This document shows, piece after piece, positions 1 through 64,000 of a stretch of 64,000 bases of DNA. Each line of letters starts with the position of its first letter. Within the stretch, counting starts at the first letter, position 1. The notes beneath the pieces were generated by a model. That model saw only the letters and a program-made list of their open reading frames with translations, did no database searches and was not told where the DNA came from. The translations under genes and the position numbers were made by a program. This stretch comes from Pseudomonadota bacterium (GTDB lineage: Bacteria; Pseudomonadota; Gammaproteobacteria; Pseudomonadales; Moraxellaceae). The DNA lies in the NCBI GenBank assembly GCA_021833365.1, contig JAKBFV010000001.1, forward strand, positions 2,750-66,749. The letters are read 5' to 3'.

Positions 1-996
1 AAAATTTTCGGCCACGATTGAGTCAGCATGCTCGCTAAAACTATTGAAGAGCTCACTCCATAAGTTCATGCGTCCGGCCATGATCAAACGCTCGAACGTT
101 TTAATCGCCCCATTTATGGATTCTCGGCATTTTTCGAACTCTGGATCAACCTTGGCGATGAAATTTCGGTGCTCCTTGAGTGCCTGCTGCAGAACACCGA
201 TATTCTCAGCCAGCAGTTCGCGCACTTTAACCTTGTTGCTTTCTATGATGTCTTCTCTGAATGTACCCAGTCTGGCGTGCAAAACTTGGGCAAGCGCCTG
301 CATCTGGCTGAACTCGAGCATGGCTCTGGTTAACGCGAAATGCTTCAGGTAATTGCGTTGCTGGATCACTAAGTCAGCGTCGCGCGATGGGTGGATGCTC
401 GTTTTCCCGGTGCCTGGACTTATCGCCAAGGACGAAAAGGCAAGCAACCCTTGGACACAGTGCCCCGGAAGAAGAACATCCATACCCAATACTGACTTCA
501 GAACATCCATTGTTTGCTTTAACGCAGTGCCAGCACTGCTATGGCTTTCCAGCGACTCCCGATCTTCATCAAACTCATATGCATCAGCATTGCCACGCAC
601 ATTGACGATTGGGCAAACTTGAGTGCCGCGGCGTAGGTATGAATGGATCTTTTCGGCCGTCGCCTTCTCCGGCTTTTTATTAGTTCCATTAACGTAGAAC
701 ACCAGATGGGCCTTGGCTATGGCCTCACGCACCATATGTGCATACTTGTTCTCATCGCCCTCGATGCCTGGAACATCAATTAGCTGAAAGGTTTTTCCCT
801 TGTAGTTGAGCGTATAGAGGGTGTTGCCTTTGGTGAAGTCTGCTGCGCCGGTGCCGATGATCCGCCCGTCTACTCGGCACACTTCTACTCTTTGCTTTTC
901 CAGTGATATTGCCGATTGCGTCAAAGCCGGGAATCGAGCACTCAGGAGATCCTCTAACTTTTCGGACGGACTGATCAATTCTATCGCACTTGTCAT
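1..996 (-). CDS. GTPase-like protein, distal part of a split P-loop GTPase (partial, 3' end beyond left edge)
   Basis: Not in the ORF track because it runs off the window. Hand translation from ATG 996-994 is open for all 332 codons down to nt 1 (MTSAIELISPSEKLEDLLSARF...). It contains a DxxG-type G3 motif (FQLIDVPGIEGDE) and a possible degenerate G4 (IVNVRGNAD), then a long helical region. The ATG lies 1 nt after the TAA of ORF 998-1561. AT-rich. Confidence 0.6.
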   Translation of the reverse strand, partial: MTSAIELISPSEKLEDLLSARFPALTQSAISLEKQRVEVCRVDGRIIGTGAADFTKGNTLYTLNYKGKTFQLIDVPGIEGDENKYAHMVREAIAKAHLVFYVNGTNKKPEKATAEKIHSYLRRGTQVCPIVNVRGNADAYEFDEDRESLESHSSAGTALKQTMDVLKSVLGMDVLLPGHCVQGLLAFSSLAISPGTGKTSIHPSRDADLVIQQRNYLKHFALTRAMLEFSQMQALAQVLHARLGTFREDIIESNKVKVRELLAENIGVLQQALKEHRNFIAKVDPEFEKCRESINGAIKTFERLIMAGRMNLWSELFNSFSEHADSIVAENF

Positions 997-997
997 G

Positions 998-1561
998 TTA
1001 GACTCCCACAAGCATGGCGAACGCACCCGTCACCACAACCCCCAGCGACGCGCCACCAATGGCAAACAGCCATAGTTTGCGTTTCATCCGGGCGGAGGAT
1101 TCCTCCTGCAGCATCCGACTCAATACAGCAGCGCCCTTTTTTATCGCTATAACTTCGGCAGCAAATTCTGCGTAAACACTTTTCAGTCCCTCGCTGACCT
1201 GATTCACGTGGTCAGAAAGCGCAAGTTCAAATTTCACTATATCCTGGGCATTCTGCTGCAGCAGTTTCTGACGGGAATCTTCGTTGAACAAGATGCGTAG
1301 CGACTCGATGATGGTGCTCTTGCCGGCATTAGTTTCACCGAAAAATGCTATGGTGAATTTTTCCCACTCAGCGTGCTGTTCTAGCAAATCCAATTCGCCA
1401 TCAAATCGAGCCTGGATTCCGCGCAGTCTTTCCATCATGTTGCTGAGTTCTTGTTTACCATCCTTATGTTCTACCTTAAGGTCGGCAACCTCCGTTATGG
1501 CAGCAGCGATGCTTTTTGAAACATCCTCGTACAGTCGACTAAACTCTTGACCCGTATTCAT
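998..1561 (-). CDS. coiled-coil P-loop (G1/Walker A) protein with C-terminal transmembrane anchor
   Basis: 187 aa. FFGETNAGKSTIIESL is a GxxxxGKS/T P-loop. The N-terminus is helical and the C-terminus has a hydrophobic helix (LWLFAIGGASLGVVVTGAFAMLVGV). The ATG at 1561 is preceded by a GGTGAGGG RBS. No DxxG or NKxD motif inside this ORF. Confidence 0.65.
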   Translation of the reverse strand: MNTGQEFSRLYEDVSKSIAAAITEVADLKVEHKDGKQELSNMMERLRGIQARFDGELDLLEQHAEWEKFTIAFFGETNAGKSTIIESLRILFNEDSRQKLLQQNAQDIVKFELALSDHVNQVSEGLKSVYAEFAAEVIAIKKGAAVLSRMLQEESSARMKRKLWLFAIGGASLGVVVTGAFAMLVGV

Positions 1562-1686
1562 CCCTCACCACCCCCATATTTTCCGACAGTCTGTCAGGAT
1601 TCTTATAAATTCGAATCCGTTGTCTTAGACAATCAAACAGCAAAATTCAACGCGATTGCTAAACCCAAAAGCGCAAACTTCACATT

Positions 1687-2253
1687 TTAAGCGCCTAAGA
1701 TAACACTAACAACGCACCCTATAGTACCGCCCAAAACAAATCCCATTACCGTCCCTGACCATCTTATAACCTCCAAGTGCGAACGTGTATTGTTCTCTAA
1801 ATTATCTCTGAACTGTTTGTCTTCCAATTTATTTAATGATTCAGATACAGACTTACCAATATAATCAGACAAGTCATCATTCAAAAAATCTTCAATCTTC
1901 CTCATTGCCTGATCGACAACATCCCATTCAATAAGTCTATCAAGTTGGCGAAGTTGATTACGTTGAGAGCATAGCTCATTAGCCAACAAATCTATAACGA
2001 CACTCTCTAGGTTATCAAAAAAACTATCCACGCATTGTTTTTTATTGTTCTCAGGAAGACTATTCCACGAATTGACATAAGCAGGGTATGCAACCTTAAG
2101 ACATGCATCCAGATGCGTTTTTATTGGTGACGATGCATTTAAAAATTCAAACTTTTCTTCAACAAGCCTTTTCCCAATACTTTCTAGGGATTTTGAGATG
2201 TCATGCGATTTAATAAAAACCCCCTTAAACCATCCAACATCAAACTCTTCCAA
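1687..2253 (-). CDS. hypothetical tail-anchored membrane protein
   Basis: 188-aa ORF in the AT-rich cluster. Acidic helical body with a single C-terminal hydrophobic helix (VMGFVLGGTIGCVVSVILGA). The start codon is TTG (2253), 17 nt after the stop of the upstream ORF. No recognisable family. Confidence 0.5.
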   Translation of the reverse strand: MEEFDVGWFKGVFIKSHDISKSLESIGKRLVEEKFEFLNASSPIKTHLDACLKVAYPAYVNSWNSLPENNKKQCVDSFFDNLESVVIDLLANELCSQRNQLRQLDRLIEWDVVDQAMRKIEDFLNDDLSDYIGKSVSESLNKLEDKQFRDNLENNTRSHLEVIRWSGTVMGFVLGGTIGCVVSVILGA

Positions 2254-2270
2254 AATAGCATCGCGAAGTT

Positions 2271-2867
2271 TTAATACGCTATCTTTTTTGACAGCTCAAC
2301 AAGTGATTTTCCAAAACAGTTCACAAAAGCCTTTTCAACGCTACCATCTCCAACAGCATTGGAAATGACAGCAATCTCATTACTATTCAATTTGTAATTG
2401 ATAATTTTGTCATGAACGAACTGCCGAACATGCTCACTCCAAAGCGACTCCAGCATTTCAGCAGCTTGCCGCTTATCTCCAAGTATCTTGTCCAGCCACA
2501 AGTACACCTTGTCCTTTGTATCTTTATCATGAGTTAGTTCATGCAATCGATTTCGAATTTCCTTTGAATTTATAATTTCACTTTTAACCCATGCGCCGAT
2601 TTCATTCGAAACTACTTTTTTATTTTTTTCAACAGTGCCATACATTTTTTCAATCGCAAACCAATCACACAAACCACCTACCAACGCTCCTTCGGCCGCA
2701 TGCAAAAGAATATCTAATATTAAACTTTTTCCAAAACGCTCAATAAAAAACAGCACAATCAACAACGAAACACCTGCCGCAAGAAGAATGGACAGGCTGA
2801 TCGTTTTTTTAACAAAGAATGGTCTACCTACACCCAAGAATGATTCAACCAGATTATTATTTGTCAC
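2271..2867 (-). CDS. membrane protein, DUF445-like N-terminal motif
   Basis: 198 aa with a GTG start. N-terminal TM helix (ISLSILLAAGVSLLIVLFFI) is followed by GALVGGLCDWFAIEKMYG. This resembles the conserved GGlADWFAV motif of DUF445/YjiN-type proteins, recalled from memory and not verified. Confidence 0.5.
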   Translation of the reverse strand: MTNNNLVESFLGVGRPFFVKKTISLSILLAAGVSLLIVLFFIERFGKSLILDILLHAAEGALVGGLCDWFAIEKMYGTVEKNKKVVSNEIGAWVKSEIINSKEIRNRLHELTHDKDTKDKVYLWLDKILGDKRQAAEMLESLWSEHVRQFVHDKIINYKLNSNEIAVISNAVGDGSVEKAFVNCFGKSLVELSKKIAY

Positions 2868-2960
2868 ATTTAATCAACCAGAAAGAGTTAACATTACACA
2901 TCTTAAACAAGCCCATTCATGTCATCATGCGACACAAACGCAACACCAATATTTGTCATT

Positions 2961-3419
2961 TTATTCATACAGATTATTCGCATACCTTTCTTCAATTTGC
3001 GCTACAACTTCCCCAAAAAATTTAATTTGAAACCGCACGTCTGCGATCTCTTTATGAAAATGTTCAGCATTTACCTTCAAGCGATCTTCAATCATTTCTA
3101 ACTTATTAACAGCTGCACTGATGCGAGCAGCTGCCCTTGCATCTCGATGCTTCTTGTCCAAAACATATTTTGGATCTTTGGCGGCAATTGACTCCTTAAA
3201 ATGCTTCAGCCCCATAAAAAATCGTGAGCATCCTGGAATAAACAATACCATTAATTCTGGAACATAAAATGCCTTATCTAGCACAGTCATTGGCCCATCT
3301 TCAAAAGCATGTCTTAGCTGATTCTTAACATCATTAAGGTCATGCTCAATTTGATCTTTTATACTGCGCAGATCTTCAGAATCCGTTGTTGTCATATTAA
3401 CATTACCTTCAATTTTCAC
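2961..3419 (-). CDS. hypothetical helical protein
   Basis: 152-aa ORF with a GTG start at 3419. The ATG at 3395 with an upstream GAAGG is a likely true start (144 aa). Charged helical sequence with one short hydrophobic stretch (VPELMVLFIPGCSRFFMGL). No family recognised. Confidence 0.5.
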   Translation of the reverse strand: MKIEGNVNMTTTDSEDLRSIKDQIEHDLNDVKNQLRHAFEDGPMTVLDKAFYVPELMVLFIPGCSRFFMGLKHFKESIAAKDPKYVLDKKHRDARAAARISAAVNKLEMIEDRLKVNAEHFHKEIADVRFQIKFFGEVVAQIEERYANNLYE

Positions 3420-3543
3420 TGACAGCCATTAACACACTTAATACCACAGCCTGTCTGATCACAATAGCAATCTAAAATACTAAGAAATTCTTTTAGACTT
3501 ATACGTCTTGACTATCAAAATCATCCAAATAAAAAAATAATGC

Positions 3544-3807
3544 TTACTCATCAACCTTATCTTGGTTTCTTTTAATGTATTCCAGCATCTCGTTCATTCT
3601 CTCTTTATCCGAGGACTCTGAGTGTTTTAGTTGAGGTGTGAATATTTTATCCAACATTCCAGCCTTACTTGAACTGATCTTCCCGCCGCATCGCGGGCAT
3701 CTTCTGGGTGGAGCAAAGAATGAAATCGCATCGCTCTTATAATGATGGATGGCGCTCCAGCTACAATTCTGGCATTTGAACTTTAATGTCCCAGGTGGCA
3801 TTACCAT
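3544..3807 (-). CDS. small Zn-ribbon protein
   Basis: The track ORF 3544-3894 overlaps the upstream gene. The ATG at 3807 sits 2 nt downstream of the WYL gene's stop (TAG, 3812-3810) and gives 87 aa: MVMPPGTLKFKCQNCSW...RRCPRCGG, i.e. two CxxC pairs (Zn ribbon) plus a charged C-terminal helix. Confidence 0.55.
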   Translation of the reverse strand: MVMPPGTLKFKCQNCSWSAIHHYKSDAISFFAPPRRCPRCGGKISSSKAGMLDKIFTPQLKHSESSDKERMNEMLEYIKRNQDKVDE

Positions 3808-3809
3808 AG

Positions 3810-4769
3810 CTATACATTCTCCTGTTCTTGCTGCTTGCCACTTTCTGCAAGATTTGGAGTGAGACGTTCTGCCTGCATGGCTCGTAGCCACCACTGCAGC
3901 TGCAGCGTATCCGCTACCGTTGCAGTGACTTTGACGCGACCATCCGGTTGCTTTTCCAGTTGCTGGTCTTCACTTAAGCGACATTCTGTCAAATGCTCTG
4001 CCGCCGCCTCTGAAAACAGCGCCTGCATGCATACCTGTTGGCCGTTGCCAAAGCCCATACCGCCCTGTTCGATGAATGCGTCGAGATCAAATTCTTCCGT
4101 TCTCTCTGCTCTCGCCTCCTGCATTTCAGCTGAGAACATACGGTGCATCGCGTAGCTGCGTATTCCCTCAGCCCCCTGCATTCGCGCTAGAAGGTATAAA
4201 ATAGGGCCGCGTTGTACCAGTCCTAGAGGATGCAGGCAGAGCCGCTGCGTGGCCTGTTTTGAGCGGCTCTCGTAAACCACGTCCACCTGGTGATTGAGCA
4301 GCAGAGCCTCTTGCACTTGTGCCAGCACCTTGGCGTTAATTTCGGGTGGAATCAACGGCTGATTGGCGGGAACAACCCTGACCTTATGAAACCAGGGTTT
4401 TTGTTCATGCTGCACCTGTTGCCGGGCATGTTCAAACCATGGACGCAATTCATCGAATACAATAGCCGGCATCAGGAGCTTCAGGTGCTCTTCAGCCATG
4501 AGAAAGACCAGTGCTTTACTCGGTTGTATGAGCGGTTGCAAGGGGGCTTTATCGGAGTCCATCCACCAACCTTGTGGATTCTCACCATCACTCTCAATGG
4601 GAAATATTTCTTTCAGTTCATTCAAATCACGCTGAATGGTTCGCAATGGAACATCAACATTAGCCAACTCTTTAAGTTGCCTTTCAATGTCACGGGTGCC
4701 AACACGTCGTGTTAAACATTGCAGAACCAATAATTGACGCTGCGTAACTTTTAAAGATTCTCCCTTCAT
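3810..4769 (-). CDS. WYL-domain transcriptional regulator (wHTH-WYL-WCX; YafY/BrxR/CapW type)
   Basis: 319 aa. N-terminal wHTH (LRTIQRDLNELKEIF). Central WYL-like segment (HPLGLVQRGPILYLLARMQGAEGIRSYAMHRM). The C-terminal extension has typical length for the family. ATG at 4769. Confidence 0.8.
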   Translation of the reverse strand: MKGESLKVTQRQLLVLQCLTRRVGTRDIERQLKELANVDVPLRTIQRDLNELKEIFPIESDGENPQGWWMDSDKAPLQPLIQPSKALVFLMAEEHLKLLMPAIVFDELRPWFEHARQQVQHEQKPWFHKVRVVPANQPLIPPEINAKVLAQVQEALLLNHQVDVVYESRSKQATQRLCLHPLGLVQRGPILYLLARMQGAEGIRSYAMHRMFSAEMQEARAERTEEFDLDAFIEQGGMGFGNGQQVCMQALFSEAAAEHLTECRLSEDQQLEKQPDGRVKVTATVADTLQLQWWLRAMQAERLTPNLAESGKQQEQENV

Positions 4770-5060
4770 GCTGACAACCTTCTGGCCATTAATAATGAAG
4801 GAATAATGACATTCACTTTACGACAATTCATCGTTGCTCTCCAAGCCGACCGCTGATGTGCATACCGCATAAGAGGTTGGTCGATATCCCCAACGAAAAC
4901 GTAAGAACCTGCCAAGGCTAGCATAATTAGTGTCTGCATCAAGATGGTTCTCATCATGTTCAGCTCTGAATTTTTGCATCTTAAAATTTATTTCATTTAA
5001 CGCCGATTCATGCTCCTGCTGAACCGGCCTCAAAGAGAACTACATATCAATGAAATGTGG

Positions 5061-5906
5061 TCACATGGCCTGAATTTCTTGTGTGCGTTTCTGTGTCAAG
5101 CTGAGCAGACACTGCAAAGCCGCCCGCTGGGCATCAGCTTCAGACGCATTCATGGATCCACAGGAGGCGTCTCGCTGCTTGATCCAGGCGCGTTGCTGAT
5201 CGCGCACTCCTTGCCGTAGCGCTGGTCCCAACCTCGCCATCATTGCCTTGTACGATTCATTGAGCTGTAGGTCTGCCTGATTGTAGGCATCAAGCAAGAT
5301 TGCTGTCGTTGGAATGGTCGCTGCCTGTGTTGCCGGCGCACTCACCACTGGAGCTGGAGCTGGAGCTGGAGCTGGAGCTGGAGCTGGAGCTGGAGCTGGA
5401 GTCGGGGTGTTGTTGGCCAGGGTGGGCGCGCTACTAGTGGCATACTCTGCCTCATATTGCGCCAGAGTCTTGCTATTATGTTCCTGGATGGCTCCGATCA
5501 CAGCGAGGATCACAAACAACGCAGCGGCGGATGCCAGCATCGAAAAGGCAGCGATGTCCCATTTTCTCTGTACCGCCCTGAAGTGATCAACATCGCGCCA
5601 TGTGCCATTTCGCCAGGCCCACTCGCGCCCCTTCACCGCCAGCACGAAAGGCATGACCAAACCCAGCACCGGCACCAGTGACAAGAGACCCACCCATGTC
5701 TTGTTGCCGATAGCCCAGATCAGATTGAGAAACAGCGCTCCCCACGACCATCCTGCCACCCCTTCAGGCAGAGGTGGGGGTGGTGGAGAAGGCTGACTTG
5801 CTACCTGCGCTGCCGTCTGTCCTTGCGCAAGCGCTCCGCAATGCGGACAACTCAGCGCGCTATCATGGATTTGCTGACCACATCCCCTGCAAAACATCAT
5901 GCCCAT
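5061..5906 (-). CDS. Zn-ribbon / membrane / DUF1311 (LprI-like) domain protein
   Basis: 281 aa. N-terminal double CxxC (FCRGCGQ...CPHCG), a Pro-rich linker, 2-3 hydrophobic helices and a (PA)n linker. The C-terminus carries the QRAWIKQRDASC signature typical of DUF1311. RBS GAGGAG upstream of ATG 5906. Confidence 0.7.
   Translation of the reverse strand: MGMMFCRGCGQQIHDSALSCPHCGALAQGQTAAQVASQPSPPPPPLPEGVAGWSWGALFLNLIWAIGNKTWVGLLSLVPVLGLVMPFVLAVKGREWAWRNGTWRDVDHFRAVQRKWDIAAFSMLASAAALFVILAVIGAIQEHNSKTLAQYEAEYATSSAPTLANNTPTPAPAPAPAPAPAPAPAPVVSAPATQAATIPTTAILLDAYNQADLQLNESYKAMMARLGPALRQGVRDQQRAWIKQRDASCGSMNASEADAQRAALQCLLSLTQKRTQEIQAM
5348..5401. repeat. perfect tandem hexanucleotide repeat (CTGGAG)x9, encoding the (PA)n linker on the minus strand
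   Basis: Read directly from the sequence: ctggag repeated nine times with no interruption, in frame within CDS 5061-5906. Confidence 0.9.
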
Positions 5907-5933
5907 TTTTAAGTCTCCTCGAAGATTTTCAGC

Positions 5934-6151
5934 TCAAACGCAGTATTTTTGGGTGAATTCCTGGTCGTTGGTACCGGTCAGGTAGATGATGCCTTCGACC
6001 AGGGCGACCAAAGAAGGAATCCAGGTCCAGAAAAACACCAGGTACAGGAAGCCGAGGCCGGTTTTCCCGCAATAAAACTTGTGGGCGCCAAAGCCGCCCA
6101 GGAAGAAGGCCAGCAGGATGGCCGTTACTCGACTGCGCGGATTAGGCGCAT
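5934..6151 (-). pseudogene. TM2-domain protein gene, 5'-truncated fragment
   Basis: Hand translation of the minus strand gives ...AILLAFFLGGFGAHKFYCGKTGLGFLYLVFFWTWIPSLVALVEGIIYLTGTNDQEFTQKYCV*, with the stop at 5936-5934. GGFGAHKFY-G is the TM2-domain signature. The frame has no start codon and runs into the MITE-like element, where a stop lies at about 6162. Confidence 0.6.
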
Positions 6152-6330
6152 GGCGGTATTGTCAGGTTAACTTTCCCTGGGAAAATGCGTTCCCACTTAG
6201 ATGGGGATTTAATGCATGAAACACGCAAAAATCCCCACCTAAGTGCTCTGGATGGCATTAAGCGAGCCCCCTTGGCCCCACTTCTGGTCGCGCACTTGCT
6301 GATAAATGCGTTAACGTGACAATACCCCCC
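6152..6330. mobile_element. MITE-like element (~180 bp) bounded by 18/20 terminal inverted repeats
   Basis: Left end GGCGGTATTGTCAGGTTAAC (6152-6171). The right end, reverse-complemented, reads GGGGGTATTGTCACGTTAAC (6329-6310, one more G at 6330). There is an internal 16/17 inverted repeat: CACTTAGATGGGGATTT (6194-6210) with AAATCCCCACCTAAGTG (6229-6245). No ORF. Flanked by two different truncated genes and no target-site duplication is visible. Confidence 0.4.
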
Positions 6331-6836
6331 AGCTCATCCAGGATGATGAGATCGGCATCGACCAGCCGGTTGGCCAGTTGTCCTTGCTTGCCGACAGCCT
6401 TTTCCTGTTCCAGCACGTTCACCAGTTCAATGGTTGAGAAGAAGCGCACCCGCCGGCGTTGATGCTGGATGGCCTGCACGCCCAGAGCTGTGGCCAGATG
6501 GGTCTTGCCGGTGCCCGGCCCGCCCACGAAGACCAGATTGTGTCGTTCGGCCATGAAGTCACCGCCGTGCAGTTGCCGCACCAGGGCTTCGTCGACGGCA
6601 GACTGGCCGAAGTCGAAGTTGCTCAAGTCACGGTAATGCGGGAAGCGGGCACACTTGAGCTGGTAGGTGATCGAGCGCACATCGCGTTCTGCCACCTCGG
6701 CCTTGACCAGCAGATCCATCAGCGGCAGGGCCTCGTGATAACGTGGACCACCCTGCTGGGCCAGTTCCTGGAGGGTCTGGGCCATGCCATGCAGGCGCAA
6801 GTGTTTGAGCATGTGGAGGATGGCGTCATGCGACAT
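6258..6836 (-). pseudogene. istB: IS21-family helper ATPase IstB, 3'-truncated
   Basis: Walker A GGPGTGKTH and Walker B LIILDELG are present. The sequence diverges immediately after LDELG at about nt 6330 into the MITE-like element (GIVTLTHLSASARPEV...*), so the ORF is 192 aa instead of the roughly 250-265 aa typical of IstB. Confidence 0.75.
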
Positions 6837-8451
6837 GGCTCACCCCTCGCAGTGTGTCATAGCGGGCGACATTGGCTTGGGGCTCGACCTTCAGTTGCAA
6901 GGCCGGCGGTGTCGCCATGGGCGCGGGCGGCGTTTCTCCCAGCAGGCGGCTGAGGAGGTTGAGGATGTGCGTCTTCGAGGCGGCGCCGGCCTCCAGTGCC
7001 AGTTCGACCGCCGTCAACACGGCCTGCTCGTCATACTGCAGCACCAGCGAGAGTATCTCGACCATCTCGCGATCACCGCCAGGCCGTTTTAACAGGATAC
7101 CTTGCAGCCGGCGGAAGCCCTCGGGCATGGTCTTGAACGGCGCACCATTACGGAGTGCCCCTGGTTTACGCTGCACGGCGCCGAGGTAGTGGTGCCAATC
7201 GAAGACCGTACGGCCGCCATCGTGGGCCCGGTTGATGTGGCGGGCGTGCTCGGCGATGACATTGCCTTCAGCGACCATCACCACGCGGTCATGGTACAGG
7301 CGCGCGCTCACCGGCCGGTTGGCGAAGCTGGCCGGCACACTGTAGCGGTTACGGTCCACATGCACCAGGCAGGTGGGGGTGACCCGTTTGGTCTGCTCGA
7401 TGAATCCATCGAAGGGGCCGGCCATGGCGGTTAGCTCAGGGACTTCCTCCTGCATCATCTCGGCGATCGTGCGCTGTCGTTGCTCAGGGTGCGGCAGTTC
7501 CTGCCACAGCGTCTTGCAGCGCTGTTCCAACCAGTCGTTGAGCGCGGCCAGCGACGGCATTGGCGGTGCCTCGCTCCACAGGCGATGGCGGGCATCCTGG
7601 ACGTTCTTCTCGACCTGGCCCTTCTCCCACCCCGAGGCCACATTGCAGAAGTCGGGTTCATAGAGGAAATGGCTGACCATGGTGGCAAAGCGCTCGTTGA
7701 TGTCACGCTGCTTGCCACGCCTGACCTTGTCGACGGCGGTCTTCATGTTGTCGTAGATGCCCCGCTGTGGCACGCCGCCGAACACCGCGAAGGCATGGTT
7801 GTGGGCATCGAACAGCATCTCGTGGGTCTGCTGCCAGTAAGCCCGTACCAGGAATGCACGGCTGTAGCTGAGCTTGAAGTGCGCCACCTGAAGCTTTACC
7901 TTCTCCCCATTGATGCTGGCATGGTCCTCGCTCCAGTCGAACTGGAAGGCCTCGCCGGGTGCGAAGGTCAGCGGCACAAATGCCTTGCCGGCGCCTTGGG
8001 CCCGATCCATCTCGGCCTGCTTCCAAGCCCGGGCAAAGGCGGCCACGCGATCATAGCTGCCGGTGTAGCCCCTGGCCTGCAGGGCGGCATGGAGTTGCTT
8101 GATGGTCTTGCGGTACTTGCGGGTGGCGCGCTGGTTGGCGGCCAGCCAGTCAGCCATGTCGGCCACGAAGGGATCCAGGGCGCTGCTGCCGTTGCGCTTG
8201 GCATAGGCAGGATTGAGCGCGCCAGACTTGAGGTACTTGTCGATGGTGTTGCGGGAAAGGCCGGTGCGCCGGGAAATCTCCCGGACGGACAGCTTGTCAC
8301 GGAAATGCATCCTTCGGATGAAGGTCAGTTGAGCCATGTCGATCACTCCTGGTGCTCCGAGTCGGGTAACGACCCAGAGGGTTGGGGTGATGGCTCAAAA
8401 TTCGATGCAAATCCCTAGGAAAAGTGGCTCAGTATTGGGTGCAACTCAACA
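6326..8451 (-). mobile_element. IS21-family insertion sequence, left end intact, right end deleted
   Basis: Has the istA-istB organisation. The terminus reads TGTTGAGTTGCACCC... on the minus strand from about 8451. It is followed by two subterminal direct repeats (TGGCTCAGTATT 8424-8435 and TGGCTCAAAATT 8390-8401 on the plus strand), as is typical for IS21 ends. No matching right end was found, and istB is cut at about 6330. Confidence 0.75.
6826..8346 (-). CDS. istA: IS21-family transposase IstA
   Basis: 506 aa. N-terminal HTH (LSVREISRRTGLSRNTIDKYLKSG) and a DDE integrase core. It overlaps istB by 11 nt, as is usual for IS21 elements. Confidence 0.9.
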   Translation of the reverse strand: MIDMAQLTFIRRMHFRDKLSVREISRRTGLSRNTIDKYLKSGALNPAYAKRNGSSALDPFVADMADWLAANQRATRKYRKTIKQLHAALQARGYTGSYDRVAAFARAWKQAEMDRAQGAGKAFVPLTFAPGEAFQFDWSEDHASINGEKVKLQVAHFKLSYSRAFLVRAYWQQTHEMLFDAHNHAFAVFGGVPQRGIYDNMKTAVDKVRRGKQRDINERFATMVSHFLYEPDFCNVASGWEKGQVEKNVQDARHRLWSEAPPMPSLAALNDWLEQRCKTLWQELPHPEQRQRTIAEMMQEEVPELTAMAGPFDGFIEQTKRVTPTCLVHVDRNRYSVPASFANRPVSARLYHDRVVMVAEGNVIAEHARHINRAHDGGRTVFDWHHYLGAVQRKPGALRNGAPFKTMPEGFRRLQGILLKRPGGDREMVEILSLVLQYDEQAVLTAVELALEAGAASKTHILNLLSRLLGETPPAPMATPPALQLKVEPQANVARYDTLRGVSHVA

Positions 8452-8839
8452 CTGAATTACCAAGCCATGTAAAAAGTGTGGGCATCAAGCATAAGAAACC
8501 GTGTGATCACATAAATTTCATTCTATTCCGCTTGCTATGCAAATTGAAAGCCCTAAGGTGTCAATCCCAGGGCGGCCCTGAGTCTATCCCCCGGCGATTT
8601 GGCCGAATCGCACATCCGGCACTTGGCTTCTTGGTTAAACAGCGCGTTCATGGAGTCCCTACACCCTTACGGTCCACGACTCCTGAATGGCATTCCTCAT
8701 GGTTCAACTCGCCTCAAGCCACCCCTCCAAGAGGGTTGGTGTTGGCGCGCAGCTTTTTCGCCAAGCCAGGGGTGCCACGTCGCAGTTCTTCGCTCCTGCC
8801 CGACCAACCCCCGCACGATTGACGGCAGACGCCGACTTC

Positions 8840-8884
8840 TTGTTGGAGGATGAGCAATACTGTAGAATGCAGTACATTTGCAGT
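8840..8884 (+). promoter_or_regulatory. sigma70-like promoter with overlapping repeat operator upstream of the RHH gene
   Basis: -35 TTGTTG (8840-8845), 17-nt spacer, -10 TAGAAT (8863-8868). TGCAGT direct repeats lie at 8868-8873 and 8879-8884 (11-bp phasing). TACTGTA (8858-8864) forms an imperfect inverted repeat with the first TGCAGTA. AGGAGA RBS precedes ATG 8901. Confidence 0.4.
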
Positions 8885-8900
8885 GGAGTCAGGAGAGGCT

Positions 8901-9095
8901 ATGGCCAACAGCAAAACCGCCACGCTGACCTTTCGGATCGATCCGAGCTTGAAGGAGGCATTGCTCGTCGCAGCTCACGCGGAGCATCGCTCCATCGCGA
9001 ACATGATCGAGGTCTTGATTCGTGGCTACTGCGAGCAGCGAGGCATTGCCATCCCCGACTCCGAAACCGAGAACAAGAGTGGAGAGCGTTCATGA
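8901..9095 (+). CDS. ribbon-helix-helix (CopG/Arc-type) DNA-binding protein
   Basis: 64 aa from the ATG with a good RBS; the track ORF starts earlier at 8850. TATLTFRIDPSLKEALLVAAHAEHRSIANMIEVLIRGY fits the beta-strand/helix/helix RHH pattern. The stop overlaps the next ATG (ATGA at 9092-9095). Confidence 0.7.
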   Translation: MANSKTATLTFRIDPSLKEALLVAAHAEHRSIANMIEVLIRGYCEQRGIAIPDSETENKSGERS

Positions 9096-12000
9096 TCAAG
9101 ACGGTTAAGCAGGCCTGCCGGTTCAATCCGGTCATTCAAGACTACCGGATGAGTCAGGGCATCGAGAACCTGGCCGATCTGATTCATGACGCGGGTGACG
9201 GTCGAGAGTTCTTCTCGCGCAACTTCGTCACGCACGGCATGGAGCAACTCTTCCGCGAAGGCCTACTGCGCCTGTCCGGTAAGTCTGATCAGGCCGTCTT
9301 CGAACTGACCCAAGCAATGGGTGGCGGTAAGACGCACATGATGATCGCGCTTGGTCTGCTGGCGCGGCATCCTCATCTGCGTCCGGAAGTCCTTGCCACT
9401 GACTTGAGTGATCGCGTGGATTTCGGTCAGGCCCGCATCGCCGCTTTCAACGGTCGCAACAACCCCGACAACTACATCTGGGGCGAAATCGCGACGCAGC
9501 TAGGCGAAGCCGAGGCCATTAAGCCCTACTGGGTCAATGGCCCCAAAGCGGTCGACCAACGTCAGTGGAAAGAAATCATTGGGGACAAGCCCACGCTGAT
9601 CTTGCTCGACGAGTTGCCCCCCTACCTTGACAACGCCAGCACCCAGGTGTTTGGACAGGGCACGCTCGCCAACATGGTGGTTTACAGCCTCAGCAGCTTG
9701 ATGAGTGCCGCGCTTGAGTTGCCCAACTGCGCCATCGTCGTCGCCAACCTTTCCGGCAGCTACAAAGCGCAGACCAAGGCTCTCGGGGATGCCATTTCCA
9801 ATCTGCAGCAGGAAACCCGCCGCCAGGCAATGACGATCACGCCGGTGCAACTGGCCGGTAACGAGATCTACGAGATCCTCAAGAAGCGACTGATTGACGA
9901 ACTTCCCGACGAGCGCATCATCGCTGACATCGCCGACGAATACGCCCAGCAGATCAAGAAGGCCGAAGATGGGGGCTACATTGTCGCCGCCAGCCTGGAA
10001 CAGATTGCCGAGCAAGTTCGCGAGACCTATCCGTTCCATCCCTCATTCAAGCATCTGGTCGCCCTGTTCAAGGAGAACGAAGGCTTCCGCCAGACCCGTG
10101 GCTTGATGCAGTTCACCGCCCGGTTATTGAAGAGTGTTGCGGAACGGGAAGCAGACGACGTTTTCCTCATCGGCACCCAGCATTTGGCACTCAATGACGA
10201 TCAAGTCAAAGACGAGATCGAACGCATCGCGCCAAAGTTGATGCCAGCCCTCACCCGGGACATCGCCGACAACGGTAATGCCATCGCGGAAACCATCGAT
10301 GACGAACTGGACGGCGATGCCGCCCAGCAAGTGATGACGCTGCTGTTGGCATCGTCCTTGTCTCGCGCAGTCGGTGGGCGAATTGGCTTGTCCGACAGCG
10401 AGATCATCGAGTTCTTGGCCGCGCCCAATCGCAAGGCGGATGAATTTCTCCAGGCGCTGCAACGACTCCGTGAGCACGCGTGGTATCTCCACCGCGAGGA
10501 TCAGCGTTTCTTCATCAAGGAAACCGAAAACCTCTCGCGCCAAATCGAACGCAACGCCAAGGAAGTACCGCAGCCCAAGGTTGACCAGGCGCTCATTAAC
10601 CGACTGACTGGCATCCTGCAGCCCGAGCGGCGCAACGCCTATCAGGATGTGCAGGTACTGCCGAAGCTAGACGAGCTGAAGCTCACCGGGCCGCGAACTC
10701 TAATTGTCATCAAGCCAGACGGCAAGGTGCCCCCGAGCGAACTGCAGAACTTCTTCGACTACCAGCAGGAGAAGAACAACCTGCTTGTGCTCACAGGCCA
10801 GGACAGTCATATGGCTGATGCGGTCGAGGATCGCCTGCGGGAGCTCTATGCCATTGAGCAGATTCACAAACGGCTGAAGGCTGGCGACACGCTTTTTGAG
10901 GAAGCACGCGACCGAATGGAAGAAGCCGAAGATCGCTTCGAGAAAGCCCTGTCGGCAGCATACAACCGCGTCTACTTCCCCAGTGTTGATGATCTGGATG
11001 GGCGCGAGTTTCTCGCGCCAGTCACCATCGACAACGGGTTGAAGCTGGGCAAAGGAGATCAATCCGCTGAGGCTCAGATCGAATCCCTGCTCGCCAGCCC
11101 GCGCGCCAACTACAAACTCGCAGCCGATCTCGCCGAGAACTTTAATGAATACTTTGCGATGGCTGAGGAATACCTCTGGCCATCAGGTAAGGACAACCGG
11201 CGCACCCCGTGGAAGGACGTCGTCAGCCGTGCCAAGAGCAATCCCGTTTGGCCCTGGATGCCCGGTAGCGGCGGTATGGACACCCTCAAGACGGAGGCAC
11301 TGAAGCAGGGTCGCTGGCGATTGGGTGAGGATGGGTATGTCGAAAAGGGACCCTTCCCAAAAGACAAGACCACTGTCAACGTCTCCGTGGTCGGTAGCCA
11401 TCCCGACACCGGCGAGACCATCTTGAGTCTCACCCCTCGGCACGCAGGCGAAAGCCCAATGGTCGTTTATGCAACCCGGCCAGAGGAACTGGTTACCGGG
11501 AAAGCGGTGGACGATCTGGATAGCTTCACGACCGGAGAAGGCACGCTCTACTTCCTGGCTAAAGATCAGACCGGTCAGTACGAAACTGGTGCGCCTGTTC
11601 GGTGGACTGCCGATCTCAAGATTCGCCACCAGGTTGATCCAGCCGCTGACAAGCGGCGCATCACCCTGGCGAGCACGCCCAAGGCAGATCTGTTCTACAC
11701 GCTGGATGGTTCCAATCCCAAGGACGGCACGCCCTACGAGGGTCCGTTCGAGATCGGGCCGCAAGCGGTACGCCTCTTGGTTTATGCACGCGCTGGTGAA
11801 GCCAACAAGACAGCGGACTTTCAGGTTCCTGCAAGTGGCGACAAGACGGTTCAGATCGTTGATACCAAGCCAGCCAAGCTGCAATCCAAGCGAGTCGCGC
11901 TCGACACCACTGACCGTGTCTATGGCGTCATCAACCGCTTCCGCGATCAGCCGGGCACTCGCTTTAAGGGTGTCCGCATTGAGATTGGCGAGGGTGAAAA

Positions 12001-12214
12001 CACTGTGACCATTCGCTTTCAAGAGCGAGAGGTAACCGCAGCAATGATTGAGGGTGTGGTGAACAGCCTTCGTCAGGTGTTGAACGAAGACCAAGCGCCG
12101 GTCGCCATCACCATTGCCGATGGCATCCAGTTCGACACAGGATTTGCTGCCAAAGAGTTCGCCAAGCTGGTGGGCATTGAGCTCAAGCCCGGCGACGTAA
12201 TTCAGGAGAACTAG
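9092..12214 (+). CDS. DUF499 / BrxC-PglY-like AAA ATPase
   Basis: 1040 aa from ATG 9092. The track ORF from 8687 is an upstream read-through with junk sequence. Walker A QAMGGGKTH, Walker B KPTLILLDELPPYL. Large helical middle and C-terminal beta-rich domains. Size and motif layout match the DUF499 family (COG1483). Confidence 0.85.
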   Translation: MIKTVKQACRFNPVIQDYRMSQGIENLADLIHDAGDGREFFSRNFVTHGMEQLFREGLLRLSGKSDQAVFELTQAMGGGKTHMMIALGLLARHPHLRPEVLATDLSDRVDFGQARIAAFNGRNNPDNYIWGEIATQLGEAEAIKPYWVNGPKAVDQRQWKEIIGDKPTLILLDELPPYLDNASTQVFGQGTLANMVVYSLSSLMSAALELPNCAIVVANLSGSYKAQTKALGDAISNLQQETRRQAMTITPVQLAGNEIYEILKKRLIDELPDERIIADIADEYAQQIKKAEDGGYIVAASLEQIAEQVRETYPFHPSFKHLVALFKENEGFRQTRGLMQFTARLLKSVAEREADDVFLIGTQHLALNDDQVKDEIERIAPKLMPALTRDIADNGNAIAETIDDELDGDAAQQVMTLLLASSLSRAVGGRIGLSDSEIIEFLAAPNRKADEFLQALQRLREHAWYLHREDQRFFIKETENLSRQIERNAKEVPQPKVDQALINRLTGILQPERRNAYQDVQVLPKLDELKLTGPRTLIVIKPDGKVPPSELQNFFDYQQEKNNLLVLTGQDSHMADAVEDRLRELYAIEQIHKRLKAGDTLFEEARDRMEEAEDRFEKALSAAYNRVYFPSVDDLDGREFLAPVTIDNGLKLGKGDQSAEAQIESLLASPRANYKLAADLAENFNEYFAMAEEYLWPSGKDNRRTPWKDVVSRAKSNPVWPWMPGSGGMDTLKTEALKQGRWRLGEDGYVEKGPFPKDKTTVNVSVVGSHPDTGETILSLTPRHAGESPMVVYATRPEELVTGKAVDDLDSFTTGEGTLYFLAKDQTGQYETGAPVRWTADLKIRHQVDPAADKRRITLASTPKADLFYTLDGSNPKDGTPYEGPFEIGPQAVRLLVYARAGEANKTADFQVPASGDKTVQIVDTKPAKLQSKRVALDTTDRVYGVINRFRDQPGTRFKGVRIEIGEGENTVTIRFQEREVTAAMIEGVVNSLRQVLNEDQAPVAITIADGIQFDTGFAAKEFAKLVGIELKPGDVIQEN

Positions 12215-12216
12215 AG

Positions 12217-12849
12217 ATGGCTCAATCCAAGGCGGCAAGCAGCGCGGCAAAAGGCAAAGCGGTCGGACAGAAAAATCTGCACCCTACGCTTGGCTTTGGC
12301 GTGCCTGCCACCTCGGACCCGCATCACTTCAAGGTCATCATTCCTCGGAGCAACACCGGGCGCGTGCAGATAAGTGAGTACCTCGGCATGCAAGCCACCG
12401 CCGATGAGCACGCGGTTATCGACCGCGTATTGCTGGATCGACCACGCTGGACGGCCATCCGCTCAGAAGTTCAGCGCGCATTCAATGCCCGGCTCAATGG
12501 GCACGGGCTCAAGCCTAGCGCCTGGAAAGTCGGCGACAACCCAGTGGACAGACTGTTGGGCAAGGAGCTCTGTGTCCTCGCGTGGGCCGTGGAACACATG
12601 GAGATTGAGAAAGTGCCGGTCGCCGTGAGGAATTGGCTGGCGCTGCGCCCCGAAGAGCGCTGGTGGCTCTTTGGCATGACGGCCATGAGCACAGGCGGCA
12701 TCAACGACAGTGACAAAGGTTGGCGGTTGGCGTTGCGCCACGCGCTTGGCGACGTCGCACAAAGCGAACTGCTGCAACCCAAGGCGCGGCATCAACGCGC
12801 GGGCGACGACAGCGACCGCCCGACCTTGGACCTATTTGGGAACGAATGA
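12217..12849 (+). CDS. small conserved partner protein (DUF3780 position)
   Basis: 210 aa, starting 2 nt after the DUF499 stop and ending 3 nt before the methyltransferase start. Basic N-terminus and Trp-rich core (WLALRPEERWWLFGM). Its size and its location between the DUF499 and DUF1156 genes match what I recall for DUF3780. Not verifiable here. Confidence 0.55.
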   Translation: MAQSKAASSAAKGKAVGQKNLHPTLGFGVPATSDPHHFKVIIPRSNTGRVQISEYLGMQATADEHAVIDRVLLDRPRWTAIRSEVQRAFNARLNGHGLKPSAWKVGDNPVDRLLGKELCVLAWAVEHMEIEKVPVAVRNWLALRPEERWWLFGMTAMSTGGINDSDKGWRLALRHALGDVAQSELLQPKARHQRAGDDSDRPTLDLFGNE

Positions 12850-12852
12850 AAA

Positions 12853-15816
12853 ATGAATGAAGCGGTAAGAACAACTACTCCCCTAGTTCCGCTGGCGCTC
12901 AAGGACGCACCGGCCCTGATTGAATCGGTGTTCCCTGCGCAAAAAGTCTCGTTCGAGGCGCAAGCCGAACGTAAAGCGGTTGCTGCCCAGACGCTGACTG
13001 GGTTGGGTTCCTATTGGAAAGGGCGTAAACCTCTGATCCTGGTGCGCGCCATCGTGCTTGGCAGCCTGCTGCCCGCGACTGACGACCCTGAACAAGACCT
13101 CGCGGTGTTCGAGAAGTTGATGGCCTTCGATGAGGAAAGCCTCGCAAGGCGTGCGCTAGCTGAAAACGCGCTGTCCGCGACGCGCTTGCAGGAACTGATC
13201 CCCATCAGCGACCCCGAGCGCTATTTTTCCGGACGGGGCTGGCGGCGCGACATCACCGACGATGACAAGCTGGTGCTCTATCGCAGAGCATTGGTGACCT
13301 TTGGTAGCTACGAGGAAAAGGCCGGTCTGGGCAAACGCCCCGAAGAAGTCGATCAGGAATGGCTTTACGCTCCGGCGTGGGAGGCCGTTAACCAGCATTA
13401 CGCGCATTTAGGCATCAACGCCAACAACATTGCCGAACTGGTTGAACAACTGGGCATGCTGCGCTACGGCCATCGGCCGAGGGCCGGTGATACCTTCAGT
13501 GGCGGTGGTTCGATTCCCTTTGAAGCAGCACGCATTGGCTGCGACGCCTATGCCTCCGATTTGAACCCGATTGCGTGCATGCTGACCTGGGGCGCACTCA
13601 ATGTCATCGGAGCCTCCCCCGAGCGCCGGGCAGAGATTGATCGGGATCAACAGGCTGTGTTTGATGTGATCGACAAGGAGATCACCAAACTAGGCGTCGA
13701 ACATGACGAGAAAGGCAACCGTGCCAAGGCGTACCTTTATTGTCTGGAGACGCGTTGTCCTGAAACCGGGTGGGTGATTCCGCTCTCGCCGAGTTGGGTG
13801 ATCTCGCCCAAACAAGGCGCGGTTGCGAAGCTCATCCCTGACGAGAAGAACAAGCGTTTCGACATCGAAGTCGTCACGGGAGCATCTGCAGCACAGATCG
13901 CGGCTGCCGATAAGGGCACCGTACAAGACGGGGACATGGTCTACACCCTCAACGGTCGCACCTATCGCTCACCGATCAAGACGCTGCGCGGTGATTTCCG
14001 TGATGCGGATGGCAATACCGGCAATCGCCTGCGTCGTTGGGAGAAAGATGAGTTTCATCCACGACCCGATGACATCTTTCAGGAGCGCCTCTACGCCATC
14101 CAGTGGATCACCAAGAAGTCCATCAATGCGTCGCGGCAGATCACCTATTTCTCCACGGTGACCGAGGCCGACCTCGCACGCGAGCAGAAAGTTGAAAAGC
14201 TGGTCGCCAACAATCTAGCCCAATGGCAGGCAGAGGGGCTCGCACCGGATATGGCCATCGAGCCAGGGGACAAGACCGACGAGCCAATTCGCACGCGCGG
14301 CTGGACGCATTGGCACCATCTGTTCAATGCGCGACAAATCCTCATACAAGCGATCACCCTGAAAGCCTGGAAGAGTTCTCCATCGGCTCCACTTGGCCGG
14401 TTAAACGTTGCCAAGGCAGCAGACTTTAATGCCAAGCTAAGTCGGTGGAAGCCCAGCCAAGGTGGCGGGTTGGGAGGCCCTGTCGGCGTCTTCTCTAACC
14501 AAGCCCTCAACACTTTCTATAACTACGCAACGCGCGCGTGGGCTGGCTTCGGGGCCTCCTCGTTCAAGATGGCGGATGCCCCACTGCCTGCCGTGGAGCG
14601 CTCCATCGTGTCTGCGCCTGCGGAGCGACCGACGCAGAGTTGTGAGCTCTGGATCACCGATCCGCCTTATGCCGACGCGGTGAACTACCACGAGATCACT
14701 GAGTTTTTCATCGCCTGGCTGCGCAAGAACCCACCCAAGCCATTTGACGAGTGGGTGTGGGATTCACGCCGCGCACTTGCCATCAAGGGTTCGGGTGAGG
14801 ACTTCCGGCGCGGAATGGTCGCCGCCTACAAGGCGATGGCGGATCACATGCCCGACAACGGCATGCAGTGCGTGATGTTCACCCACCAGGACACGGGTGT
14901 TTGGTCGGACATGGTCGGCATCTTCTGGGCTGCTGGCTTGCAGGTCGTGGCAGCCTGGTACATCGCCACCGAGACGACGTCCGAGTTGAAGAAAGGTGGC
15001 TACGTACAGGGCACCGTGATTCTGATGCTGAAGAAGCGTGCTGCAGGTGATCGTGCAGGCTTCAAGCAACGCATCCTTCCTGCCGTGCGCAGCGAAGTGC
15101 AGCGTCAGATTGAAACGATGATGCACCTCAACGACGAGGTGAAGAGCAAACACGGCGAGCCCGTTTTCAACGACTCCGACTTGCAGATGGCAGGTTACGC
15201 CGCCGCGCTTAAGGTGCTGACGGCCTATACGCAAATTGGTGGCGAGGACGTGACTGCTTTCGCACTGCGCCCACGCGTGCGCGGTGAGGTCACAGTGGTC
15301 GATGAAATCGTCCAACAGGCGGCAGAAGCGGCCAACAGTCTACTGGTGCCCGAGGGTCTGGCAGCCGACACCTGGGCCAAGCTGACGGGTATCGAGCGCT
15401 TCATGCTGCGCATGATGGACATGGAAACTACGGGCGCGGCCAAGCTCGACAACTATCAGAGCTTTGCCAAGGCCTTCCGGGTTGAGGACTACAGCCGAGT
15501 GATGGGCAGTATGGCGGCCAATCAAGCTCGACTGAAGCGCGTGCCCGAGTTTGCCTCCCGCGACTTGACCGACAGCACCGAGCTCGGTGCCACTCGACTC
15601 GGGCGCTTGATCATTGGCGTGCAACAGGTGTTGGCGGAAACCGAACCGCAGGCCATCGTCAGCCAATTGCAGGCCGAAATGGCCGACTTCCTCGAGGTCC
15701 GCTCACTGCTGGTGGATTTGTTGGCCTTTATTGAACGCAAAGCCCCGGAAGAGCAAGTCCGCGCCGGTGCTGAAGTTCTTGGCGCACGCCTGAAGAACCT
15801 GCGGTTTGGGGCCTAA
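12853..15816 (+). CDS. DUF1156-family DNA methyltransferase (DPPY, probably N6-adenine)
   Basis: 987 aa. N-terminal DUF1156-like region (FPAQKVSFEAQAERKA...YWKGRKPLILVRA). SAM motif I FSGGGSIPFEAARIGCDAYASDLNP. Catalytic motif IV LWITDPPYADAVNY. Confidence 0.85.
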   Translation: MNEAVRTTTPLVPLALKDAPALIESVFPAQKVSFEAQAERKAVAAQTLTGLGSYWKGRKPLILVRAIVLGSLLPATDDPEQDLAVFEKLMAFDEESLARRALAENALSATRLQELIPISDPERYFSGRGWRRDITDDDKLVLYRRALVTFGSYEEKAGLGKRPEEVDQEWLYAPAWEAVNQHYAHLGINANNIAELVEQLGMLRYGHRPRAGDTFSGGGSIPFEAARIGCDAYASDLNPIACMLTWGALNVIGASPERRAEIDRDQQAVFDVIDKEITKLGVEHDEKGNRAKAYLYCLETRCPETGWVIPLSPSWVISPKQGAVAKLIPDEKNKRFDIEVVTGASAAQIAAADKGTVQDGDMVYTLNGRTYRSPIKTLRGDFRDADGNTGNRLRRWEKDEFHPRPDDIFQERLYAIQWITKKSINASRQITYFSTVTEADLAREQKVEKLVANNLAQWQAEGLAPDMAIEPGDKTDEPIRTRGWTHWHHLFNARQILIQAITLKAWKSSPSAPLGRLNVAKAADFNAKLSRWKPSQGGGLGGPVGVFSNQALNTFYNYATRAWAGFGASSFKMADAPLPAVERSIVSAPAERPTQSCELWITDPPYADAVNYHEITEFFIAWLRKNPPKPFDEWVWDSRRALAIKGSGEDFRRGMVAAYKAMADHMPDNGMQCVMFTHQDTGVWSDMVGIFWAAGLQVVAAWYIATETTSELKKGGYVQGTVILMLKKRAAGDRAGFKQRILPAVRSEVQRQIETMMHLNDEVKSKHGEPVFNDSDLQMAGYAAALKVLTAYTQIGGEDVTAFALRPRVRGEVTVVDEIVQQAAEAANSLLVPEGLAADTWAKLTGIERFMLRMMDMETTGAAKLDNYQSFAKAFRVEDYSRVMGSMAANQARLKRVPEFASRDLTDSTELGATRLGRLIIGVQQVLAETEPQAIVSQLQAEMADFLEVRSLLVDLLAFIERKAPEEQVRAGAEVLGARLKNLRFGA

Positions 15817-15820
15817 GTGA

Positions 15821-18559
15821 ATGTCGATCCGGCGCTTCTCCTCCCGGACCCATCGGCTCGACGCGAGCTTCCTGTTGCAGCATCTGCAGGGGGCTCGCAG
15901 CTATAAGCGTATCGCTGGCTACTTCACAAGCTCGCTGTTTGAGGTCGCCAACGAACTGCTGGAGACCATTCCTGAGGTCAAGATTGTCTGCAACGTGGAC
16001 ATCCACCCCGACGATCTGAAGGTGGCGCAGCTACGCGAAGCCAAGATGATGGGGCGTTGGAACGAGAAGGCTATCGAAGCAGAGGCCTTGCTCAATCGAG
16101 ATCGCTACCGTCGCTTAGACACCTTCTTGCAGAAGCATGGTCAGGCCGTGCGCGTGGCTCCAGACAACATCTGCGGTTTCGTGCATGGCAAGGCGGGAGT
16201 CATCGAGCTGGCTGACGGCCGCAAGTTGGGCTTCATCGGCTCGATGAATGAGACCCGCAGCGGCTGGCAGCGGCACTACGAGATATTGTGGGAAGACGAG
16301 TCCCCCGAAGGGGTCGCCTGGATTGAGGAAGAGTTCGAGTTTTTGTGGAATGCGGCTCGACCGCTTCCGCAGGTGGTCATCCGGGAGGTCCATCGGCGTG
16401 GCTACCGCCGCGAGGTGTTCTTCGACGAGATCGACGAAGATGAGAATCTCGCACCAGCGGCCTTAATCGAATCGCCTCTTTACCGCGAGGGATTGTCTCT
16501 ACAGCCTTGGCAGCAGGGGTTTATCACCGAGTGCCTGCGCCACCACCAACAGCACAAAGTAGTGAGGCTGCTGCTGGCCGATGAGGTGGGGCTCGGAAAG
16601 ACGCTGTCCCTCGGTACCGCAGCGCTGACACTTTGTTTGCTGGCGGATCGAGAAAACCAGGCGCGCAAGCCAGTGGTGATCTTTGCTCCGGCCACCCTGT
16701 GCGAACAATGGCAGACAGAGATGATCGATAAGCTGGCGATCCCCTGTGCGCGCTGGGATACCTTGCGAAAGGTTTGGCTGGACACCGACGAGCGCGTCAT
16801 CTCACCTGCTGGTCGCGAACAGATTGCCAAGTGCCCCTTGCGGATTGGCATCGTCTCCACAGGCTTGATGATGCGCGACTCGCTGGAAAAACAGCACCTC
16901 CTGGGCTTGCGATTCGGTTTGGTCATCCTTGATGAAGCCCATAAGGCGCGCAGTCGCCAAGGTTTCGGAAAGGATGCAGGTTCCCCGAATGAGCTACTCG
17001 CGTTCATGCGTGAGATTGCCGCTCGCTCAGATCACGTTCTTCTGGGTACAGCTACGCCGATTCAGACCCAGCCCGAGGATTTATGGGACTTGATGGGCAT
17101 TCTCCACCAAGGCAAAGGCAACTTCGTTCTTGGCAACGACTTTGCGCTGTGGCATCGACCTCGAGAGGTCCTGCCAATCCTTTCCGGCGAGCAAGAGGTC
17201 ACAGATACCTCATTTGCCTGGCAGCTGCTGCGGTCCCCTTTACCCCTGGTTGACTCCACCCAAGAGCCGCGCGCAAGAAAGCTGTTCAGCGCCATTCGAC
17301 AGGACTTAGGGCTCGTTAATGGGGAATGGCAAACCACCAAGACAGCTACAGATTTGACGGAGGATACCCGGGAGATCCTGGAAGATGAGTTGGCGCGCCG
17401 AATTTCGGGTGCAACCTTATTCCAGCGAGAGAATCCATTGGTGCGTCACATAGTGCTGCGCAAACGCGTAAGTCTTGAAGATGCTGGACTGTTGACCAAG
17501 GTCGGTGTCGACGTTCATCCAGATCGCCAGCTTGTCGGCGACCCACGTTGGTTCGATGCGCTATTTGAGGCCAAGGCACTGCGAACCAATGAGAATTTCC
17601 GTGAAGCCTATCGAGAGGCGCGCCTGTTTGGTAAGGCGCTCGGCAAGCGCGGCAAAGGCGGCGGATTCATGAAAAACCTGATGGAGCAACGCATTTGCTC
17701 CAGCATTCAGGCAGGGCTAAGTACCGCCAGGATGCTACTCGAAGGCCGAACGATCCACCAAGAGGAAGATGAGCAGGAGGCTGATCTGAAGGTTGAAAGC
17801 GGCGAAGAACGCGAGGTCCTGCTCCGCCTAATCAGTCGGCTAGAGCACATTCAGGAAGACCCAAAACTTAACGCCGTTATCCACTACCTGGAAAGAGAAA
17901 AGTGGCGAGAGCTCGGGGTCATTATCTTCAGCCAGTACTACGACACGGCCAAGTGGGTCGCCGACGAGTTGGCCGCGCGGTACCCGGATGAGGCAATTGG
18001 CCTGTACGCTGGCGCAGGGCGCAGTCGCTTGTATCAACGTGGCGATAGCGTGACGTGCGAGCGGGAAACGCTCAAAAAAATGGTGGCAGAACATGAGATC
18101 CGCATCATGGTGGCAACCGATGCGGCGTGCGAGGGACTGAACCTGCAAACGCTCGGCACCTTAATTAATATCGATTTGCCGTGGAATCCGACGCGTCTCG
18201 AACAGAGGATCGGACGCATCAAACGCTTCGGTCAAAAACGTGAAACCGTGGATATGCTCAATCTGGTGAATGAGCAAACCGTGGACGAGAAGATCTACGA
18301 GCGTCTGTCAGAGCGGATGCGAAATCGCTACGACTTATTTGGATCAGTGCCCGATACGATCAAGGACGAATGGATCGAGGACATCGAAACCCTCGGGGAA
18401 AAAATGGACGAGTTCATTAATGCCCAAAAAGAAGCCACCGGATTTGACTTGCGCTATACAGGCACGATGGAGCCACCCGAGAAAGACTGGCGGGATTGCT
18501 CAGCAGTGCTGTCACGTCGGGACTTCTCGGTGTTGATGACCACGGCTTGGACGGGATAA
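15821..18559 (+). CDS. PLD-like nuclease domain fused to SNF2-family helicase
   Basis: 912 aa. A single HKD-type motif sits at the N-terminus (VHGKAGVIELADGRKLGFIGSMNET). SNF2 motifs: LLLADEVGLGKT (I), VILDEAH (II), LLGTATPIQ (III), ATDAACEGLNLQ (V), WNPTRLEQRIGRIKRFGQ (VI). Confidence 0.85.
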   Translation: MSIRRFSSRTHRLDASFLLQHLQGARSYKRIAGYFTSSLFEVANELLETIPEVKIVCNVDIHPDDLKVAQLREAKMMGRWNEKAIEAEALLNRDRYRRLDTFLQKHGQAVRVAPDNICGFVHGKAGVIELADGRKLGFIGSMNETRSGWQRHYEILWEDESPEGVAWIEEEFEFLWNAARPLPQVVIREVHRRGYRREVFFDEIDEDENLAPAALIESPLYREGLSLQPWQQGFITECLRHHQQHKVVRLLLADEVGLGKTLSLGTAALTLCLLADRENQARKPVVIFAPATLCEQWQTEMIDKLAIPCARWDTLRKVWLDTDERVISPAGREQIAKCPLRIGIVSTGLMMRDSLEKQHLLGLRFGLVILDEAHKARSRQGFGKDAGSPNELLAFMREIAARSDHVLLGTATPIQTQPEDLWDLMGILHQGKGNFVLGNDFALWHRPREVLPILSGEQEVTDTSFAWQLLRSPLPLVDSTQEPRARKLFSAIRQDLGLVNGEWQTTKTATDLTEDTREILEDELARRISGATLFQRENPLVRHIVLRKRVSLEDAGLLTKVGVDVHPDRQLVGDPRWFDALFEAKALRTNENFREAYREARLFGKALGKRGKGGGFMKNLMEQRICSSIQAGLSTARMLLEGRTIHQEEDEQEADLKVESGEEREVLLRLISRLEHIQEDPKLNAVIHYLEREKWRELGVIIFSQYYDTAKWVADELAARYPDEAIGLYAGAGRSRLYQRGDSVTCERETLKKMVAEHEIRIMVATDAACEGLNLQTLGTLINIDLPWNPTRLEQRIGRIKRFGQKRETVDMLNLVNEQTVDEKIYERLSERMRNRYDLFGSVPDTIKDEWIEDIETLGEKMDEFINAQKEATGFDLRYTGTMEPPEKDWRDCSAVLSRRDFSVLMTTAWTG

Positions 18560-18561
18560 CG

Positions 18562-19863
18562 ATGTTGGACGAGTACTCGATAGAACAACGCGCGACGCAG
18601 ATCTTCGATGCGCGCACCAAGGAATACTTTTCCGAGGTATTGAGCTGCTACGCGGCAGGCAACTACCGGTCGGCTGTCGTGATGCTGTGGTCGGTGGTGG
18701 TTTGTGACCTTCTGTTTAAGCTCCAGCATCTCGTTGATCTCTACGGTGACGACAAGGCAAAGGCTATTCTGGCCGAGATAAGCAAACTGCAGGAGGCCAA
18801 CGAACGGTCTTCGGAATGGGAATCGAAGCTGGTGGAGTCTGTGGCGGAACAGACGCAGTTACTGGACATCGCCGAGCGAGAGAACTTGCTGCATCTGCAA
18901 CGCCAGCGGCACCTTGCGGCTCACCCGGTAGTCAACGCCAATTTCCAGTTGCATCGCCCGAACCGTGACACAGCCCGTGCCCTGATTCGCAACGCGCTCG
19001 ATGGGCTGCTCACGAAAGCGCCGATCTTATCCAAGCAGATCGTGGGTGATCTGGTCGAGGATCTTGAGCAGGCATCGGGAATCCTGATCGACGACAAGAA
19101 GCTGAAGGCGTACTTGGAAAGCAAGTATTTCTCGCGCTTCAATCCGGAGGTCGAGAAGGCCGTCTTCAAAGCCTTGTGGAAGTTTGTGTTCCGGTTGACC
19201 GACGAACGGTGCGAGAAGAACCGCACCATCAACTACAGCGCATTGACTCTGCTGTATGGCCGCAACCCGACGCAGTTCCAAACGCAAATCGAAGCCGACA
19301 GGGATTACTTCAGCACTATAGCCACGGGTGGCGCGCCCCTTGTGTGCCTGATTCACTTTCTATCGCGCTCGCCACGAATCTACGGGTTACTGGCGGATCA
19401 CGCCAAGACCGCGATCCTGCACACTGCAGAACAGGAAGCTTCCGCTCACTGCTTGGCGTGGTTCACTTCCAGTTCGCTCGAAGAACACGCCGCGCGGCTT
19501 GGTGATTGGATAGCGAGCGCGGACTATCCTCAAATTGATCAGGGAACATGGGACTCTTTACGGGAACTCTCTGATTCGCCGGAGTGGGCCAAAGCGGTGA
19601 TTCGATTGGCGAACAAGTATTACGTTGCTAGCGGGAGCTATAACGCCGCCGATCAGCGGTTTGCGGAGGTGATCCGGCCCGCTCTTGGGCGGTATGTCAT
19701 TGACGATTGCATCGATCTCATCGAGGGAATTCAGAGCAACAGCCAGACATGGGAGCGGGGGCGCGCACGTGGAGATCATCGACTGCTGCGTGCCCGAGCA
19801 ATGGAGCTCGACCCGTCGTTCGATCCAACACAGTACGCAGTTTTCAACCGACACCTCGACTAA
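18562..19863 (+). CDS. hypothetical protein with HEPN-like Rx4H motif
   Basis: 433 aa from ATG 18562, 2 nt after the helicase stop; the track ORF begins at 18496 inside the helicase gene. All-helical N-terminus (YFSEVLSCYAAGNYRSAVVMLWSVVVCDLLFKL) is followed by LHLQRQRHLAAHPV (R-x4-H). The remaining ~280 aa are unassigned. Confidence 0.55.
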   Translation: MLDEYSIEQRATQIFDARTKEYFSEVLSCYAAGNYRSAVVMLWSVVVCDLLFKLQHLVDLYGDDKAKAILAEISKLQEANERSSEWESKLVESVAEQTQLLDIAERENLLHLQRQRHLAAHPVVNANFQLHRPNRDTARALIRNALDGLLTKAPILSKQIVGDLVEDLEQASGILIDDKKLKAYLESKYFSRFNPEVEKAVFKALWKFVFRLTDERCEKNRTINYSALTLLYGRNPTQFQTQIEADRDYFSTIATGGAPLVCLIHFLSRSPRIYGLLADHAKTAILHTAEQEASAHCLAWFTSSSLEEHAARLGDWIASADYPQIDQGTWDSLRELSDSPEWAKAVIRLANKYYVASGSYNAADQRFAEVIRPALGRYVIDDCIDLIEGIQSNSQTWERGRARGDHRLLRARAMELDPSFDPTQYAVFNRHLD

Positions 19864-19911
19864 TGTTGCTGCCAGAGTCGAATGTGAAGTTTCGGCACCA
19901 TTGATTTCTAA

Positions 19912-20445
19912 TCACGGTTTTGTCGAAAGGGTTTTCCCCTCTGCCGGCATCCGCAGAAGCCATTGTTGCAACGCTCTCAGTTGCTCGGCGTTTTCGTGGC
20001 AGGTCTGGTAGTTGGCGACAACGGTTCCGGCGACGGCAGAGAGCGCAATGCCTTCGGCGGCCGCATCAGCATCTCTGGCGGGCTCGGGCAGCTCACCGGT
20101 GGCGGCAGCGTCGTGCAGGCGCACAAAGCCCCGGTTGATAGTGCAAGCAGCATCGGCTTGAACGGGCACATAGACGGGAATTTCCTTGATGATGGTGTCG
20201 CCCTTCTCGCGGACGACGCGGACGCGGTCGACGTACTGGGTGACGACCTCGACGGTGGCTTGCGCCTGCCGCTCGCGGGCGGCGGCGATCTGTAGGGCTT
20301 GTTGATGGATGGCGGCATCCCATCGCGCTTGAACGTGGCTCGCCCCCTTGATCCAGCCGAAGCCAACCAGGGCGACGCAGAGCGCCGTGAGTGCCAGCAG
20401 CCGGTACGGCCACGGAATCACGCTCACGACGCCTCCCCGATGCAC
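19912..20445 (-). CDS. phage i-spanin (Rz-like)
   Basis: 177 aa with a GTG start (uncertain). N-terminal TM (LLALTALCVALVGFGWI) and a coiled-coil periplasmic part. Lies directly downstream of the endolysin and overlaps it. Contains an embedded proline-rich lipoprotein ORF in another frame. Confidence 0.6.
   Translation of the reverse strand: MHRGGVVSVIPWPYRLLALTALCVALVGFGWIKGASHVQARWDAAIHQQALQIAAARERQAQATVEVVTQYVDRVRVVREKGDTIIKEIPVYVPVQADAACTINRGFVRLHDAAATGELPEPARDADAAAEGIALSAVAGTVVANYQTCHENAEQLRALQQWLLRMPAEGKTLSTKP
19977..20153 (-). CDS. phage o-spanin (Rz1-like) embedded in the Rz frame
   Basis: Part of track ORF 19977-20366. From M72 it reads MLLALSTGALCACTTLPPPVSCPSPPEMLMRPP..., a signal-like segment with a Cys lipobox candidate (LCAC) followed by a Pro-rich tail. 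It lies entirely inside the Rz gene, as in lambda Rz/Rz1. An alternative start is at 20171. Confidence 0.45.
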   Translation of the reverse strand: MLLALSTGALCACTTLPPPVSCPSPPEMLMRPPKALRSLPSPEPLSPTTRPATKTPSN

Positions 20446-20933
20446 TGCCGGTATTCAGCTTCTCGCCGTGTAGCGAGCCCACCGCACAGCCGCACGTTGG
20501 TGGGCAGCGCGCAGTCTTTGCCCTGGAAGAAGCGCCAGCGCAGCAGCTCGGCACAGGCCCCTGCGTAGTCCTGAACGTTGAGTTTTCTGACCAGCGTGGA
20601 CTGGCAGAACGCGCGGCTGCCGACGTTGTAAGAAAAGCTCACCAGCGCGTCGTACTCGTGCTGGGCCAGGGGCACGGTCACGCATTGCTTGAGCGCCCCC
20701 TCGAATTGCTGCACGTCGGTAAGTGCCCGAGCCAGCGCCTTTGGCGGCGTGGTGGTGTCGCCCAGCTTCACCCCGGTGGTGGTGCCGAAACCAATGGTCG
20801 GTACATCGCCCTTGACGGGGATCACTGCACGGTCGGTGTAGCCCTCGTGCAGCACGATGCCAACCAGGGCGGCAGCGGACAGCGTCAGTCCGGCCACCGT
20901 CCTGCGCATCGCTGGTGATGGTGGCCGGGTCAT
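20424..20933 (-). CDS. phage lysozyme (GH24), SAR-endolysin type
   Basis: 169 aa. N-terminal weakly hydrophobic Ala/Gly-rich helix (VAGLTLSAAALVGIVL). Catalytic region HEGYTDRAVIPVKGDVPTIGFGTT (E-D-T triad pattern of T4/P21-type lysozymes). YDALVSFSYNVG also present. ATGA overlap with the holin stop. Confidence 0.85.
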   Translation of the reverse strand: MTRPPSPAMRRTVAGLTLSAAALVGIVLHEGYTDRAVIPVKGDVPTIGFGTTTGVKLGDTTTPPKALARALTDVQQFEGALKQCVTVPLAQHEYDALVSFSYNVGSRAFCQSTLVRKLNVQDYAGACAELLRWRFFQGKDCALPTNVRLCGGLATRREAEYRQCIGEAS

Positions 20934-21157
20934 CGGTGCATCTCCGGCTGAGCCACGATGCGAGCTACGGTTGCGCCGATGCTGGCGGCAAAGGCCAGCA
21001 GCACGAACGCGCCGCGCGGTAGTACGTCCCCGAACAGCGGCACCACGACTTCCGCCGCCGTGAAGGCAGCGGCCAGCAGCGAGAAGCGGATGCTCCAGGC
21101 CCGTCGCAACACGCGCCGCCAGTCGTCCAGAAGGCAGATCTTCGGCTTGGCAGTCAT
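20930..21157 (-). CDS. putative holin / pinholin (2 TM)
   Basis: Only the last 75 codons of track ORF 20930-21646 look coding: MTAKPKICLLDDWRRVLRRAWSIRFSLLAAAFTAAEVVVPLFGDVLPRGAFVLLAFAASIGATVARIV.... Two hydrophobic helices. Lies immediately upstream of the SAR endolysin. Confidence 0.55.
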   Translation of the reverse strand: MTAKPKICLLDDWRRVLRRAWSIRFSLLAAAFTAAEVVVPLFGDVLPRGAFVLLAFAASIGATVARIVAQPEMHR

Positions 21158-21459
21158 TGCACGCCTCCCATCAGCTTCAACTTGATGGCAGCCCCCACCA
21201 GCAGCGCGGCCAGGATGCCGGTGGTCACGACCTTGACGGTGGTCTGCCACGCCGTTCGGCGGGCATCGCGCCACGCTTCCAGCAGATCGCGCAGTTCGCG
21301 GATGTCCTTCGCGGCACTGCCGTTCTCCAGCCCGAGATGGGCAAGGCAACGCTCGGCTCCGCGTTCGGCGGCACGGTCGAGCAGTTCGTCGAAGTCCTCG
21401 CGGCGCAAGAGAAGCATGTTCTCGACGTGCGCAGGCTGTTGTTGTTCGGGTTCGGTCAT
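21154..21459 (-). CDS. small tail-anchored phage protein (lysis-associated, unknown role)
   Basis: Last 101 codons of track ORF 21154-22044, from ATG 21459 with a GGAGAC RBS. Acidic helical N-terminus and a C-terminal TM (VVTTGILAALLVGAAIKL). ATGA-type overlap with the holin start. Confidence 0.5.
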   Translation of the reverse strand: MTEPEQQQPAHVENMLLLRREDFDELLDRAAERGAERCLAHLGLENGSAAKDIRELRDLLEAWRDARRTAWQTTVKVVTTGILAALLVGAAIKLKLMGGVQ

Positions 21460-21536
21460 TGCGGTCTCCAGAAATGCGAAACCCGCCCAGTGCGTGAACA
21501 TCTGGGCGGGTTTCGGGTGGGTACGATGATGGGAAA

Positions 21537-21887
21537 TCAGATGGCGATGCCAGCGCTCCAGCCGGTGGACTTGTAGGCCGAGAGCTTGGCCTCGTCCTCG
21601 ATGTAGCAAAGCCAGCCGATCTTGGGTGCGTGGTACTCCCAGGCATCGCCGATGCGTACGGCGATCTGGTTGGTTTTGCCTGCCCACACGCCCGTGGCGG
21701 CGGCAGGAATGAGGTAGCGGTCGCCGTTGGCGGGGCTGGCCGGTGGCGTGGTCAGGTCGCGGTCTTTCACGGACAGGCCGACCACAGCGCCGAGGCGCTT
21801 GAGGTTGGCGTCCATGCCGGTGTCCCAGCCGCTCTCGCCGAGCGTCCAGCCGTAGTTGAGTCCAAGGTTCGGATCGGTTGATGACAT
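21537..21887 (-). CDS. DUF2793-like phage tail/fibre-associated protein
   Basis: 116 aa. PASPANGDRYLIPAAATGVWAGKTNQIAVRIGDAWEYHAPKIGWLCYIEDE matches my memory of the DUF2793 signature found in phage/GTA structural modules. Confidence 0.55.
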   Translation of the reverse strand: MSSTDPNLGLNYGWTLGESGWDTGMDANLKRLGAVVGLSVKDRDLTTPPASPANGDRYLIPAAATGVWAGKTNQIAVRIGDAWEYHAPKIGWLCYIEDEAKLSAYKSTGWSAGIAI

Positions 21888-21890
21888 GGT

Positions 21891-22289
21891 TTATCTCCAG
21901 AGATTCGATGCGTGGCGAATACGCCGGACTGCTTCCGGGTCGCCGGTGCGATGACTTTGCTGCGGGTGCTGTCGCCAGTGACGCCCGACGATGGGCAGGT
22001 ACAGCACGCCGCCACGTTTGGCCACGAGCAGGGTCAACAGCCAATCGGCAAAGTTATTGAGGTCGGTGGTTTCCTTGAGCACGGCTTCCACGGCGGAGCG
22101 CCGCATCACGATCAGGCCGTGCACGTGGCTGGCGCTGTTGGCGTGTTGCCAACGGCTGTAGGCTAGACGCCGCACGGCGATGTCCTGGCCGCTTTCGTCG
22201 GTCAGTGCTTCGTCGGTGTAGGCCATCACAGCCTGCGGGCAGGCATCCAGCGCATCGGCCAGTTGTGTGAAGGCAACATGCGTCGCCAT
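21891..22289 (-). CDS. hypothetical protein, probably a 5'-truncated phage gene
   Basis: 132-aa high-GC ORF whose start coincides exactly with the GC-content break at about 22290. No family recognised. Confidence 0.35.
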   Translation of the reverse strand: MATHVAFTQLADALDACPQAVMAYTDEALTDESGQDIAVRRLAYSRWQHANSASHVHGLIVMRRSAVEAVLKETTDLNNFADWLLTLLVAKRGGVLYLPIVGRHWRQHPQQSHRTGDPEAVRRIRHASNLWR

Positions 22290-22653
22290 ACGCAGAAATC
22301 AGTGCGCCCGCAAGAGAAACTTCTGGATTATCTGTCACTGTGCCAACTGTGTTGACTAAGCTTCCTAGATTGCTCAATACATTGGCAAAGTTTGCAAGAT
22401 CTTGTGTGGCGCCACTGCCTGATTCAAGCGTATAAAGACTCTGCATCAATGTTACAGACTCTGTTTGAATCAATGTGCCATTGAGAAATGGATTATTGGT
22501 AAGGCCGGCCACATCCTGAGCAACAGATATGGCATCTGTTGTTATAGGTTTGTTTTGACTATAATCTCCGTAAAGTGTAACGAAGTCATTTATTGCGTTA
22601 ATGTAATTTAAATTGTTCGCCAGCTTTTCGGGATTTGCCGGAGCATAACCCAT
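22290..22653 (-). pseudogene. AT-rich gene, N-terminal ~120 codons only (3' end replaced)
   Basis: Track ORF 22054-22653 starts as an Asn/Thr-rich AT-rich sequence (MGYAPANPEKLANNLNYINAINDF...). At about nt 22290 it reads out of frame into the high-GC neighbour (..ACCLHTTGRCAGCLPAGCDG..), so the ORF is chimeric. Confidence 0.4.
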
Positions 22654-22664
22654 TGCTACTTCTC

Positions 22665-23246
22665 CTACATTCGATTAACTGCAATAATAGAAAATATGCA
22701 TGCCATCAGAAAGACCATGGCTATTGAGTAGATCTGTGATATGGCATACACGTAACCGGCAGTCTTTCTTGTTATTCCAATATCGCCAATCATTGTTGGG
22801 TAAAAGTATGGCTCTAAAGGTTTTAACCTCCAGCTTCTGCCGATCACATGACCTTTCATGTATTCGTTATATTTTTCTTCTGTATAGAAAATTTCTGCGG
22901 CTTGTAGCCCGGACACCCCAAAAATCGCCGTAAAGATAAAAATAAATTTAATGTGTTGCGTCGTAAAATCATGCAATCCAATTACGATAGAGGAGTTGAC
23001 AAAGTGATGGAGTAAAAATGCAGAAACAACCCCAAAAACAAAGCTTATCCCAGCAACGTTTTGCAAGATCCGTCCGACAATTCTATGAACTATTCTCATG
23101 GTAACGTCCCGCAGAAGATAATTATGGCGCAGCCGTGTCGTTACTACCTTGTATGCCGATATAAGTGATGCTGCCATATGTCCGGGCATATGATGAATGT
23201 TATGCTTCAGCTTCCTGAAGGATTTCGCTGACCTATACCCGATCAA
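22665..23246 (-). CDS. hypothetical polytopic membrane protein (AT-rich insert)
   Basis: 193 aa with at least three hydrophobic helices (ISFVFGVVSAFLLHHF, FIFIFTAIFGVSGLQAA, IYSIAMVFLMACIFSIIAV). The start is uncertain. The ORF abuts the recombinase fragment at about 23250 and may itself be 5'-truncated. Confidence 0.45.
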   Translation of the reverse strand: MIGYRSAKSFRKLKHNIHHMPGHMAASLISAYKVVTTRLRHNYLLRDVTMRIVHRIVGRILQNVAGISFVFGVVSAFLLHHFVNSSIVIGLHDFTTQHIKFIFIFTAIFGVSGLQAAEIFYTEEKYNEYMKGHVIGRSWRLKPLEPYFYPTMIGDIGITRKTAGYVYAISQIYSIAMVFLMACIFSIIAVNRM

Positions 23247-23254
23247 ATCGTCGG

Positions 23255-23425
23255 GATCAGTTGTTCCCCGCTGAGCAACAGCGGGTCGTCAAACTGCTGG
23301 TGGAAAAGGTAGTGGTCGCGCCTGACAACATCGAGGTGCGCCTGCGTGCCAACGGGCTGGAGAAGGTTATCCGGGAATTGCGTCCGAGTGGGCTCCAGGA
23401 AAAAGCAGCAGAGGAGACAGCATGA
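23255..23425 (+). pseudogene. serine recombinase, C-terminal fragment only
   Basis: Hand translation gives DQLFPAEQQRVVKLLVEKVVVAPDNIEVRLRANGLEKVIRELRPSGLQEKAAEETA*. This is the characteristic C-terminal tail of resolvase/invertase-related large recombinases. No catalytic domain lies upstream, where the AT-rich insert begins. The stop overlaps the next ATG. Confidence 0.55.
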
Positions 23426-23892
23426 GCTCTACAAAAATCCTGCCTACAGGCAAGACCGATGTTATGGAGACCAGCGACGGTCGCCTGACGCTGACGACAC
23501 CCATACGCATCAAACGTCGTGGCAACCGTAAGGCGGTGACCTTGCCTGATGGAGAAATCTTCAAACCCACCCGAGGTAATCATGCACCAACTCCGATCCA
23601 GTTGGCCCTGGCCCGGGGACACCGCTGGCTGGCCATGCTGGAGTCCGGCCAGGCTGAGTCGCTGACCGAGGTAGCTGAACGAGAAGGTATGGATCGCGCC
23701 TATGTCAGCCGTATGGTCAACCTCACTACCCTGGCCCCCGACATCGTTGAGGCTATCCTCGACGAGAACTTGCCGGCAGAGGTGACGCTGTTCGATCTGG
23801 CTTCGGCCACGCCGCTGATATGGGGCGAACAGAGGGCACTTTTGGAATCCCTGTGCTGCCTCAGCACCCTGGGTGAAAATAGCACTGGCTAG
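23422..23892 (+). CDS. recombinase-associated DNA-binding protein (HTH-like)
   Basis: 156 aa. LALARGHRWLAMLESGQAESLTEVAEREGMDRAYVSRMVNLTTLAPDIVEAILDENLP is the pattern I associate with small proteins encoded directly downstream of such serine recombinases. Confidence 0.55.
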   Translation: MSSTKILPTGKTDVMETSDGRLTLTTPIRIKRRGNRKAVTLPDGEIFKPTRGNHAPTPIQLALARGHRWLAMLESGQAESLTEVAEREGMDRAYVSRMVNLTTLAPDIVEAILDENLPAEVTLFDLASATPLIWGEQRALLESLCCLSTLGENSTG

Positions 23893-24116
23893 GCGATGCT
23901 GCTATCCAAACGCATTGAACAGTCAACACGTAACTGATTGTTTTAGAACGACTCGCAAAAAATGCTTTGTTGACTTCGCTGTTTTGAAGGTCGGTAGGGC
24001 TGGAGAGAATAACTGCCAGGAGAGAGCAGAATACGCCTCAGACGAGGTGCTGTGGTGAGGTCTGGAAGTCCGCAGAGATCCGCAGGAACCCCTACGGGTG
24101 CGCGGTAGTGGGCAAC

Positions 24117-24144
24117 AAAAAAGGCCAGCTGAGAGCAGTTGACC
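24117..24144 (-). terminator. Rho-independent terminator downstream of tRNA-Phe
   Basis: The minus strand reads GGTCAACTG-CTCT-CAGCTGGCC followed by TTTTTT. The stem is 7/9 paired with a T-run, 9 nt after the tRNA CCA end. Confidence 0.5.
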
Positions 24145-24153
24145 TTTGAAGGA

Positions 24154-24229
24154 TGGTGGCCCAGCCCAGAATCGAACTGGGGACACGCGGATTTTCAATC
24201 CGCTGCTCTACCAACTGAGCTACCGGGCC
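24154..24229 (-). tRNA. tRNA-Phe (anticodon GAA)
   Basis: 76 nt folded by hand: GGCCCGG TA GCTC AGTTGGTA GAGC A GCGGA TTGAAAA TCCGC GTGTC CCCAG TTCGATT CTGGG CTGGGCC A CCA. Canonical cloverleaf with an encoded CCA. Close to E. coli tRNA-Phe. Confidence 0.95.
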
Positions 24230-24267
24230 GCAAGAGGGGCGTATTAAACCTGTTCTGCCTCAGATCG

Positions 24268-24524
24268 TCAAGCTTTGGGTGGAACGTAGCCCTTCGGACG
24301 CTCGTAGTCGGCGTCATCGAGGAACTTGGTCAGCTGCTCTGCCAGAAAGGTCTGGGTCGTCGGCGCCATGAGGTTGAGATGATTCTCATTGATCAGCATG
24401 GTCTGATGGCGCAGCCATTCCTGCCAGGCCTGTCGCGACACGGTGGCTAGGATCTGCTGGCCACGCTCACCTGGAAAAGGAGCAGCGGCGAGGCCCTCCA
24501 TCATCGTCTTGTATTTGCGACACA

Positions 24525-24540
<16 letters not shown>
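24268..24540 (-). CDS. yggX: Fe(2+)-trafficking / oxidative-damage protection protein YggX
   Basis: 90 aa. PFPGERGQQILATVSRQAWQEWLRHQTMLINENHLNLM aligns with E. coli YggX ([37 protein letters not shown]). Conserved mutY-yggX pairing. Confidence 0.85.
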
Positions 24541-25573
<1,033 letters not shown>

Positions 25574-25574
<1 letters not shown>

Positions 25575-27370
25575 CAGTGATAGCCCAGCAGGTGAGCGCC
25601 TTGATAGAACACGAAACTACACACCCAGGCCAAAGCGATGGGCCAGGCGACCGCCACCAGGGTGTAGAGACGGCTGCGCGACTCATTGTAGAGGGTGACG
25701 ACGGTCGACAGACAAGGTGTGTAGATCAGGGTGAACAGCATATAGCTGAAAGCCTGTACGGCATCCATCTGCAGGCGCAGATGTGCCGCCAGGGCCGCGC
25801 CCTGCGCCGCGTAGATGACCGCCAGGGCGCCGAGGACGATCTCTTTGGCGACAAAGCCGAAAATGAGCGTCACGGCGAGATGGTCATCCATACCGAGGGG
25901 AGCGAGCAGGGGGTGGGCGCAGTGACCGATGAGGCCAGCCAGGGTCTGCGTCGAGGCCACCGGCGCACCCCAAGGCAGATGCGTCAGCAGCCAGATCATG
26001 ACGACGCCGGCGGTGATGAATTTACTGGCGCGGCGCACGAAGTGCAGCACCTCATGCCAGCCGCGCAGCCACATCATGGCGAGGGTTGGCCAGCGGTAGG
26101 GGGGCAGTTCGAGAACGAAGGGCTCGGTGGCGGGGAGCCAGCGCTTGAAGATGAGCGCCGTCAGCATCGCCGTGAGGATGCTGATGAGGTAGAGACTGAA
26201 TAAAACGAGCGGCGCACGGTGTGGTGTAAACAGCACCGAGGTCAGAAAAAGAAAGACTTGCAGACGTGCCGAGCACAGGGAAAGAGGGATGATGAGCATG
26301 GTCAGCAGGCGCAGAGGGCGGCTGCGCATGACCCGGGTCCCCATCAGCGCCGGCACATTGCAGCCAAATCCCATCAGCACCATGACGAAGGCGCGGCCAT
26401 CGAGACCGAGACGGCTCATCAGCGCGTCCATGAGATAGGCGGCGCGCGAGAAATAGCCGGTGTCTTCGAGCAGGGCCATGAGCAGAAAGAAGAGGACGAT
26501 GACCGGGACGAAGGAGGCGACGGTCGATACGCCATCCCATAGGCCATCGAGCAGCAGTCCGCGCAGAAAATCCGGTAAAAAACCCAGCCAGGGCGTCAGC
26601 AAGCCGGTCTTGATGGTGTCGAAGAGGCTGGAGAGGGCATCCTGAATCGGGGAGCCGAGAGCGTAGACACCTTGAAAAATGGTGTACAGGATGAGAAAAA
26701 ACAGCGGCAGCCCCAAGACCGGATGCAGCAGCCAGCGATCGATACGATCGGTCATCTGCGGCGTCGCCTGCGCCGGCACATGGATGTGACGCAAAGCCCT
26801 TTCCCGGGCCCGCGCCAGGTGTGCCTCATCCGGCACCTGTGTCCAGACCTGCCCGAGGGGCTGGGCATCACGCACATCGCCGGCGAGCAGGGCGGCCAGG
26901 CTGGGGTCGACCTGACGCATGCCCTCACCGCGTTTGGCGGAGAGAGCGATGACCGGCATCTCGAGTTCCTGCGCCAGTCCCTCACAATCGATACGGATGG
27001 CGAGCTGGTCGGCCTCATCACGCATGTTCAGCGCCAGCAGACAGGGGCGGCCGAGGGCGGCGACTTGCAGGATCAGACCGAGCTGTCGTTGCAGCTGCAC
27101 GGCGTTGGCGACGATGAGGATGGCATCGATGGCCTGGGTCTGTAAAAAGTGTTGTACCACTTTTTCATCGTCGGAGTAGCCGCGCAGATCGTAGATACCG
27201 GGCAGATCGACCAGTTCGATGAGATCACCACCGACGATCAGGCGGGCGGTGAGCAGGTCGACGGTGATACCCGGCCAGTTACCGGTTCGCGCCATGGAAC
27301 CGGTGAGGCGATTGAAGAGGGTGGACTTGCCGGTATTGGGCATGCCGAGCAGAACGACGCGTTTTTTCAC
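25574..27370 (-). CDS. feoB: ferrous iron transporter FeoB
   Basis: 598 aa. N-terminal G domain (LLGMPNTGKSTLFNRLTG, DLPGIY) followed by a polytopic membrane domain. Confidence 0.95.
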
Positions 27371-27616
27371 TCAAGTCACCATGATGGCGCGGGCGTCAGC
27401 GACGCGCAGGATGAGATCGGTGGTGCCGGCGCGCACTTGCAGCGGGCCGTTGAAGCGGGCACGGCGAATCAGGGTGATCGACTGCCCGGGCGTCAGCCCG
27501 AGGGCGTGCATGCGCGCACACAGACCCTCTTCCAGATCCAGGGCGAGGATGCGTGCGCTTTGCCCAGTGGGCAGCAGGTCCAAACTCAACACGGATGTTG
27601 ACGGTTCAAGCGGCAT
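27371..27616 (-). CDS. feoA: ferrous iron transport protein FeoA
   Basis: 81 aa. SH3-like FeoA pattern (RMHALGLTPGQSITLIRRA..GPLQVRAGTTDLILR). Immediately upstream of feoB. Confidence 0.85.
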   Translation of the reverse strand: MPLEPSTSVLSLDLLPTGQSARILALDLEEGLCARMHALGLTPGQSITLIRRARFNGPLQVRAGTTDLILRVADARAIMVT

Positions 27617-27631
27617 GGCTGGACACCACTA

Positions 27632-27660
27632 AATAAGAACATTTCTCATTATCGTTTATC
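27632..27660 (-). promoter_or_regulatory. candidate Fur box upstream of feoA
   Basis: The minus strand reads GATAAACGATAATGAGAAATGTTCTTATT. It contains GATAAT followed by a GAGAAA hexamer (4/6 to GATAAT), loosely resembling the GATAAT hexamer-repeat Fur consensus, about 16-45 nt upstream of the feoA start. The match is judged by eye only. Confidence 0.4.
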
Positions 27661-27831
27661 TTCATGATCCCCGCAAGCGCTCCCCCAGGCATTCGAGCGA
27701 CTTCTTGATCCTGATCAAAGTTTATCGCCTCAAATCAGAATTACTGATCATTCCTATAAGAATTACTCGTTTTTCTTATGAGCAATAAGAAATTAGCATA
27801 AGCTTATTCCAATACGGTATGAGGTGCCGCC

Positions 27832-28845
27832 ATGCAGACGCTCAAAAACTGGTTGCCGGGACTCCTCCTGGTCCATCTCATCCTGGTGGCCGCCTATCTT
27901 CTCGCCCACCTTACGGTCGTTCAGCATCTCGGCCTCGGGCCCCTCACCGTCGCCATCATCCTCGGCGCCGTCTTCGGCAACCTCCTGCCGGGCAGGACGC
28001 ATACCGACACGCACGCCGGCGTGATGCTGGCACAAAAGCAGCTGCTGCGCTGGGGGGTCGCCCTCTATGGCCTCAATCTCAGCCTCGCCCAGGTCATCCA
28101 CGTCGGTCCTGCGGCACTGGTGATCGACATTCTCATGGTCATCAGCACACTGCTCCTCGGCTGGTGGGTGGGCGTACGCCTGCTCGGCATGGATGAGGAG
28201 ACGGCTATTCTGACCGCTGCCGGCAGCGCCATCTGTGGTGCCGCCGCTGTCGTCGCCACCGAATCGGTCCTCAAGGCCGAGCAGCATAAAACGGCGGCCG
28301 CCGTCGGTACCGTCGTGCTCTTTGGTAGCCTGGCCATGCTCATCTATCCCCTCATCTTTCATATCTGGACGATCAATGCTGGTCACTTTGGCATCTACGC
28401 CGGATCGACCGTGCATGAGGTGGCACAGGTCGTCGCCATCGGCAAGACGGTCGGTGATCAGCAGATGACCAATGACGCCGTCATCGTCAAGATGATCCGG
28501 GTGATGCTGCTGGCGCCCTTCATGGTCGTGCTCGGCGCCCTGCGTCGCCATCGCCATCCGGGCGGCGAAAGGCAGGCGGCCCTGGTGCCGGGATTTGCCG
28601 TCGCTTTCATCGTCATCGCCCTGATCCACCCCTATCTCGGCCTGCCGCAGAAGCTGGTCGATATACTCAAGGGTTTTGATACCTATATGCTGGCGGCGGC
28701 GATGGCGGCCCTCGGTCTGGGCAGCACCCTGAGCAAATTGCGCATGGCGGGTAAGGATGCCCTGCTCCTGGCCAGCATCCTCTTCGCCTACCTGATCCTC
28801 GGTGGTGGCTTCATCAATACCATGATCAACCGCGTCTTCGCCTGA
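27832..28845 (+). CDS. YeiH/UPF0324-family inner membrane protein
   Basis: 337 aa, about 10 TM helices. Typical family segments are TAAGSAICGAAAVVA and STVHEVAQVVA. Confidence 0.8.
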   Translation: MQTLKNWLPGLLLVHLILVAAYLLAHLTVVQHLGLGPLTVAIILGAVFGNLLPGRTHTDTHAGVMLAQKQLLRWGVALYGLNLSLAQVIHVGPAALVIDILMVISTLLLGWWVGVRLLGMDEETAILTAAGSAICGAAAVVATESVLKAEQHKTAAAVGTVVLFGSLAMLIYPLIFHIWTINAGHFGIYAGSTVHEVAQVVAIGKTVGDQQMTNDAVIVKMIRVMLLAPFMVVLGALRRHRHPGGERQAALVPGFAVAFIVIALIHPYLGLPQKLVDILKGFDTYMLAAAMAALGLGSTLSKLRMAGKDALLLASILFAYLILGGGFINTMINRVFA

Positions 28846-28898
28846 GACAGTCAGATGCTGCGGCAGCCTTGGCGCTGCCGCAGCATTGTCTTGTGCGG

Positions 28899-29315
28899 TC
28901 AGGGTTGGGGACGGGGCAGGGGCGCGAGCTGATCGAGCAGCTGCTGGCGCAGCGCCTGTCGCTGCTGCCGGTTGGCTTGACGGAAACGCTGACGCAAGGC
29001 CTGTTTCTGCTCGATTGGTAGGCGTCGCCAGGCGGCGCGCAAGGCCCGCCGCCGCTCCGGCGGCAAGCTGCGGAACCAGCGGAAGCGTTCACGCAGACGT
29101 TCCTGTTGTTGCGGCGGCATCTGCGCATAGGCATCGGCGCGCTGTATCAGGCGCAGCTTACGATCCTCCGGCATCTGCGCCCACTGCTCGCGTACCGGCG
29201 CCAGCAGTTGTTGTGCCGCCGGCGAAAGATCCTGCCAGCGCGGGCTCTCTGCCGTCGTCGCTGTCGCCAAGGCGCAAAGCAACAAAGTCGCCAGACATCG
29301 CCGATCAGCTGGCAT
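28899..29315 (-). CDS. DUF3106-family periplasmic protein
   Basis: 138 aa. Signal peptide, then repeated R/Q/W-rich helices (W..L.P..R..L). Third gene of the ECF sigma / DUF3619 / DUF3106 operon known from betaproteobacteria. Confidence 0.65.
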   Translation of the reverse strand: MPADRRCLATLLLCALATATTAESPRWQDLSPAAQQLLAPVREQWAQMPEDRKLRLIQRADAYAQMPPQQQERLRERFRWFRSLPPERRRALRAAWRRLPIEQKQALRQRFRQANRQQRQALRQQLLDQLAPLPRPQP

Positions 29316-29628
29316 GAGTATCCTCTCCGATGACCATGAGCATGCTCATGTCATCGAGCATCTGCGGATCGACGCGTTTTTGTGCGACCGGTGTCAGCGC
29401 TGAGGTCCAGGTCTGGCCCGAACCCGAGGCCAGCAGCAGGGTCATGCACGCCACCGCCAGGCCGCCGCCGGCCCAGCGCAGCACCAGCCAGGGGCGCCGC
29501 CGCTGTGCGCTCAGGACCTGCCGGCGCATATCCCGCAAGCGCCGCATCTGCTCGGGCTGCAGAGCCTGGGCGTGGCGGTCGAGGGTATGCTTGAGGGTAT
29601 CCCACAGGATGTCATCAGGCTCATTCAT
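29305..29628 (-). CDS. DUF3619-like single-pass membrane protein (possible anti-sigma factor)
   Basis: 107 aa with a central TM (WAGGGLAVACMTLLLA). Overlaps both neighbours. Sits directly downstream of the ECF sigma gene. Confidence 0.6.
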   Translation of the reverse strand: MNEPDDILWDTLKHTLDRHAQALQPEQMRRLRDMRRQVLSAQRRRPWLVLRWAGGGLAVACMTLLLASGSGQTWTSALTPVAQKRVDPQMLDDMSMLMVIGEDTHAS

Positions 29629-30206
29629 GAGGGGTCTCCGAGTTGTCCTCGAATACTTTGCAGGGCACGGAACAGATGCGTCTTGACGCTGCCTTCACTG
29701 CAGTCCATGGCCGCGGCGCACTGCGCGACGTCGAGACCTTCCCAGATGCGCAGCATGAAAGCCTGCTGCTGCCGCAAGGGCAGGGCGCGCACGGCCACCT
29801 CGACTCTCGCCATATCGCGGGCGCGCTCGATGAGCAGGGCGGGGTCGCGCGGCACAGGGTCGGGCGCTTCCGCCACCGGATCAAAGTCGTCCTCGCGCTC
29901 GACGCCGGGCAAGGCCTGCCAGAAGCGGCGTTTCTGCCGGCTCTGGCGGCTATGCCAGTCGAGGATGCGGTTCTGCAGGATGCGCATGAACAAGGCTGGC
30001 CATTGTGCCGCCGGGCGATCACGGTACTTGCGCACCAGAGCGAGCATGGCATCCTGAACGATGTCGAAGGCCTCGGCGTCGATACGCGTAGCCATGCGCG
30101 CCATGCGAAAAGCGCGGCGCTCGACACTGCTGAAAAAGGCGTCCAGCCCGTCGCCTCCGGACAAGGCAGCCTCATCGAGGGGCGTCGTCAACAAGAACTC
30201 CTGCAT
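29625..30206 (-). CDS. ECF-type RNA polymerase sigma factor
   Basis: 193 aa. Region 2 (AFDIVQDAMLALVRKY...FMRILQNRILDWHR) and region 4 HTH (LDVAQCAAAMDCSEGSVKTHLFRAL). Confidence 0.85.
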   Translation of the reverse strand: MQEFLLTTPLDEAALSGGDGLDAFFSSVERRAFRMARMATRIDAEAFDIVQDAMLALVRKYRDRPAAQWPALFMRILQNRILDWHSRQSRQKRRFWQALPGVEREDDFDPVAEAPDPVPRDPALLIERARDMARVEVAVRALPLRQQQAFMLRIWEGLDVAQCAAAMDCSEGSVKTHLFRALQSIRGQLGDPS

Positions 30207-30273
30207 GGCGGCATGACCATCCTAGCTATGCTCTGCTGCGGATAACGTCGCAGCGACGCGGCGGTTGACGTCT

Positions 30274-33200
30274 TCATCGATAGACCGGATGCCAGTAGAT
30301 GACCGGAGCGCGACCGCTATAGATACCAAAGCTGGCGAGGCCGGACGGTGTCGTCGCCGCGACACCGGATTGACCGGCATTATAGGGGAAGATCTGCAAC
30401 CAGGCCGGCGCCTGCGGCAGACTGAGGAGGATGGCGCCGGTCACCCCGGGTGCCGACAACTGTACCTGCGTCTGACCACCGAGCAGCACCGCCTGATACG
30501 GCGTGACATAGCTCGGTTGTGTGCTCTGCAGCGTCAGTCCGCCCTGCGGATCGACGAGCTGATAGTCGCCATAGCTGGCATTGCTGCCGCTCGGTGCCAG
30601 CGCCAGGCTGGTGCAGTTGTCGAGGGTATTGAGGACGAAGTCGCTGTTGCCACCGCCGACGCTGGTATAGTACTGGGCGCTGACCGGCACATTGAGAGGC
30701 AGAAGCTCGGAACCATTGGCGGCACTGATCCACAGGCGGCCATAGCGCTCACTGGTGCTGCCGAGACCGACGGCGTCGGGTGTCGTGCCTCCAGAGCTGG
30801 CGAGATTGAAGCCGTTGAGAGCGATACCATCGCTATCGACCGAAGCCAGGCCGACGTTGAAATGATCGAAACTGCCGTCGGGCTTGCTCGCTGCATTGAG
30901 GCTGACGGGCATGTTGATGGCATTGCTCTGGCCATTGGTCCAGGTGTTGCCGCTCATGTTGCCGAGGTTGAGGCGGGCGCTCAAGGGCGTGACGACCGTG
31001 CCAAGATCGACGGCGCGCGGCACGAGATCGGCGCTGCCCGGGCTATTGAGCTGCAGTTTGGCGAAATTGCCGGTGTAGTTGCTGGTGGTGTTGTTACCAA
31101 GATTCTGGGCGACGAGGGTGAAGCCGGCCTGCATCGTCTGCTGCATATAGGTGAAGCCACTGGCGCAGGCCGGCGTCAATTGAGCGGAACCGCCGAGCAG
31201 CGCCAGGTGGTCAGGGACGAAGCGCCCGACGTCTGGTGCCTGGCCCTGCACCTGATTGCTGCCACCGAGATAGTTGTTGAGACTGGCATCGATCTGGATG
31301 ATGCCGACGTCGCTATAGCTGGCTGTGGTCGTGGCGCTGCCATTGCTGAAGCCACTGATGCTGGCCGGCGACAAGGTGCCGACGCTGCCAGGGTTGGGCA
31401 GGATCTGTAGCGGTGCCAGATTGACCACGGCGTTGAAGTGCGGGGTGACCGGATCGCCGATGAGGTTGCTGCCCGGATCGGGCTGACCATCGTTGTTGGT
31501 ATCCTGCGCACTCTGCCAGAGCACCGCCTGCACGGTCATCGAAAAGTTGTTGCCGGCTTTGGCGAAGTAAGGGCTATCGTTGGCATTGTCGGCGTAGGAC
31601 AAGGCGGCATCGGTGAGGCCATTGGCCAGGCGATCGCCGGAGAAGTCGATGGCAAAGCCGAAGGGGCGTATGGCCCAGAGCGGACCACTGCCGGCGATGA
31701 CATTGTTGCCACCGGCGAGATTGACGGCAAAACCACTGCTGTCGTCGACGAGGTTGAGCGCGACCTGGCCGACGTCGTCGCTGCCCAAGGCGAACTGGGC
31801 GGTGCCGGCGACGAAGTTCAGGCGGATGTTGTTGCTGCCCGGCTCGCTGTTGGGCAGAGCGACGCCGGCGATATTCGGGGCATTGCCAGCCGGATCAAGG
31901 GGGCCGCGCTGCACCCAGGCCTTGAGGTTGTAGCTGCCGTTATAGGCGGTGGCGACCTGGCACTGTGCGCCGCCGCTGCCATTGCGCGTCCACAGCTGTG
32001 CCTGCAACTGCTGTGGGCGGCCGGCGACGACGTCATTGCCGAGGGGATCGACGCTGCTGATGACAAAAGCATCGTCACGGAAGCTGACGCTGCTGCTCTG
32101 TCCCGACACACCGCTGCTGCTGGCGGTGATGATCAAGTCATCGGCATGGACGTCATTCAGCAACAGAGTGACCTGGCCCTGATCAGAAGGTGAAAACACA
32201 TAGATGGCGCCACCGGTGTCGCCGTTGGCGCTGAGGCTGCCCTGCGCCGTCGGCCCCAGACTCCAGCTGCCATGGCCACTGCTGGTACTGATCTGCAGGC
32301 TGCCGGTGTAGGCAGTCATGGCGGCGCCGCTACTGTCGAGCACGGTGAAGGTGACCGACTGCGGGCTGCAGGTGCTGGCCTGCGCCGAAGCGCTGATGCT
32401 GATCGCCGCGATCAGGCTGGCCTGACAGTAAAAGAGCTGGCTGGCCGGAATGGTCTGCAGAGCGATATGCCGCGACTGCCAGCTGAGGTTGACGCTGGCA
32501 TAGCCTAAGTGCTGGAAATAGTCGAGATCGATGGGGTAGTACTGCCCGGCCTTGAGCGCGATCGGCCCCGAGGACGCCGTCGTCGCGGACTGCAATTGCC
32601 AAGCATTGATGATGTTCTGGCCGTTCAGGGACAGGCGGTTACCGTCGTCGCTGGTCACCGAAAAGGTGTATTGGTCGTTGCGCGGCACCTGGACATAGCC
32701 GATCCAGCGCGTCGAGAAGTCGATGCCGGGAATGCCGGCGATGGGGGAGCTCTGATAACCCCAGTTGAAGTCGATTGGAGCGTCGATCCTCTGCACGCTG
32801 TTGCCGGTGAAAAAGGCGAAGGCCACACCGTTCTGATCGTAGTAAGTGCCCTGCAGGCCGGGGGCGTACTGCGTGCCGCCCTGCTCGATCAAGGTCGCCG
32901 CGCTGTTGGCAGCGACGGCGTAGCCATTGCTGCCGAGCAGCTGATTGACGGTGACCGTGTAGCTGGTGCCGGCGCTCAGGGCGCTGGTGGTGAGGATGAC
33001 GCCGCTGGCATTGTTGGGATCGATGCTGGCGGCGAGGATGCTGGCGCCGCCGTTGATCTGATAGTCGCCGAGCTGGCTGGCGCTGCCAGGATCGATGGCG
33101 GCGCTGAACAGCAATTCGAGGCTGTTGGTGCTGCCGCAAGGCTGGGTCATGCCCTGCAGGGTGGGGCCCTGCAGGGAGTAGAGGTTGGCCTGCGGCACGG

Positions 33201-33747
33201 TTTGCCAGTAGCCGCCTTGCTGATAGCTTTTATAGGACAGCCAATTCATCTGGGCGATGGCGGCGCCGAGGTTCTGAAAATACTGAACAAGGATCGGATA
33301 GAGGCCGCGTTGGACGTAATTAAAACCCCAGTAGTCGGCGGTTTGGGCGTGCTGCGTCCAGTCGTTGATGAGCTCATCACTACCATTGAAGACGGCACTG
33401 CGGCCGGAACCGATCGGGTCGTTGAAGTCGATGTAGACGCGAATGCCATCATCGCTTTCGGTATTGATCGCCCAGTAGTCACTGGTCGGAAATTCGATGG
33501 CACCGGTCCAGGCGACAGCGAACTGGGTCTGCTGGACATTCGTCGCCGGCGCGCTGTTGCTCCAGTTGAAGTTGATCGTCGGGTCGATGCGCTGCAGCAC
33601 CGGCGTGCCACTGAAAGCGAGGTACTGCGGATTGCTGTTGTAGTTGTAGTAGCTGCCATAGAGGCCATCGCCAGTGCCGCCACCGGGCGCAGCAGACGCC
33701 GTCATGGCGAAAGTGCAGAGGGCGAGAAGACGCAGGATCATAGCCAT
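30274..33747 (-). CDS. mshQ: MSHA pilus biogenesis protein MshQ (PA14-domain, large secreted protein)
   Basis: 1157 aa. Signal peptide and at least two PA14/GLEYA-like segments (GLYGSYYNYN...IDPTINFNW and GLQGTYYDQN...IDAPIDFNW). Last gene of the msh cluster. Confidence 0.75.
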   Translation of the reverse strand: MAMILRLLALCTFAMTASAAPGGGTGDGLYGSYYNYNSNPQYLAFSGTPVLQRIDPTINFNWSNSAPATNVQQTQFAVAWTGAIEFPTSDYWAINTESDDGIRVYIDFNDPIGSGRSAVFNGSDELINDWTQHAQTADYWGFNYVQRGLYPILVQYFQNLGAAIAQMNWLSYKSYQQGGYWQTVPQANLYSLQGPTLQGMTQPCGSTNSLELLFSAAIDPGSASQLGDYQINGGASILAASIDPNNASGVILTTSALSAGTSYTVTVNQLLGSNGYAVAANSAATLIEQGGTQYAPGLQGTYYDQNGVAFAFFTGNSVQRIDAPIDFNWGYQSSPIAGIPGIDFSTRWIGYVQVPRNDQYTFSVTSDDGNRLSLNGQNIINAWQLQSATTASSGPIALKAGQYYPIDLDYFQHLGYASVNLSWQSRHIALQTIPASQLFYCQASLIAAISISASAQASTCSPQSVTFTVLDSSGAAMTAYTGSLQISTSSGHGSWSLGPTAQGSLSANGDTGGAIYVFSPSDQGQVTLLLNDVHADDLIITASSSGVSGQSSSVSFRDDAFVISSVDPLGNDVVAGRPQQLQAQLWTRNGSGGAQCQVATAYNGSYNLKAWVQRGPLDPAGNAPNIAGVALPNSEPGSNNIRLNFVAGTAQFALGSDDVGQVALNLVDDSSGFAVNLAGGNNVIAGSGPLWAIRPFGFAIDFSGDRLANGLTDAALSYADNANDSPYFAKAGNNFSMTVQAVLWQSAQDTNNDGQPDPGSNLIGDPVTPHFNAVVNLAPLQILPNPGSVGTLSPASISGFSNGSATTTASYSDVGIIQIDASLNNYLGGSNQVQGQAPDVGRFVPDHLALLGGSAQLTPACASGFTYMQQTMQAGFTLVAQNLGNNTTSNYTGNFAKLQLNSPGSADLVPRAVDLGTVVTPLSARLNLGNMSGNTWTNGQSNAINMPVSLNAASKPDGSFDHFNVGLASVDSDGIALNGFNLASSGGTTPDAVGLGSTSERYGRLWISAANGSELLPLNVPVSAQYYTSVGGGNSDFVLNTLDNCTSLALAPSGSNASYGDYQLVDPQGGLTLQSTQPSYVTPYQAVLLGGQTQVQLSAPGVTGAILLSLPQAPAWLQIFPYNAGQSGVAATTPSGLASFGIYSGRAPVIYWHPVYR

Positions 33748-34148
33748 AGATCGGCCTCCAGGGTGCGCGCGACGCTGTCCGTCTGACCGGCGGCACCGCT
33801 ATGGGCGAGGGCGGTCAGGGTGTACCAGGTATGGGATTGCCCGTCTTCGCTGATCGGGCCATAAGCCTGGCAGCTGACGTCGACCTGAAAGCCCTTCAGA
33901 CTGCCATCCTGCAAGAGCAGGCTGGTGTTGCAGGACTGACCATGCTCGAGCCGGTAGATGCCCCAGTCGAGACCGCTCTGCGCGGCGCTGAAGGCGCGCA
34001 GCTGCAGGCTCTGATGGCCGCTGGCGGTGCTGCTCAAAGTGAGCCACTGGCTGAGCAGGGTGACCACGGCAGCGACGACGACGATGATGAAGATGGCCAG
34101 GACCAGGGCGACGCCGCGCTGACGGCGCTCAGATGCCGTTCGGGACAT
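33738..34148 (-). CDS. mshP: MshP-like minor pilin/PilX-like protein
   Basis: 136 aa from ATG 34148; the track ORF is longer. RQRGVALVLAIFIIVVVAAVVTLL is an N-terminal hydrophobic helix. Assigned by position between mshO and mshQ. Confidence 0.55.
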   Translation of the reverse strand: MSRTASERRQRGVALVLAIFIIVVVAAVVTLLSQWLTLSSTASGHQSLQLRAFSAAQSGLDWGIYRLEHGQSCNTSLLLQDGSLKGFQVDVSCQAYGPISEDGQSHTWYTLTALAHSGAAGQTDSVARTLEADLWL

Positions 34149-34929
34149 AGACCTGCTCCAGGAGGTTGACGTTCTCGCCATTGCCGGTCAGGGTCAGCTG
34201 CAGGGTGATGACGCCGCTGCGCGTGGCGGTACCGCTCTGATAACTGAACTGGCAGGCGCTGATCTGCGGGCTGACCAGGGCCGAGGTGCTGCCCGCCGGC
34301 GGACTGGCGATGGCCGGCTGGATGGCGTAGGCACTGTAGCGCAGGAGCTGTCCGGCGCTGCAGACATAGCTGATCGGCGTGTCGACGACGTAGTAACGCT
34401 GTGCCGGTGAAGGATAGGGAAACTGCCAGGCCGATGACAGGGTGATCAGGCTCTCGGGACTGCCGCTGCTGACGCTCACACGGGTGCCGGGCGGGGTGAT
34501 GACGGCATCGCCAGCGTAAGCATCGGCGCCCGGTTGTCCGGTGTGGTAGATCACCAGGCGGCTGCCTGCCGGCACCTGGGCCTGCGGACCGGCGACCTGA
34601 AAGCTGCTGTCCGGCTGAGTGAAGTCGAGGGTGTCGGAGCTCGGCAGATTGCTGGCGCTGGCACGATAGCGCCCGGCGCTGGCGACGTGCAGCAGTTCGA
34701 AGCCCTGGCCATTGGCGCTGACGCGCAGGCTGTTGGGCAGGGCTTCGTGGATGTCGCGCTGCATCAGATCGAGGGCATTGTCGGCGAGCATGACCAGATG
34801 GGTACGTTCGCGCGTCGCCGCCCAGGCCTGGAAGGGCGACGCCGACAAAGGCAGGATGATGGCGGCGATGATGCCGATGAGGACCAGGGAGATGACCAGC
34901 TCGATGAGGGTGAAGCCGCGCTGCCCCAT
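34129..34929 (-). CDS. mshO: MshO-like type IV minor pilin
   Basis: 266 aa with a prepilin N-terminus (MGQRGFTLIELVISLVLIGIIA). Symbol assigned by synteny. Confidence 0.65.
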   Translation of the reverse strand: MGQRGFTLIELVISLVLIGIIAAIILPLSASPFQAWAATRERTHLVMLADNALDLMQRDIHEALPNSLRVSANGQGFELLHVASAGRYRASASNLPSSDTLDFTQPDSSFQVAGPQAQVPAGSRLVIYHTGQPGADAYAGDAVITPPGTRVSVSSGSPESLITLSSAWQFPYPSPAQRYYVVDTPISYVCSAGQLLRYSAYAIQPAIASPPAGSTSALVSPQISACQFSYQSGTATRSGVITLQLTLTGNGENVNLLEQVYVPNGI

Positions 34930-34931
34930 GC

Positions 34932-35402
34932 TCAGTACCTCGTCCGGATGGCCGTCGTCACCGTCTGCAGGCCGGTCGCCTGAGCGATGACGGTGATGTC
35001 GATGCGCAGGACGTCGGCCGGCGGCAGGCCCTGCCAGGCATAGTTGGGGGTGACGCTCACCTTGATCTCGTAGGCGCTCAGCGCCGGAATCGCCTGACCA
35101 TACTGATCGTGCGCACCGACGTCATCGAGGCCGTTGTAGTCGCAGATGTTGTTCATCTGCGCGCGCACCTCCACCGGTCCGGCACAGGCCGGCGCCGTCG
35201 CCGCCAGGCTCGGATCGACGAAGGGCTTGGCGGTGATCTCCTCCATATAGGCGCGGGCGATGGCGTTCGCCTGTTCAGCGATCATCGGATCGGCCGAGTG
35301 TCCGACGAGGGCACCGAGAGCGCCATAGAGTGCGCCGGCGGCAAGACCGATGACGACGAGGGCGATCACCAGCTCGATGAGGGTGAAGCCGCGTGCTTTC
35401 AT
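34932..35402 (-). CDS. mshD: MshD-like type IV minor pilin
   Basis: 156 aa with a prepilin N-terminus (MKARGFTLIELVIALVVIGLAA). Symbol assigned by synteny. Confidence 0.65.
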   Translation of the reverse strand: MKARGFTLIELVIALVVIGLAAGALYGALGALVGHSADPMIAEQANAIARAYMEEITAKPFVDPSLAATAPACAGPVEVRAQMNNICDYNGLDDVGAHDQYGQAIPALSAYEIKVSVTPNYAWQGLPPADVLRIDITVIAQATGLQTVTTAIRTRY

Positions 35403-35902
35403 TGGATGTACCCGCTCAGCCCGTAGAGGACGTAGCTGCGGCTGACCGCGCCGCCCTGCGCCTGGATGGTGAGCTGATTGAAAGGCGCACTGTTCCAGCT
35501 GCCGCTACGGATGCTGCCGTCGGGGGCGAAGATGAGGTTGCCGAGGCCGCCGCTCAACACCAGATCGCTCGGCGCCGTCGCCGCCAGGGCCGTGCCCGTC
35601 TCCGGATCGATGAGGGTCTGCGTGAACGCAGGCGGCAGAGGCCCGCCCGGACATTGCGCGTCGCTCATGGCCTGATACCCGGTCGCCGAGATCTGCATCT
35701 GCACATGGCAGCCACTGGTCACGGCGGCGTCGTGGGCATAGCGCAGCTGGTTATAGAAAGACTCTTCAAAACCGCTGTCACGAAAGGTGGTCTGCGAAAA
35801 AAAACGCGGCCCGATGAGGGCCGCGGTGATGCCGATGATGAGCATCACCGCGATCAGCTCGACCAGGGTGAAGCCGCGCACCGCCGGCATCGGCGCCGGC
35901 AT
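35399..35902 (-). CDS. mshC: MshC-like type IV minor pilin
   Basis: 167 aa with a prepilin N-terminus (AVRGFTLVELIAVMLIIGI). ATGA overlap with the mshA stop. Confidence 0.65.
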   Translation of the reverse strand: MPAPMPAVRGFTLVELIAVMLIIGITAALIGPRFFSQTTFRDSGFEESFYNQLRYAHDAAVTSGCHVQMQISATGYQAMSDAQCPGGPLPPAFTQTLIDPETGTALAATAPSDLVLSGGLGNLIFAPDGSIRSGSWNSAPFNQLTIQAQGGAVSRSYVLYGLSGYIQ

Positions 35903-36351
35903 CAGCAGGCGAGGTAGTTTGCCGGTGGTGCGGTGACCGTCGCCGCCATTCCTGGGGCTGCTGCGTTATAGGTGATGATGCAGGTGGCAGGGGCATTGAC
36001 CGGCGAGATGACACCGGCGGCGGTGATAGTATAATCCGTGGCGCTCAATTGCGCCGCCGTCATGATGCCGGCATTATCAGCGGTCGGATAGCCGTTGAGC
36101 ATGGTGACTGCCTGTCCTTCCAGCATGATGTTTCCTGCCGGCTGACCACTCGCCAGCCAGTCGGCGTGGGCGATGGCCATGGCCGAGTTCACCGCGCCGC
36201 GTGCGCCCTGCAGGGAGGCGTAGCGCGCCTGCTGGCTGAGATCGGCGAAGCGCGGCAGGGCCACCGCCGCCAGGATGCCGATGATGACGATCACCATCAC
36301 CAGTTCGATGAGGGTGAAGCCGCCTTGTTGTTGCCGTCTTGTCGCTTGCAT
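35902..36351 (-). CDS. mshA: MSHA-type major pilin
   Basis: 149 aa from ATG 36351; the track ORF starts at 36414. MQATRRQQQGGFTLIELVMVIVIIGILAAVALPRF is a classic type IVa prepilin leader plus N-methyl-Phe helix. C-terminal Cys present. Confidence 0.8.
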   Translation of the reverse strand: MQATRRQQQGGFTLIELVMVIVIIGILAAVALPRFADLSQQARYASLQGARGAVNSAMAIAHADWLASGQPAGNIMLEGQAVTMLNGYPTADNAGIMTAAQLSATDYTITAAGVISPVNAPATCIITYNAAAPGMAATVTAPPANYLAC

Positions 36352-36400
36352 CGTGACACTCCTCTTGGGGACTTGTTTTAGCGTAAATCTTGAGCGTGCA

Positions 36401-36916
36401 TCAGTGTGCATCATCGTGAATCTCGACCCGTCCCTGGTGGGTGTCGTAGATCAAAAACCGCCTTTCGCTACCGAGCTCGTCTTTCTCCGCAACGACACAG
36501 AGACCGCCGGGCAGATCACGCACCTGCCAGTGCGGATCCGCACTGCCGCTGAGGATCTGCCACAGACCGGCGCAGCCGCCCAAGGATCCTGTCCGCAGAG
36601 CCTGCGGCCAGCCTTCGGCGCTGAAGCGGTAGCGCATCAGATCGCCTGACTTTGGCCCTGACCTTGGCAAGGCCGGCCCGGCGATCTGACGCTCCTCGTG
36701 TAGTATAGAGACCGCCGCCGAAAATTGCTTGCTCAGTCTTTGCCATTGTGCACCGCGCATCGCCGCCAGAGAGCCTTTGATCGGCATGATCGCCCAAGTC
36801 AGCAGCAGAGCGATGCTCATGACGACGATGATGATCTCGAGCTGGCTGGCACCGGCCGCCTTCGTTCGCCGGATGTCGCAGCGCTGTCGCCGTGTCGCGG
36901 ACATGGTGGCTTTCAT
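36401..36916 (-). CDS. MshF-like protein (degenerate pilin-like N-terminus)
   Basis: 171 aa from the ATG at 36916, which overlaps the mshG stop (ATGA). AAGASQLEIIIVVMSIALLL resembles a degenerate prepilin helix. The position matches mshF in the Vibrio msh order. Confidence 0.45.
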   Translation of the reverse strand: MKATMSATRRQRCDIRRTKAAGASQLEIIIVVMSIALLLTWAIMPIKGSLAAMRGAQWQRLSKQFSAAVSILHEERQIAGPALPRSGPKSGDLMRYRFSAEGWPQALRTGSLGGCAGLWQILSGSADPHWQVRDLPGGLCVVAEKDELGSERRFLIYDTHQGRVEIHDDAH

Positions 36917-38145
36917 CCGTGATGCAGCATCACCGAACTGAGGTTCCACAAGGGCAGGAAGACGCCCAGGGCCAGGACCAGGACGATGCCGCCGACGCCG
37001 AGCAGGAGCAGGGGCTCGATGCGATCGGTCAGGCTCTTCAGGTCATAGTCGACCTCTTCATCATAGAAATCAGCGACTTCATTGAGCATCTCCTCGAGGG
37101 TACCCGATTCTTCGCCGACCATGAGCATCTGCAGCACCAGCGGCGAGAACATGCCGGTGGCGGTGGCGGTGCGGGTGATGTTGTCGCCGCGCTGGATCTG
37201 TTCGGCCATGCCGGTGATGGCGGCGCCGATGTAGTCGTTGTCGACGGCCTTGGCGATGACCTGCAAGGAAGCGATGATGGGCACGCCGGCGCGCGCCATC
37301 ATCGCAAAGGCGCGGGTGAAACGGCTGAGCATGACGCGTTCGAAGATGTCGCCGACCAAGGGCAGTTTCAGTTTGAAGCGATCCCAGCGGTAGCGTCCGA
37401 GCGGTGTCTGGATATGGCGGCGCAGCAGGATGGTGGCGGCGATGAGGAAGAGGAGCAGCAGCCAGCCATCGTGGATGACGAAGTGCGAGGAGGCGATGAG
37501 GATGCGGGTGGGCAGGGGCAGGCTGGCGTGCAGCTTGGCGAAGACCCCGGCGAAGGCGGGGATGACGAAGACGTTGATGATGATCAGGGCGATGGCCAGC
37601 GCCATGAGCACGAAGCTGGGATAGCGCGTCGCCTGCTTCAGGCGTTTGCGCGTATCACGCTCGCGTTCGAGATGGCGCGACAGATCGACGAAGATCTCAT
37701 CGAGACGCCCGGTGTTCTCGCCGACCCGGACCATGTTGATGAACAAGGCGTTGAAGGTGTCGGGGTGTTGTCCGAGCGATTGCGTGACGCTTTGCCCCGA
37801 CTGCAGGGTCTGCACGGCGTCGCTGAGATGCTGGCGCAGGGTCGCCGACCGGCTCGAACTGGCCAGGGTGGCGAGGGCGCGGATGACCGGTACGCCAGCG
37901 CGGGTGAGGGCGTTCATCTGGCGGCAGAACATGATCAGTTCATCGATGCCGACCGGAGTATGGCGCCAGCGTTGCTTGAGTCCAGCGAGGAGATCTTCGC
38001 CACTGACCGTCTTGGCAGCGATGTGGACCGGTATGATCTGGCGCTGCTGCAACAGTGCCGCCGCTGCCGCCGTGCTGCTCGCTTCGACCTCGCCCTGGAC
38101 TTTCTGCCCCTGGCGGTTGCGGCCCTCGTAGCGGAATGCTGGCAT
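36913..38145 (-). CDS. mshG: type II secretion/type IV pilus platform protein (GspF/PilC family), MshG
   Basis: 410 aa with the duplicated T2SSF domain pattern and three TM segments. Directly downstream of the ATPase gene. Confidence 0.9.
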   Translation of the reverse strand: MPAFRYEGRNRQGQKVQGEVEASSTAAAAALLQQRQIIPVHIAAKTVSGEDLLAGLKQRWRHTPVGIDELIMFCRQMNALTRAGVPVIRALATLASSSRSATLRQHLSDAVQTLQSGQSVTQSLGQHPDTFNALFINMVRVGENTGRLDEIFVDLSRHLERERDTRKRLKQATRYPSFVLMALAIALIIINVFVIPAFAGVFAKLHASLPLPTRILIASSHFVIHDGWLLLLFLIAATILLRRHIQTPLGRYRWDRFKLKLPLVGDIFERVMLSRFTRAFAMMARAGVPIIASLQVIAKAVDNDYIGAAITGMAEQIQRGDNITRTATATGMFSPLVLQMLMVGEESGTLEEMLNEVADFYDEEVDYDLKSLTDRIEPLLLLGVGGIVLVLALGVFLPLWNLSSVMLHHG

Positions 38146-38152
38146 GGTCGTC

Positions 38153-39853
38153 TCAGTCGGCCTCGATCAGGTGCGTGACTTCAGCGAGCGAGGTCAGGCC
38201 CTCAGTCGCCAGCTCGAAGGCCGTCTCGGCGAGCGGGCGATAGCGCGGGCTTGCGCGCGCGGCGACGGTGAAAGCATTGTGATCGTTGTCGCGCAGGGCG
38301 TGCATCATGGCCTCGTCGAACTCCAGCCACTCATAGACGCCGATACGCCCTTTGTAGCCGATCATCTGACACTGACGGCAGCCGCGTGCCTTGAAAAAAG
38401 CCGCGTCCTGAGCCTTCAGGCCGAGCTTGTCGGGGAGCAGGGCGAGGGTCTCGGCCGCCGCCTCATCGCCCTCCTTGCAGTGCGGACAAAGGCGCCGCAC
38501 CAGCCTCTGTGCCATGATGGCGCGCAGGGCTCCCGCCGCCAGATAGGGCTCGATGCCCATGTCGACGAAGCGCATGGCGGCGCTGATCGAATCGTTGGTG
38601 TGCAAGGTACTGAACACGAGATGGCCGGTGATGGCGGCGCGCAGACCGATCTGAGCCGTTTCGAGATCACGCATCTCGCCGACCATGATGATGTCGGGGT
38701 CCTGGCGCAAGGCGGTGCGCAGGACGCGCTCGAAGCTGAGATCGATCTTGTTGTTGACCTGCACCTGGACGACGCGCGGCAACTGATACTCGATGGGATC
38801 CTCGACGGTGATGATCTTGACGTCGGGATGGTTGAGCTCGGCGAGGGCGGCGTAGAGCGTCGTCGTCTTGCCCGAGCCGGTCGGGCCGGTGACCAGGATG
38901 AGGCCATGCGGCTTGTGGATGACATGGCGCAGGCGCTCTAAGATGGGCGCCGGCATACCGATCGTGTCGAGGTCCTGCAGATGGCTGCCATGATCGAGCA
39001 GGCGCAGTACCACCGACTCGCCAAAGGGCGTCGGCAGGGTCGACAGACGCACGTCGATGTTCTTGCCGAGCACCTTGATGCCGAAGCGGCCGTCCTGGGG
39101 CAGGCGTTTTTCCGAGATGTCGAGCTCGGAGAGTATCTTCAGCTTGAGCACGACGGCGGCGGCGATACGGCGCTCGTTCATGACCTGTTCCTGCAGCAGG
39201 CCATCGACGCGCTTGCGCAGGCGGGTGAGCGACTCTTCCGGTTCGATGTGGATGTCGGAGGCGCCGCTGCGCACCGCATCCTCGAACAGGCTCTGCAGCA
39301 GCCGCGCCACCGGCGCATCGGCGGCGCTGGCGCTGTTGGCCAGGGTGGCGACGTCGAGATCGGACTCGCGCAGCTCTTCCTCGAGCTCGCCGGCGAGGGA
39401 GGCGATCTCCTCCTGCTTGCTGTAGATCGAATCGATGGTCATGAGCAGCTGATGCTCGCGCACCACGGCGGTGCTGACGATGCGGTTGAGGCGGCGTTGC
39501 AGCTCATCGACGGCGTGCAGATCGAGGGGGTCGGACATGGCGATGAGCAATCGCCCGTCCTGTTCGCCGAGCAACAGAGCGCGAAAGCGTCGCGCCAGAG
39601 CCTCGGGCAGCTGGCGTGCTACCTCGGTGCGTAGCGGATAGGTGTTGAGGTCGAGGAAGGGGATGCGCAGCTGATGCGCGAGCAGGCCGAGCAGATCGTC
39701 CTCATGCACCAGGTGCAGATCGATGAGCACCCGCCCGAGTTTCTTGCCCGAAGACTTCTGTTCGGCGAGAGCCTGCTGCAGATGACTCTCGCTGATCAGG
39801 CCGCTCTGCAGCAAGAGATCGCCGATACGCAGCTTGGGGACCGGCGAGTTCAT
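38153..39853 (-). CDS. mshE: MSHA pilus extension ATPase MshE (GspE family) with N-terminal MshEN c-di-GMP-binding domain
   Basis: 566 aa. Walker A GPTGSGKTTT, plus Asp and His boxes. The N-terminus carries two tandem MshEN-type motifs: RIGDLLLQSGLISESHLQQALAEQ and KLGRVLIDLHLVHEDDLLGLLAHQ. Confidence 0.9.
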   Translation of the reverse strand: MNSPVPKLRIGDLLLQSGLISESHLQQALAEQKSSGKKLGRVLIDLHLVHEDDLLGLLAHQLRIPFLDLNTYPLRTEVARQLPEALARRFRALLLGEQDGRLLIAMSDPLDLHAVDELQRRLNRIVSTAVVREHQLLMTIDSIYSKQEEIASLAGELEEELRESDLDVATLANSASAADAPVARLLQSLFEDAVRSGASDIHIEPEESLTRLRKRVDGLLQEQVMNERRIAAAVVLKLKILSELDISEKRLPQDGRFGIKVLGKNIDVRLSTLPTPFGESVVLRLLDHGSHLQDLDTIGMPAPILERLRHVIHKPHGLILVTGPTGSGKTTTLYAALAELNHPDVKIITVEDPIEYQLPRVVQVQVNNKIDLSFERVLRTALRQDPDIIMVGEMRDLETAQIGLRAAITGHLVFSTLHTNDSISAAMRFVDMGIEPYLAAGALRAIMAQRLVRRLCPHCKEGDEAAAETLALLPDKLGLKAQDAAFFKARGCRQCQMIGYKGRIGVYEWLEFDEAMMHALRDNDHNAFTVAARASPRYRPLAETAFELATEGLTSLAEVTHLIEAD

Positions 39854-41502
39854 GTCTTGCCCCCCGGAGGCGCCTTTTCGCCGGGCAGGGTGAAGTCTTG
39901 CGGATGCAGGTGCAACTGCTTGCCGCTGTGATCGAGGAAGTCATCGACGCGCATGGCGGGGACGATGACGGGGCGCAGGAGAAAGACCAGCTCGGTCTTG
40001 TTGTCGACCTCGTTTTTCTGCTGAAACAGGTACTTGAGGATGGGGATATGGCCGAGGATGGGCGTCGTCGCCAGGAGGCGGGTGTGATTGGTGGTCATCA
40101 GACCGCCGATGACGATGATCTGACCGCTGCGGCCGCGCACGATGGTGTCAGCCTCGCGCATCTGGCTGAGCGCCAGCGGCAGGGTGAAGGTGCCGCCGAG
40201 GGTGTTGCCGAGGTCGAAATTCTTGTTCTGCTGCGTCACCTGGGTGACCGATGGCCGCACGTGCAGGATGATCTCCTGATCATGGATCTGCGGCGTGATG
40301 TCAAGGGCGATGCCGGAGAAGAACTGGTCGAGGACCAGATTCGGTACGATGACCGAGTTGTTGATGCCGGTGATCAGGGTGGTGAAGGACAGCGCCGTGG
40401 CGAAGAACTCATCGGTGCCGACCTTGATCAGCGCCTTCTGATTGTTGATCGCCGCCACGCGCGGGCTGGACAGGACGTTGACATCACCCTGCGTCTCCAG
40501 GAGCTGGAGGACGCCGGTGAAGTTGCCGCCGGTCATGGCCATGCCGAAGACGCCGCCGATCTGGTCGGGGTTGCTGATCGGCGAGCTCGGTACGCCGGCC
40601 GCGGATTGCGATCCCACCGATAAGGTGCTGAGTTTGTTGCCGGCCATCTGCGACAGCTGCTGCCAGTTGATGCCTTCCTGGGCGCCGCTGTTGAGCTGCA
40701 CCTCGACGATCTTGGCGTCGATGAGCACCTGGCTGTTCATGGCATCTTCGGTCTTCTGCAGATAATCGGCGACCACCTTCTGCAGCTCCGGTGGGGCGGT
40801 GACCATGATCAGGCCCGACTCCGGCATGATCTGTACTTCGCCGGCGTGGCCGATCAGGGTGCTCAGGGTGTGCCGGATGTCGTCCCAGAAGTCGACGTCG
40901 TCGATGGTCTTGATGATGGTCGAGGTCGAACTCAGGCGATCGACGTTGAGGCCGGGGTTGATGTCGGGGCTGAGCATCGGCGGCGCCGCCTCTTTGCCAT
41001 TGGTCGCTGCGCTGGGCATGGTCGTGGGCATGGCCGGCATCGGACTGCCGCCGGTGCTCGTGCCCTGGCCGCCGGCGGTGTTGTTGGAGATGGCGCCGCC
41101 GCGTCCGGCGACGAAGGTCTGCGACTGACCGTAGCGGCGCGAGTCGAGGTAATCGAGATGGTAGAGGCGGATATTGCGGTCACGCCCGAGGATCTGGAAG
41201 CCGTAGCCGGTGCGCACATACTGATAACCGTAGGCGTCGGAGAGGGCGTCGAGGGTCTGCTGCAGATCGACATGGTTGAGGCGCAGGGTGATGTCGCCGC
41301 TGACGTCGGGACTGAGCACGATGTTTTCATGGGTCCCCTCCATCAGCGACAAAAAGAAATCGCGCGCCGGCATGTGATCGACGGTGACGTCGAAGTGCTC
41401 GGCATCGTCGCTATGGATGGGTTCAGCGGCCAGGGCCGGCACCAGCAGCCAGGCGCCGAGCAGGGTGAGGCAGAGACGTCGGAGCAAGGATCTAGCGGGC
41501 AT
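39850..41502 (-). CDS. mshL: secretin MshL
   Basis: 550 aa from ATG 41502 (MPARSLLRRLCLTLLGAWLLVPALAAEP signal peptide); the longer track ORF to 41793 is read-through. C-terminal secretin domain (VLSSPRVAAINNQKALIKVG...IPILGHIPILKYLF). Confidence 0.85.
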   Translation of the reverse strand: MPARSLLRRLCLTLLGAWLLVPALAAEPIHSDDAEHFDVTVDHMPARDFFLSLMEGTHENIVLSPDVSGDITLRLNHVDLQQTLDALSDAYGYQYVRTGYGFQILGRDRNIRLYHLDYLDSRRYGQSQTFVAGRGGAISNNTAGGQGTSTGGSPMPAMPTTMPSAATNGKEAAPPMLSPDINPGLNVDRLSSTSTIIKTIDDVDFWDDIRHTLSTLIGHAGEVQIMPESGLIMVTAPPELQKVVADYLQKTEDAMNSQVLIDAKIVEVQLNSGAQEGINWQQLSQMAGNKLSTLSVGSQSAAGVPSSPISNPDQIGGVFGMAMTGGNFTGVLQLLETQGDVNVLSSPRVAAINNQKALIKVGTDEFFATALSFTTLITGINNSVIVPNLVLDQFFSGIALDITPQIHDQEIILHVRPSVTQVTQQNKNFDLGNTLGGTFTLPLALSQMREADTIVRGRSGQIIVIGGLMTTNHTRLLATTPILGHIPILKYLFQQKNEVDNKTELVFLLRPVIVPAMRVDDFLDHSGKQLHLHPQDFTLPGEKAPPGGKT

Positions 41503-41860
41503 GAGAATCGTCCTGTACGGGCGTCGGCGACGCTGCGGCATAGGGATGGAGGGTGCGTTGCTGTGCACCATGCGTGAGCACGACGCGATCAGGCAGGATG
41601 TGGATGATCGTCCAGCCATCGATCCGCCGCCCTTCGGTGAGCAGCTCGCCATCGATGCGCACGAGGCGGCGCTGTGGCGCATAGAGCAGATAGTCGAGAT
41701 GCAGGGCCGGTGGCGGTGGTGCCGGCGGGCGGACGCTGTGCACGCCGGCGGCATGCGGATCCGGCGGTGTATAGAGAGGGCGGGTCGGGTCACGCTCTTG
41801 TGCTAGCACCGGCAGGCAGGTGAGCAGCAGGAACAGGGCGCAGGTACTCTCAGCTCGCAT
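41492..41860 (-). CDS. mshK: MshK-like small periplasmic protein
   Basis: 122 aa with a signal peptide (CALFLLLTCLPVLAQE). Assigned by position between mshJ and mshL. Confidence 0.55.
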   Translation of the reverse strand: MRAESTCALFLLLTCLPVLAQERDPTRPLYTPPDPHAAGVHSVRPPAPPPPALHLDYLLYAPQRRLVRIDGELLTEGRRIDGWTIIHILPDRVVLTHGAQQRTLHPYAAASPTPVQDDSHAR

Positions 41861-42464
41861 CGTTCAGGCCCTCATGACGATCGAGGATGAAGAGGTCGAG
41901 GTGCACCTGATTGTCGGGGTAGTGGGTGATGCGGTCTTCAAAGCTCTGCCAGTACCAGGGGCCGGCGCTTTCGAGGGCAGCAAGATCGGCGAGGATGGCG
42001 CTATAGTTGCCGACGAGCTCGAGCTGCAGGTCATGACGGTAAAGAGGTGGCTGTCCGCTGTCCGCCAGGCGCACCGCCGGCAGGGCGCGCAGCATCTGCA
42101 CACGCACGCCGGGATGGCGGGCGAGCACCTGACGGATCAGCTGCAGCGGTGAGTTGACGGCGGCACTGGCGGCGTCATCGGCAGCGAGCTCGCGGCTGAG
42201 CGCATCGAGCTCCGGGTCATCGGGATGCGGTCGCTGCGCCTGCAGGGAGAGCTGACGTATCTGCGCATCGATCTCGCGCACCTGCTGCCGGCTCACCGCC
42301 AGCTGATGATCGATGCGGCGCAAGTTCTGGCTTTGCACAGACAGCTGATTGAAGGCGAGGGCGATGATCAGGGCCAGCGGTGTGAACAGCACCAGCAGGC
42401 GCTCACGCAGGGAGAGAGCGTTGAGACGTTCCTGATAAGCGGCCAGGGATGCGCTCCAGGTCAT
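41850..42464 (-). CDS. mshJ: MshJ-like (PilO-like) inner-membrane assembly protein
   Basis: 204 aa with an N-terminal TM followed by a coiled coil. Assigned by synteny. Confidence 0.6.
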   Translation of the reverse strand: MTWSASLAAYQERLNALSLRERLLVLFTPLALIIALAFNQLSVQSQNLRRIDHQLAVSRQQVREIDAQIRQLSLQAQRPHPDDPELDALSRELAADDAASAAVNSPLQLIRQVLARHPGVRVQMLRALPAVRLADSGQPPLYRHDLQLELVGNYSAILADLAALESAGPWYWQSFEDRITHYPDNQVHLDLFILDRHEGLNDAS

Positions 42465-43051
42465 GGATGGGTGCTCCTCTGGTCGCTGAGCAGAAAGCTG
42501 CTCGTCGGTGCCTCTTCATCCTGATGGATCTGCAGTTGTCGCAGCGCGTCGTCGGCGATCAGCGCCGCCTGATGCAGGGCTTGCACATAGGGACTCAGGT
42601 GCTCGCTGCCGAGCACTTTGCCTTCGAGCAGGATGGGGCCACGGCTGCCGTGTTCGAGCTCGATGCGCGTCAGCCACAGGCCGGGCATGGGCAGATTCGC
42701 CAGGCGCTGCAGGCGCAAGGTATAGCCGGCGCGATAGGGAGCGAGACTCTGGTAAGCGATCAGGGATTGCTGCAAAGTCTGCCGTCGCGCCTGCCGTGCC
42801 GCCGCCAGACGCATGGGGTCGAGCTGGATCTGCAGTTGCGCCAGCTCACTCTGGCGCATCGCCAGTTCACTCTGCACTTGCAGCAAGTGTGATTGTTGCC
42901 GGGTGATGGTGTGGCTGAGCAAAAAAGCGCTCAGCGCCCACAGCGCGAGGAGCACCAGCATGGCCGCCAGCAGGGCGCGCAGATCGAGCAGACGCTCCGC
43001 CAGCGTGCGTCGTGGTCGTTGCAGGAGTTCGATGTCCTGGCGCAGATTCAT
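42461..43051 (-). CDS. PilN-like assembly protein (C-terminal half of Vibrio-type MshI)
   Basis: 196 aa. N-terminal TM (LLAAMLVLLALWALSAFLL) plus a coiled coil. Overlaps both neighbours by 4 nt. Confidence 0.55.
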   Translation of the reverse strand: MNLRQDIELLQRPRRTLAERLLDLRALLAAMLVLLALWALSAFLLSHTITRQQSHLLQVQSELAMRQSELAQLQIQLDPMRLAAARQARRQTLQQSLIAYQSLAPYRAGYTLRLQRLANLPMPGLWLTRIELEHGSRGPILLEGKVLGSEHLSPYVQALHQAALIADDALRQLQIHQDEEAPTSSFLLSDQRSTHP

Positions 43052-43941
43052 GCCAGCCCCCGCAGTGCAGCGCCGACGGCCAGGGTCTGTTCCGGGTCCT
43101 TGAACTCTGGCGCACGTTCGAGCAGGCCGCCCAGATCGAGCAGGCTCACCTGCGGTGTCAGGTTCTGGTCGAGGTAGCCGGCCAGTTCCAAGGCGCGCTC
43201 ATGCGCCGAGATCAGCACCTCGCGCACCATGCCTTTACCGATCTGACTGTCGTAGTAGTCGAGAGAGCGCTGGATCTCGAGCAGCAGGGCTTCAAAGTCC
43301 TGAGGGTTGTGCAGGCGCTGCCAGCCCAGGGGGGCTTGGCGGGTCAGATAGAGGTGGCCATTCTGGATGAGCACGATCTGGCAGTCGTTGTTGCCGAGCA
43401 TGACCAGGGCGCGACCGCTGTCCTGCGGTTGCAGTCGTTGTCCGAGGTGCAGGCAGGCGATCTCGGGGATACTGATGCTGTGCAGTTCGAGGCGGGCGCT
43501 GGCGAAGCTGCGTTCGAGACTGACGATGGCGTTTTGTGGGCAGCTGGCGATATAGGCCATGCGCTGACGACCGCGATAGGCGTCCTCGGGCAGAGCGAAG
43601 GCGTCGAGGCGGGCGTCGTTGGCGTCATAGCTCAACAGCTCGGCGACACGCCAGCGCAGGGCGGCGGCGAGTTCCTCATCGGCGACCGCCGGCGCCTCGG
43701 TCAAGGTCAGCTGATATTGACCGGGCGCCAGGATCAGATGCAGGTCGGCGTGCTCGAATTCTCCCCGTCCCGCCAGCCCGGCGAGCACCATCGGCAGTTC
43801 CTGGCCATCGAACAACTGCTCGCCGCAGCTGAGCAGGCGTAGGGTCGGCTGTATCGACAGGCGCGCCCAGCTCAAGCCGTGCGTCGAGAGGACGATGCCC
43901 ACGCTATCGACAGCCTTTTTTTGCCAGAAACCCCAGCCCAA
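43048..43941 (-). CDS. mshI: PilM-like actin-fold assembly ATPase (N-terminal half of MshI)
   Basis: 297 aa. First gene of the msh cluster. Size and position fit a PilM/MshI N-domain. Weak motif evidence only. Confidence 0.6.
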   Translation of the reverse strand: MGWGFWQKKAVDSVGIVLSTHGLSWARLSIQPTLRLLSCGEQLFDGQELPMVLAGLAGRGEFEHADLHLILAPGQYQLTLTEAPAVADEELAAALRWRVAELLSYDANDARLDAFALPEDAYRGRQRMAYIASCPQNAIVSLERSFASARLELHSISIPEIACLHLGQRLQPQDSGRALVMLGNNDCQIVLIQNGHLYLTRQAPLGWQRLHNPQDFEALLLEIQRSLDYYDSQIGKGMVREVLISAHERALELAGYLDQNLTPQVSLLDLGGLLERAPEFKDPEQTLAVGAALRGLA

Positions 43942-44043
43942 TCTCGATCACCGCGTCAGTTTTTAACGTCTGTTCCTAGGATAGCAGGTAAGACGGCTAT
44001 GGATGCGCGAAAATCGGTGCTTTTATGGCATAATCGCAGGACC

Positions 44044-44502
44044 ATGCATATCGTCCTCTTTCAGCCGGAAATCCCCGGCAATACCGGCAATATCATCCGT
44101 CTGTGCGCCAATACCGGTGCCGATCTGCATCTCATCGAGCCGCTCGGTTTTCTCATGCAGGATGCGCGCCTGCGCCGTGCCGGTCTCGATTATCACGAAT
44201 GGGCGCGTGTGCGGCGCTGGCCGGATCTCGATCATTGTCTGAGCGAACTGAGCGGCCGGGTCACCGCCTTGACCACTTCTGGCGAGACCTGGCGCGGTGA
44301 GGCGCTGGCCGGCGCAGACGACATCTGGTTGTTTGGTCCGGAGACGCGCGGGCTACCGCATGAGGTGCTCGCCCATCCACGTATCGAGCGTCGTCTGCGC
44401 TGGCCGATGCGGCCGGGCAGCCGCAGTCTCAATCTATCGAACGCCGTCGCTGTCGTCGTCTATGAGGCCTGGCGCCAGCAGGGTTTCACTGGCGCTGTCT
44501 GA
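44044..44502 (+). CDS. trmL: tRNA (cytidine/uridine-2'-O-)-methyltransferase TrmL
   Basis: 152 aa from ATG 44044. MHIVLFQPEIPGNTGNIIRLCANTGADLHLIEPLGF plus a SPOUT knot (LFGPETRGLP...SLNLSNAVAVVVYEAWRQ). Confidence 0.9.
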   Translation: MHIVLFQPEIPGNTGNIIRLCANTGADLHLIEPLGFLMQDARLRRAGLDYHEWARVRRWPDLDHCLSELSGRVTALTTSGETWRGEALAGADDIWLFGPETRGLPHEVLAHPRIERRLRWPMRPGSRSLNLSNAVAVVVYEAWRQQGFTGAV

Positions 44503-44509
44503 GGCGCTC

Positions 44510-44977
44510 TCACTGCACGGTCGGTCCCGACTCGGCGAGTTGGCGCTGGCGTTCGGCGAAGACGAGATCGAAGTTCACCGGTGCCAGCAGCAGCTGCGGG
44601 AAGGAGCCGCGCGCCACCACGTCGGCGATCGCCTCGCGGGCGAAGGGGAAGAGGATGTTCGGGCAATAGGCGCCGAGCAGCTGCGCGAGATGATCCTCGG
44701 GGATCTTGTCCATGAGAAAGATCCCCGCCTGCTTGATCTCGGCGATGAAGGCGATGCTGTCGTCGAGGTTGGCGGTGACGGTGACGCCGAGCACGACTTC
44801 ATAGAAGGAGCCCTCGAGAGCCGTCGCCTCGGTGCTCAACTGGACGTTGATCTGCGGCTGCCAGTTGCTTTGAAAGACCTTGGGGGCATTCGGCACTTCA
44901 AAGGACAGGTCCTTGACGTAGACGCGTTGAATGGCGAACTGGCCTTGTTGCTGATCGGCGCTGGATGTCTCACTCAT
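44510..44977 (-). CDS. secB: protein-export chaperone SecB
   Basis: 155 aa from ATG 44977. FAIQRVYVKDLSFEVPNAP...CPNILFPFAREAIADVVARGSFPQLLLAPVNF closely resembles SecB. Confidence 0.9.
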   Translation of the reverse strand: MSETSSADQQQGQFAIQRVYVKDLSFEVPNAPKVFQSNWQPQINVQLSTEATALEGSFYEVVLGVTVTANLDDSIAFIAEIKQAGIFLMDKIPEDHLAQLLGAYCPNILFPFAREAIADVVARGSFPQLLLAPVNFDLVFAERQRQLAESGPTVQ

Positions 44978-45008
44978 GGTGCGATCCTTGTACGGGTGGG
45001 TGGGCGGG

Positions 45009-45263
45009 TCATTCGGCGAGCAGGCGATCGAGTTCGCCACTGCGCTCGAGGGAGTAGAGGTCGTCACAGCCGCCGACGCTGCGGCCGGCGATGAAGATCT
45101 GTGGCACGGTGCGCTGACCGGTGCGTTGTACCAGAGACTGACGTTCGGCGGCATCTTCGCTGACGTCGATCTCGCGGAAGGCGACGCCCTTGCGTGTCAG
45201 CAATTGCTTGGCGCGCACGCAGTAAGGGCAGACGCGGGTGGTATAGACGAGAACTTCAGGCAT
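45009..45263 (-). CDS. grxC: glutaredoxin 3
   Basis: 84 aa. CPYC active site and TVPQIFI..GGCDDL. Confidence 0.9.
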   Translation of the reverse strand: MPEVLVYTTRVCPYCVRAKQLLTRKGVAFREIDVSEDAAERQSLVQRTGQRTVPQIFIAGRSVGGCDDLYSLERSGELDRLLAE

Positions 45264-45277
45264 GTTCTTCCCCGTGC

Positions 45278-45691
45278 TCAGCTGATCAAGGGCAGTTGAT
45301 CCTGCGTCCAGCCATGGATGCCATGTGCCAGCTTGTAGACGCGTTTGAAGCCATCACGACGCAGGAGCTGACCGGCGGCGACGGCGGTCTGGCCGCGCAT
45401 GCAGATGACGATGATGGGCTTGTCACGGTAAGCGTGCAAGGAGCCCATCTGCTCACTGAGATCGGCGTAGGGCAGGTTGCGCGAACCGGTGATGTGACCG
45501 GCACGAAAGTCGGCGCTGCCGCGAATGTCGAGCAGCAGGGCCTCTTCGCTGTTGACCAGGCGCGTCAGCTCCTGATTGCTCACCGCTGGCAAGGCTTGTA
45601 GGGACTCGAGCATGACGTAAGCTCCGGCGAGAAGGATGAACAGGCCCGAAAGCCACCAATGTTCGAGAAAAAAGGCAAAAAGTTGCTGCAT
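45278..45691 (-). CDS. rhodanese-domain membrane-anchored sulfurtransferase
   Basis: 137 aa from ATG 45691. N-terminal TM, rhodanese fold and an active-site loop (VICMRGQTA). Conserved rhodanese-grxC-secB arrangement. Confidence 0.8.
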   Translation of the reverse strand: MQQLFAFFLEHWWLSGLFILLAGAYVMLESLQALPAVSNQELTRLVNSEEALLLDIRGSADFRAGHITGSRNLPYADLSEQMGSLHAYRDKPIIVICMRGQTAVAAGQLLRRDGFKRVYKLAHGIHGWTQDQLPLIS

Positions 45692-45737
45692 GCACGGAAC
45701 CCTCGTCGCACCGGCCGACAGTATACACCTTCCCGCT

Positions 45738-46760
45738 TCAGTCGTCTGTGCCGGCATCGGCGAGCAGGCTGCGCAGGCTGGCGAAGCGCTCTTCGCTGAG
45801 TTCGCCAGCGGCGCAGGCGGCGACGAAAGCACAACCGGGTTCGCTGTCATGGCGGCAGTTGCGGAAGCGACAGCGGCCGCGCCAGCTGGCGATCTCCGGG
45901 AAGCCGGCGAGGATCTCCGCTGTGCTCAGCAGGCCGAGCCCAAACTCGCGGATGCCGGGTGAGTCGATGAGATCACCACCGCCTTGCAGATGAAAGAGGC
46001 GGGCGGTGGTGGTGGTGTGCTGGCCAAGACCACTGTGGCTGGAGAGTGCGCGCGTGACCTGCTGGATATCCGGTAGCAGGACATTGACCAGAGAAGACTT
46101 GCCGACGCCGGACAGCCCGACGCAGGCGCTGACATGGCCAGGCAGCAGGGGGCGCAGCTCATCGAGGGTGCCGTTGCGTGCGCTCAGGCTCAAGCAGCGA
46201 TAACCGAGTCGCCGATAACGCGCGAGGCGCTCATGGTCGGCGCTTTCCGCCAGATCGCTCTTGTTGAGGACGAGCAGGGCTTGCAGGTCGGCGGCGTGGG
46301 CGGCGACGAGGTAGCGGTCGATAGCGAGATCACGGGTCGCCGGCTGGGGGGCGATGACGATGAGCAGTTGATCGATGTTGGCGGCGATGAGCTTGCTATG
46401 GCCCTGGCCATCCGGGCGCTCGAGAAGGCTGCGCCGCGGCAGCAGCGCCGCAACCACGCCGATACCATCTTCCTGCGGCGAGGGCTGCCAGAGGACGCGG
46501 TCACCGGTCGCCAGTGCTGGCAGGTTGGAGCGGCGGTGGCAACGCTGCAGGCAATAGCCATGCGGGTCGTCGGCCAGGCTCTCGACCTGTACCTGGGTGC
46601 CGTAGTGAGCCAGCACCAGCCCGGGTCTTTCGGCGGCGAGGTCACCTTGTGTCAGGAGGGCATGGGCGTGCGCTTCGCGTTTGGCGAGCCGGGCGATGCG
46701 TTCTTCCTGAATCTTGTCGATACGCCAGCGCTGCTGGCGGTTGAGTTTGCGTGCGCTCAT
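45738..46760 (-). CDS. rsgA: ribosome small-subunit-dependent GTPase A
   Basis: 340 aa from M37 of the track ORF. Circularly permuted GTPase (LVLNKSDL then [14 protein letters not shown]). C-terminal Zn finger ([14 protein letters not shown]). Confidence 0.85.
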
Positions 46761-46845
46761 GGGTCCGGGGGCTGTGCCGATATCGCCCTGCAGGGTAGCC
46801 TCTGCTACACTGCGCTGCAATATCGACAGGGCGAGGAGCCGCAGC

Positions 46846-47400
46846 ATGCAAGCAGGCAAGGACGACAATCTCGTCTGGATCGATCTCGAAATGACCGGTC
46901 TGAATCCGGATCAGGATCGTATCATCGAGATGGCGGTGATCATCACCGATGCCCACCTCAACGTCCTCGCCGAAGGTCCAGTGCTCACCGTGCACCAGAA
47001 AGACATCGTGCTCAATGCCATGGACGAGTGGAATACCCGACAGCATGGCGGGTCTGGCCTCATCGATCGTGTGCGCCGCAGTACGCTGAGTGAGGCCGAG
47101 GCCGAGGCCACCATGCTCGAGTTCATCGCGCGTTTCGTCGATGCCCGGCAATCGCCGATGTGTGGCAATTCGATCTGCCAGGATCGACGTTTTCTTTATC
47201 GGCATATGCCGCGCCTCGAGGCCTACTTCCATTACCGCAACCTCGATGTCAGCAGCATCAAGGAGCTGGCGCGACGCTGGCATCCGGAGCTGATCAAGGG
47301 TCTGAACAAAAAGAGCTCGCATCTGGCACTCGAAGACATCCGTGATTCCATCGACGAGCTGCGCTACTACCGGCAGTACTTCATTCGACTGCCTTCCTGA
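46846..47400 (+). CDS. orn: oligoribonuclease
   Basis: 184 aa from ATG 46846. [16 protein letters not shown] exonuclease motif and [17 protein letters not shown]. Divergent from rsgA, as in E. coli. Confidence 0.9.
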
Positions 47401-49180
47401 TCGGCTGGAAGCGGTAAGCGTTGCGGCCGCCATGTTTGGCGGCATAGACAGCGGTATCGGCGGCGGCGAGGAGTTCTTCGGCGTCGCGCACCCCACTCGG
47501 GATGCAGGTGCTGCCACCGAGACTGATGGTGATGTGCAGGGAATGGCTGGCGAGCTCGATGACGGCGTCATCGACGGCACGACGCAGATGTTCGGCGACG
47601 ATGGCCAGGCCATGCTCCTTGACGCAGGGCAGGAGGACGCAGAACTCCTCACCACCGAAGCGAGCGACGAGATCGATGTCGCGACGCACATGCTTTTGCA
47701 GGGTATGGGCGATGAAGCGCAAGGCCTCATCACCGCTCTGATGGCCATAGCGGTCATTGACCTGTTTGAAATGATCGATATCGATGACCAGCAGACCGAT
47801 GTGCTGGCCGCTGCGTTGTGCGCGCTTGATCTCATCGAGATAGCGCTGATCGAAGTGACGACGGTTGGGGATGCCGGTCAAAGGGTCGGTGACGCTGATC
47901 TCGGTCAGGCGCCGATTGGCCTCTTGCAGGGCCTGGGTGCGTAGCTCGACCTGCTGTTCGAGCTGGGCATTGGCTTGCCGCTGTGCGTCGAAAGCGTCCC
48001 TTTGTGCCTGTTCGCGCAGTTTGCGTTCGACGTTGACGCGCTCGCCGAGGGCGAAAGAGAGCAGCAGCACTTCCATCGCTGACCCGACCTGGGTGGCGTT
48101 CTCGGTGAAAAGATTGCGTTCGATCACGCCGAGCTTGTTGGCGGCGAGGATGGCGCCGCCGATCATGACGAAAGACCAAGCGAAGACGTAGTAGCGGGCG
48201 GTGGCGAAGCCGTCGCGCCAGCGCAGGCTGGCGGCGACGAAACTGCTCATGATGGCGATGACGGCGATGCCGATGCTGAGGTGGATGCCATAGCGATAGG
48301 GCAACACGAAAGCGCTCACCACGGACAGACCGGATAACAAAGCCATCTGATGCAGGACGCGCAACATCCAGGTCTGTCGTGCCTGGGCGATCTGCAGGAA
48401 TTCGCGGGTGAACAAGGTGGCGAAGAGCACCGACAGGGAGAGGAAAAAGACCAGGGCACTGTTGTTCCAGCTGCTGGCGCGCGGCCATAGGTACTGATAA
48501 GCGATGCCGTTCAGGCTCATCATGAACATCAGCATGCCGCCGACCCAGACGACGTAGTAGAGGCCGCTCAGTTCGCGCAGGCTGAAAAACAGAAAGAGGT
48601 TGTAGATCAACATGCAGATGACGACACCGTAGTAGATGCCGAGTAGGAGAAGATCGGTCTGGTCGTGCTGATGAAAGCGTGTTTCCGACCACAGGGTCAA
48701 AGGCACCTGCATGGCGCTGGCGGTATGGATGCGCAGCACGACCTGCAGGGTCTGTCCGGCTTGTACTTGCACGGGGATGACGAAGTTGCGGTGCTGATAG
48801 GGGCGCGCGGCAAAGGGCAGTGCATCGCCCATATGATAGACATGCAGCACCTGCGCACGCTCGAGGACCCAGACGTCGATGTGGTTGAGGACGGGATAGG
48901 CGATCTCGAGCAGGCGCTGCAGCGACTCCTGATCGCTGTTGTGCAGATTCAGACGGAACCAGTAGCTGCTGCGCGTATAACCGAAGTTGAGATCGGTCTT
49001 CTGGCCACGTTGCCAGCCGCTTTGTGCGAGAGCCTGAGTCAGGTCGAGGCGGGAGGTGGGGTCGGCGAGGTAGTCGACGTGCCGCCCCAGGCTCAAGTCG
49101 TCATCCTGGCGAACGATGTCGAGGGCGTGCACGCCTCCTATCTGCATCAGCAAGACGAGGAGAAGGAGGCGCTTAAGCAT
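47381..49180 (-). CDS. 7TMR-DISM sensor diguanylate cyclase (GGDEF)
   Basis: 599 aa from ATG 49180 ([19 protein letters not shown] signal). Periplasmic DISMED2-like domain, 7 TM helices and a coiled coil. GGDEF domain has an intact GGEEF and an RxxD I-site (RDID) 5 residues upstream. Confidence 0.85.
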
Positions 49181-50234
49181 GCGCCGCGCTCCTCGCTGCG
49201 AGCCACTCCAGCGACCATTGCGCGTGGCGGCGAACCTGGGCGCTGTCATGCTGGCAGAGGCGGTACAGAGCCGCCTGTGTCGCTGGTTCGGCGGGCGCAT
49301 TGCCGAGGCCCACGGCGACATTCCGCAAAAAGCCTTCGTAGCCGATGCGCCCCAAGGCCGATCCCTCACTGATACGCCGATAGTCCTCTTCACTATAGCA
49401 GCTCAAATCACTTAGGCGAGCAGCGTGCAGGCCGTGGCGACTCTGCAGGTCTTTTTCCTCGGTGGTGCGCGCATAGCGATTCCAGGGACAGATGAGCTGG
49501 CAGTCGTCGCAACCAAAGATGCGATTGCCGATGGCTGGGCGCAGAGCCTCGGGGATATCGGCGCGGCTTTCGATCGTCCAGTAGCTGATGCACAGGCGCG
49601 CATCGAGGCGATAAGGTGCGCGCAGGGCATGGGTCGGACAGACGTCGATACAGGCGCGGCATGAGCCACAGGAGGAGGGGACGGCAGTGTCGGCCGGCAG
49701 ATGAAGATCGGTATAGATCTCGCCGAGAAAGAAGGCGGAGCCCAGCTGGCGATCGAGGATCAGGGTGTTTTTACCCATCCAGCCCAACCCTGCCTGTACG
49801 GCGAGGGGTTTCTCCAGCACCGGCGCCGAGTCGACGAAGACACGCGTCTGCACCGGTCCGGCCAGTTCGACGAGTCGGGCGGCGAGGCGGGCCAGGCGTT
49901 TGCGCATCAGTTTGTGATAGTCGCGACCGAGGGCGTAGCGAGCGATATAGGCGCGGCGCGGATCGCCGAGAGCGGCCATGGAATCGGCCTGCTCCGGCCA
50001 GTAAGGCAGACTGACGCTGATGACGCTGAGCGTGCCGGGGATGAGTTCAGCGGGCCGATGGCGCTTGCTGCCATGCTTGATCATATAATCCATGTCGGCG
50101 CCGTGACCGCGTTGCCACCACTGCGCCAGACGCTCTCCCGCCTCTTCGAGATCAGGATGGCTGACCCCGAGACGAGCGAAGCCGAGTTCGAGGGCATAGT
50201 GGCGCAGCTCGGTTTTGAGGTCGGTCATCGCCAC
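49173..50234 (-). CDS. queG: epoxyqueuosine reductase QueG
   Basis: 353 aa. 4Fe-4S motifs CGSCRACIDVCP and CDDCQLICPWN. C-terminal HEAT-like region. Confidence 0.9.
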   Translation of the reverse strand: MAMTDLKTELRHYALELGFARLGVSHPDLEEAGERLAQWWQRGHGADMDYMIKHGSKRHRPAELIPGTLSVISVSLPYWPEQADSMAALGDPRRAYIARYALGRDYHKLMRKRLARLAARLVELAGPVQTRVFVDSAPVLEKPLAVQAGLGWMGKNTLILDRQLGSAFFLGEIYTDLHLPADTAVPSSCGSCRACIDVCPTHALRAPYRLDARLCISYWTIESRADIPEALRPAIGNRIFGCDDCQLICPWNRYARTTEEKDLQSRHGLHAARLSDLSCYSEEDYRRISEGSALGRIGYEGFLRNVAVGLGNAPAEPATQAALYRLCQHDSAQVRRHAQWSLEWLAARSAAHA

Positions 50235-50240
50235 GAAGGC

Positions 50241-50708
50241 TCAGAGTGTCTCCACGGTTTGCGGTTCGCGCAGAAGTTTGAGCAGATGATCCTCGACGGT
50301 GAAGCGATCGGCGAGTGCCAGCCCAAGGTCGGAGAGCTCGCCGGCGAGCTGTGAGTGCAGATCCTCGCAGTGCTCATCGTTATCGAAGAGGTCATTGAAA
50401 CGCAGGGCGGCATCAGTGCTCGCCTGCAACTGGCTGTAGAGCTTGCGCGCGCGTTCGACGGTCGCATGTCGCCCCTGTAGCTCGGCGCGATGCAGGAGGG
50501 TGTCGTAGATCTCGAAGTGACCCGCCGAGACATAGTCCATCAAGAGCTGACAGAAAGCCTGCACACGCGTGCCGGTCGGAACGCCGGCATTGCCGGGTTG
50601 CTTGATGTCGCACAGTAGGACGAGCAGTTCCTGACGTTCCTGCAGCCAGGCGGCGACAGCCTGATCGATGCGTTCCTGTCGTTCGTCGGTGGGGTCGAGC
50701 TTGAGCAT
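50241..50708 (-). CDS. rsd: Rsd/AlgQ-family anti-sigma-70 regulator
   Basis: 155 aa. FCQLLMDYVSAGHFEIYDTLL aligns with E. coli Rsd FCQSLVDYLSAGHFSIYERI. Confidence 0.75.
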   Translation of the reverse strand: MLKLDPTDERQERIDQAVAAWLQERQELLVLLCDIKQPGNAGVPTGTRVQAFCQLLMDYVSAGHFEIYDTLLHRAELQGRHATVERARKLYSQLQASTDAALRFNDLFDNDEHCEDLHSQLAGELSDLGLALADRFTVEDHLLKLLREPQTVETL

Positions 50709-50788
50709 AATCCTGTCCTGTGGCTGTACCGATGCCGCGTTGTCTCCTCTAACCTAGCACGAATGCCGGCGTCGGCAAACTCCGGTGA

Positions 50789-51277
50789 TCAGCGGCGCAG
50801 CATTTGCCAGACGGCGAGCAGGAAAATGCTGAAAAAAGCAGCAAAACTAAGCTCGGGTAGACTGAGACCGAGCAAGGTCCAGTCGACTTTGGCGCATTCG
50901 CCAGAACCACGCAGGACCAGGCTGAGGACTTTCTGCATGGGAAAGACCTGCAGCATATAGTTGAGGCCGGGACCACAATCGGGGACCTGATCGGCGGGCA
51001 GATGTTGCAGCCAGATGTGTCGTGTCGCAACGCCCGCCCCGGCCAGCGCCGCCAGGGCCAGGAGCAGGGCATAGGCGCGCCGGCTGAAGCGGCCACCGTC
51101 ATGCAAAGTGGCGATGAGGGCGATCAGGCCGACCGTCATCATGGCGACGCGCTGAAAGATGCAGAGCGGACAGGGGTGCAGGTGCACGGCGTATTGCAGG
51201 TAGAGGGCGCTGGCCATGCTGGCGAGACTGGCGAGTAAAATGAAAGCGAAGACTTGGCGCTGGCTGGGTGGGCACAT
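50789..51277 (-). CDS. dsbB: disulfide bond formation protein B
   Basis: 162 aa from M21 of the track ORF. Four TM helices, a CPLC motif in the first periplasmic loop and a second Cys pair (CGP...C). Confidence 0.85.
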   Translation of the reverse strand: MCPPSQRQVFAFILLASLASMASALYLQYAVHLHPCPLCIFQRVAMMTVGLIALIATLHDGGRFSRRAYALLLALAALAGAGVATRHIWLQHLPADQVPDCGPGLNYMLQVFPMQKVLSLVLRGSGECAKVDWTLLGLSLPELSFAAFFSIFLLAVWQMLRR

Positions 51278-51377
51278 CGTGTTATCCTTGATCGGCAGGC
51301 AGGTGCCTAATGTCAGGGCAAGCGCGGCGCAGGTCAAGCGCCAAGTGGCGATGCATTCCAGGAAAGAGGGGGGGCGA

Positions 51378-51806
51378 ATGATGGTGTGGCAGGGGTGGAT
51401 GCTTCGCGTCCTGGTTCTAGGTGTTCTGGGTAGCAGCAGCGTGTTCGGTCACGCGGAAGGTGAGGCCGCCGGAAGCGTGCCCTATGTCGACATCGGTCCT
51501 TCCTTCGTCACCAATTTCGATACGGGCGATACCAGCAGCAGTCATTACGTCAAGGTCGATGTCGCCCTGCGTGTCGATACCGCTGACATGATCGACATCG
51601 TCAAATACCACAAGGATGCCCTGCGCAACTACCTCCTGCTGCTGCTCTCGGCACAGGATGAAGCGACCATGAGCTCGGTGCAGGGGCGTGAAAATCTGCG
51701 CAAGAAAGCCCTGCACGGCCTGAACGCCATCCTGCAGCATGAAGAGGGTGACAAGGCGCATATCCGCGACATCTATTTCACCAACTTCGTCCTGCAGCAG
51801 GGCTGA
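51378..51806 (+). CDS. FliL-like basal-body-associated family protein (periplasmic, signal peptide)
   Basis: 142 aa from ATG 51378, preceded by a GGAAAGAGGGGGGG RBS. YVDIGPSFVTNF...YVKVDVALRV...LRNYLLLLLS...ENLRKKAL..IYFTNFVLQ follows the FliL-family pattern. No other flagellar genes are nearby, so the function is unclear. Confidence 0.5.
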   Translation: MMVWQGWMLRVLVLGVLGSSSVFGHAEGEAAGSVPYVDIGPSFVTNFDTGDTSSSHYVKVDVALRVDTADMIDIVKYHKDALRNYLLLLLSAQDEATMSSVQGRENLRKKALHGLNAILQHEEGDKAHIRDIYFTNFVLQQG

Positions 51807-51834
51807 TCCGCCATGCTCTACTCCGCCCTCTCCG

Positions 51835-53406
51835 TCAGGACAGGGGCGGCTCGAAATAGGCGGCGAGGTAGGCGTCGAGATCGATCTTGTCGCTGGCTTC
51901 GAGAGCCCTCTGGTCGTCGAGGCTGCGGCGCGCCAGATCGGCGAGGGTCGACGCGGTGGCGGCGGCCAGCGGCTGTTGCAGATAGTGCGTGCGGGTATCC
52001 TTCGCGACCTGCAGGGCGAATTCGAAAAAGGATCCTTGTTCCGGTAGCAGGTGCGTCAGGATGCGCGCCGAGAGACAGCGTTCAGGTTCGAGGATGCGCT
52101 GCCGATAGGCCTGCAGGGCGGCGCTGTAGCCGTGTTCGTCATAGGCGCGGTCGAGTGCGGCTGCGCTCACGCTCATCGCCTCGAGCAAGGCAAGAGCACG
52201 CGTGTGGAAGTCGAACTCCCCCTGACCATCGAGCAGGCGCAAACCCGGGCGACGACCCTCCTGCACGACGCGGCGCTGATTCTCACTGAGGATGGCGCGT
52301 TCCGGCGCCTGGAAGCAGGGGCTCTCCATGAGCAGCATGTGCAGGGCGAAGACTTCAAGAAAGTGCGCCGCCACCGTATCGATGCCGCGCGGTGAGAAGG
52401 GGTCAAGGTCGACGCAGCGCAGCTCGACATACTCGACGCCGCGCCGCTGCAGTGCTAGGGCTGGGCGTTCGCCGCGCTGCACCGTGCGTTTCGGGCGGAT
52501 CAGACCGTAGTACTCATTTTCGATCTGCAGGATGTTGCCGCTGATCTGCTGACGCTCGCCGTCCGCCGATAGCACGCCGAGGGCCATGAAGTCGGGGTGC
52601 GGCGTGCGGATGGCGCGATCGAGGTCGCGCACATAGTGCGGCAGATCGTTGTAGGACACCGTCAATCCGGCCTGGACATGGTTCTGATAGCCGATGTCGC
52701 TCATGCGCAAGGACGTGGCGTACGGCAGATACAGGGTATGGCCGGAGGTGCTGTGCATCAGCGGGTGCTGCTTGCCGGCGAGAAAGCTGGCGCAGACCGC
52801 CGGACTGGCGCCATAAAGGTAGAGGAGCAGCCAGCTGTGGCGTTGAAAATTGCGCACCAGGCTGAAGTAGTCGCGCGACTTGAGGGTGCTCAGGTCGCCT
52901 GACCAGTTCTGCTGTGCGGCGCGTAGCTGCCAGAAGGCGTCGGGAAAGGACAGGTTGTAATGGATGCCGGCGATGGTCTGCATTTTGCGGCCATAGCGTA
53001 GACCGAGGCCATGCCGATAGAGGGTCTTCATGCGGCCGCTGTTCGAAGAACCGTATTGCGCCAGCGGAATCGCGGCGTCCTCACCGAGCAGGCAGGGCAT
53101 GGAGTGTGGCCACAGTTGCTCGTCATCGAGATGACGGTAGACATAAGCGTGCAGATCGTCGAGGTGCTGCAGCGCTTCAGCGATCGAGGGCAGGGCCGGC
53201 GTGATCAGCTCGAGCAGAGCTTCCGAGTAATCGGTGGTGATCTGGGCATGGGTCAGAGCGGCGCCGAGGCCGGTGGGATGCGGAGTCTGCGCCAGTCGTC
53301 CGCCAGCATCGATGCGCAAGGATTCTTTTTCGAGACCACGGCGCATGCCGCGCAAGCTGTCGGCGTGGCCGAGCAGCCAGTCCGCCACGTTCGGAGAGAG
53401 ATGCAT
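51835..53406 (-). CDS. gshA: glutamate-cysteine ligase
   Basis: 523 aa from ATG 53406 (GAGGA RBS); the track ORF extends to 53451. GLEKESLRIDAGGRLAQTPHP..LGAALTHAQITTDYSEALLELITP aligns with E. coli GshA. Confidence 0.9.
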   Translation of the reverse strand: MHLSPNVADWLLGHADSLRGMRRGLEKESLRIDAGGRLAQTPHPTGLGAALTHAQITTDYSEALLELITPALPSIAEALQHLDDLHAYVYRHLDDEQLWPHSMPCLLGEDAAIPLAQYGSSNSGRMKTLYRHGLGLRYGRKMQTIAGIHYNLSFPDAFWQLRAAQQNWSGDLSTLKSRDYFSLVRNFQRHSWLLLYLYGASPAVCASFLAGKQHPLMHSTSGHTLYLPYATSLRMSDIGYQNHVQAGLTVSYNDLPHYVRDLDRAIRTPHPDFMALGVLSADGERQQISGNILQIENEYYGLIRPKRTVQRGERPALALQRRGVEYVELRCVDLDPFSPRGIDTVAAHFLEVFALHMLLMESPCFQAPERAILSENQRRVVQEGRRPGLRLLDGQGEFDFHTRALALLEAMSVSAAALDRAYDEHGYSAALQAYRQRILEPERCLSARILTHLLPEQGSFFEFALQVAKDTRTHYLQQPLAAATASTLADLARRSLDDQRALEASDKIDLDAYLAAYFEPPLS

Positions 53407-53460
53407 GAGCTGGTGATCCTCAGGGGCGAGCTCAAAACATGGAGGCGTCATGCGCTCATT

Positions 53461-55305
53461 TCAAGGGTGATGTGTCGCCTGCCCGCAGGCGACCTCGGTG
53501 ATGGCGGTGCTCAGCGACTCGAGGCGCAGAGGTTTGCACAGGTAATGCAGGAAGCCGGCGTCGAGAGCCTGCTGGCGCAGGGTGTCGTCATCGCTGGCCG
53601 AGATCATGAAGCAGGGCGGTCGATGCGCGGCATCGAGTCTGGCGATCAGGTCGAGACCACTCATGTCGTCGAGATGGAGATCGGTCATCAGCAGGTCGAT
53701 GGCGGTCTGGGCCAGAATGGCGAGGGCCTGCTGCCCCGACTCGGCCAGATGCAGCTGATGCCCTGCCGCCATCTTGCGAATCATGCCCTGCATGATCAGG
53801 CGGTTGCTGGCGTCGTCATCGACGTAGAGGATCTGCAGGGGGCGGGCATCGTGGCTGGGCATATGCGTCGCCAAGGGCAATTGCAGACTGAAGGTCGATC
53901 CTTGCCCGGGAACGCTGGCGAGATGGATGTCGCCATCCATGAGGCGGGCGAGGCTGCGCGAGAAGTTCAGGCCGATACCGGTTCCCTCGACCTTATGCTG
54001 GCGACTGCCGACACGATTGAAGGTTTCGAAGATCCGTTCCTGATCCTGTGGCCGTATGCCGGGGCCGTCGTCGCGGATCTCGATGAAAATGCTCTGTGCA
54101 TCGGTGTGCCAGTCGAGCCAGACGGCGCCACCGTGCGTGTTGTATTTGATGGCATTGGAGAGCAGGTTGAGGAGGATCTGGCGCAGGCGGCGTGGATCAG
54201 CAAAGAGGATGGGCAGGCTCGTGGAGGTGGGCGGGTGCAGGCGTATCTGGCGCTGCTCGGCCATGGCGCGCACGAAAGCCAGGCATTCTTCGAACAAGGG
54301 GCGTGGGTCGATGAACTCGCGTGCCAGAGTCAGTTTGCCGGCCTCGACGCTGGCCAGGTCGAGCACCTCGTTGATCAGGCCGAGGAGGTGCCAGCCGCCC
54401 TGAATGATCAGGTCGAGGCGCTGGTCGTGCGGCGCACACCCCTCGCTTTGCAGGATTTGCGCAAAACCGAGGATGGCATTGAGCGGGGTGCGCAGCTCAT
54501 GGCTCATGTGGTTGAGAAAGTCGGTCTTGGCGCGGCTGGCGGCCTGTGCCTGGGTGATCGCGGTTTGCAGCTGCTCCTCGGCGAGGATGCGCGCGGTGAT
54601 GTCGGTGAAGGTGAAAACGTGTCCGAGCAGGCTGTCGCCGAGCAGATGCGGGCGGATGCGGCACTCCAGCCATTGTCGTGGCTTCAGCTCGAGCAGGATG
54701 AAGCCCTCCTGATCGCGGGCTTCCTGGGCCATCGCCAGGAACTGCCGCGCTGCTTGGGCTTGCCGGAAACGACGCATCATCTGGCGATAGATGCCACGCT
54801 CTCCGCTTTGCAGATGCTCGTCGCTGAGCTGCCAGAAGTCGGCAAAACGGCGGTTGAAGTGGACGATGCGGCCATCGAGATCGATGACCAGAATGCCGTC
54901 AGCGGTCGATTCCAGAGTGGCCTGCAGCAGGGTGGCTGATTTTTCCAGAGCCAGACTGGCCTGTTTTTCGCTTTCATCCGGGCGCAGGTGGATGGCGAGG
55001 AGATTTTTGCCGGCGAAGGCGAGGGCGACGACGTGCTTTTGCACGCTCAGGGTATGGCCATGAGCATCGAGATAGAGACCTTCGCAAGGGTCGCGGCCTT
55101 GTACCTGCCCGGTGCGCACTTCTTCCCAGTAAAAGATGTCGGACAGGGCGCATTCGAGATCGGTGATCGGTCGCCCGATCAGCTGTGCATGGCCGAGCAG
55201 TTCGCGACAGGCCGGCGTGTGCGCGACGACGAGCAGGCTGGCCGCGTCGACGAGCAGGATGGCCTCCTCGCAGCAGCTGTAAAGCAGCTCGTTGTAGGTG
55301 TTCAT
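53461..55305 (-). CDS. hybrid sensor histidine kinase (PAS-PAS-HisKA-HATPase-REC)
   Basis: 614 aa. H-box SHELRTPLNAILGF, N/G boxes (NAIKYN, GTGIGL) and a C-terminal receiver (ILYVDDD...LLMTDLHLDDMSGLDL). Confidence 0.85.
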   Translation of the reverse strand: MNTYNELLYSCCEEAILLVDAASLLVVAHTPACRELLGHAQLIGRPITDLECALSDIFYWEEVRTGQVQGRDPCEGLYLDAHGHTLSVQKHVVALAFAGKNLLAIHLRPDESEKQASLALEKSATLLQATLESTADGILVIDLDGRIVHFNRRFADFWQLSDEHLQSGERGIYRQMMRRFRQAQAARQFLAMAQEARDQEGFILLELKPRQWLECRIRPHLLGDSLLGHVFTFTDITARILAEEQLQTAITQAQAASRAKTDFLNHMSHELRTPLNAILGFAQILQSEGCAPHDQRLDLIIQGGWHLLGLINEVLDLASVEAGKLTLAREFIDPRPLFEECLAFVRAMAEQRQIRLHPPTSTSLPILFADPRRLRQILLNLLSNAIKYNTHGGAVWLDWHTDAQSIFIEIRDDGPGIRPQDQERIFETFNRVGSRQHKVEGTGIGLNFSRSLARLMDGDIHLASVPGQGSTFSLQLPLATHMPSHDARPLQILYVDDDASNRLIMQGMIRKMAAGHQLHLAESGQQALAILAQTAIDLLMTDLHLDDMSGLDLIARLDAAHRPPCFMISASDDDTLRQQALDAGFLHYLCKPLRLESLSTAITEVACGQATHHP

Positions 55306-56588
55306 GCACCACTTCCGGCGCGTGCGCCTTTGCCGTCGAAGAAATAGGTGACGCGCGTGCGTGGGCTGAGATAGTCGTAGACGGCGGTCGGCAGCTGCGC
55401 CGGGCGCAGAGCTTTGCTGATCGACAGCTCATCGTCCTCGGTCAGGTCGAGGATGATGGCCTCCTCGCGTGGCGTGCTCGGGTCATAGACCAGTACCTGC
55501 GGCTTGATCGGTTTGGCCGGGTTGACCGAGACGACCATGCCGAGATTGTCATTGTTGAGGCGCACGATGGTGCCAGGTGGATAGACGCCGAGGGTATGAA
55601 TGAGCGTGCTCAGAACCTCGCCATCCCAGCGCCGGCGCTGTTGCGAGAACATCAGGGAGAGCGCTTCATGCGGTGTCAGCGCGTGGATCGCCTGCACCGG
55701 GTTGCACAGATTGTCATAAGCGTTGACGGCGGCGAGGATGCGGCTGTGTGGATCGATGGCGGCGGCTGTCAGGCCTTTCGGGTAGCCGGAGCCGTCCATA
55801 TATTCGTGGTGCTGGGCGATCATCTGTATGACCGCTGCCGGCAATTGCACTTTGCCGGCAATGTCGAGTCCGTAAGCGACGTGCATCTGCAGGAAGTCGG
55901 CTTCGGCCTTGTTCGGCTTGTCGGCCTTGATCAGGACCTTGTGTGGGATACGGCTCTTGCCGAGGTCATGAAAGATGCCGCCCATGCCCAGCTGCTGCAG
56001 CTCGTTTTCGCCGAGGTGCATGGCGCGGCCGGTGATCATCGCCAGCATGGCGACGTTGAGGCTGTGGTAGTAGACGTCTTCGCCCATGACCTTGTCGTTC
56101 ATCAGATGGATGACGACCTCACTCTCGCGCAGCAGGGATTGCGCCAGCTGCTCGGTCAGCGCCTGCGCATCGGCGATGCTCTCCTGCGGCAGGGCGATGA
56201 GATTGCGCGAGATCGAGTTGATGGTGCGGGCGGCGTCGAGATAGCGCTTTTCGCACTGTGCGAGAGCAGCGCGCTGTGCTTTCAGGCGTTCGATGCGCTG
56301 GCGTTTGGCGATGAGGGCGGGAGAAGGTTCAGCCTCGACCATGGTGGCCGCCGGCGCGGTGGGCGGCACCGCGGCGACGACCAGCGCGCGTGGTGGCTGG
56401 GTGCTCCGCTCAGGATCGATGCGCACCTTGTCGAGACCGAGGCGGAGCAGCTGCGTCAGCTGCTCGTCATTCTTGATGCGGAAGTGGCTCAAGGTGAAGG
56501 GATGATCCATCCAGCCGAGATCGAGATAGACATAGACGCCGATCTGCAGTTGGCTGGGGTGGACATAGACAGGTGGACGCGCAGTCAC
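55302..56588 (-). CDS. HD-GYP c-di-GMP phosphodiesterase with DUF3391-like N-terminus
   Basis: 428 aa. HSLNVAML, GGIFHDLGK and HHEYMDGSGYPKGL are all present. 4-nt overlap with the kinase gene downstream. Confidence 0.85.
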   Translation of the reverse strand: MTARPPVYVHPSQLQIGVYVYLDLGWMDHPFTLSHFRIKNDEQLTQLLRLGLDKVRIDPERSTQPPRALVVAAVPPTAPAATMVEAEPSPALIAKRQRIERLKAQRAALAQCEKRYLDAARTINSISRNLIALPQESIADAQALTEQLAQSLLRESEVVIHLMNDKVMGEDVYYHSLNVAMLAMITGRAMHLGENELQQLGMGGIFHDLGKSRIPHKVLIKADKPNKAEADFLQMHVAYGLDIAGKVQLPAAVIQMIAQHHEYMDGSGYPKGLTAAAIDPHSRILAAVNAYDNLCNPVQAIHALTPHEALSLMFSQQRRRWDGEVLSTLIHTLGVYPPGTIVRLNNDNLGMVVSVNPAKPIKPQVLVYDPSTPREEAIILDLTEDDELSISKALRPAQLPTAVYDYLSPRTRVTYFFDGKGARAGSGA

Positions 56589-56705
56589 CGGTTTTCCTCG
56601 CGAGGATATCCTGCCGGCAGTATAGTTCCTGCGGCTGAGTGCTGCCGCTTTTATCGGCGATGATCTACACTCGATTCATATACGGGAAGGCCGAGGAGGG
56701 ATGGA

Positions 56706-57836
56706 TTGACGGATGAATATGTGCCGTTACGGGCGGGCGCCATCACCGTAGGTAAGCCCTTGTTGTTCAATGTCTATGACGTCGATGGTGCTTTGTTGCT
56801 GCAACAGGGCCATGTCGTCGCTTCGCGCGAACAACTCGATACGCTCTATCGGCGCGGTCTTTATCATGTCCGCCACCTGCAGGCGCCGTTGCGCATGAAT
56901 GCCGATGACAACGTCGTCGATGCAAGGCACAGCAATCTCTTCACCGACCTGCCGGAGATACTCGATGATCTCGAGATGGTGCAGTCTTATCTCGTCCATG
57001 CCCACGAAGAGGCGCTGAAACGCCTGGAGCGACTGGTTCAACGCATCCATCGCAGCATCGAACGCGACCCCGACGCCGCTCTCGGCGTCGTGCATACCAA
57101 TACCATCGAGCCTTCGGCGCGCGAGCAGACCTTGTATCACGCCATCCTCTGCGATCGTATGTGTGAGCGTCTCGGCTGGGAGGCAGCGCGCCGTGCTTCG
57201 GTGTTGAGCGCTGCGCTCACCGCCAACCTGGCCCTGCTGCCGCATCAGGACAAGCTCAATCGCTCGCGCCATCCCCTCAACGACGGACAACGCGCCGTTC
57301 TGCGCAAGCATCCTGATCTTTCGCTGCAGGCCTTGAAGCGCGCCGGCATCAGCGATGAGATCTGCCTGGCGGCGGTGGCGCAGCATCATGAGAACGCCGA
57401 TGGCTCGGGTTATCCGCTCGGCCTGGTCGAGGCGCAGATCGTGCCGGAAGCCCTGCTCCTCGCCCTCGCTGAGCGCTATATCGCGATGATCACGCAGCGC
57501 GCCTATCGTCCGCGCCTGGCGGCGGATGCGGCGATCAAGGAGCTCGCCAGAGCGGGTGTGGCGCGCACGCCCTGGACCGCCCTGGTGCAGGAATTGACAG
57601 CGTATCCGCCGGGCGTCATCGTCGAGCTCGCCAATGGCGAGATGGCGGTGGTGACGCAGCGCGGCGGTACGACGCTGCCGCGGGTGCGCGCCATCCTCAG
57701 CAGCCGTGGGCAGGCTTTCAGCAGTGCCTATCTGCGCGACTGCCGCTTGCCGGAGTTCGCCATACGGCGCATCGTCCTGCCCGAGCATCAACCCAGCCTG
57801 CGCATGGCGCAGCTGTGGCCGACGGGGAGTTTCTGA
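56706..57836 (+). CDS. degenerate HD-GYP domain protein (HD dyad lost, GYP retained)
   Basis: 376 aa with a TTG start (GTG at 56721 is also possible). HHENADGSGYPLGL is present, but the position of hHDiGK reads SAALTANLAL. Same DUF3391-like N-terminal layout as the divergent neighbour. Confidence 0.7.
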   Translation: MTDEYVPLRAGAITVGKPLLFNVYDVDGALLLQQGHVVASREQLDTLYRRGLYHVRHLQAPLRMNADDNVVDARHSNLFTDLPEILDDLEMVQSYLVHAHEEALKRLERLVQRIHRSIERDPDAALGVVHTNTIEPSAREQTLYHAILCDRMCERLGWEAARRASVLSAALTANLALLPHQDKLNRSRHPLNDGQRAVLRKHPDLSLQALKRAGISDEICLAAVAQHHENADGSGYPLGLVEAQIVPEALLLALAERYIAMITQRAYRPRLAADAAIKELARAGVARTPWTALVQELTAYPPGVIVELANGEMAVVTQRGGTTLPRVRAILSSRGQAFSSAYLRDCRLPEFAIRRIVLPEHQPSLRMAQLWPTGSF

Positions 57837-57855
57837 ACGCGGGAAGGAGCGGGGT

Positions 57856-59346
57856 ATGGCGGTATCGGACCTGGATCTGCCAGGGGATGGTTTTTTTTCG
57901 CTGGAACAGGTGCGCGCTCTCGATGCTGCCGCCATCGCCGGCGCCTGGCCCGGGCGCGAACTCATGGAGCGCGCCGGGCTTTCAGCCTGGCGCCTGCTGC
58001 AGCAGTGCTGGCCACAGGCGCGGCGCATCGCTCTCGTCCTCGGTTCCGGCAACAACGCTGGCGATGCCTGGGTGCTGGCGCGCTGGGCGCATCTGCATGG
58101 CTGCGAGATCGAGCTGCAGGCGACGGTCAGTGTCTGGTCAGGAGCTGCCGGTGAGGCTGCGGCCTTGGCCGAAGCGCGCGGCCTGCGCGCCGGAGCGATC
58201 AGCGTCGAGCGCCTCGCCGGCGCCGACGTCGTCGTCGATGCCATCCTCGGCAGTGGCAGTCGTGGTGCTCCGCGCGCCGACGCTGAGGCGGCGATTATGG
58301 CGATCCGTGCCTGCGCGCGGCCCGTCCTCGCTCTCGATCTGCCCTCCGGGGTCGATGCCGATCGTGGTGGATTGCTCGGCAGCGTCGCCGTCCGCGCTGA
58401 TTGCACCCTCAGTTTCGTCGCTGCCAAACGCGGTCTGTACACCGGTGCGGCGGCGGCGCACGCCGGGCGCGTCTGGGTCGATGATCTCGGTATCGATCGC
58501 TGTCCGACCCTTCGTCCGACGGTCCATGATGTCCACGCTGTCGAGTTGCCGAGACGCGCCGGCGACGCCCACAAAGGCGCGCAGGGTCACGTGCTGGTGC
58601 TGGGCGGCAATCACGGCATGGCCGGCGCTGCCCTGCTCTGCGCGCGCGCGGCGGCGCGTGCCGGCGCCGGTCGTGTCAGTCTGATCGCACGCCCCTTCAC
58701 CCTGCAGGCTGTGCCGATGCGCGTACCCGAGGTCATGACGCCGCCAGGTGAGAGCGCCGCCGAGCTGGCGGCGGCGGTGCAGGGTGCTGAGGTCTGCGCC
58801 CTCGGCCCGGGCCTTGGGCGTGACGACTGGGCGCAGCGGCTCTATGCCGCCGTGCAGGGCGGTGGCCGGCCCTGCGTGCTCGACGCCGATGCTTTGCGCT
58901 TGCTCGCCGCGCAGCCGTGTGCGTGGCCGCAGGCGGTGATCACGCCGCATCCCGGTGAGGCGGCGGCCCTGCTCGGTGTCGACAGCGCGACGGTGCAGGC
59001 GGATCGCTTCGCCGCTGCCGCTGAATTGCATCGCCGCTACGCCGCGACGGTGGTGCTCAAGGGCAATGGCAGCCTCATCCATAGCGCCGCCGGGACCTGG
59101 CTGTGTCGTGCCGGCAATCCCGGCATGGCCAGCGCCGGCATGGGTGACGTGCTCACCGGTCTGCTCGCCGCCTTGCTCGCGCAGGGTCTGGCGGCGCCAT
59201 CAGCAGCGCAGGCAGCGGTCTGGATTCATGCGCGTAGCGGCGATCGCCTGGCAGCGCAACGAGGGCAGCGAGGTCTGCTCGCCTCGGATATAATCGAGGC
59301 TTGGCAGGAGGATTTGAACCCATGCAACGCGGCCCCCAGACCTTGA
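57856..59346 (+). CDS. nnr: bifunctional NAD(P)H-hydrate repair enzyme Nnr (YjeF)
   Basis: 496 aa from ATG 57856. N-terminal epimerase domain (GSGNNAGDA). C-terminal dehydratase (HKGAQGHVLVLGG..., GMASAGMGDVLTG). Confidence 0.9.
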   Translation: MAVSDLDLPGDGFFSLEQVRALDAAAIAGAWPGRELMERAGLSAWRLLQQCWPQARRIALVLGSGNNAGDAWVLARWAHLHGCEIELQATVSVWSGAAGEAAALAEARGLRAGAISVERLAGADVVVDAILGSGSRGAPRADAEAAIMAIRACARPVLALDLPSGVDADRGGLLGSVAVRADCTLSFVAAKRGLYTGAAAAHAGRVWVDDLGIDRCPTLRPTVHDVHAVELPRRAGDAHKGAQGHVLVLGGNHGMAGAALLCARAAARAGAGRVSLIARPFTLQAVPMRVPEVMTPPGESAAELAAAVQGAEVCALGPGLGRDDWAQRLYAAVQGGGRPCVLDADALRLLAAQPCAWPQAVITPHPGEAAALLGVDSATVQADRFAAAAELHRRYAATVVLKGNGSLIHSAAGTWLCRAGNPGMASAGMGDVLTGLLAALLAQGLAAPSAAQAAVWIHARSGDRLAAQRGQRGLLASDIIEAWQEDLNPCNAAPRP

Positions 59347-59801
59347 TCAGTGAGCGTGATACCGAGGCGCTCGCCGCCGCCATGGCGCAGGCCTGGCGTG
59401 AGCCGCTGCTGGTCTATCTGAGTGGCGATCTCGGCGTCGGCAAGACCACCCTGGTGCGGCATCTCCTGCATGCTTTCGGTCACCACGGTTCGGTGCGCAG
59501 TCCGACCTATAACCTCGTCGAGCCTTACGCTCTGGGTATCGGGCCGGTCTTTCATTTCGATCTCTATCGCGTCCAGGATCCCGAGGAGCTGGAGTTGATC
59601 GGCTGGCGCGATTATCTGGCGGAAGCGGCTCTGTGTCTGGTCGAATGGCCGGAGCGCGCGCAGCCCCTGCTGCCGCAGGCGGATGTCGAGGTGGCGCTGC
59701 AGCTGCACGGTCATCAACGCAGCGCCACCTTGCAGGCCCAGGGTGAGCGGGGTTCGGCCTGGATGCAAAGGCTGCTCTGGCCGCTCGGGCTGGCCTCATG
59801 A
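59322..59801 (+). CDS. tsaE: tRNA t6A37 biosynthesis ATPase TsaE (YjeE)
   Basis: 159 aa from ATG 59322 (AGGAGGA RBS). LSGDLGVGKTTLVR, SPTYNLVEPY and HFDLYR. Confidence 0.9.
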   Translation: MQRGPQTLISERDTEALAAAMAQAWREPLLVYLSGDLGVGKTTLVRHLLHAFGHHGSVRSPTYNLVEPYALGIGPVFHFDLYRVQDPEELELIGWRDYLAEAALCLVEWPERAQPLLPQADVEVALQLHGHQRSATLQAQGERGSAWMQRLLWPLGLAS

Positions 59802-61132
59802 AGAGGGTCTACCTGGCGGGCTTGCTGTCCCTGCTGTGCATCCAGGTACAGGCGGCGGTCGACGTGCTCGGTGTGCGCAGCTGGTCGAGCCCGGCACATA
59901 CGCGCTATGTCATCGATCTCTCGGCGGCGCCGAATTATCAGCTGAGTCCGGACAGTACGCCCGGCCAGGTGTTGCTGGATCTGCCGAATGTCGAGCAAAC
60001 GCCTGCCCATACGCTCAAGCTCAAGCCGGACGGTCTGGTCAGCGGCATCGCCTTCGAAGCGATGGGAGGCGGCTTGCGCCTGCGTCTCGATCTGCACGAT
60101 GCGGCGTCACCGGTGGTCTTTCTGCTGCCGCCGGCGACACAGCATCCGGGCTATCGCCTGGTCATCGATCTGATCGCTCAGGATGAAGCACCGGCGGTGC
60201 TTCCGGTGCCGACACCGTCCCCCGTACCGTCCTCGCCGCCGGTGTCATCGCCGGTATCATCGCCGGTATCAACGCCGGTATCAACGCCGGTATCAACGCC
60301 GGTATCAACGCCGGTATCAACGCCGACGTCAGCCGCGACCATGCCCTCTCCGCCAGCTGCGCTGGCAGGGCGCGACGTCGTGGTCGCCATCGATGCCGGT
60401 CACGGCGGGCAGGACACCGGCGCCATCGGTCCGGGTGCTGTCTACGAAAAGACGGTGACCCTGGCGATCGCCCGTTCCCTGCAGAAACAGATGGCCGGCG
60501 TCAAGGGTCTGCGGCCGGTGCTGACGCGTGACGGTGATTACTTCATCCCTCTCGTCGAGCGTCGCGAGATCGCGCGTCGGCACTATCACGCCGACATCTT
60601 CATCTCCATCCATGCCGACGCTTCGCCGAGCCGCGGCGCCAGCGGTGCTTCGGTCTTTGCCCTCTCGCTCAAGGGTGCCAATACCGCCACATCGCGCTTT
60701 GCGCGCGCCCTGGCCGAGCGCGAGAATCAGGCCGACCAGGTCGGGGGCATCAAGGTGCCGGAGCATGACGACGTCCTCGCCGGCGTCCTCGCCGACATGG
60801 TCGTCGAAGGTTCGCTCGAGCATAGTCTGCACCTCGGTGGTGACATCCTCGACGAGCTCAAGGGCTTCAGTCCTCTGCACTCGCATCACGTCGAGCAGGC
60901 AGGTTTTGCCGTGCTCAAGGAGCCGGGCATGGTATCCCTGCTGGTCGAGAACGGCTTCATCACCAATCGCCGTGAAGAACGCCATCTCGTCGATGCCTCT
61001 TATCAGGAACAGCTGGCGCACGCCATCCTGCAGGGTGTCGAGCGCTATTGCCGCCACTATCCCCTGCCTGGTACTTATTTCGCCTGGCAACGCCAGCAGG
61101 CGGCGCGTACGCGCACCGCCGAGGTGAACTGA
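59798..61132 (+). CDS. amiB: N-acetylmuramoyl-L-alanine amidase (AMIN domain + amidase_3)
   Basis: 444 aa. Signal peptide, AMIN-like N-domain, Pro/Ser/Thr repeat linker and an amidase_3 core (VVAIDAGHGGQDTGA...ISIHADA). Symbol assigned by tsaE-amiB-mutL synteny. Confidence 0.85.
   Translation: MKRVYLAGLLSLLCIQVQAAVDVLGVRSWSSPAHTRYVIDLSAAPNYQLSPDSTPGQVLLDLPNVEQTPAHTLKLKPDGLVSGIAFEAMGGGLRLRLDLHDAASPVVFLLPPATQHPGYRLVIDLIAQDEAPAVLPVPTPSPVPSSPPVSSPVSSPVSTPVSTPVSTPVSTPVSTPTSAATMPSPPAALAGRDVVVAIDAGHGGQDTGAIGPGAVYEKTVTLAIARSLQKQMAGVKGLRPVLTRDGDYFIPLVERREIARRHYHADIFISIHADASPSRGASGASVFALSLKGANTATSRFARALAERENQADQVGGIKVPEHDDVLAGVLADMVVEGSLEHSLHLGGDILDELKGFSPLHSHHVEQAGFAVLKEPGMVSLLVENGFITNRREERHLVDASYQEQLAHAILQGVERYCRHYPLPGTYFAWQRQQAARTRTAEVN
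60239..60322 (+). repeat. 7 tandem copies of a 12-bp unit (CCGGT[G/A]TCA[T/A]CG) encoding (PVSS)2(PVST)5
   Basis: Read directly from the sequence. The last five units are identical. In frame inside the amidase linker. Confidence 0.9.
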
Positions 61133-62922
61133 TGGCGCGTATCCGCGCGCTCGACGCCCGCCTTGCCAACCAGATCGCCGCCGGTGAGGTGGTCGAACGA
61201 CCGGCCTCGGTACTCAAGGAATTGCTCGAGAACGCCATCGACGCCGGTGCCCGCCAGATCGACATCGACGTCGAGCGCGGTGGCGTGCAGCTCATCCGTG
61301 TGCGCGATGACGGTGAGGGCATCGCCCACGCCGATCTGCCGCTGGCGGTGCAACGTCACGCTACCAGCAAGATTCATGCGGAGGAGGATCTCGAGGCCGT
61401 CGCCACTTTAGGGTTTCGCGGCGAAGCCCTCGCCGCCATCGCTTCGGTGTCGCGCTTGCAACTGGTGTCACGCGCCGCCGGCAGCGAGCTCGCCTACCGC
61501 GTTCTGTGCGAGGGGCGCGAGATGAGTGCCCGTGTCGAGCCGGCTGCCCATCCCGAAGGTACGACGGTCGAGATGCGCGATCTCTTTTTCAATACACCGG
61601 CGCGCCGTAAATTCCTGCGCAGCGAGAACACCGAGTTCGATCATCTGCAGGACGTCGTGCGCAAGCTGGCGCTGGCGACTTTTTCCGTTCGTCTGCGCCT
61701 GCGCCACAATGGCCGCGAAGTTCTCGATTTGCCGGCGGTGAGCGCGACGAGCACACCGGAGCGGCGTTTGCGGCAGATTCTCGGCGAGTCTTTCGCGAGC
61801 GCGGCGGTCAGCATCGATGAATCGGCCGCCGGCCTGCGTCTACATGGCTGGATGGGCTTGCCGACGCACGCGCGTGCGCAGGCCGATCTGCAGTTTTTCT
61901 ATGTCAATGGTCGTGTCGTGCGCGACCGTATCGTCACCCACGCCGTGCGCAAGGCTTACGATGACGTCCTCTACCAGGCACGCCATCCGGTCTACCTGCT
62001 CTATCTCGAGCTCGATCCGGCGGCGGTGGACGTCAATGTCCATCCCACCAAGCATGAAGTGCGTTTTCGCGATCAGCGTCTGGTGCACGACTTCATCTTT
62101 CGCAGCCTGCACCGTTCTCTGGCACAACCGGTCGGTCGTGCCGGCAGCCCCGCGACGCCGGCCAATCTGCCGCCACATATGGCCGCGGCGGCGCCATCGC
62201 AGGCGCAGGTGTGGCAGGCCTTGCAGGGGCAGCTGGCCTTGCGCGCTGCGCTCGAGACAGCGGTGCCGGTGGCGTCGACCGCCGCTGCGGTGGGTGAGAT
62301 GAACGTCGCGGAGGCGACCGCCCCGGCACTGGCGGATGACCTGCCGCTCGGCTTTGCCCTCGCACAGGTGCACGGCATCTACATCCTGGCGCAGAACCGA
62401 CAGGGGCTGGTGGTCGTCGATATGCACGCCGCGCATGAGCGCATCACTTATGAACGCCTCAAGGCGGCCTGGGCGCAGGGGCGCATCGCCAGTCAACCGT
62501 TGTTGCTGCCGGTGGCGGTGACCTTGAGCGCGCATGAGGTGGAGCGACTGCTGCGCAGCGCCGTGGAGCTCGCCGAGCTCGGCCTCGAGATCGAGCAAGC
62601 CGGCCCCGAACAGGTCTGGGTGCGCGCCATGCCGGCCTTGTTGCCGGTGCAGGAGGCGGAGGCCCTGCTGCGCGATATCCTCGCCGACCTGCTCGTCGAG
62701 GGCGAGAGCAGTCGCCTGCAGGACCGTCAGCACGAAGTGCTGGCCACCCTCGCCTGTCATGCCGCCGTGCGCGCCGGCCGTATTCTGAGTCTGAGCGAGA
62801 TGAATGCTCTGCTGCGCGAGATGGAGGCGACGGAGCGTAGCGCGCAGTGCAATCATGGTCGCCCGACCTCGGTGCAACTGTCGCTCGCCGACCTCGATCG
62901 GTGGTTCCTGCGTGGCCGCTGA
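61132..62922 (+). CDS. mutL: DNA mismatch repair protein MutL
   Basis: 596 aa from ATG 61132 (ATGA overlap with the amiB stop). IAAGEVVERPASVLKELLENAIDAGA, DDGEGI and LGFRGEAL GHKL ATPase motifs. Confidence 0.95.
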   Translation: MARIRALDARLANQIAAGEVVERPASVLKELLENAIDAGARQIDIDVERGGVQLIRVRDDGEGIAHADLPLAVQRHATSKIHAEEDLEAVATLGFRGEALAAIASVSRLQLVSRAAGSELAYRVLCEGREMSARVEPAAHPEGTTVEMRDLFFNTPARRKFLRSENTEFDHLQDVVRKLALATFSVRLRLRHNGREVLDLPAVSATSTPERRLRQILGESFASAAVSIDESAAGLRLHGWMGLPTHARAQADLQFFYVNGRVVRDRIVTHAVRKAYDDVLYQARHPVYLLYLELDPAAVDVNVHPTKHEVRFRDQRLVHDFIFRSLHRSLAQPVGRAGSPATPANLPPHMAAAAPSQAQVWQALQGQLALRAALETAVPVASTAAAVGEMNVAEATAPALADDLPLGFALAQVHGIYILAQNRQGLVVVDMHAAHERITYERLKAAWAQGRIASQPLLLPVAVTLSAHEVERLLRSAVELAELGLEIEQAGPEQVWVRAMPALLPVQEAEALLRDILADLLVEGESSRLQDRQHEVLATLACHAAVRAGRILSLSEMNALLREMEATERSAQCNHGRPTSVQLSLADLDRWFLRGR

Positions 62923-63853
62923 GGGGGGGCGGCCGACGGTCCTCGCCCTGATGGGACCGACCGCCTCCGGCAAAACTGCGCTCGCTGTCGAACTCGTGCA
63001 GCGCGCGCCGGTGGAGATCATCTCGGTCGACTCAGGCATGGTCTATCGCGGCATGGACATCGGCACCGCCAAGCCCGATGCCGCCACCTTGGCCCTGGCG
63101 CCGCATCATCTCATCGATGTGCGCGAGCCCAGCGATCCTTACAGCGCCGCCGACTTTCGCAGCGATGCCCTGGCCTGCATCGCCGCGATTCAGGCGCGCG
63201 GCCACCAGCCTCTGCTCGTCGGCGGCAGCATGCTCTATTTCAAGGTTCTGCGCGATGGCCTGACCGAGCTGCCGCCGGCTGACGCCGCCTTGCGCGCCGA
63301 ACTCGAGGCGGAGGCGGCGGCGCAGGGCTGGCCGGCCCTGCATGCGCGCCTGGCGCAGGTCGATGCGGCGACGGCGGCGCGCCTGCAGGTCAGCGACAGT
63401 CAGCGCATCCAGCGCGCTCTCGAGGTCTATCAGCTCACCGGCGAACCCTTGTCGGCCTGGCATGCGCGGACGCGCAGCCAGGGTCTGCCCTTTCGTCTGC
63501 GCCAGTTCGCCTTGTGGCCGCAGGATCGCGACGCTCTGCACGCCCGCATCGCGCAACGTCTGGCGCAGATGTGGGCGCAGGGACTGGTCGAGGAGGTGCA
63601 AGCCCTGCTGGCGCGTGCGCCGGCGAGCGCGGATCTTCCCGCCTGGCGCAGCGTCGGCTATCGCCAGGTCCTCGCCCATCTGCAGGGCGCTTACGACCGG
63701 GTCGAGCTCGAGGAGCGCGCGCTCTTCGCTACGCGCCAGCTGGCCAAGCGTCAGCTGACCTGGCTGCGCGGCTTCGACGATATCGCTGTACGCGACCCCT
63801 TTCGTCTGCATCTCGATGAACTTGTGCGCTGGATCTTGCAAAATCGTGACTGA
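62912..63853 (+). CDS. miaA: tRNA dimethylallyltransferase MiaA
   Basis: P-loop MGPTASGKTALAVEL, then ISVDSGMVYRGMDIGTAKP. I chose the in-frame GTG at 62912, which overlaps the mutL stop and gives 313 aa. The ATG at 62951 is the alternative. The track ORF from 62804 lies inside mutL. Confidence 0.85.
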   Translation: MAAEGGRPTVLALMGPTASGKTALAVELVQRAPVEIISVDSGMVYRGMDIGTAKPDAATLALAPHHLIDVREPSDPYSAADFRSDALACIAAIQARGHQPLLVGGSMLYFKVLRDGLTELPPADAALRAELEAEAAAQGWPALHARLAQVDAATAARLQVSDSQRIQRALEVYQLTGEPLSAWHARTRSQGLPFRLRQFALWPQDRDALHARIAQRLAQMWAQGLVEEVQALLARAPASADLPAWRSVGYRQVLAHLQGAYDRVELEERALFATRQLAKRQLTWLRGFDDIAVRDPFRLHLDELVRWILQNRD

Positions 63854-63956
63854 GGCGCCAAAGTTACAGACCTCTCGCCCGGCCTGACGGTGGCGGGAGT
63901 TTTTTGCGCTGATTTGATTTTTTGTCCGATTTGGACCGTTTAGGAGGTAGCTCGCC

Positions 63957-64000
63957 ATGTCCAAGGGTCAGACCCTGCAGGATCCCTTTCTCAATGCCCT
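63957..64000 (+). CDS. hfq: RNA chaperone Hfq (5' end only, continues beyond window)
   Basis: ATG 63957 is preceded by a TAGGAGG RBS. MSKGQTLQDPFLNA matches the Hfq N-terminus (E. coli MAKGQSLQDPFLNAL). Conserved miaA-hfq order. Confidence 0.9.
   Translation, partial: MSKGQTLQDPFLNA

Follow-up and report, generated by a model that had tools for sequence, protein, structure and literature searches.

The left end of the window, as we call the whole 64,000-nucleotide stretch of DNA analysed, carries a run of minus-strand genes headed by a WYL-domain regulator and including a GTPase split over two ORFs. The question was whether this run represents an unnamed defence system. A preliminary description had matched its gene content to no named system, and had set down beforehand that placement of the genes in a described system would count against the idea. 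PADLOC assigned the two GTPase ORFs to LeoC and LeoB, and LeoA follows in contigs that extend further left. Because profile searches thus place the genes in Eleos/LeoABC, the claim of an unnamed system fails. Positions 1 to 4769 are very probably the promoter-proximal two thirds of a three-gene-type Eleos (LeoABC) dynamin-like anti-phage operon with the order WYL regulator, zinc-ribbon protein (ZnR), p144 and DUF445, leoC, leoB and leoA; leoA and the 3' remainder of leoB fall just past the left edge of the window.

All seven minus-strand ORFs originally listed were present (4769..3810, 3894..3544, 3419..2961, 2867..2271, 2253..1687, 1561..998 and 996..1, the last running off the edge), as were the short gaps between them: the leoC stop is separated from the leoB ATG by 1 nt, and the ZnR ATG, at 3807, lies 2 nt past the WYL stop. 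The features of the locus are as follows.

4757..4807, no strand assigned: 13-nt inverted repeat, 85% complementary, whose arms lie 25 nt apart on either side of the WYL start codon; the sole such repeat in the three intergenic regions searched
3810..4769, minus strand: WYL-WCX transcription regulator, 319 aa, at the operon head (Pfam WYL 2.8e-13, WCX 2.2e-6; PADLOC WYL 4.1e-20)
3544..3807, minus strand: ZnR, small zinc-ribbon protein, 87 aa, motif CxxCxW...SD...CPxC (from gene start and family alignment)
2961..3395, minus strand: p144, orphan helical protein, 144 aa (152 aa with the GTG at 3419 as start codon), from homologue search
1687..2867, minus strand: DUF445 (YjiN-like) membrane-protein gene, a single gene split in the window (Pfam DUF445 1.1e-13, 52.3 bits for the repaired protein)
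1562..1712, minus strand: leoC upstream region; a single sigma-70-like site, TTGTTA-17-TAAAAT, lies at 1712..1684 (consensus scan only)
998..1561, minus strand: leoC, 187 aa (PADLOC LeoC 7.6e-65)
1..996, minus strand: leoB, truncated at the window edge to its N-terminal 332 of 558 codons (PADLOC LeoB 8.6e-143, model positions 26-349 of 568)

The Eleos/LeoABC system, the leoC/leoB split and the adjacency of WYL genes to Eleos are already known. Since the locus is read as an instance of Eleos/LeoABC, it is not to be pursued as a new system, and the main value of the analysis is this correction. Three points keep a modest interest: a zinc-ribbon companion that recurs, the lineage-specific insertion of DUF445 and the exchange of cargo seen in a sister lineage.

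The leoC, leoB and leoA genes

The full operon was recovered from eight metagenome contigs that are 99.9% identical to positions 1-9000 of the window and reach further left. The leftward extension that had been called for thus yielded the full LeoB and then LeoA; leoA and the last 226 residues of LeoB were read from these contigs, not from the window itself. The full LeoB has 558 aa (L002:8971-10647), matches the PADLOC LeoB model across its full length (1.5e-201) and shares 45-49% identity with E. coli LeoB. LeoA, of 580 aa, lies directly downstream and matches PADLOC LeoA (4.2e-267 in L002), the LeoA structure PDB 4AUR (6.5e-248) and Pfam DLP_helical (4.4e-90). The PADLOC LeoBC and LeoA models also match proteins of the locus.

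LeoC carries the P-loop GETNAGKST at about 1313-1339 and, as read from the sequence, a C-terminal hydrophobic membrane anchor at residues 163-187 (about 1001-1075). LeoB has a DVPG switch-2 motif at about 766-777 and, in the full-length protein, a glycine-zipper hydrophobic segment at residues 429-461. LeoC is the P-loop half of the GTPase domain with a C-terminal membrane anchor, LeoB is the rest of the dynamin-like protein, and LeoA is a second dynamin-like protein. The view of the GTPase as dynamin-like and membrane-anchored was borne out. Its split, taken at first as an oddity of the locus, is actually the conserved LeoC/LeoB split described for ETEC H10407 in 2014; the split, the LeoC P-loop and the LeoC membrane anchor are all described for ETEC (PMC4159319), and LeoA was soluble in the ETEC study.

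The LeoABC locus of ETEC H10407 (tia locus; PDB 4AUR) has the same three genes with the same LeoC/LeoB split, an overlap of about 29 nt between leoB and leoA as here, and a LeoB that is 45% identical. It differs in having tia upstream, in place of the WYL, zinc-ribbon, p144 and DUF445 genes present here, and its LeoC has 206 aa rather than 187. The setting also differs from that of ETEC LeoABC: here the host is GC-rich and the operon lies in a defence island. The order leoC-leoB-leoA was constant in all 41 complete Eleos loci from other species and was the same in E. coli ETEC H10407, where it is annotated as such, and in E. coli 97.3.

Like the locus, the Eleos system of Bacillus vietnamensis (LeoA + LeoBC) has paired dynamin-like GTPases in defence islands. 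However, the tested system is from a Firmicute and has a fused LeoBC where LeoC and LeoB are split here, and the published definition of Eleos is without regulator or accessory genes. Millman et al. 2022 described the activity against phage as well as the splitting of the first gene, and the name Eleos comes from 10.1101/2022.12.12.520048. Protection by the two-gene B. vietnamensis system was seen only against the jumbo phages AR9 and PBS1, and the P-loops of both LeoA and fused LeoBC were needed for defence in that system (Millman et al. 2022). In the present host, LeoC-LeoB may assemble at the inner membrane and pair with LeoA; GTP hydrolysis would then be used to remodel or seal the membrane and block phage development.

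The surroundings of the operon bear on another function. The horizontally acquired defence-island block that had been proposed is supported, and the second defence operon already noted nearby was recovered (DUF499 / DUF3780 / DUF1156 methyltransferase / PLD-helicase, together with PD-T7-3). Instead, the main role of the locus could be in the secretion of membrane vesicles or toxin, the function originally suggested for ETEC LeoABC, where a leoAB mutant secretes less periplasmic and outer-membrane marker and the genes lie in a pathogenicity island (PMC4159319). However, the operon here lies between other defence systems, beside a tRNA-Phe gene and with a defence-type WYL head; BREX genes adjoin the same block in L004; and its neighbourhood showed neither toxin nor adhesin genes. 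The 60% co-localisation of the operon family with defence systems and the P-loop-dependent phage protection (Millman et al.) also argue against secretion, which we regard as a most improbable main function of the locus.

The WYL regulator and its zinc-ribbon companion

The WYL regulator reported at the head of the cluster was recovered with a WYL domain followed by a WCX domain in Pfam, and residues 12-247 align with the PADLOC WYL model PDLC01457. The N-terminus gave only a weak HTH_11 match (E=0.21), and similarity to solved WYL proteins was weak (E about 3e-4). Among Pfam matches at E<=1, the BrxR-specific domains WHD_BrxR and BrxR_CTD were absent from the protein; the BrxR that adjoins the same block in L004 has both. 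In common with the wHTH-WYL-WCX regulators CapW and BrxR, the protein combines WYL and WCX domains and its gene leads a defence operon in the same orientation, but the coupled zinc-ribbon protein that follows it here is not described for them. Of the 41 other Eleos loci, 12 have a WYL gene no more than 2 kb upstream; homologues (2e-20 to 2e-48) are found directly upstream of leoC in other genomes, and the WYL-Eleos adjacency is already catalogued (PMC13622015). From its position and family alone, the WYL-WCX protein would be expected to act, like the related CapW and BrxR, as a repressor of the operon; binding of a ligand produced by infection or damage, for example ssDNA, to its WYL domain may lift the repression. 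The inverted repeat at the WYL start codon is a candidate operator.

The spacing of the ZnR start codon is consistent with translational coupling to the WYL gene. In 11 of the 41 other Eleos loci, a ZnR homologue is encoded no more than 2 kb ahead of leoC; in three further contexts, two of which are Eleos, ZnR is in one operon together with WYL and GTPase genes. In the P. aeruginosa loci, ZnR follows leoA and is separated from the WYL gene by about 5.6 kb. The coupled ZnR could be a recurrent co-factor of the WYL regulatory head. This family of about 65 aa, for which neither Pfam nor PADLOC has a matching model, is found repeatedly alongside WYL-regulated dynamin-like operons and could join Eleos annotations as a candidate co-regulator.

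The p144 and DUF445 genes

The low GC content by which the block had been called foreign is indeed below that of the rest of the window (0.60-0.67), but it is not uniformly 35-42% over positions 1-3500: it was 0.50 at 1-1000, 0.45 at 1001-2000, 0.365 at 2001-3000 and 0.41 at 3001-4000. By gene, the GC content was 0.51 for WYL, 0.43 for the zinc-ribbon gene, 0.38 for p144, 0.37 for DUF445 and 0.49 for LeoC/B/A. The GC3 of p144 and DUF445 was 0.31-0.33 (DUF445 0.33), compared with 0.51-0.58 for WYL and LeoCBA.

The count of small helical proteins, given as three, was too high, as two of them are halves of a single 393-aa DUF445 membrane protein with transmembrane helices at its N- and C-terminus. 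A 1-nt deletion (A7 to A6 at 2284-2289) splits the gene into the ORFs 2867..2271 and 2253..1687, while all eight of the 99.9%-identical contigs have A7 and a single ORF. Against the Pfam DUF445 (PF04286) gathering cut-off of 33.8 bits, the repaired protein scored 52.3 and the C-terminal half in the window 37.6, and the N-terminal half fell below it at 23.7. Either the frameshift in the window is genuine and inactivates the gene, or it reflects a sequencing error in the homopolymer. The protein shares with the DUF445/YjiN/YheB (UPF0754) family the PF04286 match above the curated cut-off, the conserved 'GALVGGLCDWFA' motif and the N- and C-terminal transmembrane helices. However, the window copy is island-borne, AT-rich and inside a defence operon, whereas distant relatives are in ordinary chromosomal, non-defence contexts.

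For p144, only 5 matches at E<=1e-3 were found among 1.84 billion representatives. Four were same-lineage copies or fragments (62-90% identical), and the fifth was a 637-aa protein matched over seven short stretches at 31% identity. Residues 89-138 of p144 weakly resemble residues 28-77 of LeoC, ending at 'FFGE' before the P-loop. This likeness is marginal (PADLOC E=0.021, BLASTP E=0.019): in an HMM comparison, 5-6 of 1000 shuffles equalled the best-stretch and C-terminal-half scores, and none of 1000 the whole-protein score.

Neither gene was found within 10 kb of any of the 41 other Eleos loci (DUF445 even at E<=1). Of the gene order whose conservation in other genomes had been put up for testing, the leoC-leoB-leoA part stood and the DUF445 and p144 part did not. 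We infer that p144 and DUF445, with their higher AT content, were inserted later, separating the regulatory head from leoC, and that the pair is lineage-specific and not needed by Eleos in general.

All seven ORFs could alternatively form one new integrated membrane-acting system distinct from Eleos, with DUF445 and the small proteins as obligatory partners. The shared strand, the tight spacing and the single WYL head would fit such a system, as would a two-helix DUF445 protein beside the membrane-associated LeoC and LeoB and a block, ZnR through the leoC 5' end, that is common to a sister lineage at 80-87% identity. However, LeoC, LeoB and LeoA are clear Eleos orthologues, the E. coli loci have three genes only, p144 is an orphan, composition breaks at p144 and DUF445, and these two genes are missing from the other Eleos loci. 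The non-defence contexts of distant DUF445 relatives also speak against it, and the idea of a seven-gene module is weakened because two of the ORFs are one frameshifted gene. We consider an integrated new system very unlikely.

Cargo exchange in sister lineages

In L011 and L012, an 87%-identical DUF445 gene is followed by a 53-aa leoC remnant, an IetA-like AAA gene, a gene for a 412-aa protein and ZorA/ZorB-like genes, and in L013 a 59%-identical DUF445 gene comes after a ZorB-like gene. The 5' leoC remnant gives a direct view of a defence-cargo swap within the island, in a comparison that covers three lineages, all from one metagenome set. In L011, p144 is reduced to a 49-aa remnant; the DUF445 and zinc-ribbon genes are intact there, and since DUF445 has been kept intact it may have a function of its own.

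These arrangements suggest that p144-DUF445 could be an independent hitch-hiking cassette inside the Eleos operon, perhaps a separate membrane defence or counter-defence gene, with downstream cargo exchanged by recombination in 5' leoC. The AT-rich composition unlike that of the flanking genes agrees with this, and the weak p144 likeness to the LeoC N-terminus could come from an older recombination scar. On the other hand, that likeness is marginal, as good a result being reached by 5-6 of 1000 shuffles on two of the three tests, the number of lineages is small, and the DUF445 protein matched no known defence or anti-defence model. We hold such a cassette to be possible, but only tentatively.

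A further, rather doubtful reading is that the WYL-ZnR head and DUF445 form a reusable regulatory/sensor module, with DUF445 and ZnR as functional accessory subunits, behind which membrane-anchored effector cassettes are swapped by recombination inside leoC (Eleos here, IetA-like AAA and ZorA/ZorB-like genes in the sister lineage). If this were true, DUF445 and ZnR would define an undescribed extended Eleos subtype. With its intact A7 and frameshifted A6 alleles, and its Eleos and Zorya-like cargo lineages, the locus is a natural comparison for a possible role of DUF445 in modulating membrane-acting defence.

The sigma-70-like site at 1712..1684 is a possible internal promoter for leoCBA, in a region upstream of leoC where the count of such sites is no higher than in shuffled sequence.

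Identity and extent of the GTPase operon

The locus on the minus strand at 1-4769 belongs to the known Eleos/LeoABC system, with a WYL regulator. The ORF list confirmed seven consecutive minus-strand ORFs from position 4769 to the left edge, and the two leftmost matched PADLOC profiles of this system.

1561..998, minus strand: LeoC (PADLOC, E=7.6e-65)
996..1, minus strand: LeoB (PADLOC, model positions 26-349 of 568, E=8.6e-143)

Only 1 nt separates the leoC stop codon (1000..998) from the ATG that follows (996), and translation of 996..1 gave an open N-terminal fragment of 332 codons. Pfam returned only weak Dynamin_N and MMR_HSR1 signals for the two ORFs. LeoC contains the P-loop GETNAGKST and a hydrophobic C terminus, and LeoB contains the motif DVPG. 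Exactly the same split, P-loop and anchor arrangement is found in ETEC H10407. There, the parts of a single dynamin-like protein are divided between LeoC, which has the P-loop, switch 1 and a membrane anchor at its C terminus, and LeoB, which has switch 2 and everything else; both are encoded upstream of a second dynamin-like protein, LeoA, and various bacteria share the split (Michie et al. 2014, PMC4159319). A homologous two-gene operon, whose first gene is split in ETEC as noted by Millman et al., protected cells against jumbo phage in a P-loop-dependent manner (Millman et al.), and the system was later named Eleos (10.1101/2022.12.12.520048). At the nucleotide level, a megablast search with 1-4769 returned nothing from E. 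coli genomes and plasmids, and leoB was detected in E. coli DNA by "distant" blastn only. The closest LeoB among GTDB representatives was only 58% identical.

The operon was then followed beyond the left edge in related contigs. An identical LeoC protein is encoded on at least 16 public contigs, 8 of which align with positions 1-9000 of the window at 99.9% identity. Two genes lie downstream of leoC in the related contigs.

Downstream of leoC: full LeoB, 558 aa (PADLOC 1.5e-201, whole model)
Downstream: LeoA, 580 aa (PADLOC 4.2e-267; Pfam DLP_helical 4.4e-90)

LeoA also matched PDB 4AUR ("LEOA") at 6.5e-248. The full set is thus WYL, the zinc-ribbon protein ZnR, p144, DUF445, LeoC, LeoB and LeoA. 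The preliminary description, whose observation was largely real, could not match these genes to any named system and gave a profile match to a described system as grounds for refuting its reading. The GTPase ORFs are LeoC and LeoB, and the leftward extension gave the named Eleos set including LeoA. By that standard the reading as a new system without a known match is refuted. What remains of interest is the zinc-ribbon companion, which recurs, the DUF445/p144 insert, which appears specific to this lineage, and a cargo swap.

The WYL-ZnR head and other Eleos loci

The sequences show that LeoC and LeoB make up a membrane-anchored split dynamin-like GTPase, accompanied by LeoA as a second dynamin-like GTPase, with a WYL-WCX regulator and a coupled zinc-ribbon protein at the operon head. 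Both P-loops are required for defence (Millman et al.), and dynamin-like pairs probably form heterotypic complexes that act on the membrane (PMC4159319). By analogy with CapW and BrxR, the WYL protein would repress the operon and release it on an infection or damage cue.

Other Eleos loci were surveyed by a LeoB-alignment scan of GTDB representative genomes, which yielded 42 loci; the counts below are out of 41. The order leoC-leoB-leoA was kept in all 41 complete loci. Within 2 kb upstream of leoC, a homologue of the window WYL protein was present in 12/41 loci and a small zinc-ribbon protein (CxxCxW...SD...CPxC) in 11/41. No DUF445 gene was found within 10 kb in any of the 41 loci, even with the family HMM at E<=1, and p144 was likewise found in none; the two E. 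coli Eleos loci examined consist of three genes only.

The ATG favoured by gene callers for ZnR (3807, 87 aa) lies 2 nt past the WYL stop codon. When the ZnR family was sampled from its own side, none of 119 protein clusters carried a Pfam domain, and no model for the zinc-ribbon companion was found in PADLOC or Pfam. Three further contexts were seen: WYL and ZnR followed by a GTPase of 376 aa; in P. aeruginosa, WYL ... LeoC, LeoB, LeoA, ZnR; and in Paraburkholderia, WYL, ZnR, a 112-aa protein, a fused LeoBC and LeoA. On the census counts and these contexts, the WYL and ZnR genes are a recurrent head of Eleos operons. The adjacency of WYL and Eleos has already been catalogued (PMC13622015).

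The family of about 65 aa (pattern MPIxPxPxTxxCxxCxW...SD...CPxC; database loci L016, L019, L024, L025, L037, L038, L043-L046, L050 and L061-L067) is repeatedly encoded beside WYL regulators and operons of dynamin-like or other GTPases. It occurs mostly in Pseudomonas and Burkholderiales, and in some cases another copy lies downstream of leoA.

A 13-nt inverted repeat brackets the start codon of WYL (4757-4769 / 4795-4807; arms 85% complementary, spacer 25 nt). This repeat is a candidate operator and could serve autoregulation, or it could form a hairpin sequestering the ribosome-binding site. Promoter and terminator scans gave site counts at or under shuffle expectation.

The apparent DUF445/p144 insert and the cargo swap

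The low GC content of the block noted in the preliminary description is real relative to most of the window (0.60-0.67) but is not uniform, the first four kilobases having values of 0.50, 0.45, 0.365 and 0.41. The p144 and DUF445 genes look like an insert specific to this lineage. Their GC/GC3 values (p144, 0.38/0.31; DUF445, 0.37/0.33) set them apart from WYL (0.51/0.51) and LeoCBA (0.49/0.53-0.58).

Two of the "three small helical proteins" originally described are parts of one protein. At 2284-2289 the window has a run of six adenines (A6), while 8 of 8 related contigs have seven (A7), the sole indel in 9 kb. The A7 allele joins ORFs 2867..2271 and 2253..1687 into a 393-aa protein that exceeds the curated cut-off for Pfam DUF445 (52.3 bits) and has transmembrane helices at both the N and C termini. 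Since the related contigs all have A7 and the fused ORF, the split in the window reflects a frameshifted allele or, alternatively, a sequencing error in the homopolymer.

A third explanation, programmed -1 frameshifting, was considered. In the zero frame of the minus strand (TCA AAA AAG ATA GCG TAT TAA), the A6 run forms an in-phase A_AAA_AAG, a classic slippery heptamer, and a -1 slip there would restore exactly the A7-allele protein. We rejected this as a likely explanation because no stimulatory structure was found downstream (z=0.19) and all relatives are in frame; the heptamer is treated as incidental.

The AlphaFold2 model of DUF445 is all-helical at low to modest confidence (pLDDT 67.9, pTM 0.38). 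Foldseek against the PDB found nothing below E=0.03 (TM ~0.1), sequence comparison with solved structures gave no match, and a literature search on DUF445 found nothing pertinent to defence. A word-indexed search returned 6 homologous proteins, and a metagenome scan returned 4 distant loci, all in non-defence settings in ordinary chromosomal contexts; a general link between DUF445 and dynamins is unsupported by these searches.

The p144 gene (2961-3395) is an orphan, with 5 matches at E<=1e-3 among 1.84 billion representatives: 4 are copies or fragments from the same lineage, and 1 is a 637-aa protein matching over short stretches at 31% identity. Three methods agreed on a weak similarity between residues 89-138 of p144 and residues 28-77 of LeoC, the aligned stretch stopping at "FFGE" ahead of the P-loop. 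The whole-protein score was above all 1000 shuffles, but the best-stretch score, or that of the C-terminal half alone, was equalled by 5-6 of 1000. That p144 might be a LeoC fragment, which would fit an older recombination scar, is a marginal idea.

Two contigs of one metagenome series, L011 and L012 (ENA ERZ27237230 / ERZ27237103), represent a sister lineage and share the ZnR-to-DUF445 block with the window at 80-87% identity (DUF445, 87%), although p144 is reduced to a remnant of 49 aa. Of leoC, no more than a derived ORF of 53 codons is left behind DUF445; it is followed (L011:1-7000) by genes for an AAA ATPase resembling IetA, a protein of 412 aa, and proteins resembling ZorA and ZorB. This arrangement shows recombination within leoC. 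The L011/L012 cargo may be an undescribed Zorya-like system. In a third lineage, L013, a DUF445 gene of 59% identity directly follows a ZorB-like gene. DUF445 may thus move together with defence cassettes that are membrane-anchored, but with three lineages only this is a lead and not a finding.

The defence island and its neighbours

The defence island adjoins tRNA-Phe and takes up the leftmost 24 kb of the window.

5061-5906, minus strand: LprI-domain membrane protein, 281 aa (Pfam LprI 6.1e-15)
6258-8346, minus strand: IS21 istA (506 aa) and istB (192 aa), separating the Eleos block from the DUF499 operon
8687-12214, plus strand: DUF499 ATPase
12217-12849, plus strand: DUF3780
12853-15816, plus strand: DUF1156 methyltransferase
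15821-18559, plus strand: PLD-helicase
18496-19863, plus strand: PD-T7-3 homologue (1.3e-168)
24154-24229, minus strand: tRNA-Phe, on the inner boundary of the variable, low-GC region

The second defence operon reported close by was borne out by the DUF499-to-PD-T7-3 genes (8687-19863, plus strand), the DUF499, DUF3780, DUF1156 methyltransferase and PLD-helicase genes matching PADLOC models with E=0 for three. The tRNA-Phe gene at 24154-24229 is likely where the island integrated; in E. coli 97.3, too, the Eleos island adjoins tRNA-Phe (L010:13537-13612). In the related contig L004, BrxR/BrxE/BrxA of a BREX system lie upstream of the Eleos block where the window has IS21, and L003 and L005, two other relatives, diverge about 511 bp beyond leoA. 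Such differing flanks are what one would expect if the Eleos block is an exchangeable island cassette.

The LprI gene is upstream of WYL in every related contig and has a higher GC content (0.58). Its product combines a zinc ribbon at the N terminus, transmembrane segments and a linker rich in Pro/Ala with a lysozyme-inhibitor (LprI) domain at the C terminus.

Core-genome genes of an MSHA/type IV pilus or type II secretion-like system lie at 36913-41793 (minus strand) and encode a GspF/PilC-like protein, a GspE/PilB-like protein with an MshE-type c-di-GMP-binding N terminus, and the MshL secretin. The genes gshA and amiB are located to their right, and the host is a GC-rich proteobacterium.

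Follow-up and report, generated by a model that had tools for sequence, protein, structure and literature searches.

The stretch analyzed, hereafter the window, comprises 64,000 nucleotides of a contig from a gammaproteobacterial assembly (Moraxellaceae; GCA_021833365.1). On its minus strand, two adjoining open reading frames, ORF A and ORF B, occupy positions 1561 to 1; they correspond to leoC and the 5' 60% of leoB and very probably encode one bacterial dynamin-like protein (DLP) as two polypeptides. Judged by protein comparison and gene order, they open a leoC-leoB-leoA operon for the LeoABC dynamin-like proteins, catalogued as Eleos and formerly as Dynamins. The split LeoC/LeoB pair is already known: its description dates from 2014, PADLOC and DefenseFinder have models for it, and the NCBI annotation pipeline names it in Escherichia coli. 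The window itself contains 60% of leoB and no leoA; the 3' part of leoB and the leoA gene were taken from contigs that encode identical proteins and are 99.9 to 99.98% identical to window positions 1 to 6000. The features of the locus are the following.

998..1561, minus strand: leoC (ORF A), 187 amino acids, found by the ORF scan and the PADLOC model LeoC PDLC03843 (E 7.6e-65).
1316..1339, minus strand: G1/P-loop GETNAGKS, LeoC residues 75 to 82, assigned from sequence and conservation.
1001..1078, minus strand: C-terminal hydrophobic helix of LeoC, KLWLFAIGGASLGVVVTGAFAMLVGV, the last 26 residues (162 to 187), ending at the stop codon.
994..1007, minus strand: putative coupling junction, with GGGAG (1007-1003, in the last leoC codons), 6 nt, and ATG (996-994).
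1..996, minus strand: leoB (ORF B), first 332 of 558 codons, PADLOC model LeoB PDLC03842, cut by the window edge.
832..870, minus strand: switch-1-like motif DGRIIGTGAADFT, LeoB residues 43 to 55.
757..777, minus strand: G3/switch 2 DVPGIEG, LeoB residues 74 to 80, within LIDVPGIEG, with D74 at 777-775.
592..603, minus strand: G4-position N-V-R-G, LeoB residues 132 to 135, within NVRGNAD, with N132 at 603-601.

LeoC begins with N-terminal helices, followed by strand beta1, the P-loop, and helix alpha1; a long helix then leads to a predicted C-terminal tail-anchor transmembrane (TM) helix. The G1 motif that an initial annotation of this DNA had assigned to the first ORF is indeed found there (1339-1316); it is invariant in 24 LeoC homologues and essentially invariant in alignment A2. 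The hydrophobic character ascribed to the end of this ORF was likewise confirmed, the best 19-residue Kyte-Doolittle mean being 1.98. The protein shares 40% identity over its full length with the RefSeq E. coli "dynamin-like protein LeoC" (E 3e-49). In total, 952 LeoC homologues were retrieved, mostly of 185 to 255 amino acids, and most database homologues carry the label "hypothetical," "RecN," or "ABC ATPase." A tblastn search with LeoC against plasmids gave just 9 weak, partial matches, indicating that the system is mainly chromosomal. Upstream of leoC, at 1684..1712 on the minus strand, lies a weak sigma-70-like site (TTGTTA, 17 nt, TAAAAT), a possible operon promoter; since the region holds 5 such sites versus 6.9 expected from shuffled sequences, we list it as a candidate only.

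LeoB conforms to the LeoB type of about 540 to 590 amino acids, which lacks a P-loop and carries DxPG with the remainder of the DLP; the portion encoded in the window extends through switch 1, G3, and G4 into the helical neck/trunk. Its full-length copy in contig L003 matched the PADLOC LeoB model with an E value of 1.5e-201 over residues 8 to 553 of 558, and the RefSeq E. coli LeoB is 46% identical to the LeoB of this locus over the full length (E 2e-170). A megablast search with window positions 1 to 3500 against E. coli genomes returned no match; locus L031 and protein comparison provided the connection to E. coli. Likewise, a phmmer search with LeoB against the PDB sequences gave no match, and kinship to solved DLPs is visible at the fold level only. 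In Pfam, ORF A corresponds to positions 1 to 18 and ORF B to positions 67 to 160 of Dynamin_N; these separate stretches indicate that the motif pattern is not due to chance. A glycine-rich hydrophobic stretch at approximately residues 425 to 467, outside the window, corresponds to the membrane-binding paddle between the middle and GED-like helices, with a best 19-residue hydropathy of 1.78 at residue 447.

The motifs of LeoB were compared in 56 split and unsplit relatives. (i) In the switch-1-like motif, D, G, G, G, D, and T are invariant in all 56. Its threonine, T55, is part of D-[FY]-T, lies 19 residues ahead of the G3 aspartate, and may have a catalytic role. In compact single-chain relatives, this motif directly follows helix alpha1. 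(ii) The LIDVPGIEG string was correctly placed in the second ORF by the initial annotation, and D, P, G, I, E, and G of its G3 motif are invariant (56/56) and align with DTPG of LeoA. The spacing between G1 and DxPG across the two ORFs is about 186 residues, so that the earlier figure of about 170 has to be amended. (iii) NVRGNAD had been suggested as a possible G4. Its position held, as N132, present in 56 of 56 sequences, aligns with the N of LeoA NKMD; the motif is non-canonical, for LeoB has neither the K nor the D of [N/T]KxD in register, and the R and the G of N-V-R-G are each conserved in 41 of 56. Given that the guanine-specifying Asp of N/TKxD is missing from this position, specificity for GTP is putative, and a nucleotide other than GTP might be used.

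The gene 3' of leoB, outside the window, shares 29 nt with the end of leoB and encodes a 580-amino-acid protein that matched LeoA of enterotoxigenic E. coli (ETEC) (PDB 4AUR; E 6.5e-248) and the PADLOC LeoA model (E 4.2e-267) and scored above the cutoff of NCBIfam NF041922 (607 versus 325 bits). Nearly every locus for which sufficient DNA was available maintains the order leoC-leoB-leoA. The operon is accompanied here by a WYL regulator, a DUF445 gene, and further defense genes, and in contig L004, BrxA, BrxE, and BrxR adjoin the leo locus; an anti-phage function would be in analogy to relatives described in the literature. In six of 80 species loci, a WYL gene precedes leoC at a distance of at most 1.5 kb. 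The DUF445 protein, a 152-amino-acid protein, and a 281-amino-acid protein were considered as conserved partners of leoCBA and discarded, as they occur in none of the 80 loci. In the window's assembly, the DUF445 gene reads A6 versus A7 at 2284-2289, 1.3 kb from the leoC-leoB junction, a probable indel error or variant.

That LeoC and LeoB complete a nucleotide pocket in trans is a prediction drawn from their homology to single-chain relatives and from a fusion model. The latter was generated with AlphaFold2 from a natural in-frame case in Duganella (L018), which shares about 50% identity with the window in LeoC and LeoB; the two chains were artificially joined through the stop codon, with TAA read as Q, and the alignment used included single-chain homologues. 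The model had a mean pLDDT of 86.2 and a pTM of 0.74, and its elements follow one another as beta1, P-loop, alpha1, helix, TM, helix, beta2, and beta3 onward, which is the canonical G-domain topology. The switch-1 threonine precedes beta2, and the paddle has a low pLDDT with long helices on both flanks. The best fold matches in the PDB were BDLP, SynDLP, IniA, Campylobacter DLP1/2, Mx, and OPA1. The proposal of the initial annotation that this is a genuine two-subunit GTPase of the kind discussed for LeoB/LeoC gained support, with the amendment that the pair is itself a member of the LeoC/LeoB family and not a mere analogue. We consider it highly improbable that LeoC and LeoB are separate proteins that form no composite G domain, with LeoC as a membrane-anchored P-loop regulator and LeoB as a nucleotide-free scaffold. 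This reading draws on the weak matches of LeoC alone to AAA_15/SMC-type P-loop families and on the status of the LeoC-LeoB complex as a prediction from homology and the model. However, single-chain relatives hold GETNAGKS and DGxIxGxGxxDFT...DVPGIEG 46 to 67 residues apart in one G domain, the invariant switch 1, G3, and G4-position Asn of LeoB would be purposeless without a P-loop, and the canonical topology of the fusion model was predicted with high confidence.

The initial annotation had described the junction as TAA (1000-998), one nucleotide, and ATG (996-994), with the two ORFs in different frames, and this is exactly what is found, the intervening nucleotide being C (997). Purine-rich GGAG or GGGG strings are seen ahead of the leoB start in many related loci, and no promoter-like or terminator-like site was detected on the same strand at the junction. 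Following the proposal to align homologues in order to see whether they are one ORF or two and whether the TM insertion is conserved, we compared 80 species loci, of which 58 are split, 16 are unsplit, and 6 are undetermined. Homologues are thus not uniformly single ORFs, and the TM-grade tail of LeoC is kept in 56 of the 58 split loci. Frame offsets of 0, +1, and +2 occur in 14, 18, and 26 split loci, respectively, with gaps from -7 to +57 nt, and the 1-nt gap geometry recurs in 14 other species. Programmed frameshifting or stop codon read-through, by which the product would be one continuous DLP chain enclosing a hydrophobic helix, would agree with the adjacency of the ORFs and with the 14 loci in which both share a frame, with a stop or a short in-frame gap between them. 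It is nevertheless extremely improbable, since all three offsets and gaps of up to 57 nt are found, no slippery sequence is conserved, and every leoB starts from a codon of its own, which is often accompanied by a Shine-Dalgarno-like string. Moreover, if a TM helix crossed the membrane once within the G domain, the two halves would be separated by the membrane, and none of the 16 unsplit loci, nor any of the single-chain representatives, has a TM-grade segment at the break site.

As to the age of the split, no G1 motif occurs in the 57 closest LeoB representatives, and the nearest relatives all have two ORFs, single chains being present only among distant relatives. In the phylogenetic tree, 40 split forms are in one group together with one nested unsplit form, and 2 changes between the split and unsplit states are needed, compared to a mean of 11.9 in shuffles; this clustering is consistent with a single old fission. 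The break falls between alpha1 and the DGxIxGxGxxDFT motif, i.e., in the alpha1/switch-1 loop, which places switch 1 on LeoB. In single-chain relatives, this loop has insertions of 0 to approximately 300 residues. Two apparent fusions were discounted: P0123 (732 amino acids) reads the TM region out of frame (RKLWLTGMCPDMQSPRKTG...) and looks like a frameshifted call, and L045 (726 amino acids) lacks the TM segment, is nested in the split group, and represents either a secondary re-fusion or a metagenome-assembled-genome artifact.

According to the second reading offered by the initial annotation, the gene was killed by a frameshift of recent date. Taken to include a nonsense lesion, this reading makes the locus a pseudogene derived from a formerly single dynamin-like gene. 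The different frames of ORFs only 1 nt apart, the single chains of more distant relatives, and the occurrence of a homopolymer frameshift 1.3 kb away in the DUF445 gene are in its favor. We nevertheless give it virtually no credence: the 58 split species loci each have their own stops, starts, and frame offsets, the split forms are one old group on the tree, relatives of more than 70% identity are not mostly single ORFs, and both halves show, in the alignments, strong purifying selection with catalytic motifs invariant on each, together with the conserved TM tail. Of the homopolymer or indel error that the initial annotation had proposed to look for at positions 990 to 1005, the contigs compared show no sign: the junction contains no homopolymer and reads the same in ten independent assemblies. 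A sequencing or assembly error at 994-1000 that mimics a split, for which the A6/A7 difference nearby could be a precedent, has practically no chance of being the explanation, since the Logan contigs of four sequencing runs, spanning 900 to 2400, and six independent ENA metagenome contigs (L001 to L006; 99.9 to 99.98% identical to window positions 1 to 6000) match the junction letter for letter and its 1-nt geometry is shared with the other species mentioned above. As far as can be judged from these sequence comparisons, the split is ancient and functional.

For the two-polypeptide DLP, we propose the following scheme. LeoC would contribute the N-terminal neck helices, beta1, the P-loop, alpha1, the long helix, and the tail-anchor TM helix, whereas LeoB would contribute an N-terminal helix, switch 1 with its invariant D-F-T, G3 DVPG, the G4-position motif, and the remaining G domain, as well as the helical neck/trunk and the glycine-rich hydrophobic paddle. 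The TAA-C-ATG arrangement with GGGAG may couple translation and would thereby supply the two halves in equal quantities for assembly at the inner membrane, and the assembled LeoBC, with its soluble partner LeoA, might then remodel membranes in a nucleotide-dependent manner. An anchor that crosses the membrane once from within a cytoplasmic domain is topologically possible only if the chain is cut there, which would explain why the fission was retained, and the distribution of the TM-grade helix (56/58 split versus 0/16 single-chain forms) fits this idea. We therefore raise, tentatively and as something that may well prove wrong, the possibility that the fission is both a topological necessity and a control point. 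In that case, no active site would form until LeoC, inserted in the membrane, encounters LeoB, and nucleotide turnover would depend on assembly at the membrane. These data leave current knowledge unchanged, and their practical value lies in correct annotation: split P-loop genes of the LeoC/LeoB kind should not be flagged as pseudogenes. For work on LeoBC assembly, the break site, the location of switch 1 on LeoB, and the restriction of the TM-grade helix to split forms are of use.

The closest known system is that of ETEC H10407, for which Michie et al. (2014, PLoS One 9:e107211; PMC4159319) described the LeoC/LeoB split, including the membrane anchor of LeoC, a 22-residue C-terminal segment. 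These authors were unable to purify LeoC and LeoB and speculated just in general terms on the role of the split and the anchor (PMC4159319). In both systems, LeoC is short (206 amino acids in ETEC and 187 here) and has a P-loop and a C-terminal hydrophobic anchor, LeoB (572 and 558 amino acids, respectively) is the DLP remainder with DxxG and a membrane-binding region, and the gene order is leoC-leoB-leoA. They differ in that (i) the host is a mine-drainage metagenome organism of about 60 to 65% GC, with the operon on an AT-rich island, (ii) the tia gene does not adjoin the operon here, (iii) the junction is TAA plus 1 nt here and TAG plus 9 nt in E. coli, and (iv) switch 1 is on LeoB by our alignment, whereas Michie et al. 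placed it on LeoC (PMC4159319). Eleos has been described as an antiphage system composed of LeoA and LeoBC (bioRxiv 10.1101/2022.12.12.520048). Similarly, the locus lies beside other defense genes and its products match all three PADLOC models, LeoC, LeoB, and LeoA, but it represents a three-gene split form, unlike the catalogued two-gene Eleos with a single-chain LeoBC. The combined LeoC and LeoB model resembles Nostoc BDLP (2J68/2J69), Campylobacter DLP1/DLP2 (5OWV), SynDLP, and IniA (Foldseek probability 1.00, E 7e-9 to 1e-5), sharing with them a G domain, a helical neck/trunk, a hydrophobic paddle, and a second DLP gene as partner; these DLPs, however, are single chains with a canonical G4 and no TM anchor emerging from the G domain. 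Finally, the combination of a membrane-anchored and a soluble partner DLP is reminiscent of the long isoform of mitochondrial Mgm1/OPA1, a comparison made by Michie et al. (PMC4159319). The anchor of Mgm1 precedes the entire G domain within a single chain, whereas the LeoC tail anchor is on a separate chain and located in the alpha1/switch-1 loop.

The GTPase motifs at the left end of the window are divided between two minus-strand ORFs, ORF A (leoC) and ORF B (leoB), with the following features:

1561..998, minus strand: ORF A (leoC), 187 aa, with GETNAGKS as residues 75-82
1000-998 and 996-994, minus strand: junction, consisting of the ORF A stop codon TAA, one base, and the ORF B start codon ATG
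832-870, minus strand: switch-1/G2 motif DGxIxGxGxxD[FY]T, LeoB residues 43-55, invariant
592-603, minus strand: G4-position motif N-V-R-G, LeoB residues 132-135

ORF A ends at its C terminus in the hydrophobic stretch KLWLFAIGGASLGVVVTGAFAMLVGV. ORF B lies in a different frame, contains DVPGIEG (D74) and NVRG (N132), and is truncated by the window edge at base 1. Positions 1-18 of the Pfam domain Dynamin_N are matched by ORF A and positions 67-160 by ORF B, and these match positions already show what would be one domain cut in two. The split motifs, the hydrophobic end of ORF A, the junction, and the differing frames had been described accurately in the initial annotation, which offered two readings, namely, a genuine two-subunit GTPase and a recent frameshift. 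The string GGGAG (1007-1003) lies within the last leoC codons, 6 nt ahead of the leoB ATG, and many related loci have comparable G-rich strings before leoB; this placement, together with the finding of no promoter-like or terminator-like site between leoC and leoB on the same strand, makes translational coupling of the two genes plausible.

The locus was extended past the window edge with contigs that encode a protein identical to ORF A. Six ENA metagenome contigs matched window positions 1-6000 with 99.9-99.98% identity and exactly one gap each. In order, these contigs encode a 281-aa protein, a WYL regulator, a protein of 144/152 aa, a DUF445 protein of 393 aa, ORF A (187 aa), ORF B (558 aa), and a dynamin-like protein of 580 aa, whose gene shares 29 nt with the end of ORF B. 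With the PADLOC models, the last three were assigned as LeoC (E 7.6e-65), LeoB (E 1.5e-201, over nearly its full length), and LeoA (E 4.2e-267). The 580-aa protein matched the sequence of the enterotoxigenic Escherichia coli (ETEC) LeoA crystal structure 4AUR over residues 1-568 (E 6.5e-248) and passed the NCBIfam model NF041922 (LeoA/HP0731 family dynamin-like GTPase). RefSeq annotates the same gene order, leoC (205 aa), leoB (571 aa), leoA, on the chromosome of an environmental E. coli, and the full-length identities to its LeoC and LeoB are 40% for ORF A (E 3e-49) and 46% for ORF B (E 2e-170). Taken with the description by Michie et al. (PMC4159319), these matches bear out the two-subunit reading: the two-chain LeoC/LeoB at this locus is already known and belongs to the LeoABC/Eleos system.

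Public names seldom reveal this identity. Among the matches listed, LeoC homologues are mostly called "hypothetical protein," some bear misleading names ("DNA repair ATPase RecN," "ABC-type ... ATPase," "histidine kinase"), and the name LeoC is found on only 1 of 120. NCBIfam contains no model for LeoB or LeoC.

According to the alternative reading, a recent frameshift had killed a single gene. Homologues of ORF A were searched at E ≤ 0.001 within a length band of 0.55-1.75 times the query length; 952 were found, and those among the matches listed were mostly of 185-255 aa with the common tail RKLWLFAxGG...G. The ORF B search had no length restriction. Its 57 closest representative clusters were nearly all of about 530-580 aa, with DVPG at position 57-104 and without G1, and single chains with GETNAGKS before DVPG occurred only among relatives at greater distance, with E values of about 1e-40 or weaker. 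With one genome per species, the 80 species loci obtained comprised 58 that are split, 16 that are single-chain, and 6 that are cut or undetermined. The split loci, from Pseudomonadota, Bacillota, Spirochaetota, Elusimicrobia, Verrucomicrobia, and one Bacteroidota, show frame offsets of 0, +1, and +2 (14, 18, and 26 loci, respectively), gaps of -7 to +57 nt (1 nt, as in the window, in 14 loci), and all three stop codons. GETNAGKS is invariant on LeoC; on LeoB, the invariant residues (56/56 sequences) are D/G/T in the motif DGxI[IV]G[TD]GxxD[FY]T and D/P/G in the motif D[VIL]PGIEG. In a tree built on the part equivalent to LeoB, the 40 split sequences all fell into one group (SH-aLRT 86), which also contained one nested unsplit sequence; the split/unsplit labels require 2 state changes on this tree, against a mean of 11.9 when shuffled, and none of 500 shuffles gave so low a number. 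This pattern is consistent with a single old fission and later horizontal spread. The initial annotation had also proposed an alignment of homologues and a check for sequencing error. The nearest relatives have two ORFs, and contigs of four sequencing runs (mine-drainage metagenomes), covering 900-2400, agree without difference at the junction. The frequency of split loci, their varied junctions, the invariant motifs, the single tree group, and the agreement of the four runs thus refute a lesion.

Individual loci deviate in other ways. Within the split clade, L045:1028-3118 (Oxalobacteraceae MAG) and protein P0123 look like LeoC-LeoB fusions; the former is without a TM segment and nested among split forms on the tree, being either a secondary re-fusion or a MAG artefact, and the latter is out of frame through the TM region and appears to be a frameshifted gene call. 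In L019 (Ottowia beijingensis), leoB is interrupted, with a first ORF of only 152 aa and LeoB homology resuming downstream, and in L023 (Methyloglobulus MAG), leoA directly follows leoC without leoB; both loci appear genuinely damaged.

In compact single-chain relatives, ...AFFGETNAGKSTIIETFRILF is followed by 5-12 residues and then DGxIVGDGxxDFTxxYxEYxxxxxGxxFTLIDVPGIEG, with a G1-to-G3 spacing of 46-67 residues. Split LeoC has about 90 further residues between its alpha1 helix and its TM tail, and LeoB starts about 40 residues ahead of the DG...DFT motif, which places the predicted cut site in the alpha1/switch-1 loop. This loop tolerates insertions, since other single-chain relatives carry insertions of about 40 to 300 residues there. 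A TM-grade segment between G1 and G3 was found in none of the 16 single-chain loci (best 19-aa hydropathy, 1.26) and in none of the single-chain representatives from the ORF B search; in contrast, 56 of the 58 split forms keep one at the LeoC C terminus. This difference suggests a reason for the fission, in that a single-pass anchor inside a cytoplasmic domain would need a chain break.

Two Flavobacteriaceae loci (L069 and L072) encode single-chain LeoBC of 733-744 aa with a G1-G3 spacing of 176 residues. The segment of these proteins that aligns with the LeoC TM tail, FWVQWLNVFRSWFGLLPILFF, is rich in aromatic residues and only moderately hydrophobic, and the two loci may show a state in which the insertion is present but the chain has not been cut. 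LeoC homologues range from 167 to 327 aa, mainly because of a variable count of roughly 11-residue "ESSAR"-type repeats just before the TM tail (columns about 187-255 of alignment A1; loci L008, L016, L037, and others). The window's LeoC has the minimal version of this region, whose repeat count would vary the stalk length between G domain and membrane.

In three loci, leoC and leoB are in the same frame with only a stop codon between them. Duganella locus L018, its TAA read as Q, was folded as a 747-aa LeoC-Q-LeoB chain from an alignment in which read-throughs were combined with single-chain relatives and with LeoC and LeoB rows. The model of this artificial fusion, from a relative about 50% identical to the window's, had a mean pLDDT of 86.2 and a pTM of 0.74, with the caveat that single-chain homologues were within the alignment. 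Its elements run from two N-terminal helices, beta1 (71-77), the P-loop, alpha1 (83-93), and a 74-residue helix through a low-confidence TM helix across the junction to a returning LeoB helix (202-232), beta2, beta3, DVPG, alpha2, beta4, and onward, the predicted order being that of a normal G-domain into which a helical hairpin has been inserted. Among PDB folds, the best matches were BDLP (2J69, E 6.6e-9), SynDLP, IniA, Campylobacter DLP1/DLP2, MxA/MxB, OPA1, and mitofusins. The model and these matches place the DVPG region within a predicted dynamin-type GTPase fold, against the second refuting condition named in the initial annotation, under which this region would lie outside such a fold.

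LeoB N132 aligns with the N of the canonical NKMD of LeoA. At this G4 position, N is invariant, and R and G each occur in 41 of 56 sequences. N-V-R-G replaces N/TKxD throughout the LeoBC clade, split or not, whereas the partner LeoA keeps NKMD. Since the guanine-specifying Asp is absent in register, the GTPase label for LeoBC would be one of homology only.

The GC content is 36-50% in the first 5 kb of the window versus 57-67% over most of the remainder, by which the leoCBA cassette looks horizontally acquired. The left flanks of the same cassette differ among contigs (BrxA/BrxE/BrxR in one, an IS21 element and a DUF499 gene in others), which suggests rearrangement within a defence island, and the location of the cassette fits such an island. 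In six other species (L008, L010, L011, L012, L013, and L022), the 1.5 kb upstream of leoC includes a WYL-domain regulator, which in the window lies farther upstream (3810-4769); this gene is a possible recurrent regulator of leoCBA. In the window, an A-run one base shorter, A6 (2284-2289; T6 on the plus strand) as opposed to A7 in other assemblies, divides the DUF445 gene upstream of leoC into ORFs 2867..2271 (198 aa) and 2253..1687 (188 aa). A7, with an intact gene of 393 aa (called as 359 aa in contig L001), is present in each of the six ENA contigs and in the contigs of each of the four runs, and the A6 of the window's assembly is probably either an error or a minority variant. The real homopolymer frameshift of the region is this A-run, unlike the leoC/leoB junction.

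Eleos is catalogued as an anti-phage system of LeoA and LeoBC (bioRxiv 10.1101/2022.12.12.520048). Michie et al. (2014; PMC4159319) described a contiguous dynamin-like gene split into leoC and leoB in ETEC, re-sequenced the split for certainty, and remarked that it is conserved in other bacteria. Their LeoC (206 aa, P-loop, 22-aa C-terminal membrane anchor) and LeoB (572 aa, DxxG, membrane-binding region, GED) have exactly the arrangement of ORF A and ORF B. They assigned switch 1 to LeoC, whereas here the invariant threonine at the expected G2 position, 19 residues before the G3 aspartate, is on LeoB, and switch 1 would lie there, as judged from alignment and model, not a solved structure. 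The refinements over the known system are incremental and concern the break position, switch 1 on LeoB, the non-canonical G4, the TM helix only in split forms, and one old fission.

Follow-up and report, generated by a model that had tools for sequence, protein, structure and literature searches.

Two described anti-phage systems, MANTIS and DARNA, arranged in tandem as probable cargo of a degraded prophage

The six genes found at positions 8840–19863 of the window (the whole 64,000-nt stretch of DNA that we analysed) very probably represent two known anti-phage systems, MANTIS and DARNA, assembled in one compact, probably co-transcribed string that is carried as cargo by a degraded prophage beside a tRNA-Phe gene (Table 1). 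Genes 1–5 are a standard MANTIS operon, mtsR–mtsA–mtsB–mtsC–mtsD, and gene 6 is a homologue of DARNA/PD-T7-3, a separately characterised HEPN system. Since both systems of the tandem have already been described, the locus is a routine example of them and no novel type of defence. All six genes are co-directional on the + strand between 8901 and 19863; as read from the sequence, mtsR and mtsA share an ATGA overlap (9092–9095), and the following genes are separated by 2 nt (12214/12217), 3 nt (12849/12853), 4 nt (15816/15821) and again 2 nt (18559/18562). The open reading frames and their junctions thus bear out the tight six-gene string announced in the original prediction, and every catalytic motif listed there (Walker A/B, FSGGG, DPPY, HKD and helicase motifs) is present.

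Table 1. Features of the MANTIS–DARNA locus and its surroundings (positions in the window)
Feature	Position	Strand	Product length	Description
IS21-family element	6258..8346	-	istA 506 aa, istB 192 aa	lies some 500 nt before the operon promoter
promoter-like element	8840..8868	+		-35 TTGTTG 8840-8845, 17-nt spacer, -10 TAGAAT 8863-8868
conserved non-coding element TACTGTAGAATGCAGTACATTTGCAGT	8858..8884	+		candidate MtsR operator
mtsR	8901..9095	+	64 aa	ribbon-helix-helix (Arc/CopG-type) putative repressor
mtsA	9092..12214	+	1040 aa	BrxC-like DUF499 AAA+ ATPase with C-terminal Fn3-like domains
mtsB	12217..12849	+	210 aa	standalone DUF3780 protein, predicted methylation co-activator, between mtsA and mtsC
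mtsC	12853..15816	+	987 aa	DUF1156 N6-adenine DNA methyltransferase (by homology)
mtsD	15821..18559	+	912 aa	N-terminal PLD/HKD nuclease (predicted) fused to an SF2/SNF2 helicase-like ATPase
DARNA/PD-T7-3 homologue	18562..19863	+	433 aa	N-terminal HEPN RNase and helical C-terminal ssDNA-sensing domain (by homology)
prophage lysis/tail remnant	19912..21887	-		171-aa protein, phage lysozyme, DUF7940, DUF6127, DUF2793 (Pfam)
tRNA-Phe	24154..24229	-		right edge of the foreign region (ARAGORN, Pfam, GC profile)

The four MANTIS core proteins all exceed the cut-offs of the NCBIfam 'anti-phage-associated' equivalog models, with which they align end to end, and dedicated PADLOC models match them over their full length. 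MtsA scores 1546 bits against NF042962 (cut-off 1200; model positions 1–1025 of 1025) and 1485 bits against the PADLOC DUF499 model, and contains the Pfam domains DUF499 and Fn3_assoc as well as a Walker A motif (GGGKTH, residues 77–82, including K80) and a Walker B motif (LILLDE, residues 169–174, including E174). MtsB, which the original prediction had called a small protein and assigned to no family, belongs to the DUF3780 family (PF12635, E 5e-81; NF042961, 287 bits for a cut-off of 200). MtsC (NF042963, 1379 bits for a cut-off of 1000; PADLOC DUF1156_MTase) carries the motifs FSGGG (residues 215–219) and DPPY (residues 603–606). Finally, MtsD matches NF042964 over its full length (1225 bits for a cut-off of 1100), the PADLOC PLD_Helicase model and the Pfam domains PLDc_2, SNF2-rel_dom and Helicase_C; it combines a single PLD motif, H122-x-K124 (HGKAGVIE...GSMN), whose last position is E instead of D, with the helicase motifs GLGKT (257–261, including K260), DEAH (371–374), TAT (410–412) and QRIGRIKR (795–802). 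The DUF499, DUF1156 and PLD–SNF2 assignments made earlier are therefore confirmed, far beyond chance, by HMM searches with Pfam, PADLOC and NCBIfam. The core proteins also fall into 90%-identity clusters with proteins of P. aeruginosa, Burkholderia and Neisseria to which these 'anti-phage-associated' names are given. Sequence searches of the PDB copy used gave no match for MtsA, MtsB and MtsC, and for MtsD returned generic SNF2 proteins only and no MANTIS structures.

The four-gene core corresponds to Gao_RL/Gao_29, for which Gao et al. 2020, as cited in the MANTIS paper (bioRxiv 10.64898/2026.09.23.753747), demonstrated the restriction of some DNA phages. Gao_RL was classed in 2026 as a Type-2 DUF499-centred BREX-related (BR) system (NAR 2026, PMC12839542), and the mechanism of MANTIS, including MtsR, was dissected in P. 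aeruginosa AZPAE15024 (10.64898/2026.09.23.753747). In that strain, an asymmetric 6-bp site is hemimethylated in an ATP- and MtsB-dependent manner, and the restriction of phages and plasmids requires MtsA–D, inverted sites being favoured (10.64898/2026.09.23.753747). The present operon and that of AZPAE15024 have five genes in common, in identical order and with the same domains (RHH, DUF499 AAA+, DUF3780, DUF1156 DPPY methyltransferase and HKD–SF2 helicase), and the residues mutated in AZPAE15024, K80 and E174 in MtsA and H122 and K260 in MtsD, bear identical numbers here. The two copies differ in the N-terminus of MtsB, which has no M12 here, and in MtsC, where the DPPY motif of AZPAE15024 lies at residues 621–624, the stretch before the motif differing in length by 18 residues. 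The variable TRD occupies the same part of MtsC in both copies. When MtsC is compared with relatives at least 95% identical to it, divergence is limited to residues 441–600 (nt 14173–14652), a block that overlaps the TRD (residues 444–527) of the MANTIS paper (10.64898/2026.09.23.753747). As the TRD is different, the specificity is probably different too, and MtsC probably recognises a sequence distinct from those of its 95–96% identical relatives and from that of AZPAE15024. The locus is useful as a form of MANTIS with a TRD of its own, and a methylome could reveal its specificity.

Another counterpart is the Gao_RL-type operon of E. coli UMNK88 (NC_017641.1, 3553024–3564308), whose genes bear 'anti-phage-associated' names in RefSeq and follow the same order, CopG–DUF499–DUF3780–DUF1156–PLD helicase, with about 66–70% identity to the present copy (66% in the case of MtsC). 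This operon keeps the promoter/operator core GCAGTACATTTGCAG but differs in two respects: (i) its MtsB is a 366-aa protein with an extra DUF4357 domain; (ii) its sixth gene, which overlaps the end of mtsD, encodes an Mrr-type restriction endonuclease and not DARNA.

By orthology with P. aeruginosa MANTIS, we infer that the present copy works as follows. MtsR, a ribbon-helix-helix repressor, would damp the expression of the operon. MtsA, an AAA+ ATPase of the ORC/Cdc6 clade, would load the MtsC methyltransferase onto a short asymmetric site, where N6-adenine methylation of one strand would be stimulated by MtsB; ATP hydrolysis by MtsA would then permit turnover, so that the host DNA would become hemimethylated and thereby recognisable as self. 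When incoming DNA is unmethylated, MtsABC located at a site would recruit the dimeric PLD–helicase MtsD, a putative nuclease that would use ATP and cut best at sites in inverted orientation. This scheme retains two elements of the mechanism initially proposed, self-marking by the DPPY methyltransferase and a PLD nuclease/translocase effector, but not the third, in that the main role of the ATPase would be to load the methyltransferase and not to sense. Methylation and restriction by this copy, as well as tRNA cleavage by the product of gene 6, are predicted by homology.

Several other families share components with this locus. Hma (Type-1 BR) systems follow the same three-part design, which combines a DUF499 ATPase with a DUF1156 methyltransferase and an SF2 helicase–nuclease, and PADLOC returned distant Hma matches (HmaC, 5e-47; HmaB, 4e-19; HmaA, 6e-38), which are partial and much weaker than the Type-2 matches. 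However, Hma systems have no DUF3780 gene and their helicase bears an REase/DUF3883 module where MtsD has its N-terminal HKD, so that the HKD N-terminus and the DUF3780 gene present here argue against membership. BREX, especially type 3, and DISARM share the BrxC-like DUF499 ATPase and the PglXI-like methyltransferase core, the SNF2 helicase of MtsD resembles BrxHII/DrmD, and the hemimethylation of 6-bp asymmetric sites by MANTIS is BREX-like (10.64898/2026.09.23.753747). Unlike BREX and DISARM, MANTIS has a PLD–helicase effector and its restriction prefers inverted sites (10.64898/2026.09.23.753747). PglZ and Brx models run against the six proteins and the scanned neighbouring ORFs gave nothing beyond helicase/methyltransferase cross-hits, and the BREX combination of PglZ with BrxA/B or BrxL was not found. 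As for DISARM, there is no DUF1998, DrmD (NF038317) scores 195 bits for a cut-off of 610, and the DrmA match is a cross-match of the helicase domain. Because PglZ, BrxA/B/L, DrmA/B and DUF1998 are absent, the locus falls outside both BREX and DISARM, as had been stated from the start. The MANTIS paper (10.64898/2026.09.23.753747) regards MADS as a distinct system, and no mad model occurs among the PADLOC hits listed for the six proteins (for MtsD, the best 25 of 55 families).

The gene content, being that of neither BREX, DISARM nor MADS, together with the fact that Pfam by itself gives only DUFs, might suggest a novel defence system associated with methylation, one that belongs to no described family and lacks a mechanistic description, along the lines of the original prediction. 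This is extremely improbable, given that the core proteins exceed the cut-offs of curated equivalog models, that Gao_RL has been validated since 2020, was placed in a class in January 2026 and had its mechanism worked out, RHH gene included, in September 2026, and that gene 6 is PD-T7-3/DARNA. The claim of novelty was thus mistaken: for five of the six genes, those of MANTIS with MtsR included, the architecture has been described functionally in print, an outcome that the prediction itself had named as refuting. With its main system curated in both NCBIfam and PADLOC, and gene 6 published too, the locus has little value as a discovery. It is rather a natural example of layered defence, in which an RM-like DNA-targeting system is followed by an abortive-infection tRNase, the whole being prophage cargo.

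MtsR matches the Pfam families RHH_1/RHH_5 with an E-value of about 2e-3, below the gathering score, and is 66% identical, from M1 onwards, to the CopG-family protein whose gene precedes the MANTIS operon in E. coli. Its gene, which had been regarded as an add-on, is indeed one, MtsR being found only in 'some MANTIS operons' (10.64898/2026.09.23.753747). The start codon of mtsR is most likely ATG 8901, preceded by the ribosome-binding site AGGAGAGG, and not ATG 8850 as first proposed. The copies of Stutzerimonas and Propionivibrio do not conserve ATG 8850, which sits between the -35 and -10 hexamers; moreover, gene callers give a 64-aa product on identical contigs and the E. coli homologue aligns from M1 of this form.

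For the sigma70-like promoter announced before the operon, a sigma70 consensus scan of positions 8350–9100 gave 0 promoter hits, the element falling below threshold, so that the call is based on conservation: an equivalent layout, TTGTTG-17-TAATAT, precedes the homologue of E. coli UMNK88, which suggests that 8840–8868 is a promoter. The overlapping conserved element contains two kinds of repeats: TGCAGT occurs as direct repeats at a distance of 11 nt, and an inverted repeat, TACTG/CAGTA, surrounds the -10 hexamer. In an alignment of five loci with otherwise unrelated upstream flanks, it forms an invariant block, and exact matches to the pattern were found in L001–L004, L009, L035 and L037. 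Its core follows the -10 hexamer both here and in E. coli, where the overall DNA identity is about 70%. These features would fit an operator role for this segment. The conserved promoter/operator element at 8840–8884 and the mtsR start at 8901 are new but modest points.

Gene 6 has no match in Pfam or NCBIfam; it matches the PADLOC PD-T7-3 model (PDLC04108) with an E-value of 1e-168 over positions 2–429 of 432, and PDB entry 9wxf ('Dandelion', 12 chains) with an E-value of 1.8e-77, residues 5–425 aligning with residues 11–441. Note that a literature search for 'Dandelion' as the name of a defence system retrieved no relevant paper. The HEPN motif, R116-HLAA-H121, aligns with R117/H122 of DARNA (PDB numbering +5), and the Rx4H signature is invariant in 13 members of the clade, in keeping with the HEPN-like character initially ascribed to the protein. 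PD-T7-3 came from a functional selection in E. coli as a stand-alone system that protects against T-even phages and T7. DARNA of E. coli is a dodecameric HEPN tRNA anticodon nuclease, which is activated by ssDNA bound by phage SSB and aborts infection (10.64898/2026.02.22.705581). The two proteins are similar and collinear over their full length, sharing the N-terminal HEPN domain with its Rx4H motif and the helical C-terminal domain, but the similarity is well below that observed inside the clade of gene 6 and the lengths differ (433 aa here versus 456 aa). Their settings differ as well, DARNA closing a MANTIS operon here, whereas E. coli DARNA was studied as a single-gene system. At the positions that read 'CT' in ssDNA, the aligned pairs (E. 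coli/here) are F368/Y360, N402/S394, Q403/Q395, Y405/W397, W406/E398 and N408/G400; hence the glutamine and aromatic residues are kept, W406 and N408 are not, and a tryptophan lies one position before W406. With these residues only partly conserved, the trigger specificity may differ from that of E. coli DARNA. A consensus scan of 18400–20100 revealed no internal promoter, nor a + strand terminator after gene 6. Since no separate promoter was detected for it and its start lies only 2 nt past the stop codon of mtsD, DARNA is probably expressed by read-through from mtsD.

DNA homology to other cassettes begins exactly at 18561, and what lies 3' of mtsD varies: DARNA in the window and in L009, L035 and L044, GmrSD in L046, an Mrr-like enzyme in E. 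coli, and a DARNA stump (residues 1–55) in L037 and L038. The site 3' of mtsD is an accessory slot whose content varies, again a new but modest point, and the view of the HEPN gene as an add-on holds. The main text of the MANTIS paper mentions neither PD-T7-3 nor HEPN (10.64898/2026.09.23.753747). DARNA would be an independent second-layer module inserted in this slot.

In a sample of genomes picked via DARNA N-terminal peptides, which covers a single clade, the present DARNA clade nearly always lies directly 3' of a gene for an SNF2 helicase (29 of the 34 informative loci), also a new but modest point. The helicases concerned belong to two unrelated methyltransferase–helicase cassettes, MANTIS and a second widespread one with the layout 517–330–(variable slot)–1070 aa MTase–165–925 aa helicase, represented by positions 37–10001 of L010, for which no curated system reached its cut-off. 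The order is more regular than expected from pure chance co-location, which leaves room for a functional coupling. One could thus imagine that the six genes work as a single, integrated system, with DARNA as a dedicated back-up effector wired to MANTIS, a reading that we consider unlikely; a concrete version, just as doubtful, is that the HEPN tRNase would be activated by ssDNA or processed DNA that arises when MtsD moves along or cuts phage DNA, or when MANTIS is inhibited by a phage. The tight junction and the lack of a detected promoter mentioned above are in line with such an integration, as is the recurrence of the helicase–DARNA order behind two unrelated cassettes. Furthermore, the phage module is missing from at least five loci whose downstream flanks are complete (L009, L010, L023, L025 and L029), which weakens the idea that the position of DARNA is purely due to a phage lysis module located 3' of it, the helicase–DARNA adjacency persisting without this module. 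DARNA stumps also persist 3' of mtsD in Neisseria and Nitrospira, suggesting that the linkage is ancestral in the present MANTIS lineage, and HEPN and other proteins have been proposed to be 'auxiliary/backup effectors' beside BREX-related loci (NAR 2026, PMC12839542). However, E. coli DARNA acts alone, its trigger being phage SSB-bound ssDNA (10.64898/2026.02.22.705581), and MANTIS functions without DARNA in P. aeruginosa and E. coli (10.64898/2026.09.23.753747). Moreover, DARNA is found in only one of the seven MANTIS loci on viral contigs, the unrelated GmrSD and Mrr fill the slot elsewhere, and the genome sample was itself selected on DARNA within a single clade. We are equally hesitant about the more general proposal that this DARNA clade is a co-transcribed back-up effector, repeatedly joined 3' to SNF2-helicase/methyltransferase cassettes (MANTIS and the second cassette), that reads ssDNA from the upstream helicase–nuclease. 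If it were true, the ssDNA produced when the helicase–nuclease engages, or fails to clear, phage DNA would link restriction to abortive infection. Either the regular helicase-then-DARNA order or the second cassette may merit a dedicated study.

The lysis/tail remnant that follows gene 6 is supported by gene calls on identical contigs, and the same module is found beside the cassette in all 13 IMG/VR viral loci and in several genomes. Both cassettes fill a prophage cargo site beside lysis genes, another new but modest point. On the other side of the remnant, the core genes mutY and feoB come after tRNA-Phe, and no second copy of the tRNA-Phe 3'-end (att) was found in the 64,000-nt window. The GC content of the host is about 62–66%. 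The prophage is truncated when compared with L002, in which an intact tail module follows, the IS21 element has landed close to the operon, and gene 6 is decaying in relatives, as stumps (L037 and L038) or partial copies (L030 and L034). One might consequently regard the locus as a decaying, inactive relic on a degraded prophage, silenced or with a dead component. This is very unlikely: none of the six open reading frames is disrupted and each matches its model from end to end, all catalytic motifs are present, the promoter/operator element is intact with the IS outside it, and identical copies occur in several independent assemblies. The IS21 element itself contains the Pfam domains rve, Mu-transpos_C_2 and IstB_IS21, the latter over positions 3–163 of 238, and istB looks C-terminally truncated; identical metagenome contigs break at about position 8312.

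The six genes of the operon belong to systems that are already known: MANTIS (also Gao_RL, Gao_29 or the Type-2 DUF499-centered BREX-related (BR) system) for genes 1-5, mtsR-mtsA-mtsB-mtsC-mtsD, and DARNA (formerly PD-T7-3) for gene 6. The former was classified in January 2026 under the last of these names and found in 1120 taxa, with DUF3780 as its specific marker and an HKD-helicase as its usual effector (PMC12839542), and was renamed in a September 2026 preprint, which worked out its mechanism in Pseudomonas aeruginosa (10.64898/2026.09.23.753747). The original prediction, which knew of no mechanistic description, is thus overtaken as regards novelty: a functional description has been published for genes 1-5 and, separately, gene 6 has been published too. 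What retains interest is the regular helicase-then-DARNA order, the variable accessory slot 3' of mtsD and a second cassette.

The DUF499, DUF1156 and PLD-SNF2 assignments made at the outset were upheld by Pfam, NCBIfam and PADLOC profile searches. Pfam detected (i) DUF499 plus Fn3-like C-terminal domains in MtsA; (ii) DUF3780 in MtsB (E 5e-81); (iii) DUF1156 in MtsC; (iv) PLDc_2, SNF2 and Helicase_C in MtsD. The NCBIfam equivalogs 'anti-phage-associated DUF499 / DUF3780 / DUF1156' and 'phospholipase D-like domain-containing anti-phage protein' all aligned end-to-end, with scores of 1546, 287, 1379 and 1225 bits for MtsA, MtsB, MtsC and MtsD against curated cut-offs of 1200, 200, 1000 and 1100 bits, and each of these four proteins matched a dedicated full-length PADLOC model. 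In 90%-identity clusters, the window proteins group with P. aeruginosa, Burkholderia, Neisseria and other proteobacterial proteins, and the residues mutated in P. aeruginosa AZPAE15024 (MtsA K80 and E174; MtsD H122 and K260) carry identical numbering in the window proteins. Because the MANTIS preprint describes operons bearing MtsR, an Arc/CopG-type repressor present in some MANTIS operons, the authors' own included (10.64898/2026.09.23.753747), the window order RHH-DUF499-DUF3780-DUF1156-PLD/helicase is exactly the published architecture. On all sequence-testable criteria, the locus is a member of MANTIS/BR Type-2. It is neither BREX, since PglZ and BrxA/B/L are absent, nor DISARM, since DrmA and DrmB are absent and DrmD scores 195 bits for a cut-off of 610, as had been proposed. 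Nor is it MADS, as none of the six proteins has a mad match among the PADLOC matches listed (for MtsD, the best 25 of 55 families), or Hma/BR Type-1, given the DUF3780 gene and an HKD domain, not an REase, on the helicase.

Features of the window in and around the MANTIS-DARNA operon
Feature	Position	Strand	Remarks
LeoC-like fragment	998-1561	-	PADLOC LeoC, E 8e-65
Two ORFs resembling halves of a split DUF445 protein	1687-2253, 2271-2867	-	
WYL/WCX regulator	3810-4769	-	
IS21-family element	6258-8346	-	upstream of operon; istA 506 aa, istB 192 aa
Candidate promoter	8840-8868		TTGTTG-17 nt-TAGAAT
mtsR	8901-9095	+	64 aa, start almost certain
mtsA	9092-12214	+	1040 aa ORF
mtsB	12217-12849	+	210 aa ORF
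mtsC	12853-15816	+	987 aa ORF
mtsD	15821-18559	+	912 aa ORF
Gene 6 (DARNA)	18562-19863	+	433 aa counted from ATG
Lysis/tail module	19912-22275	-	171-aa gene, phage lysozyme, DUF7940, DUF6127, DUF2793 (Pfam, gene calls)
tRNA-Phe	24154-24229	-	borders foreign region

The ORF list and reading of the sequence confirmed six co-directional genes with tight junctions: the small ORF preceding mtsA overlaps it by ATGA (9092-9095), and the next junctions, down to gene 6, have gaps of 2, 3, 4 and 2 nt. Every catalytic motif initially reported in the ATPase, the methyltransferase and the PLD-helicase was found, namely GGGKTH (77-82) and LILLDE (169-174) in MtsA and FSGGG (215-219) and DPPY (603-606) in MtsC, and, in MtsD, GLGKT (257-261), DEAH (371-374), TAT (410-412), QRIGRIKR (795-802) and a single PLD motif, H122-G-K124...GSMN, whose HxK(x)4 stretch is closed by E instead of D. 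The mtsA frame stays open upstream to ATG 8687 (8687-9091), and the mechanical ORF list accordingly shows 1175 aa; this start was rejected, as the profile HMM alignments begin at residue 2-3 and the gene called on identical contigs has 1040 aa, and the true start is 9092.

The first gene, originally started at 8850, almost certainly starts at ATG 8901 and encodes 64 aa. A good RBS (AGGAGAGG) precedes ATG 8901, which does not vary among the compared loci, while ATG 8850 is missing from the Stutzerimonas and Propionivibrio copies in the locus alignment; gene callers give 64 aa on identical contigs and the alignment of the E. coli CopG-family homolog begins at M1 of this form. The sigma70-like promoter initially seen upstream of the operon stands in part: no candidate reached the consensus-scan threshold, but TTGTTG-17 nt-TAGAAT is present and followed by the block TACTGTAGnnTGCAGTACATTTGCAGT, which is invariant among related loci even though the rest of their upstream flanks is unrelated. 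The region upstream of the E. coli homolog is laid out likewise (TTGTTG-17-TAATAT), with GCAGTACATTTGCAG preserved even though the coding DNA is only about 70% identical to that of the window. We infer that this element and the conserved block constitute a promoter plus a candidate MtsR operator.

In MtsC, DPPY lies at 603 in the window and at 621 in AZPAE15024, an 18-residue offset consistent with length variation N-terminal of the motif. Compared to relatives that are 95-96% identical overall, differences are limited to residues about 441-600 (67-90% identity per 40-residue bin; at least 92% in other bins), a block that overlaps the target-recognition region swapped by the MANTIS authors (residues 444-527; 10.64898/2026.09.23.753747). 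The window copy therefore probably recognizes its own 6-bp sequence. Its MtsC matches that of Nitrospira defluvii (locus L038) at all 987 aligned residues. In the more distant MANTIS loci L046, L047 and L050, about 1.7 kb of additional sequence lies between the MtsB match and the MtsC match, and MtsB of E. coli UMNK88 (L060, 4517-5617), 366 aa long, carries DUF4357 at its C-terminus; the operon thus has another point of variation in its MtsB region.

By transfer from the orthologs for which these steps are reported, MtsR would repress the operon; restriction of one phage rose more than 10-fold when mtsR was knocked out (10.64898/2026.09.23.753747). ATP-bound MtsA would place MtsC on an asymmetric 6-bp site, MtsB would boost the methylation of a single adenine, and the complex would be recycled as MtsA hydrolyzes ATP. 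On unmodified DNA, MtsABC would direct MtsD, a dimeric PLD-helicase and putative nuclease; inverted site pairs lead to strong restriction and direct repeats to weak restriction (10.64898/2026.09.23.753747). DARNA would add a layer of abortive infection, set off by phage SSB-ssDNA.

Gene 6 gave no match in Pfam and NCBIfam profile searches. It matches the PADLOC PD-T7-3 model over its full length (E 1e-168) and the 12-chain PDB entry 9wxf ('Dandelion') over residues 5-425 (E 1.8e-77), which, with a conserved R116x4H121 motif, bears out its initial 'HEPN-like' label. PD-T7-3 came from an E. coli functional selection (Vassallo et al. 2022) and was renamed DARNA in a February 2026 preprint, which describes a dodecamer with a HEPN RNase (R117x4H122) at the N-terminus and a helical domain at the C-terminus; this protein cuts tRNA anticodon loops, causes abortive infection and is switched on by CT-motif ssDNA presented by phage SSB (10.64898/2026.02.22.705581). 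The catalytic R116x4H121 is invariant in 13 clade members, and the ssDNA-reading residues are partially conserved (Q403 kept; F368 to Y, Y405 to W, W406 to E, N408 to G).

The slot after mtsD (18557-18564 in the window) is variable among the compared loci. It holds DARNA in the window, Stutzerimonas (L009), Propionivibrio (L035) and a viral contig (L044), a GmrSD type IV enzyme in an IMG/VR contig (L046, 12730-12752), an Mrr-type endonuclease with a 4-nt overlap with mtsD in E. coli UMNK88 (L060, 11568-11571), and only a DARNA stump (residues 1-55) in Neisseria flavescens and N. defluvii. Modularity of gene 6 is also supported by other observations: in most DARNA-bearing loci, nucleotide similarity to the window sets in exactly at 18561, 1 nt ahead of the start codon; DARNA is present in only one of the seven MANTIS loci on IMG/VR contigs, and MANTIS and DARNA have each been shown to function alone (MANTIS: 10.64898/2026.09.23.753747). 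Other observations point to more than chance linkage. Among the 34 informative genome loci, all of one clade (the DARNA clade of the window, recovered via DARNA N-terminal peptides), DARNA directly follows an SNF2 helicase gene in 29, and this helicase belongs to MANTIS in four and to a different conserved cassette in 25; the adjacency also occurs in loci without the phage module, and no promoter for DARNA was detected by consensus scan in 18400-20100. Genuine functional coupling of DARNA with the upstream system is, in our estimate, unlikely. Overall, we take DARNA to be an independent module that provides a second layer and is probably co-transcribed with whatever gene precedes it.

The second cassette, widely transferred, lies upstream of DARNA in about 25 genome loci (type: L010, 37-10001, Stenotrophomonas; second-cassette loci also comprise L011-L034, L039-L043 and L053-L059). 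It encodes 517-aa and 330-aa proteins with no family match, followed by a slot of variable content, occupied in L010 by a 309-aa ORF and in P. aeruginosa L058/L059 by SIR2-HerA. Beyond the slot come an N6-methyltransferase of 1070 aa (HmaB/PglXI-like, E 1e-36), a protein of 165 aa and an SNF2 helicase of 925 aa (BrxHI/HmaA/DrmD-like, under every NCBIfam cut-off); PLD, DUF499 and PglZ are absent from the cassette. Across Proteobacteria, Verrucomicrobia, Chloroflexi and Planctomycetota MAGs, copies of its helicase share 85-96% identity. Matching no curated system at its cut-off, the cassette could be an undescribed defense system or an ICE/phage establishment module.

Operon GC is 55-59%, versus 62-66% in the core-gene flanks. 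The lysis/tail module is followed on the right by a few small ORFs, tRNA-Phe and the core genes mutY and feoB; no second tRNA-Phe 3'-end copy lies within the 64-kb window, which places the island's left end outside it unless that end has been lost. One near-identical metagenome contig, L002, continues with a full tail module that includes Phage-tail_3 and Phage_BR0599. The same lysis/tail module adjoins MANTIS or the second cassette in all 13 IMG/VR loci recovered, indicating that the locus is cargo at a prophage-family hotspot, and the module also flanks defense cargo in several genomes (module loci: L002, L011-L013, L021, L038 and L044-L057). In the window, the surrounding prophage is degraded. 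Upstream of the operon are an LprI/zinc-ribbon gene and the IS21 element, whose IstB looks C-terminally truncated, as it covers only 3-163 of the 238-position profile; identical metagenome contigs stop inside this element at about 8312, as expected of a repeated element. Finally, the LeoC-like, DUF445 and WYL genes are other defense-related remnants, in a stretch of low GC (39-47% over positions 1-4000).
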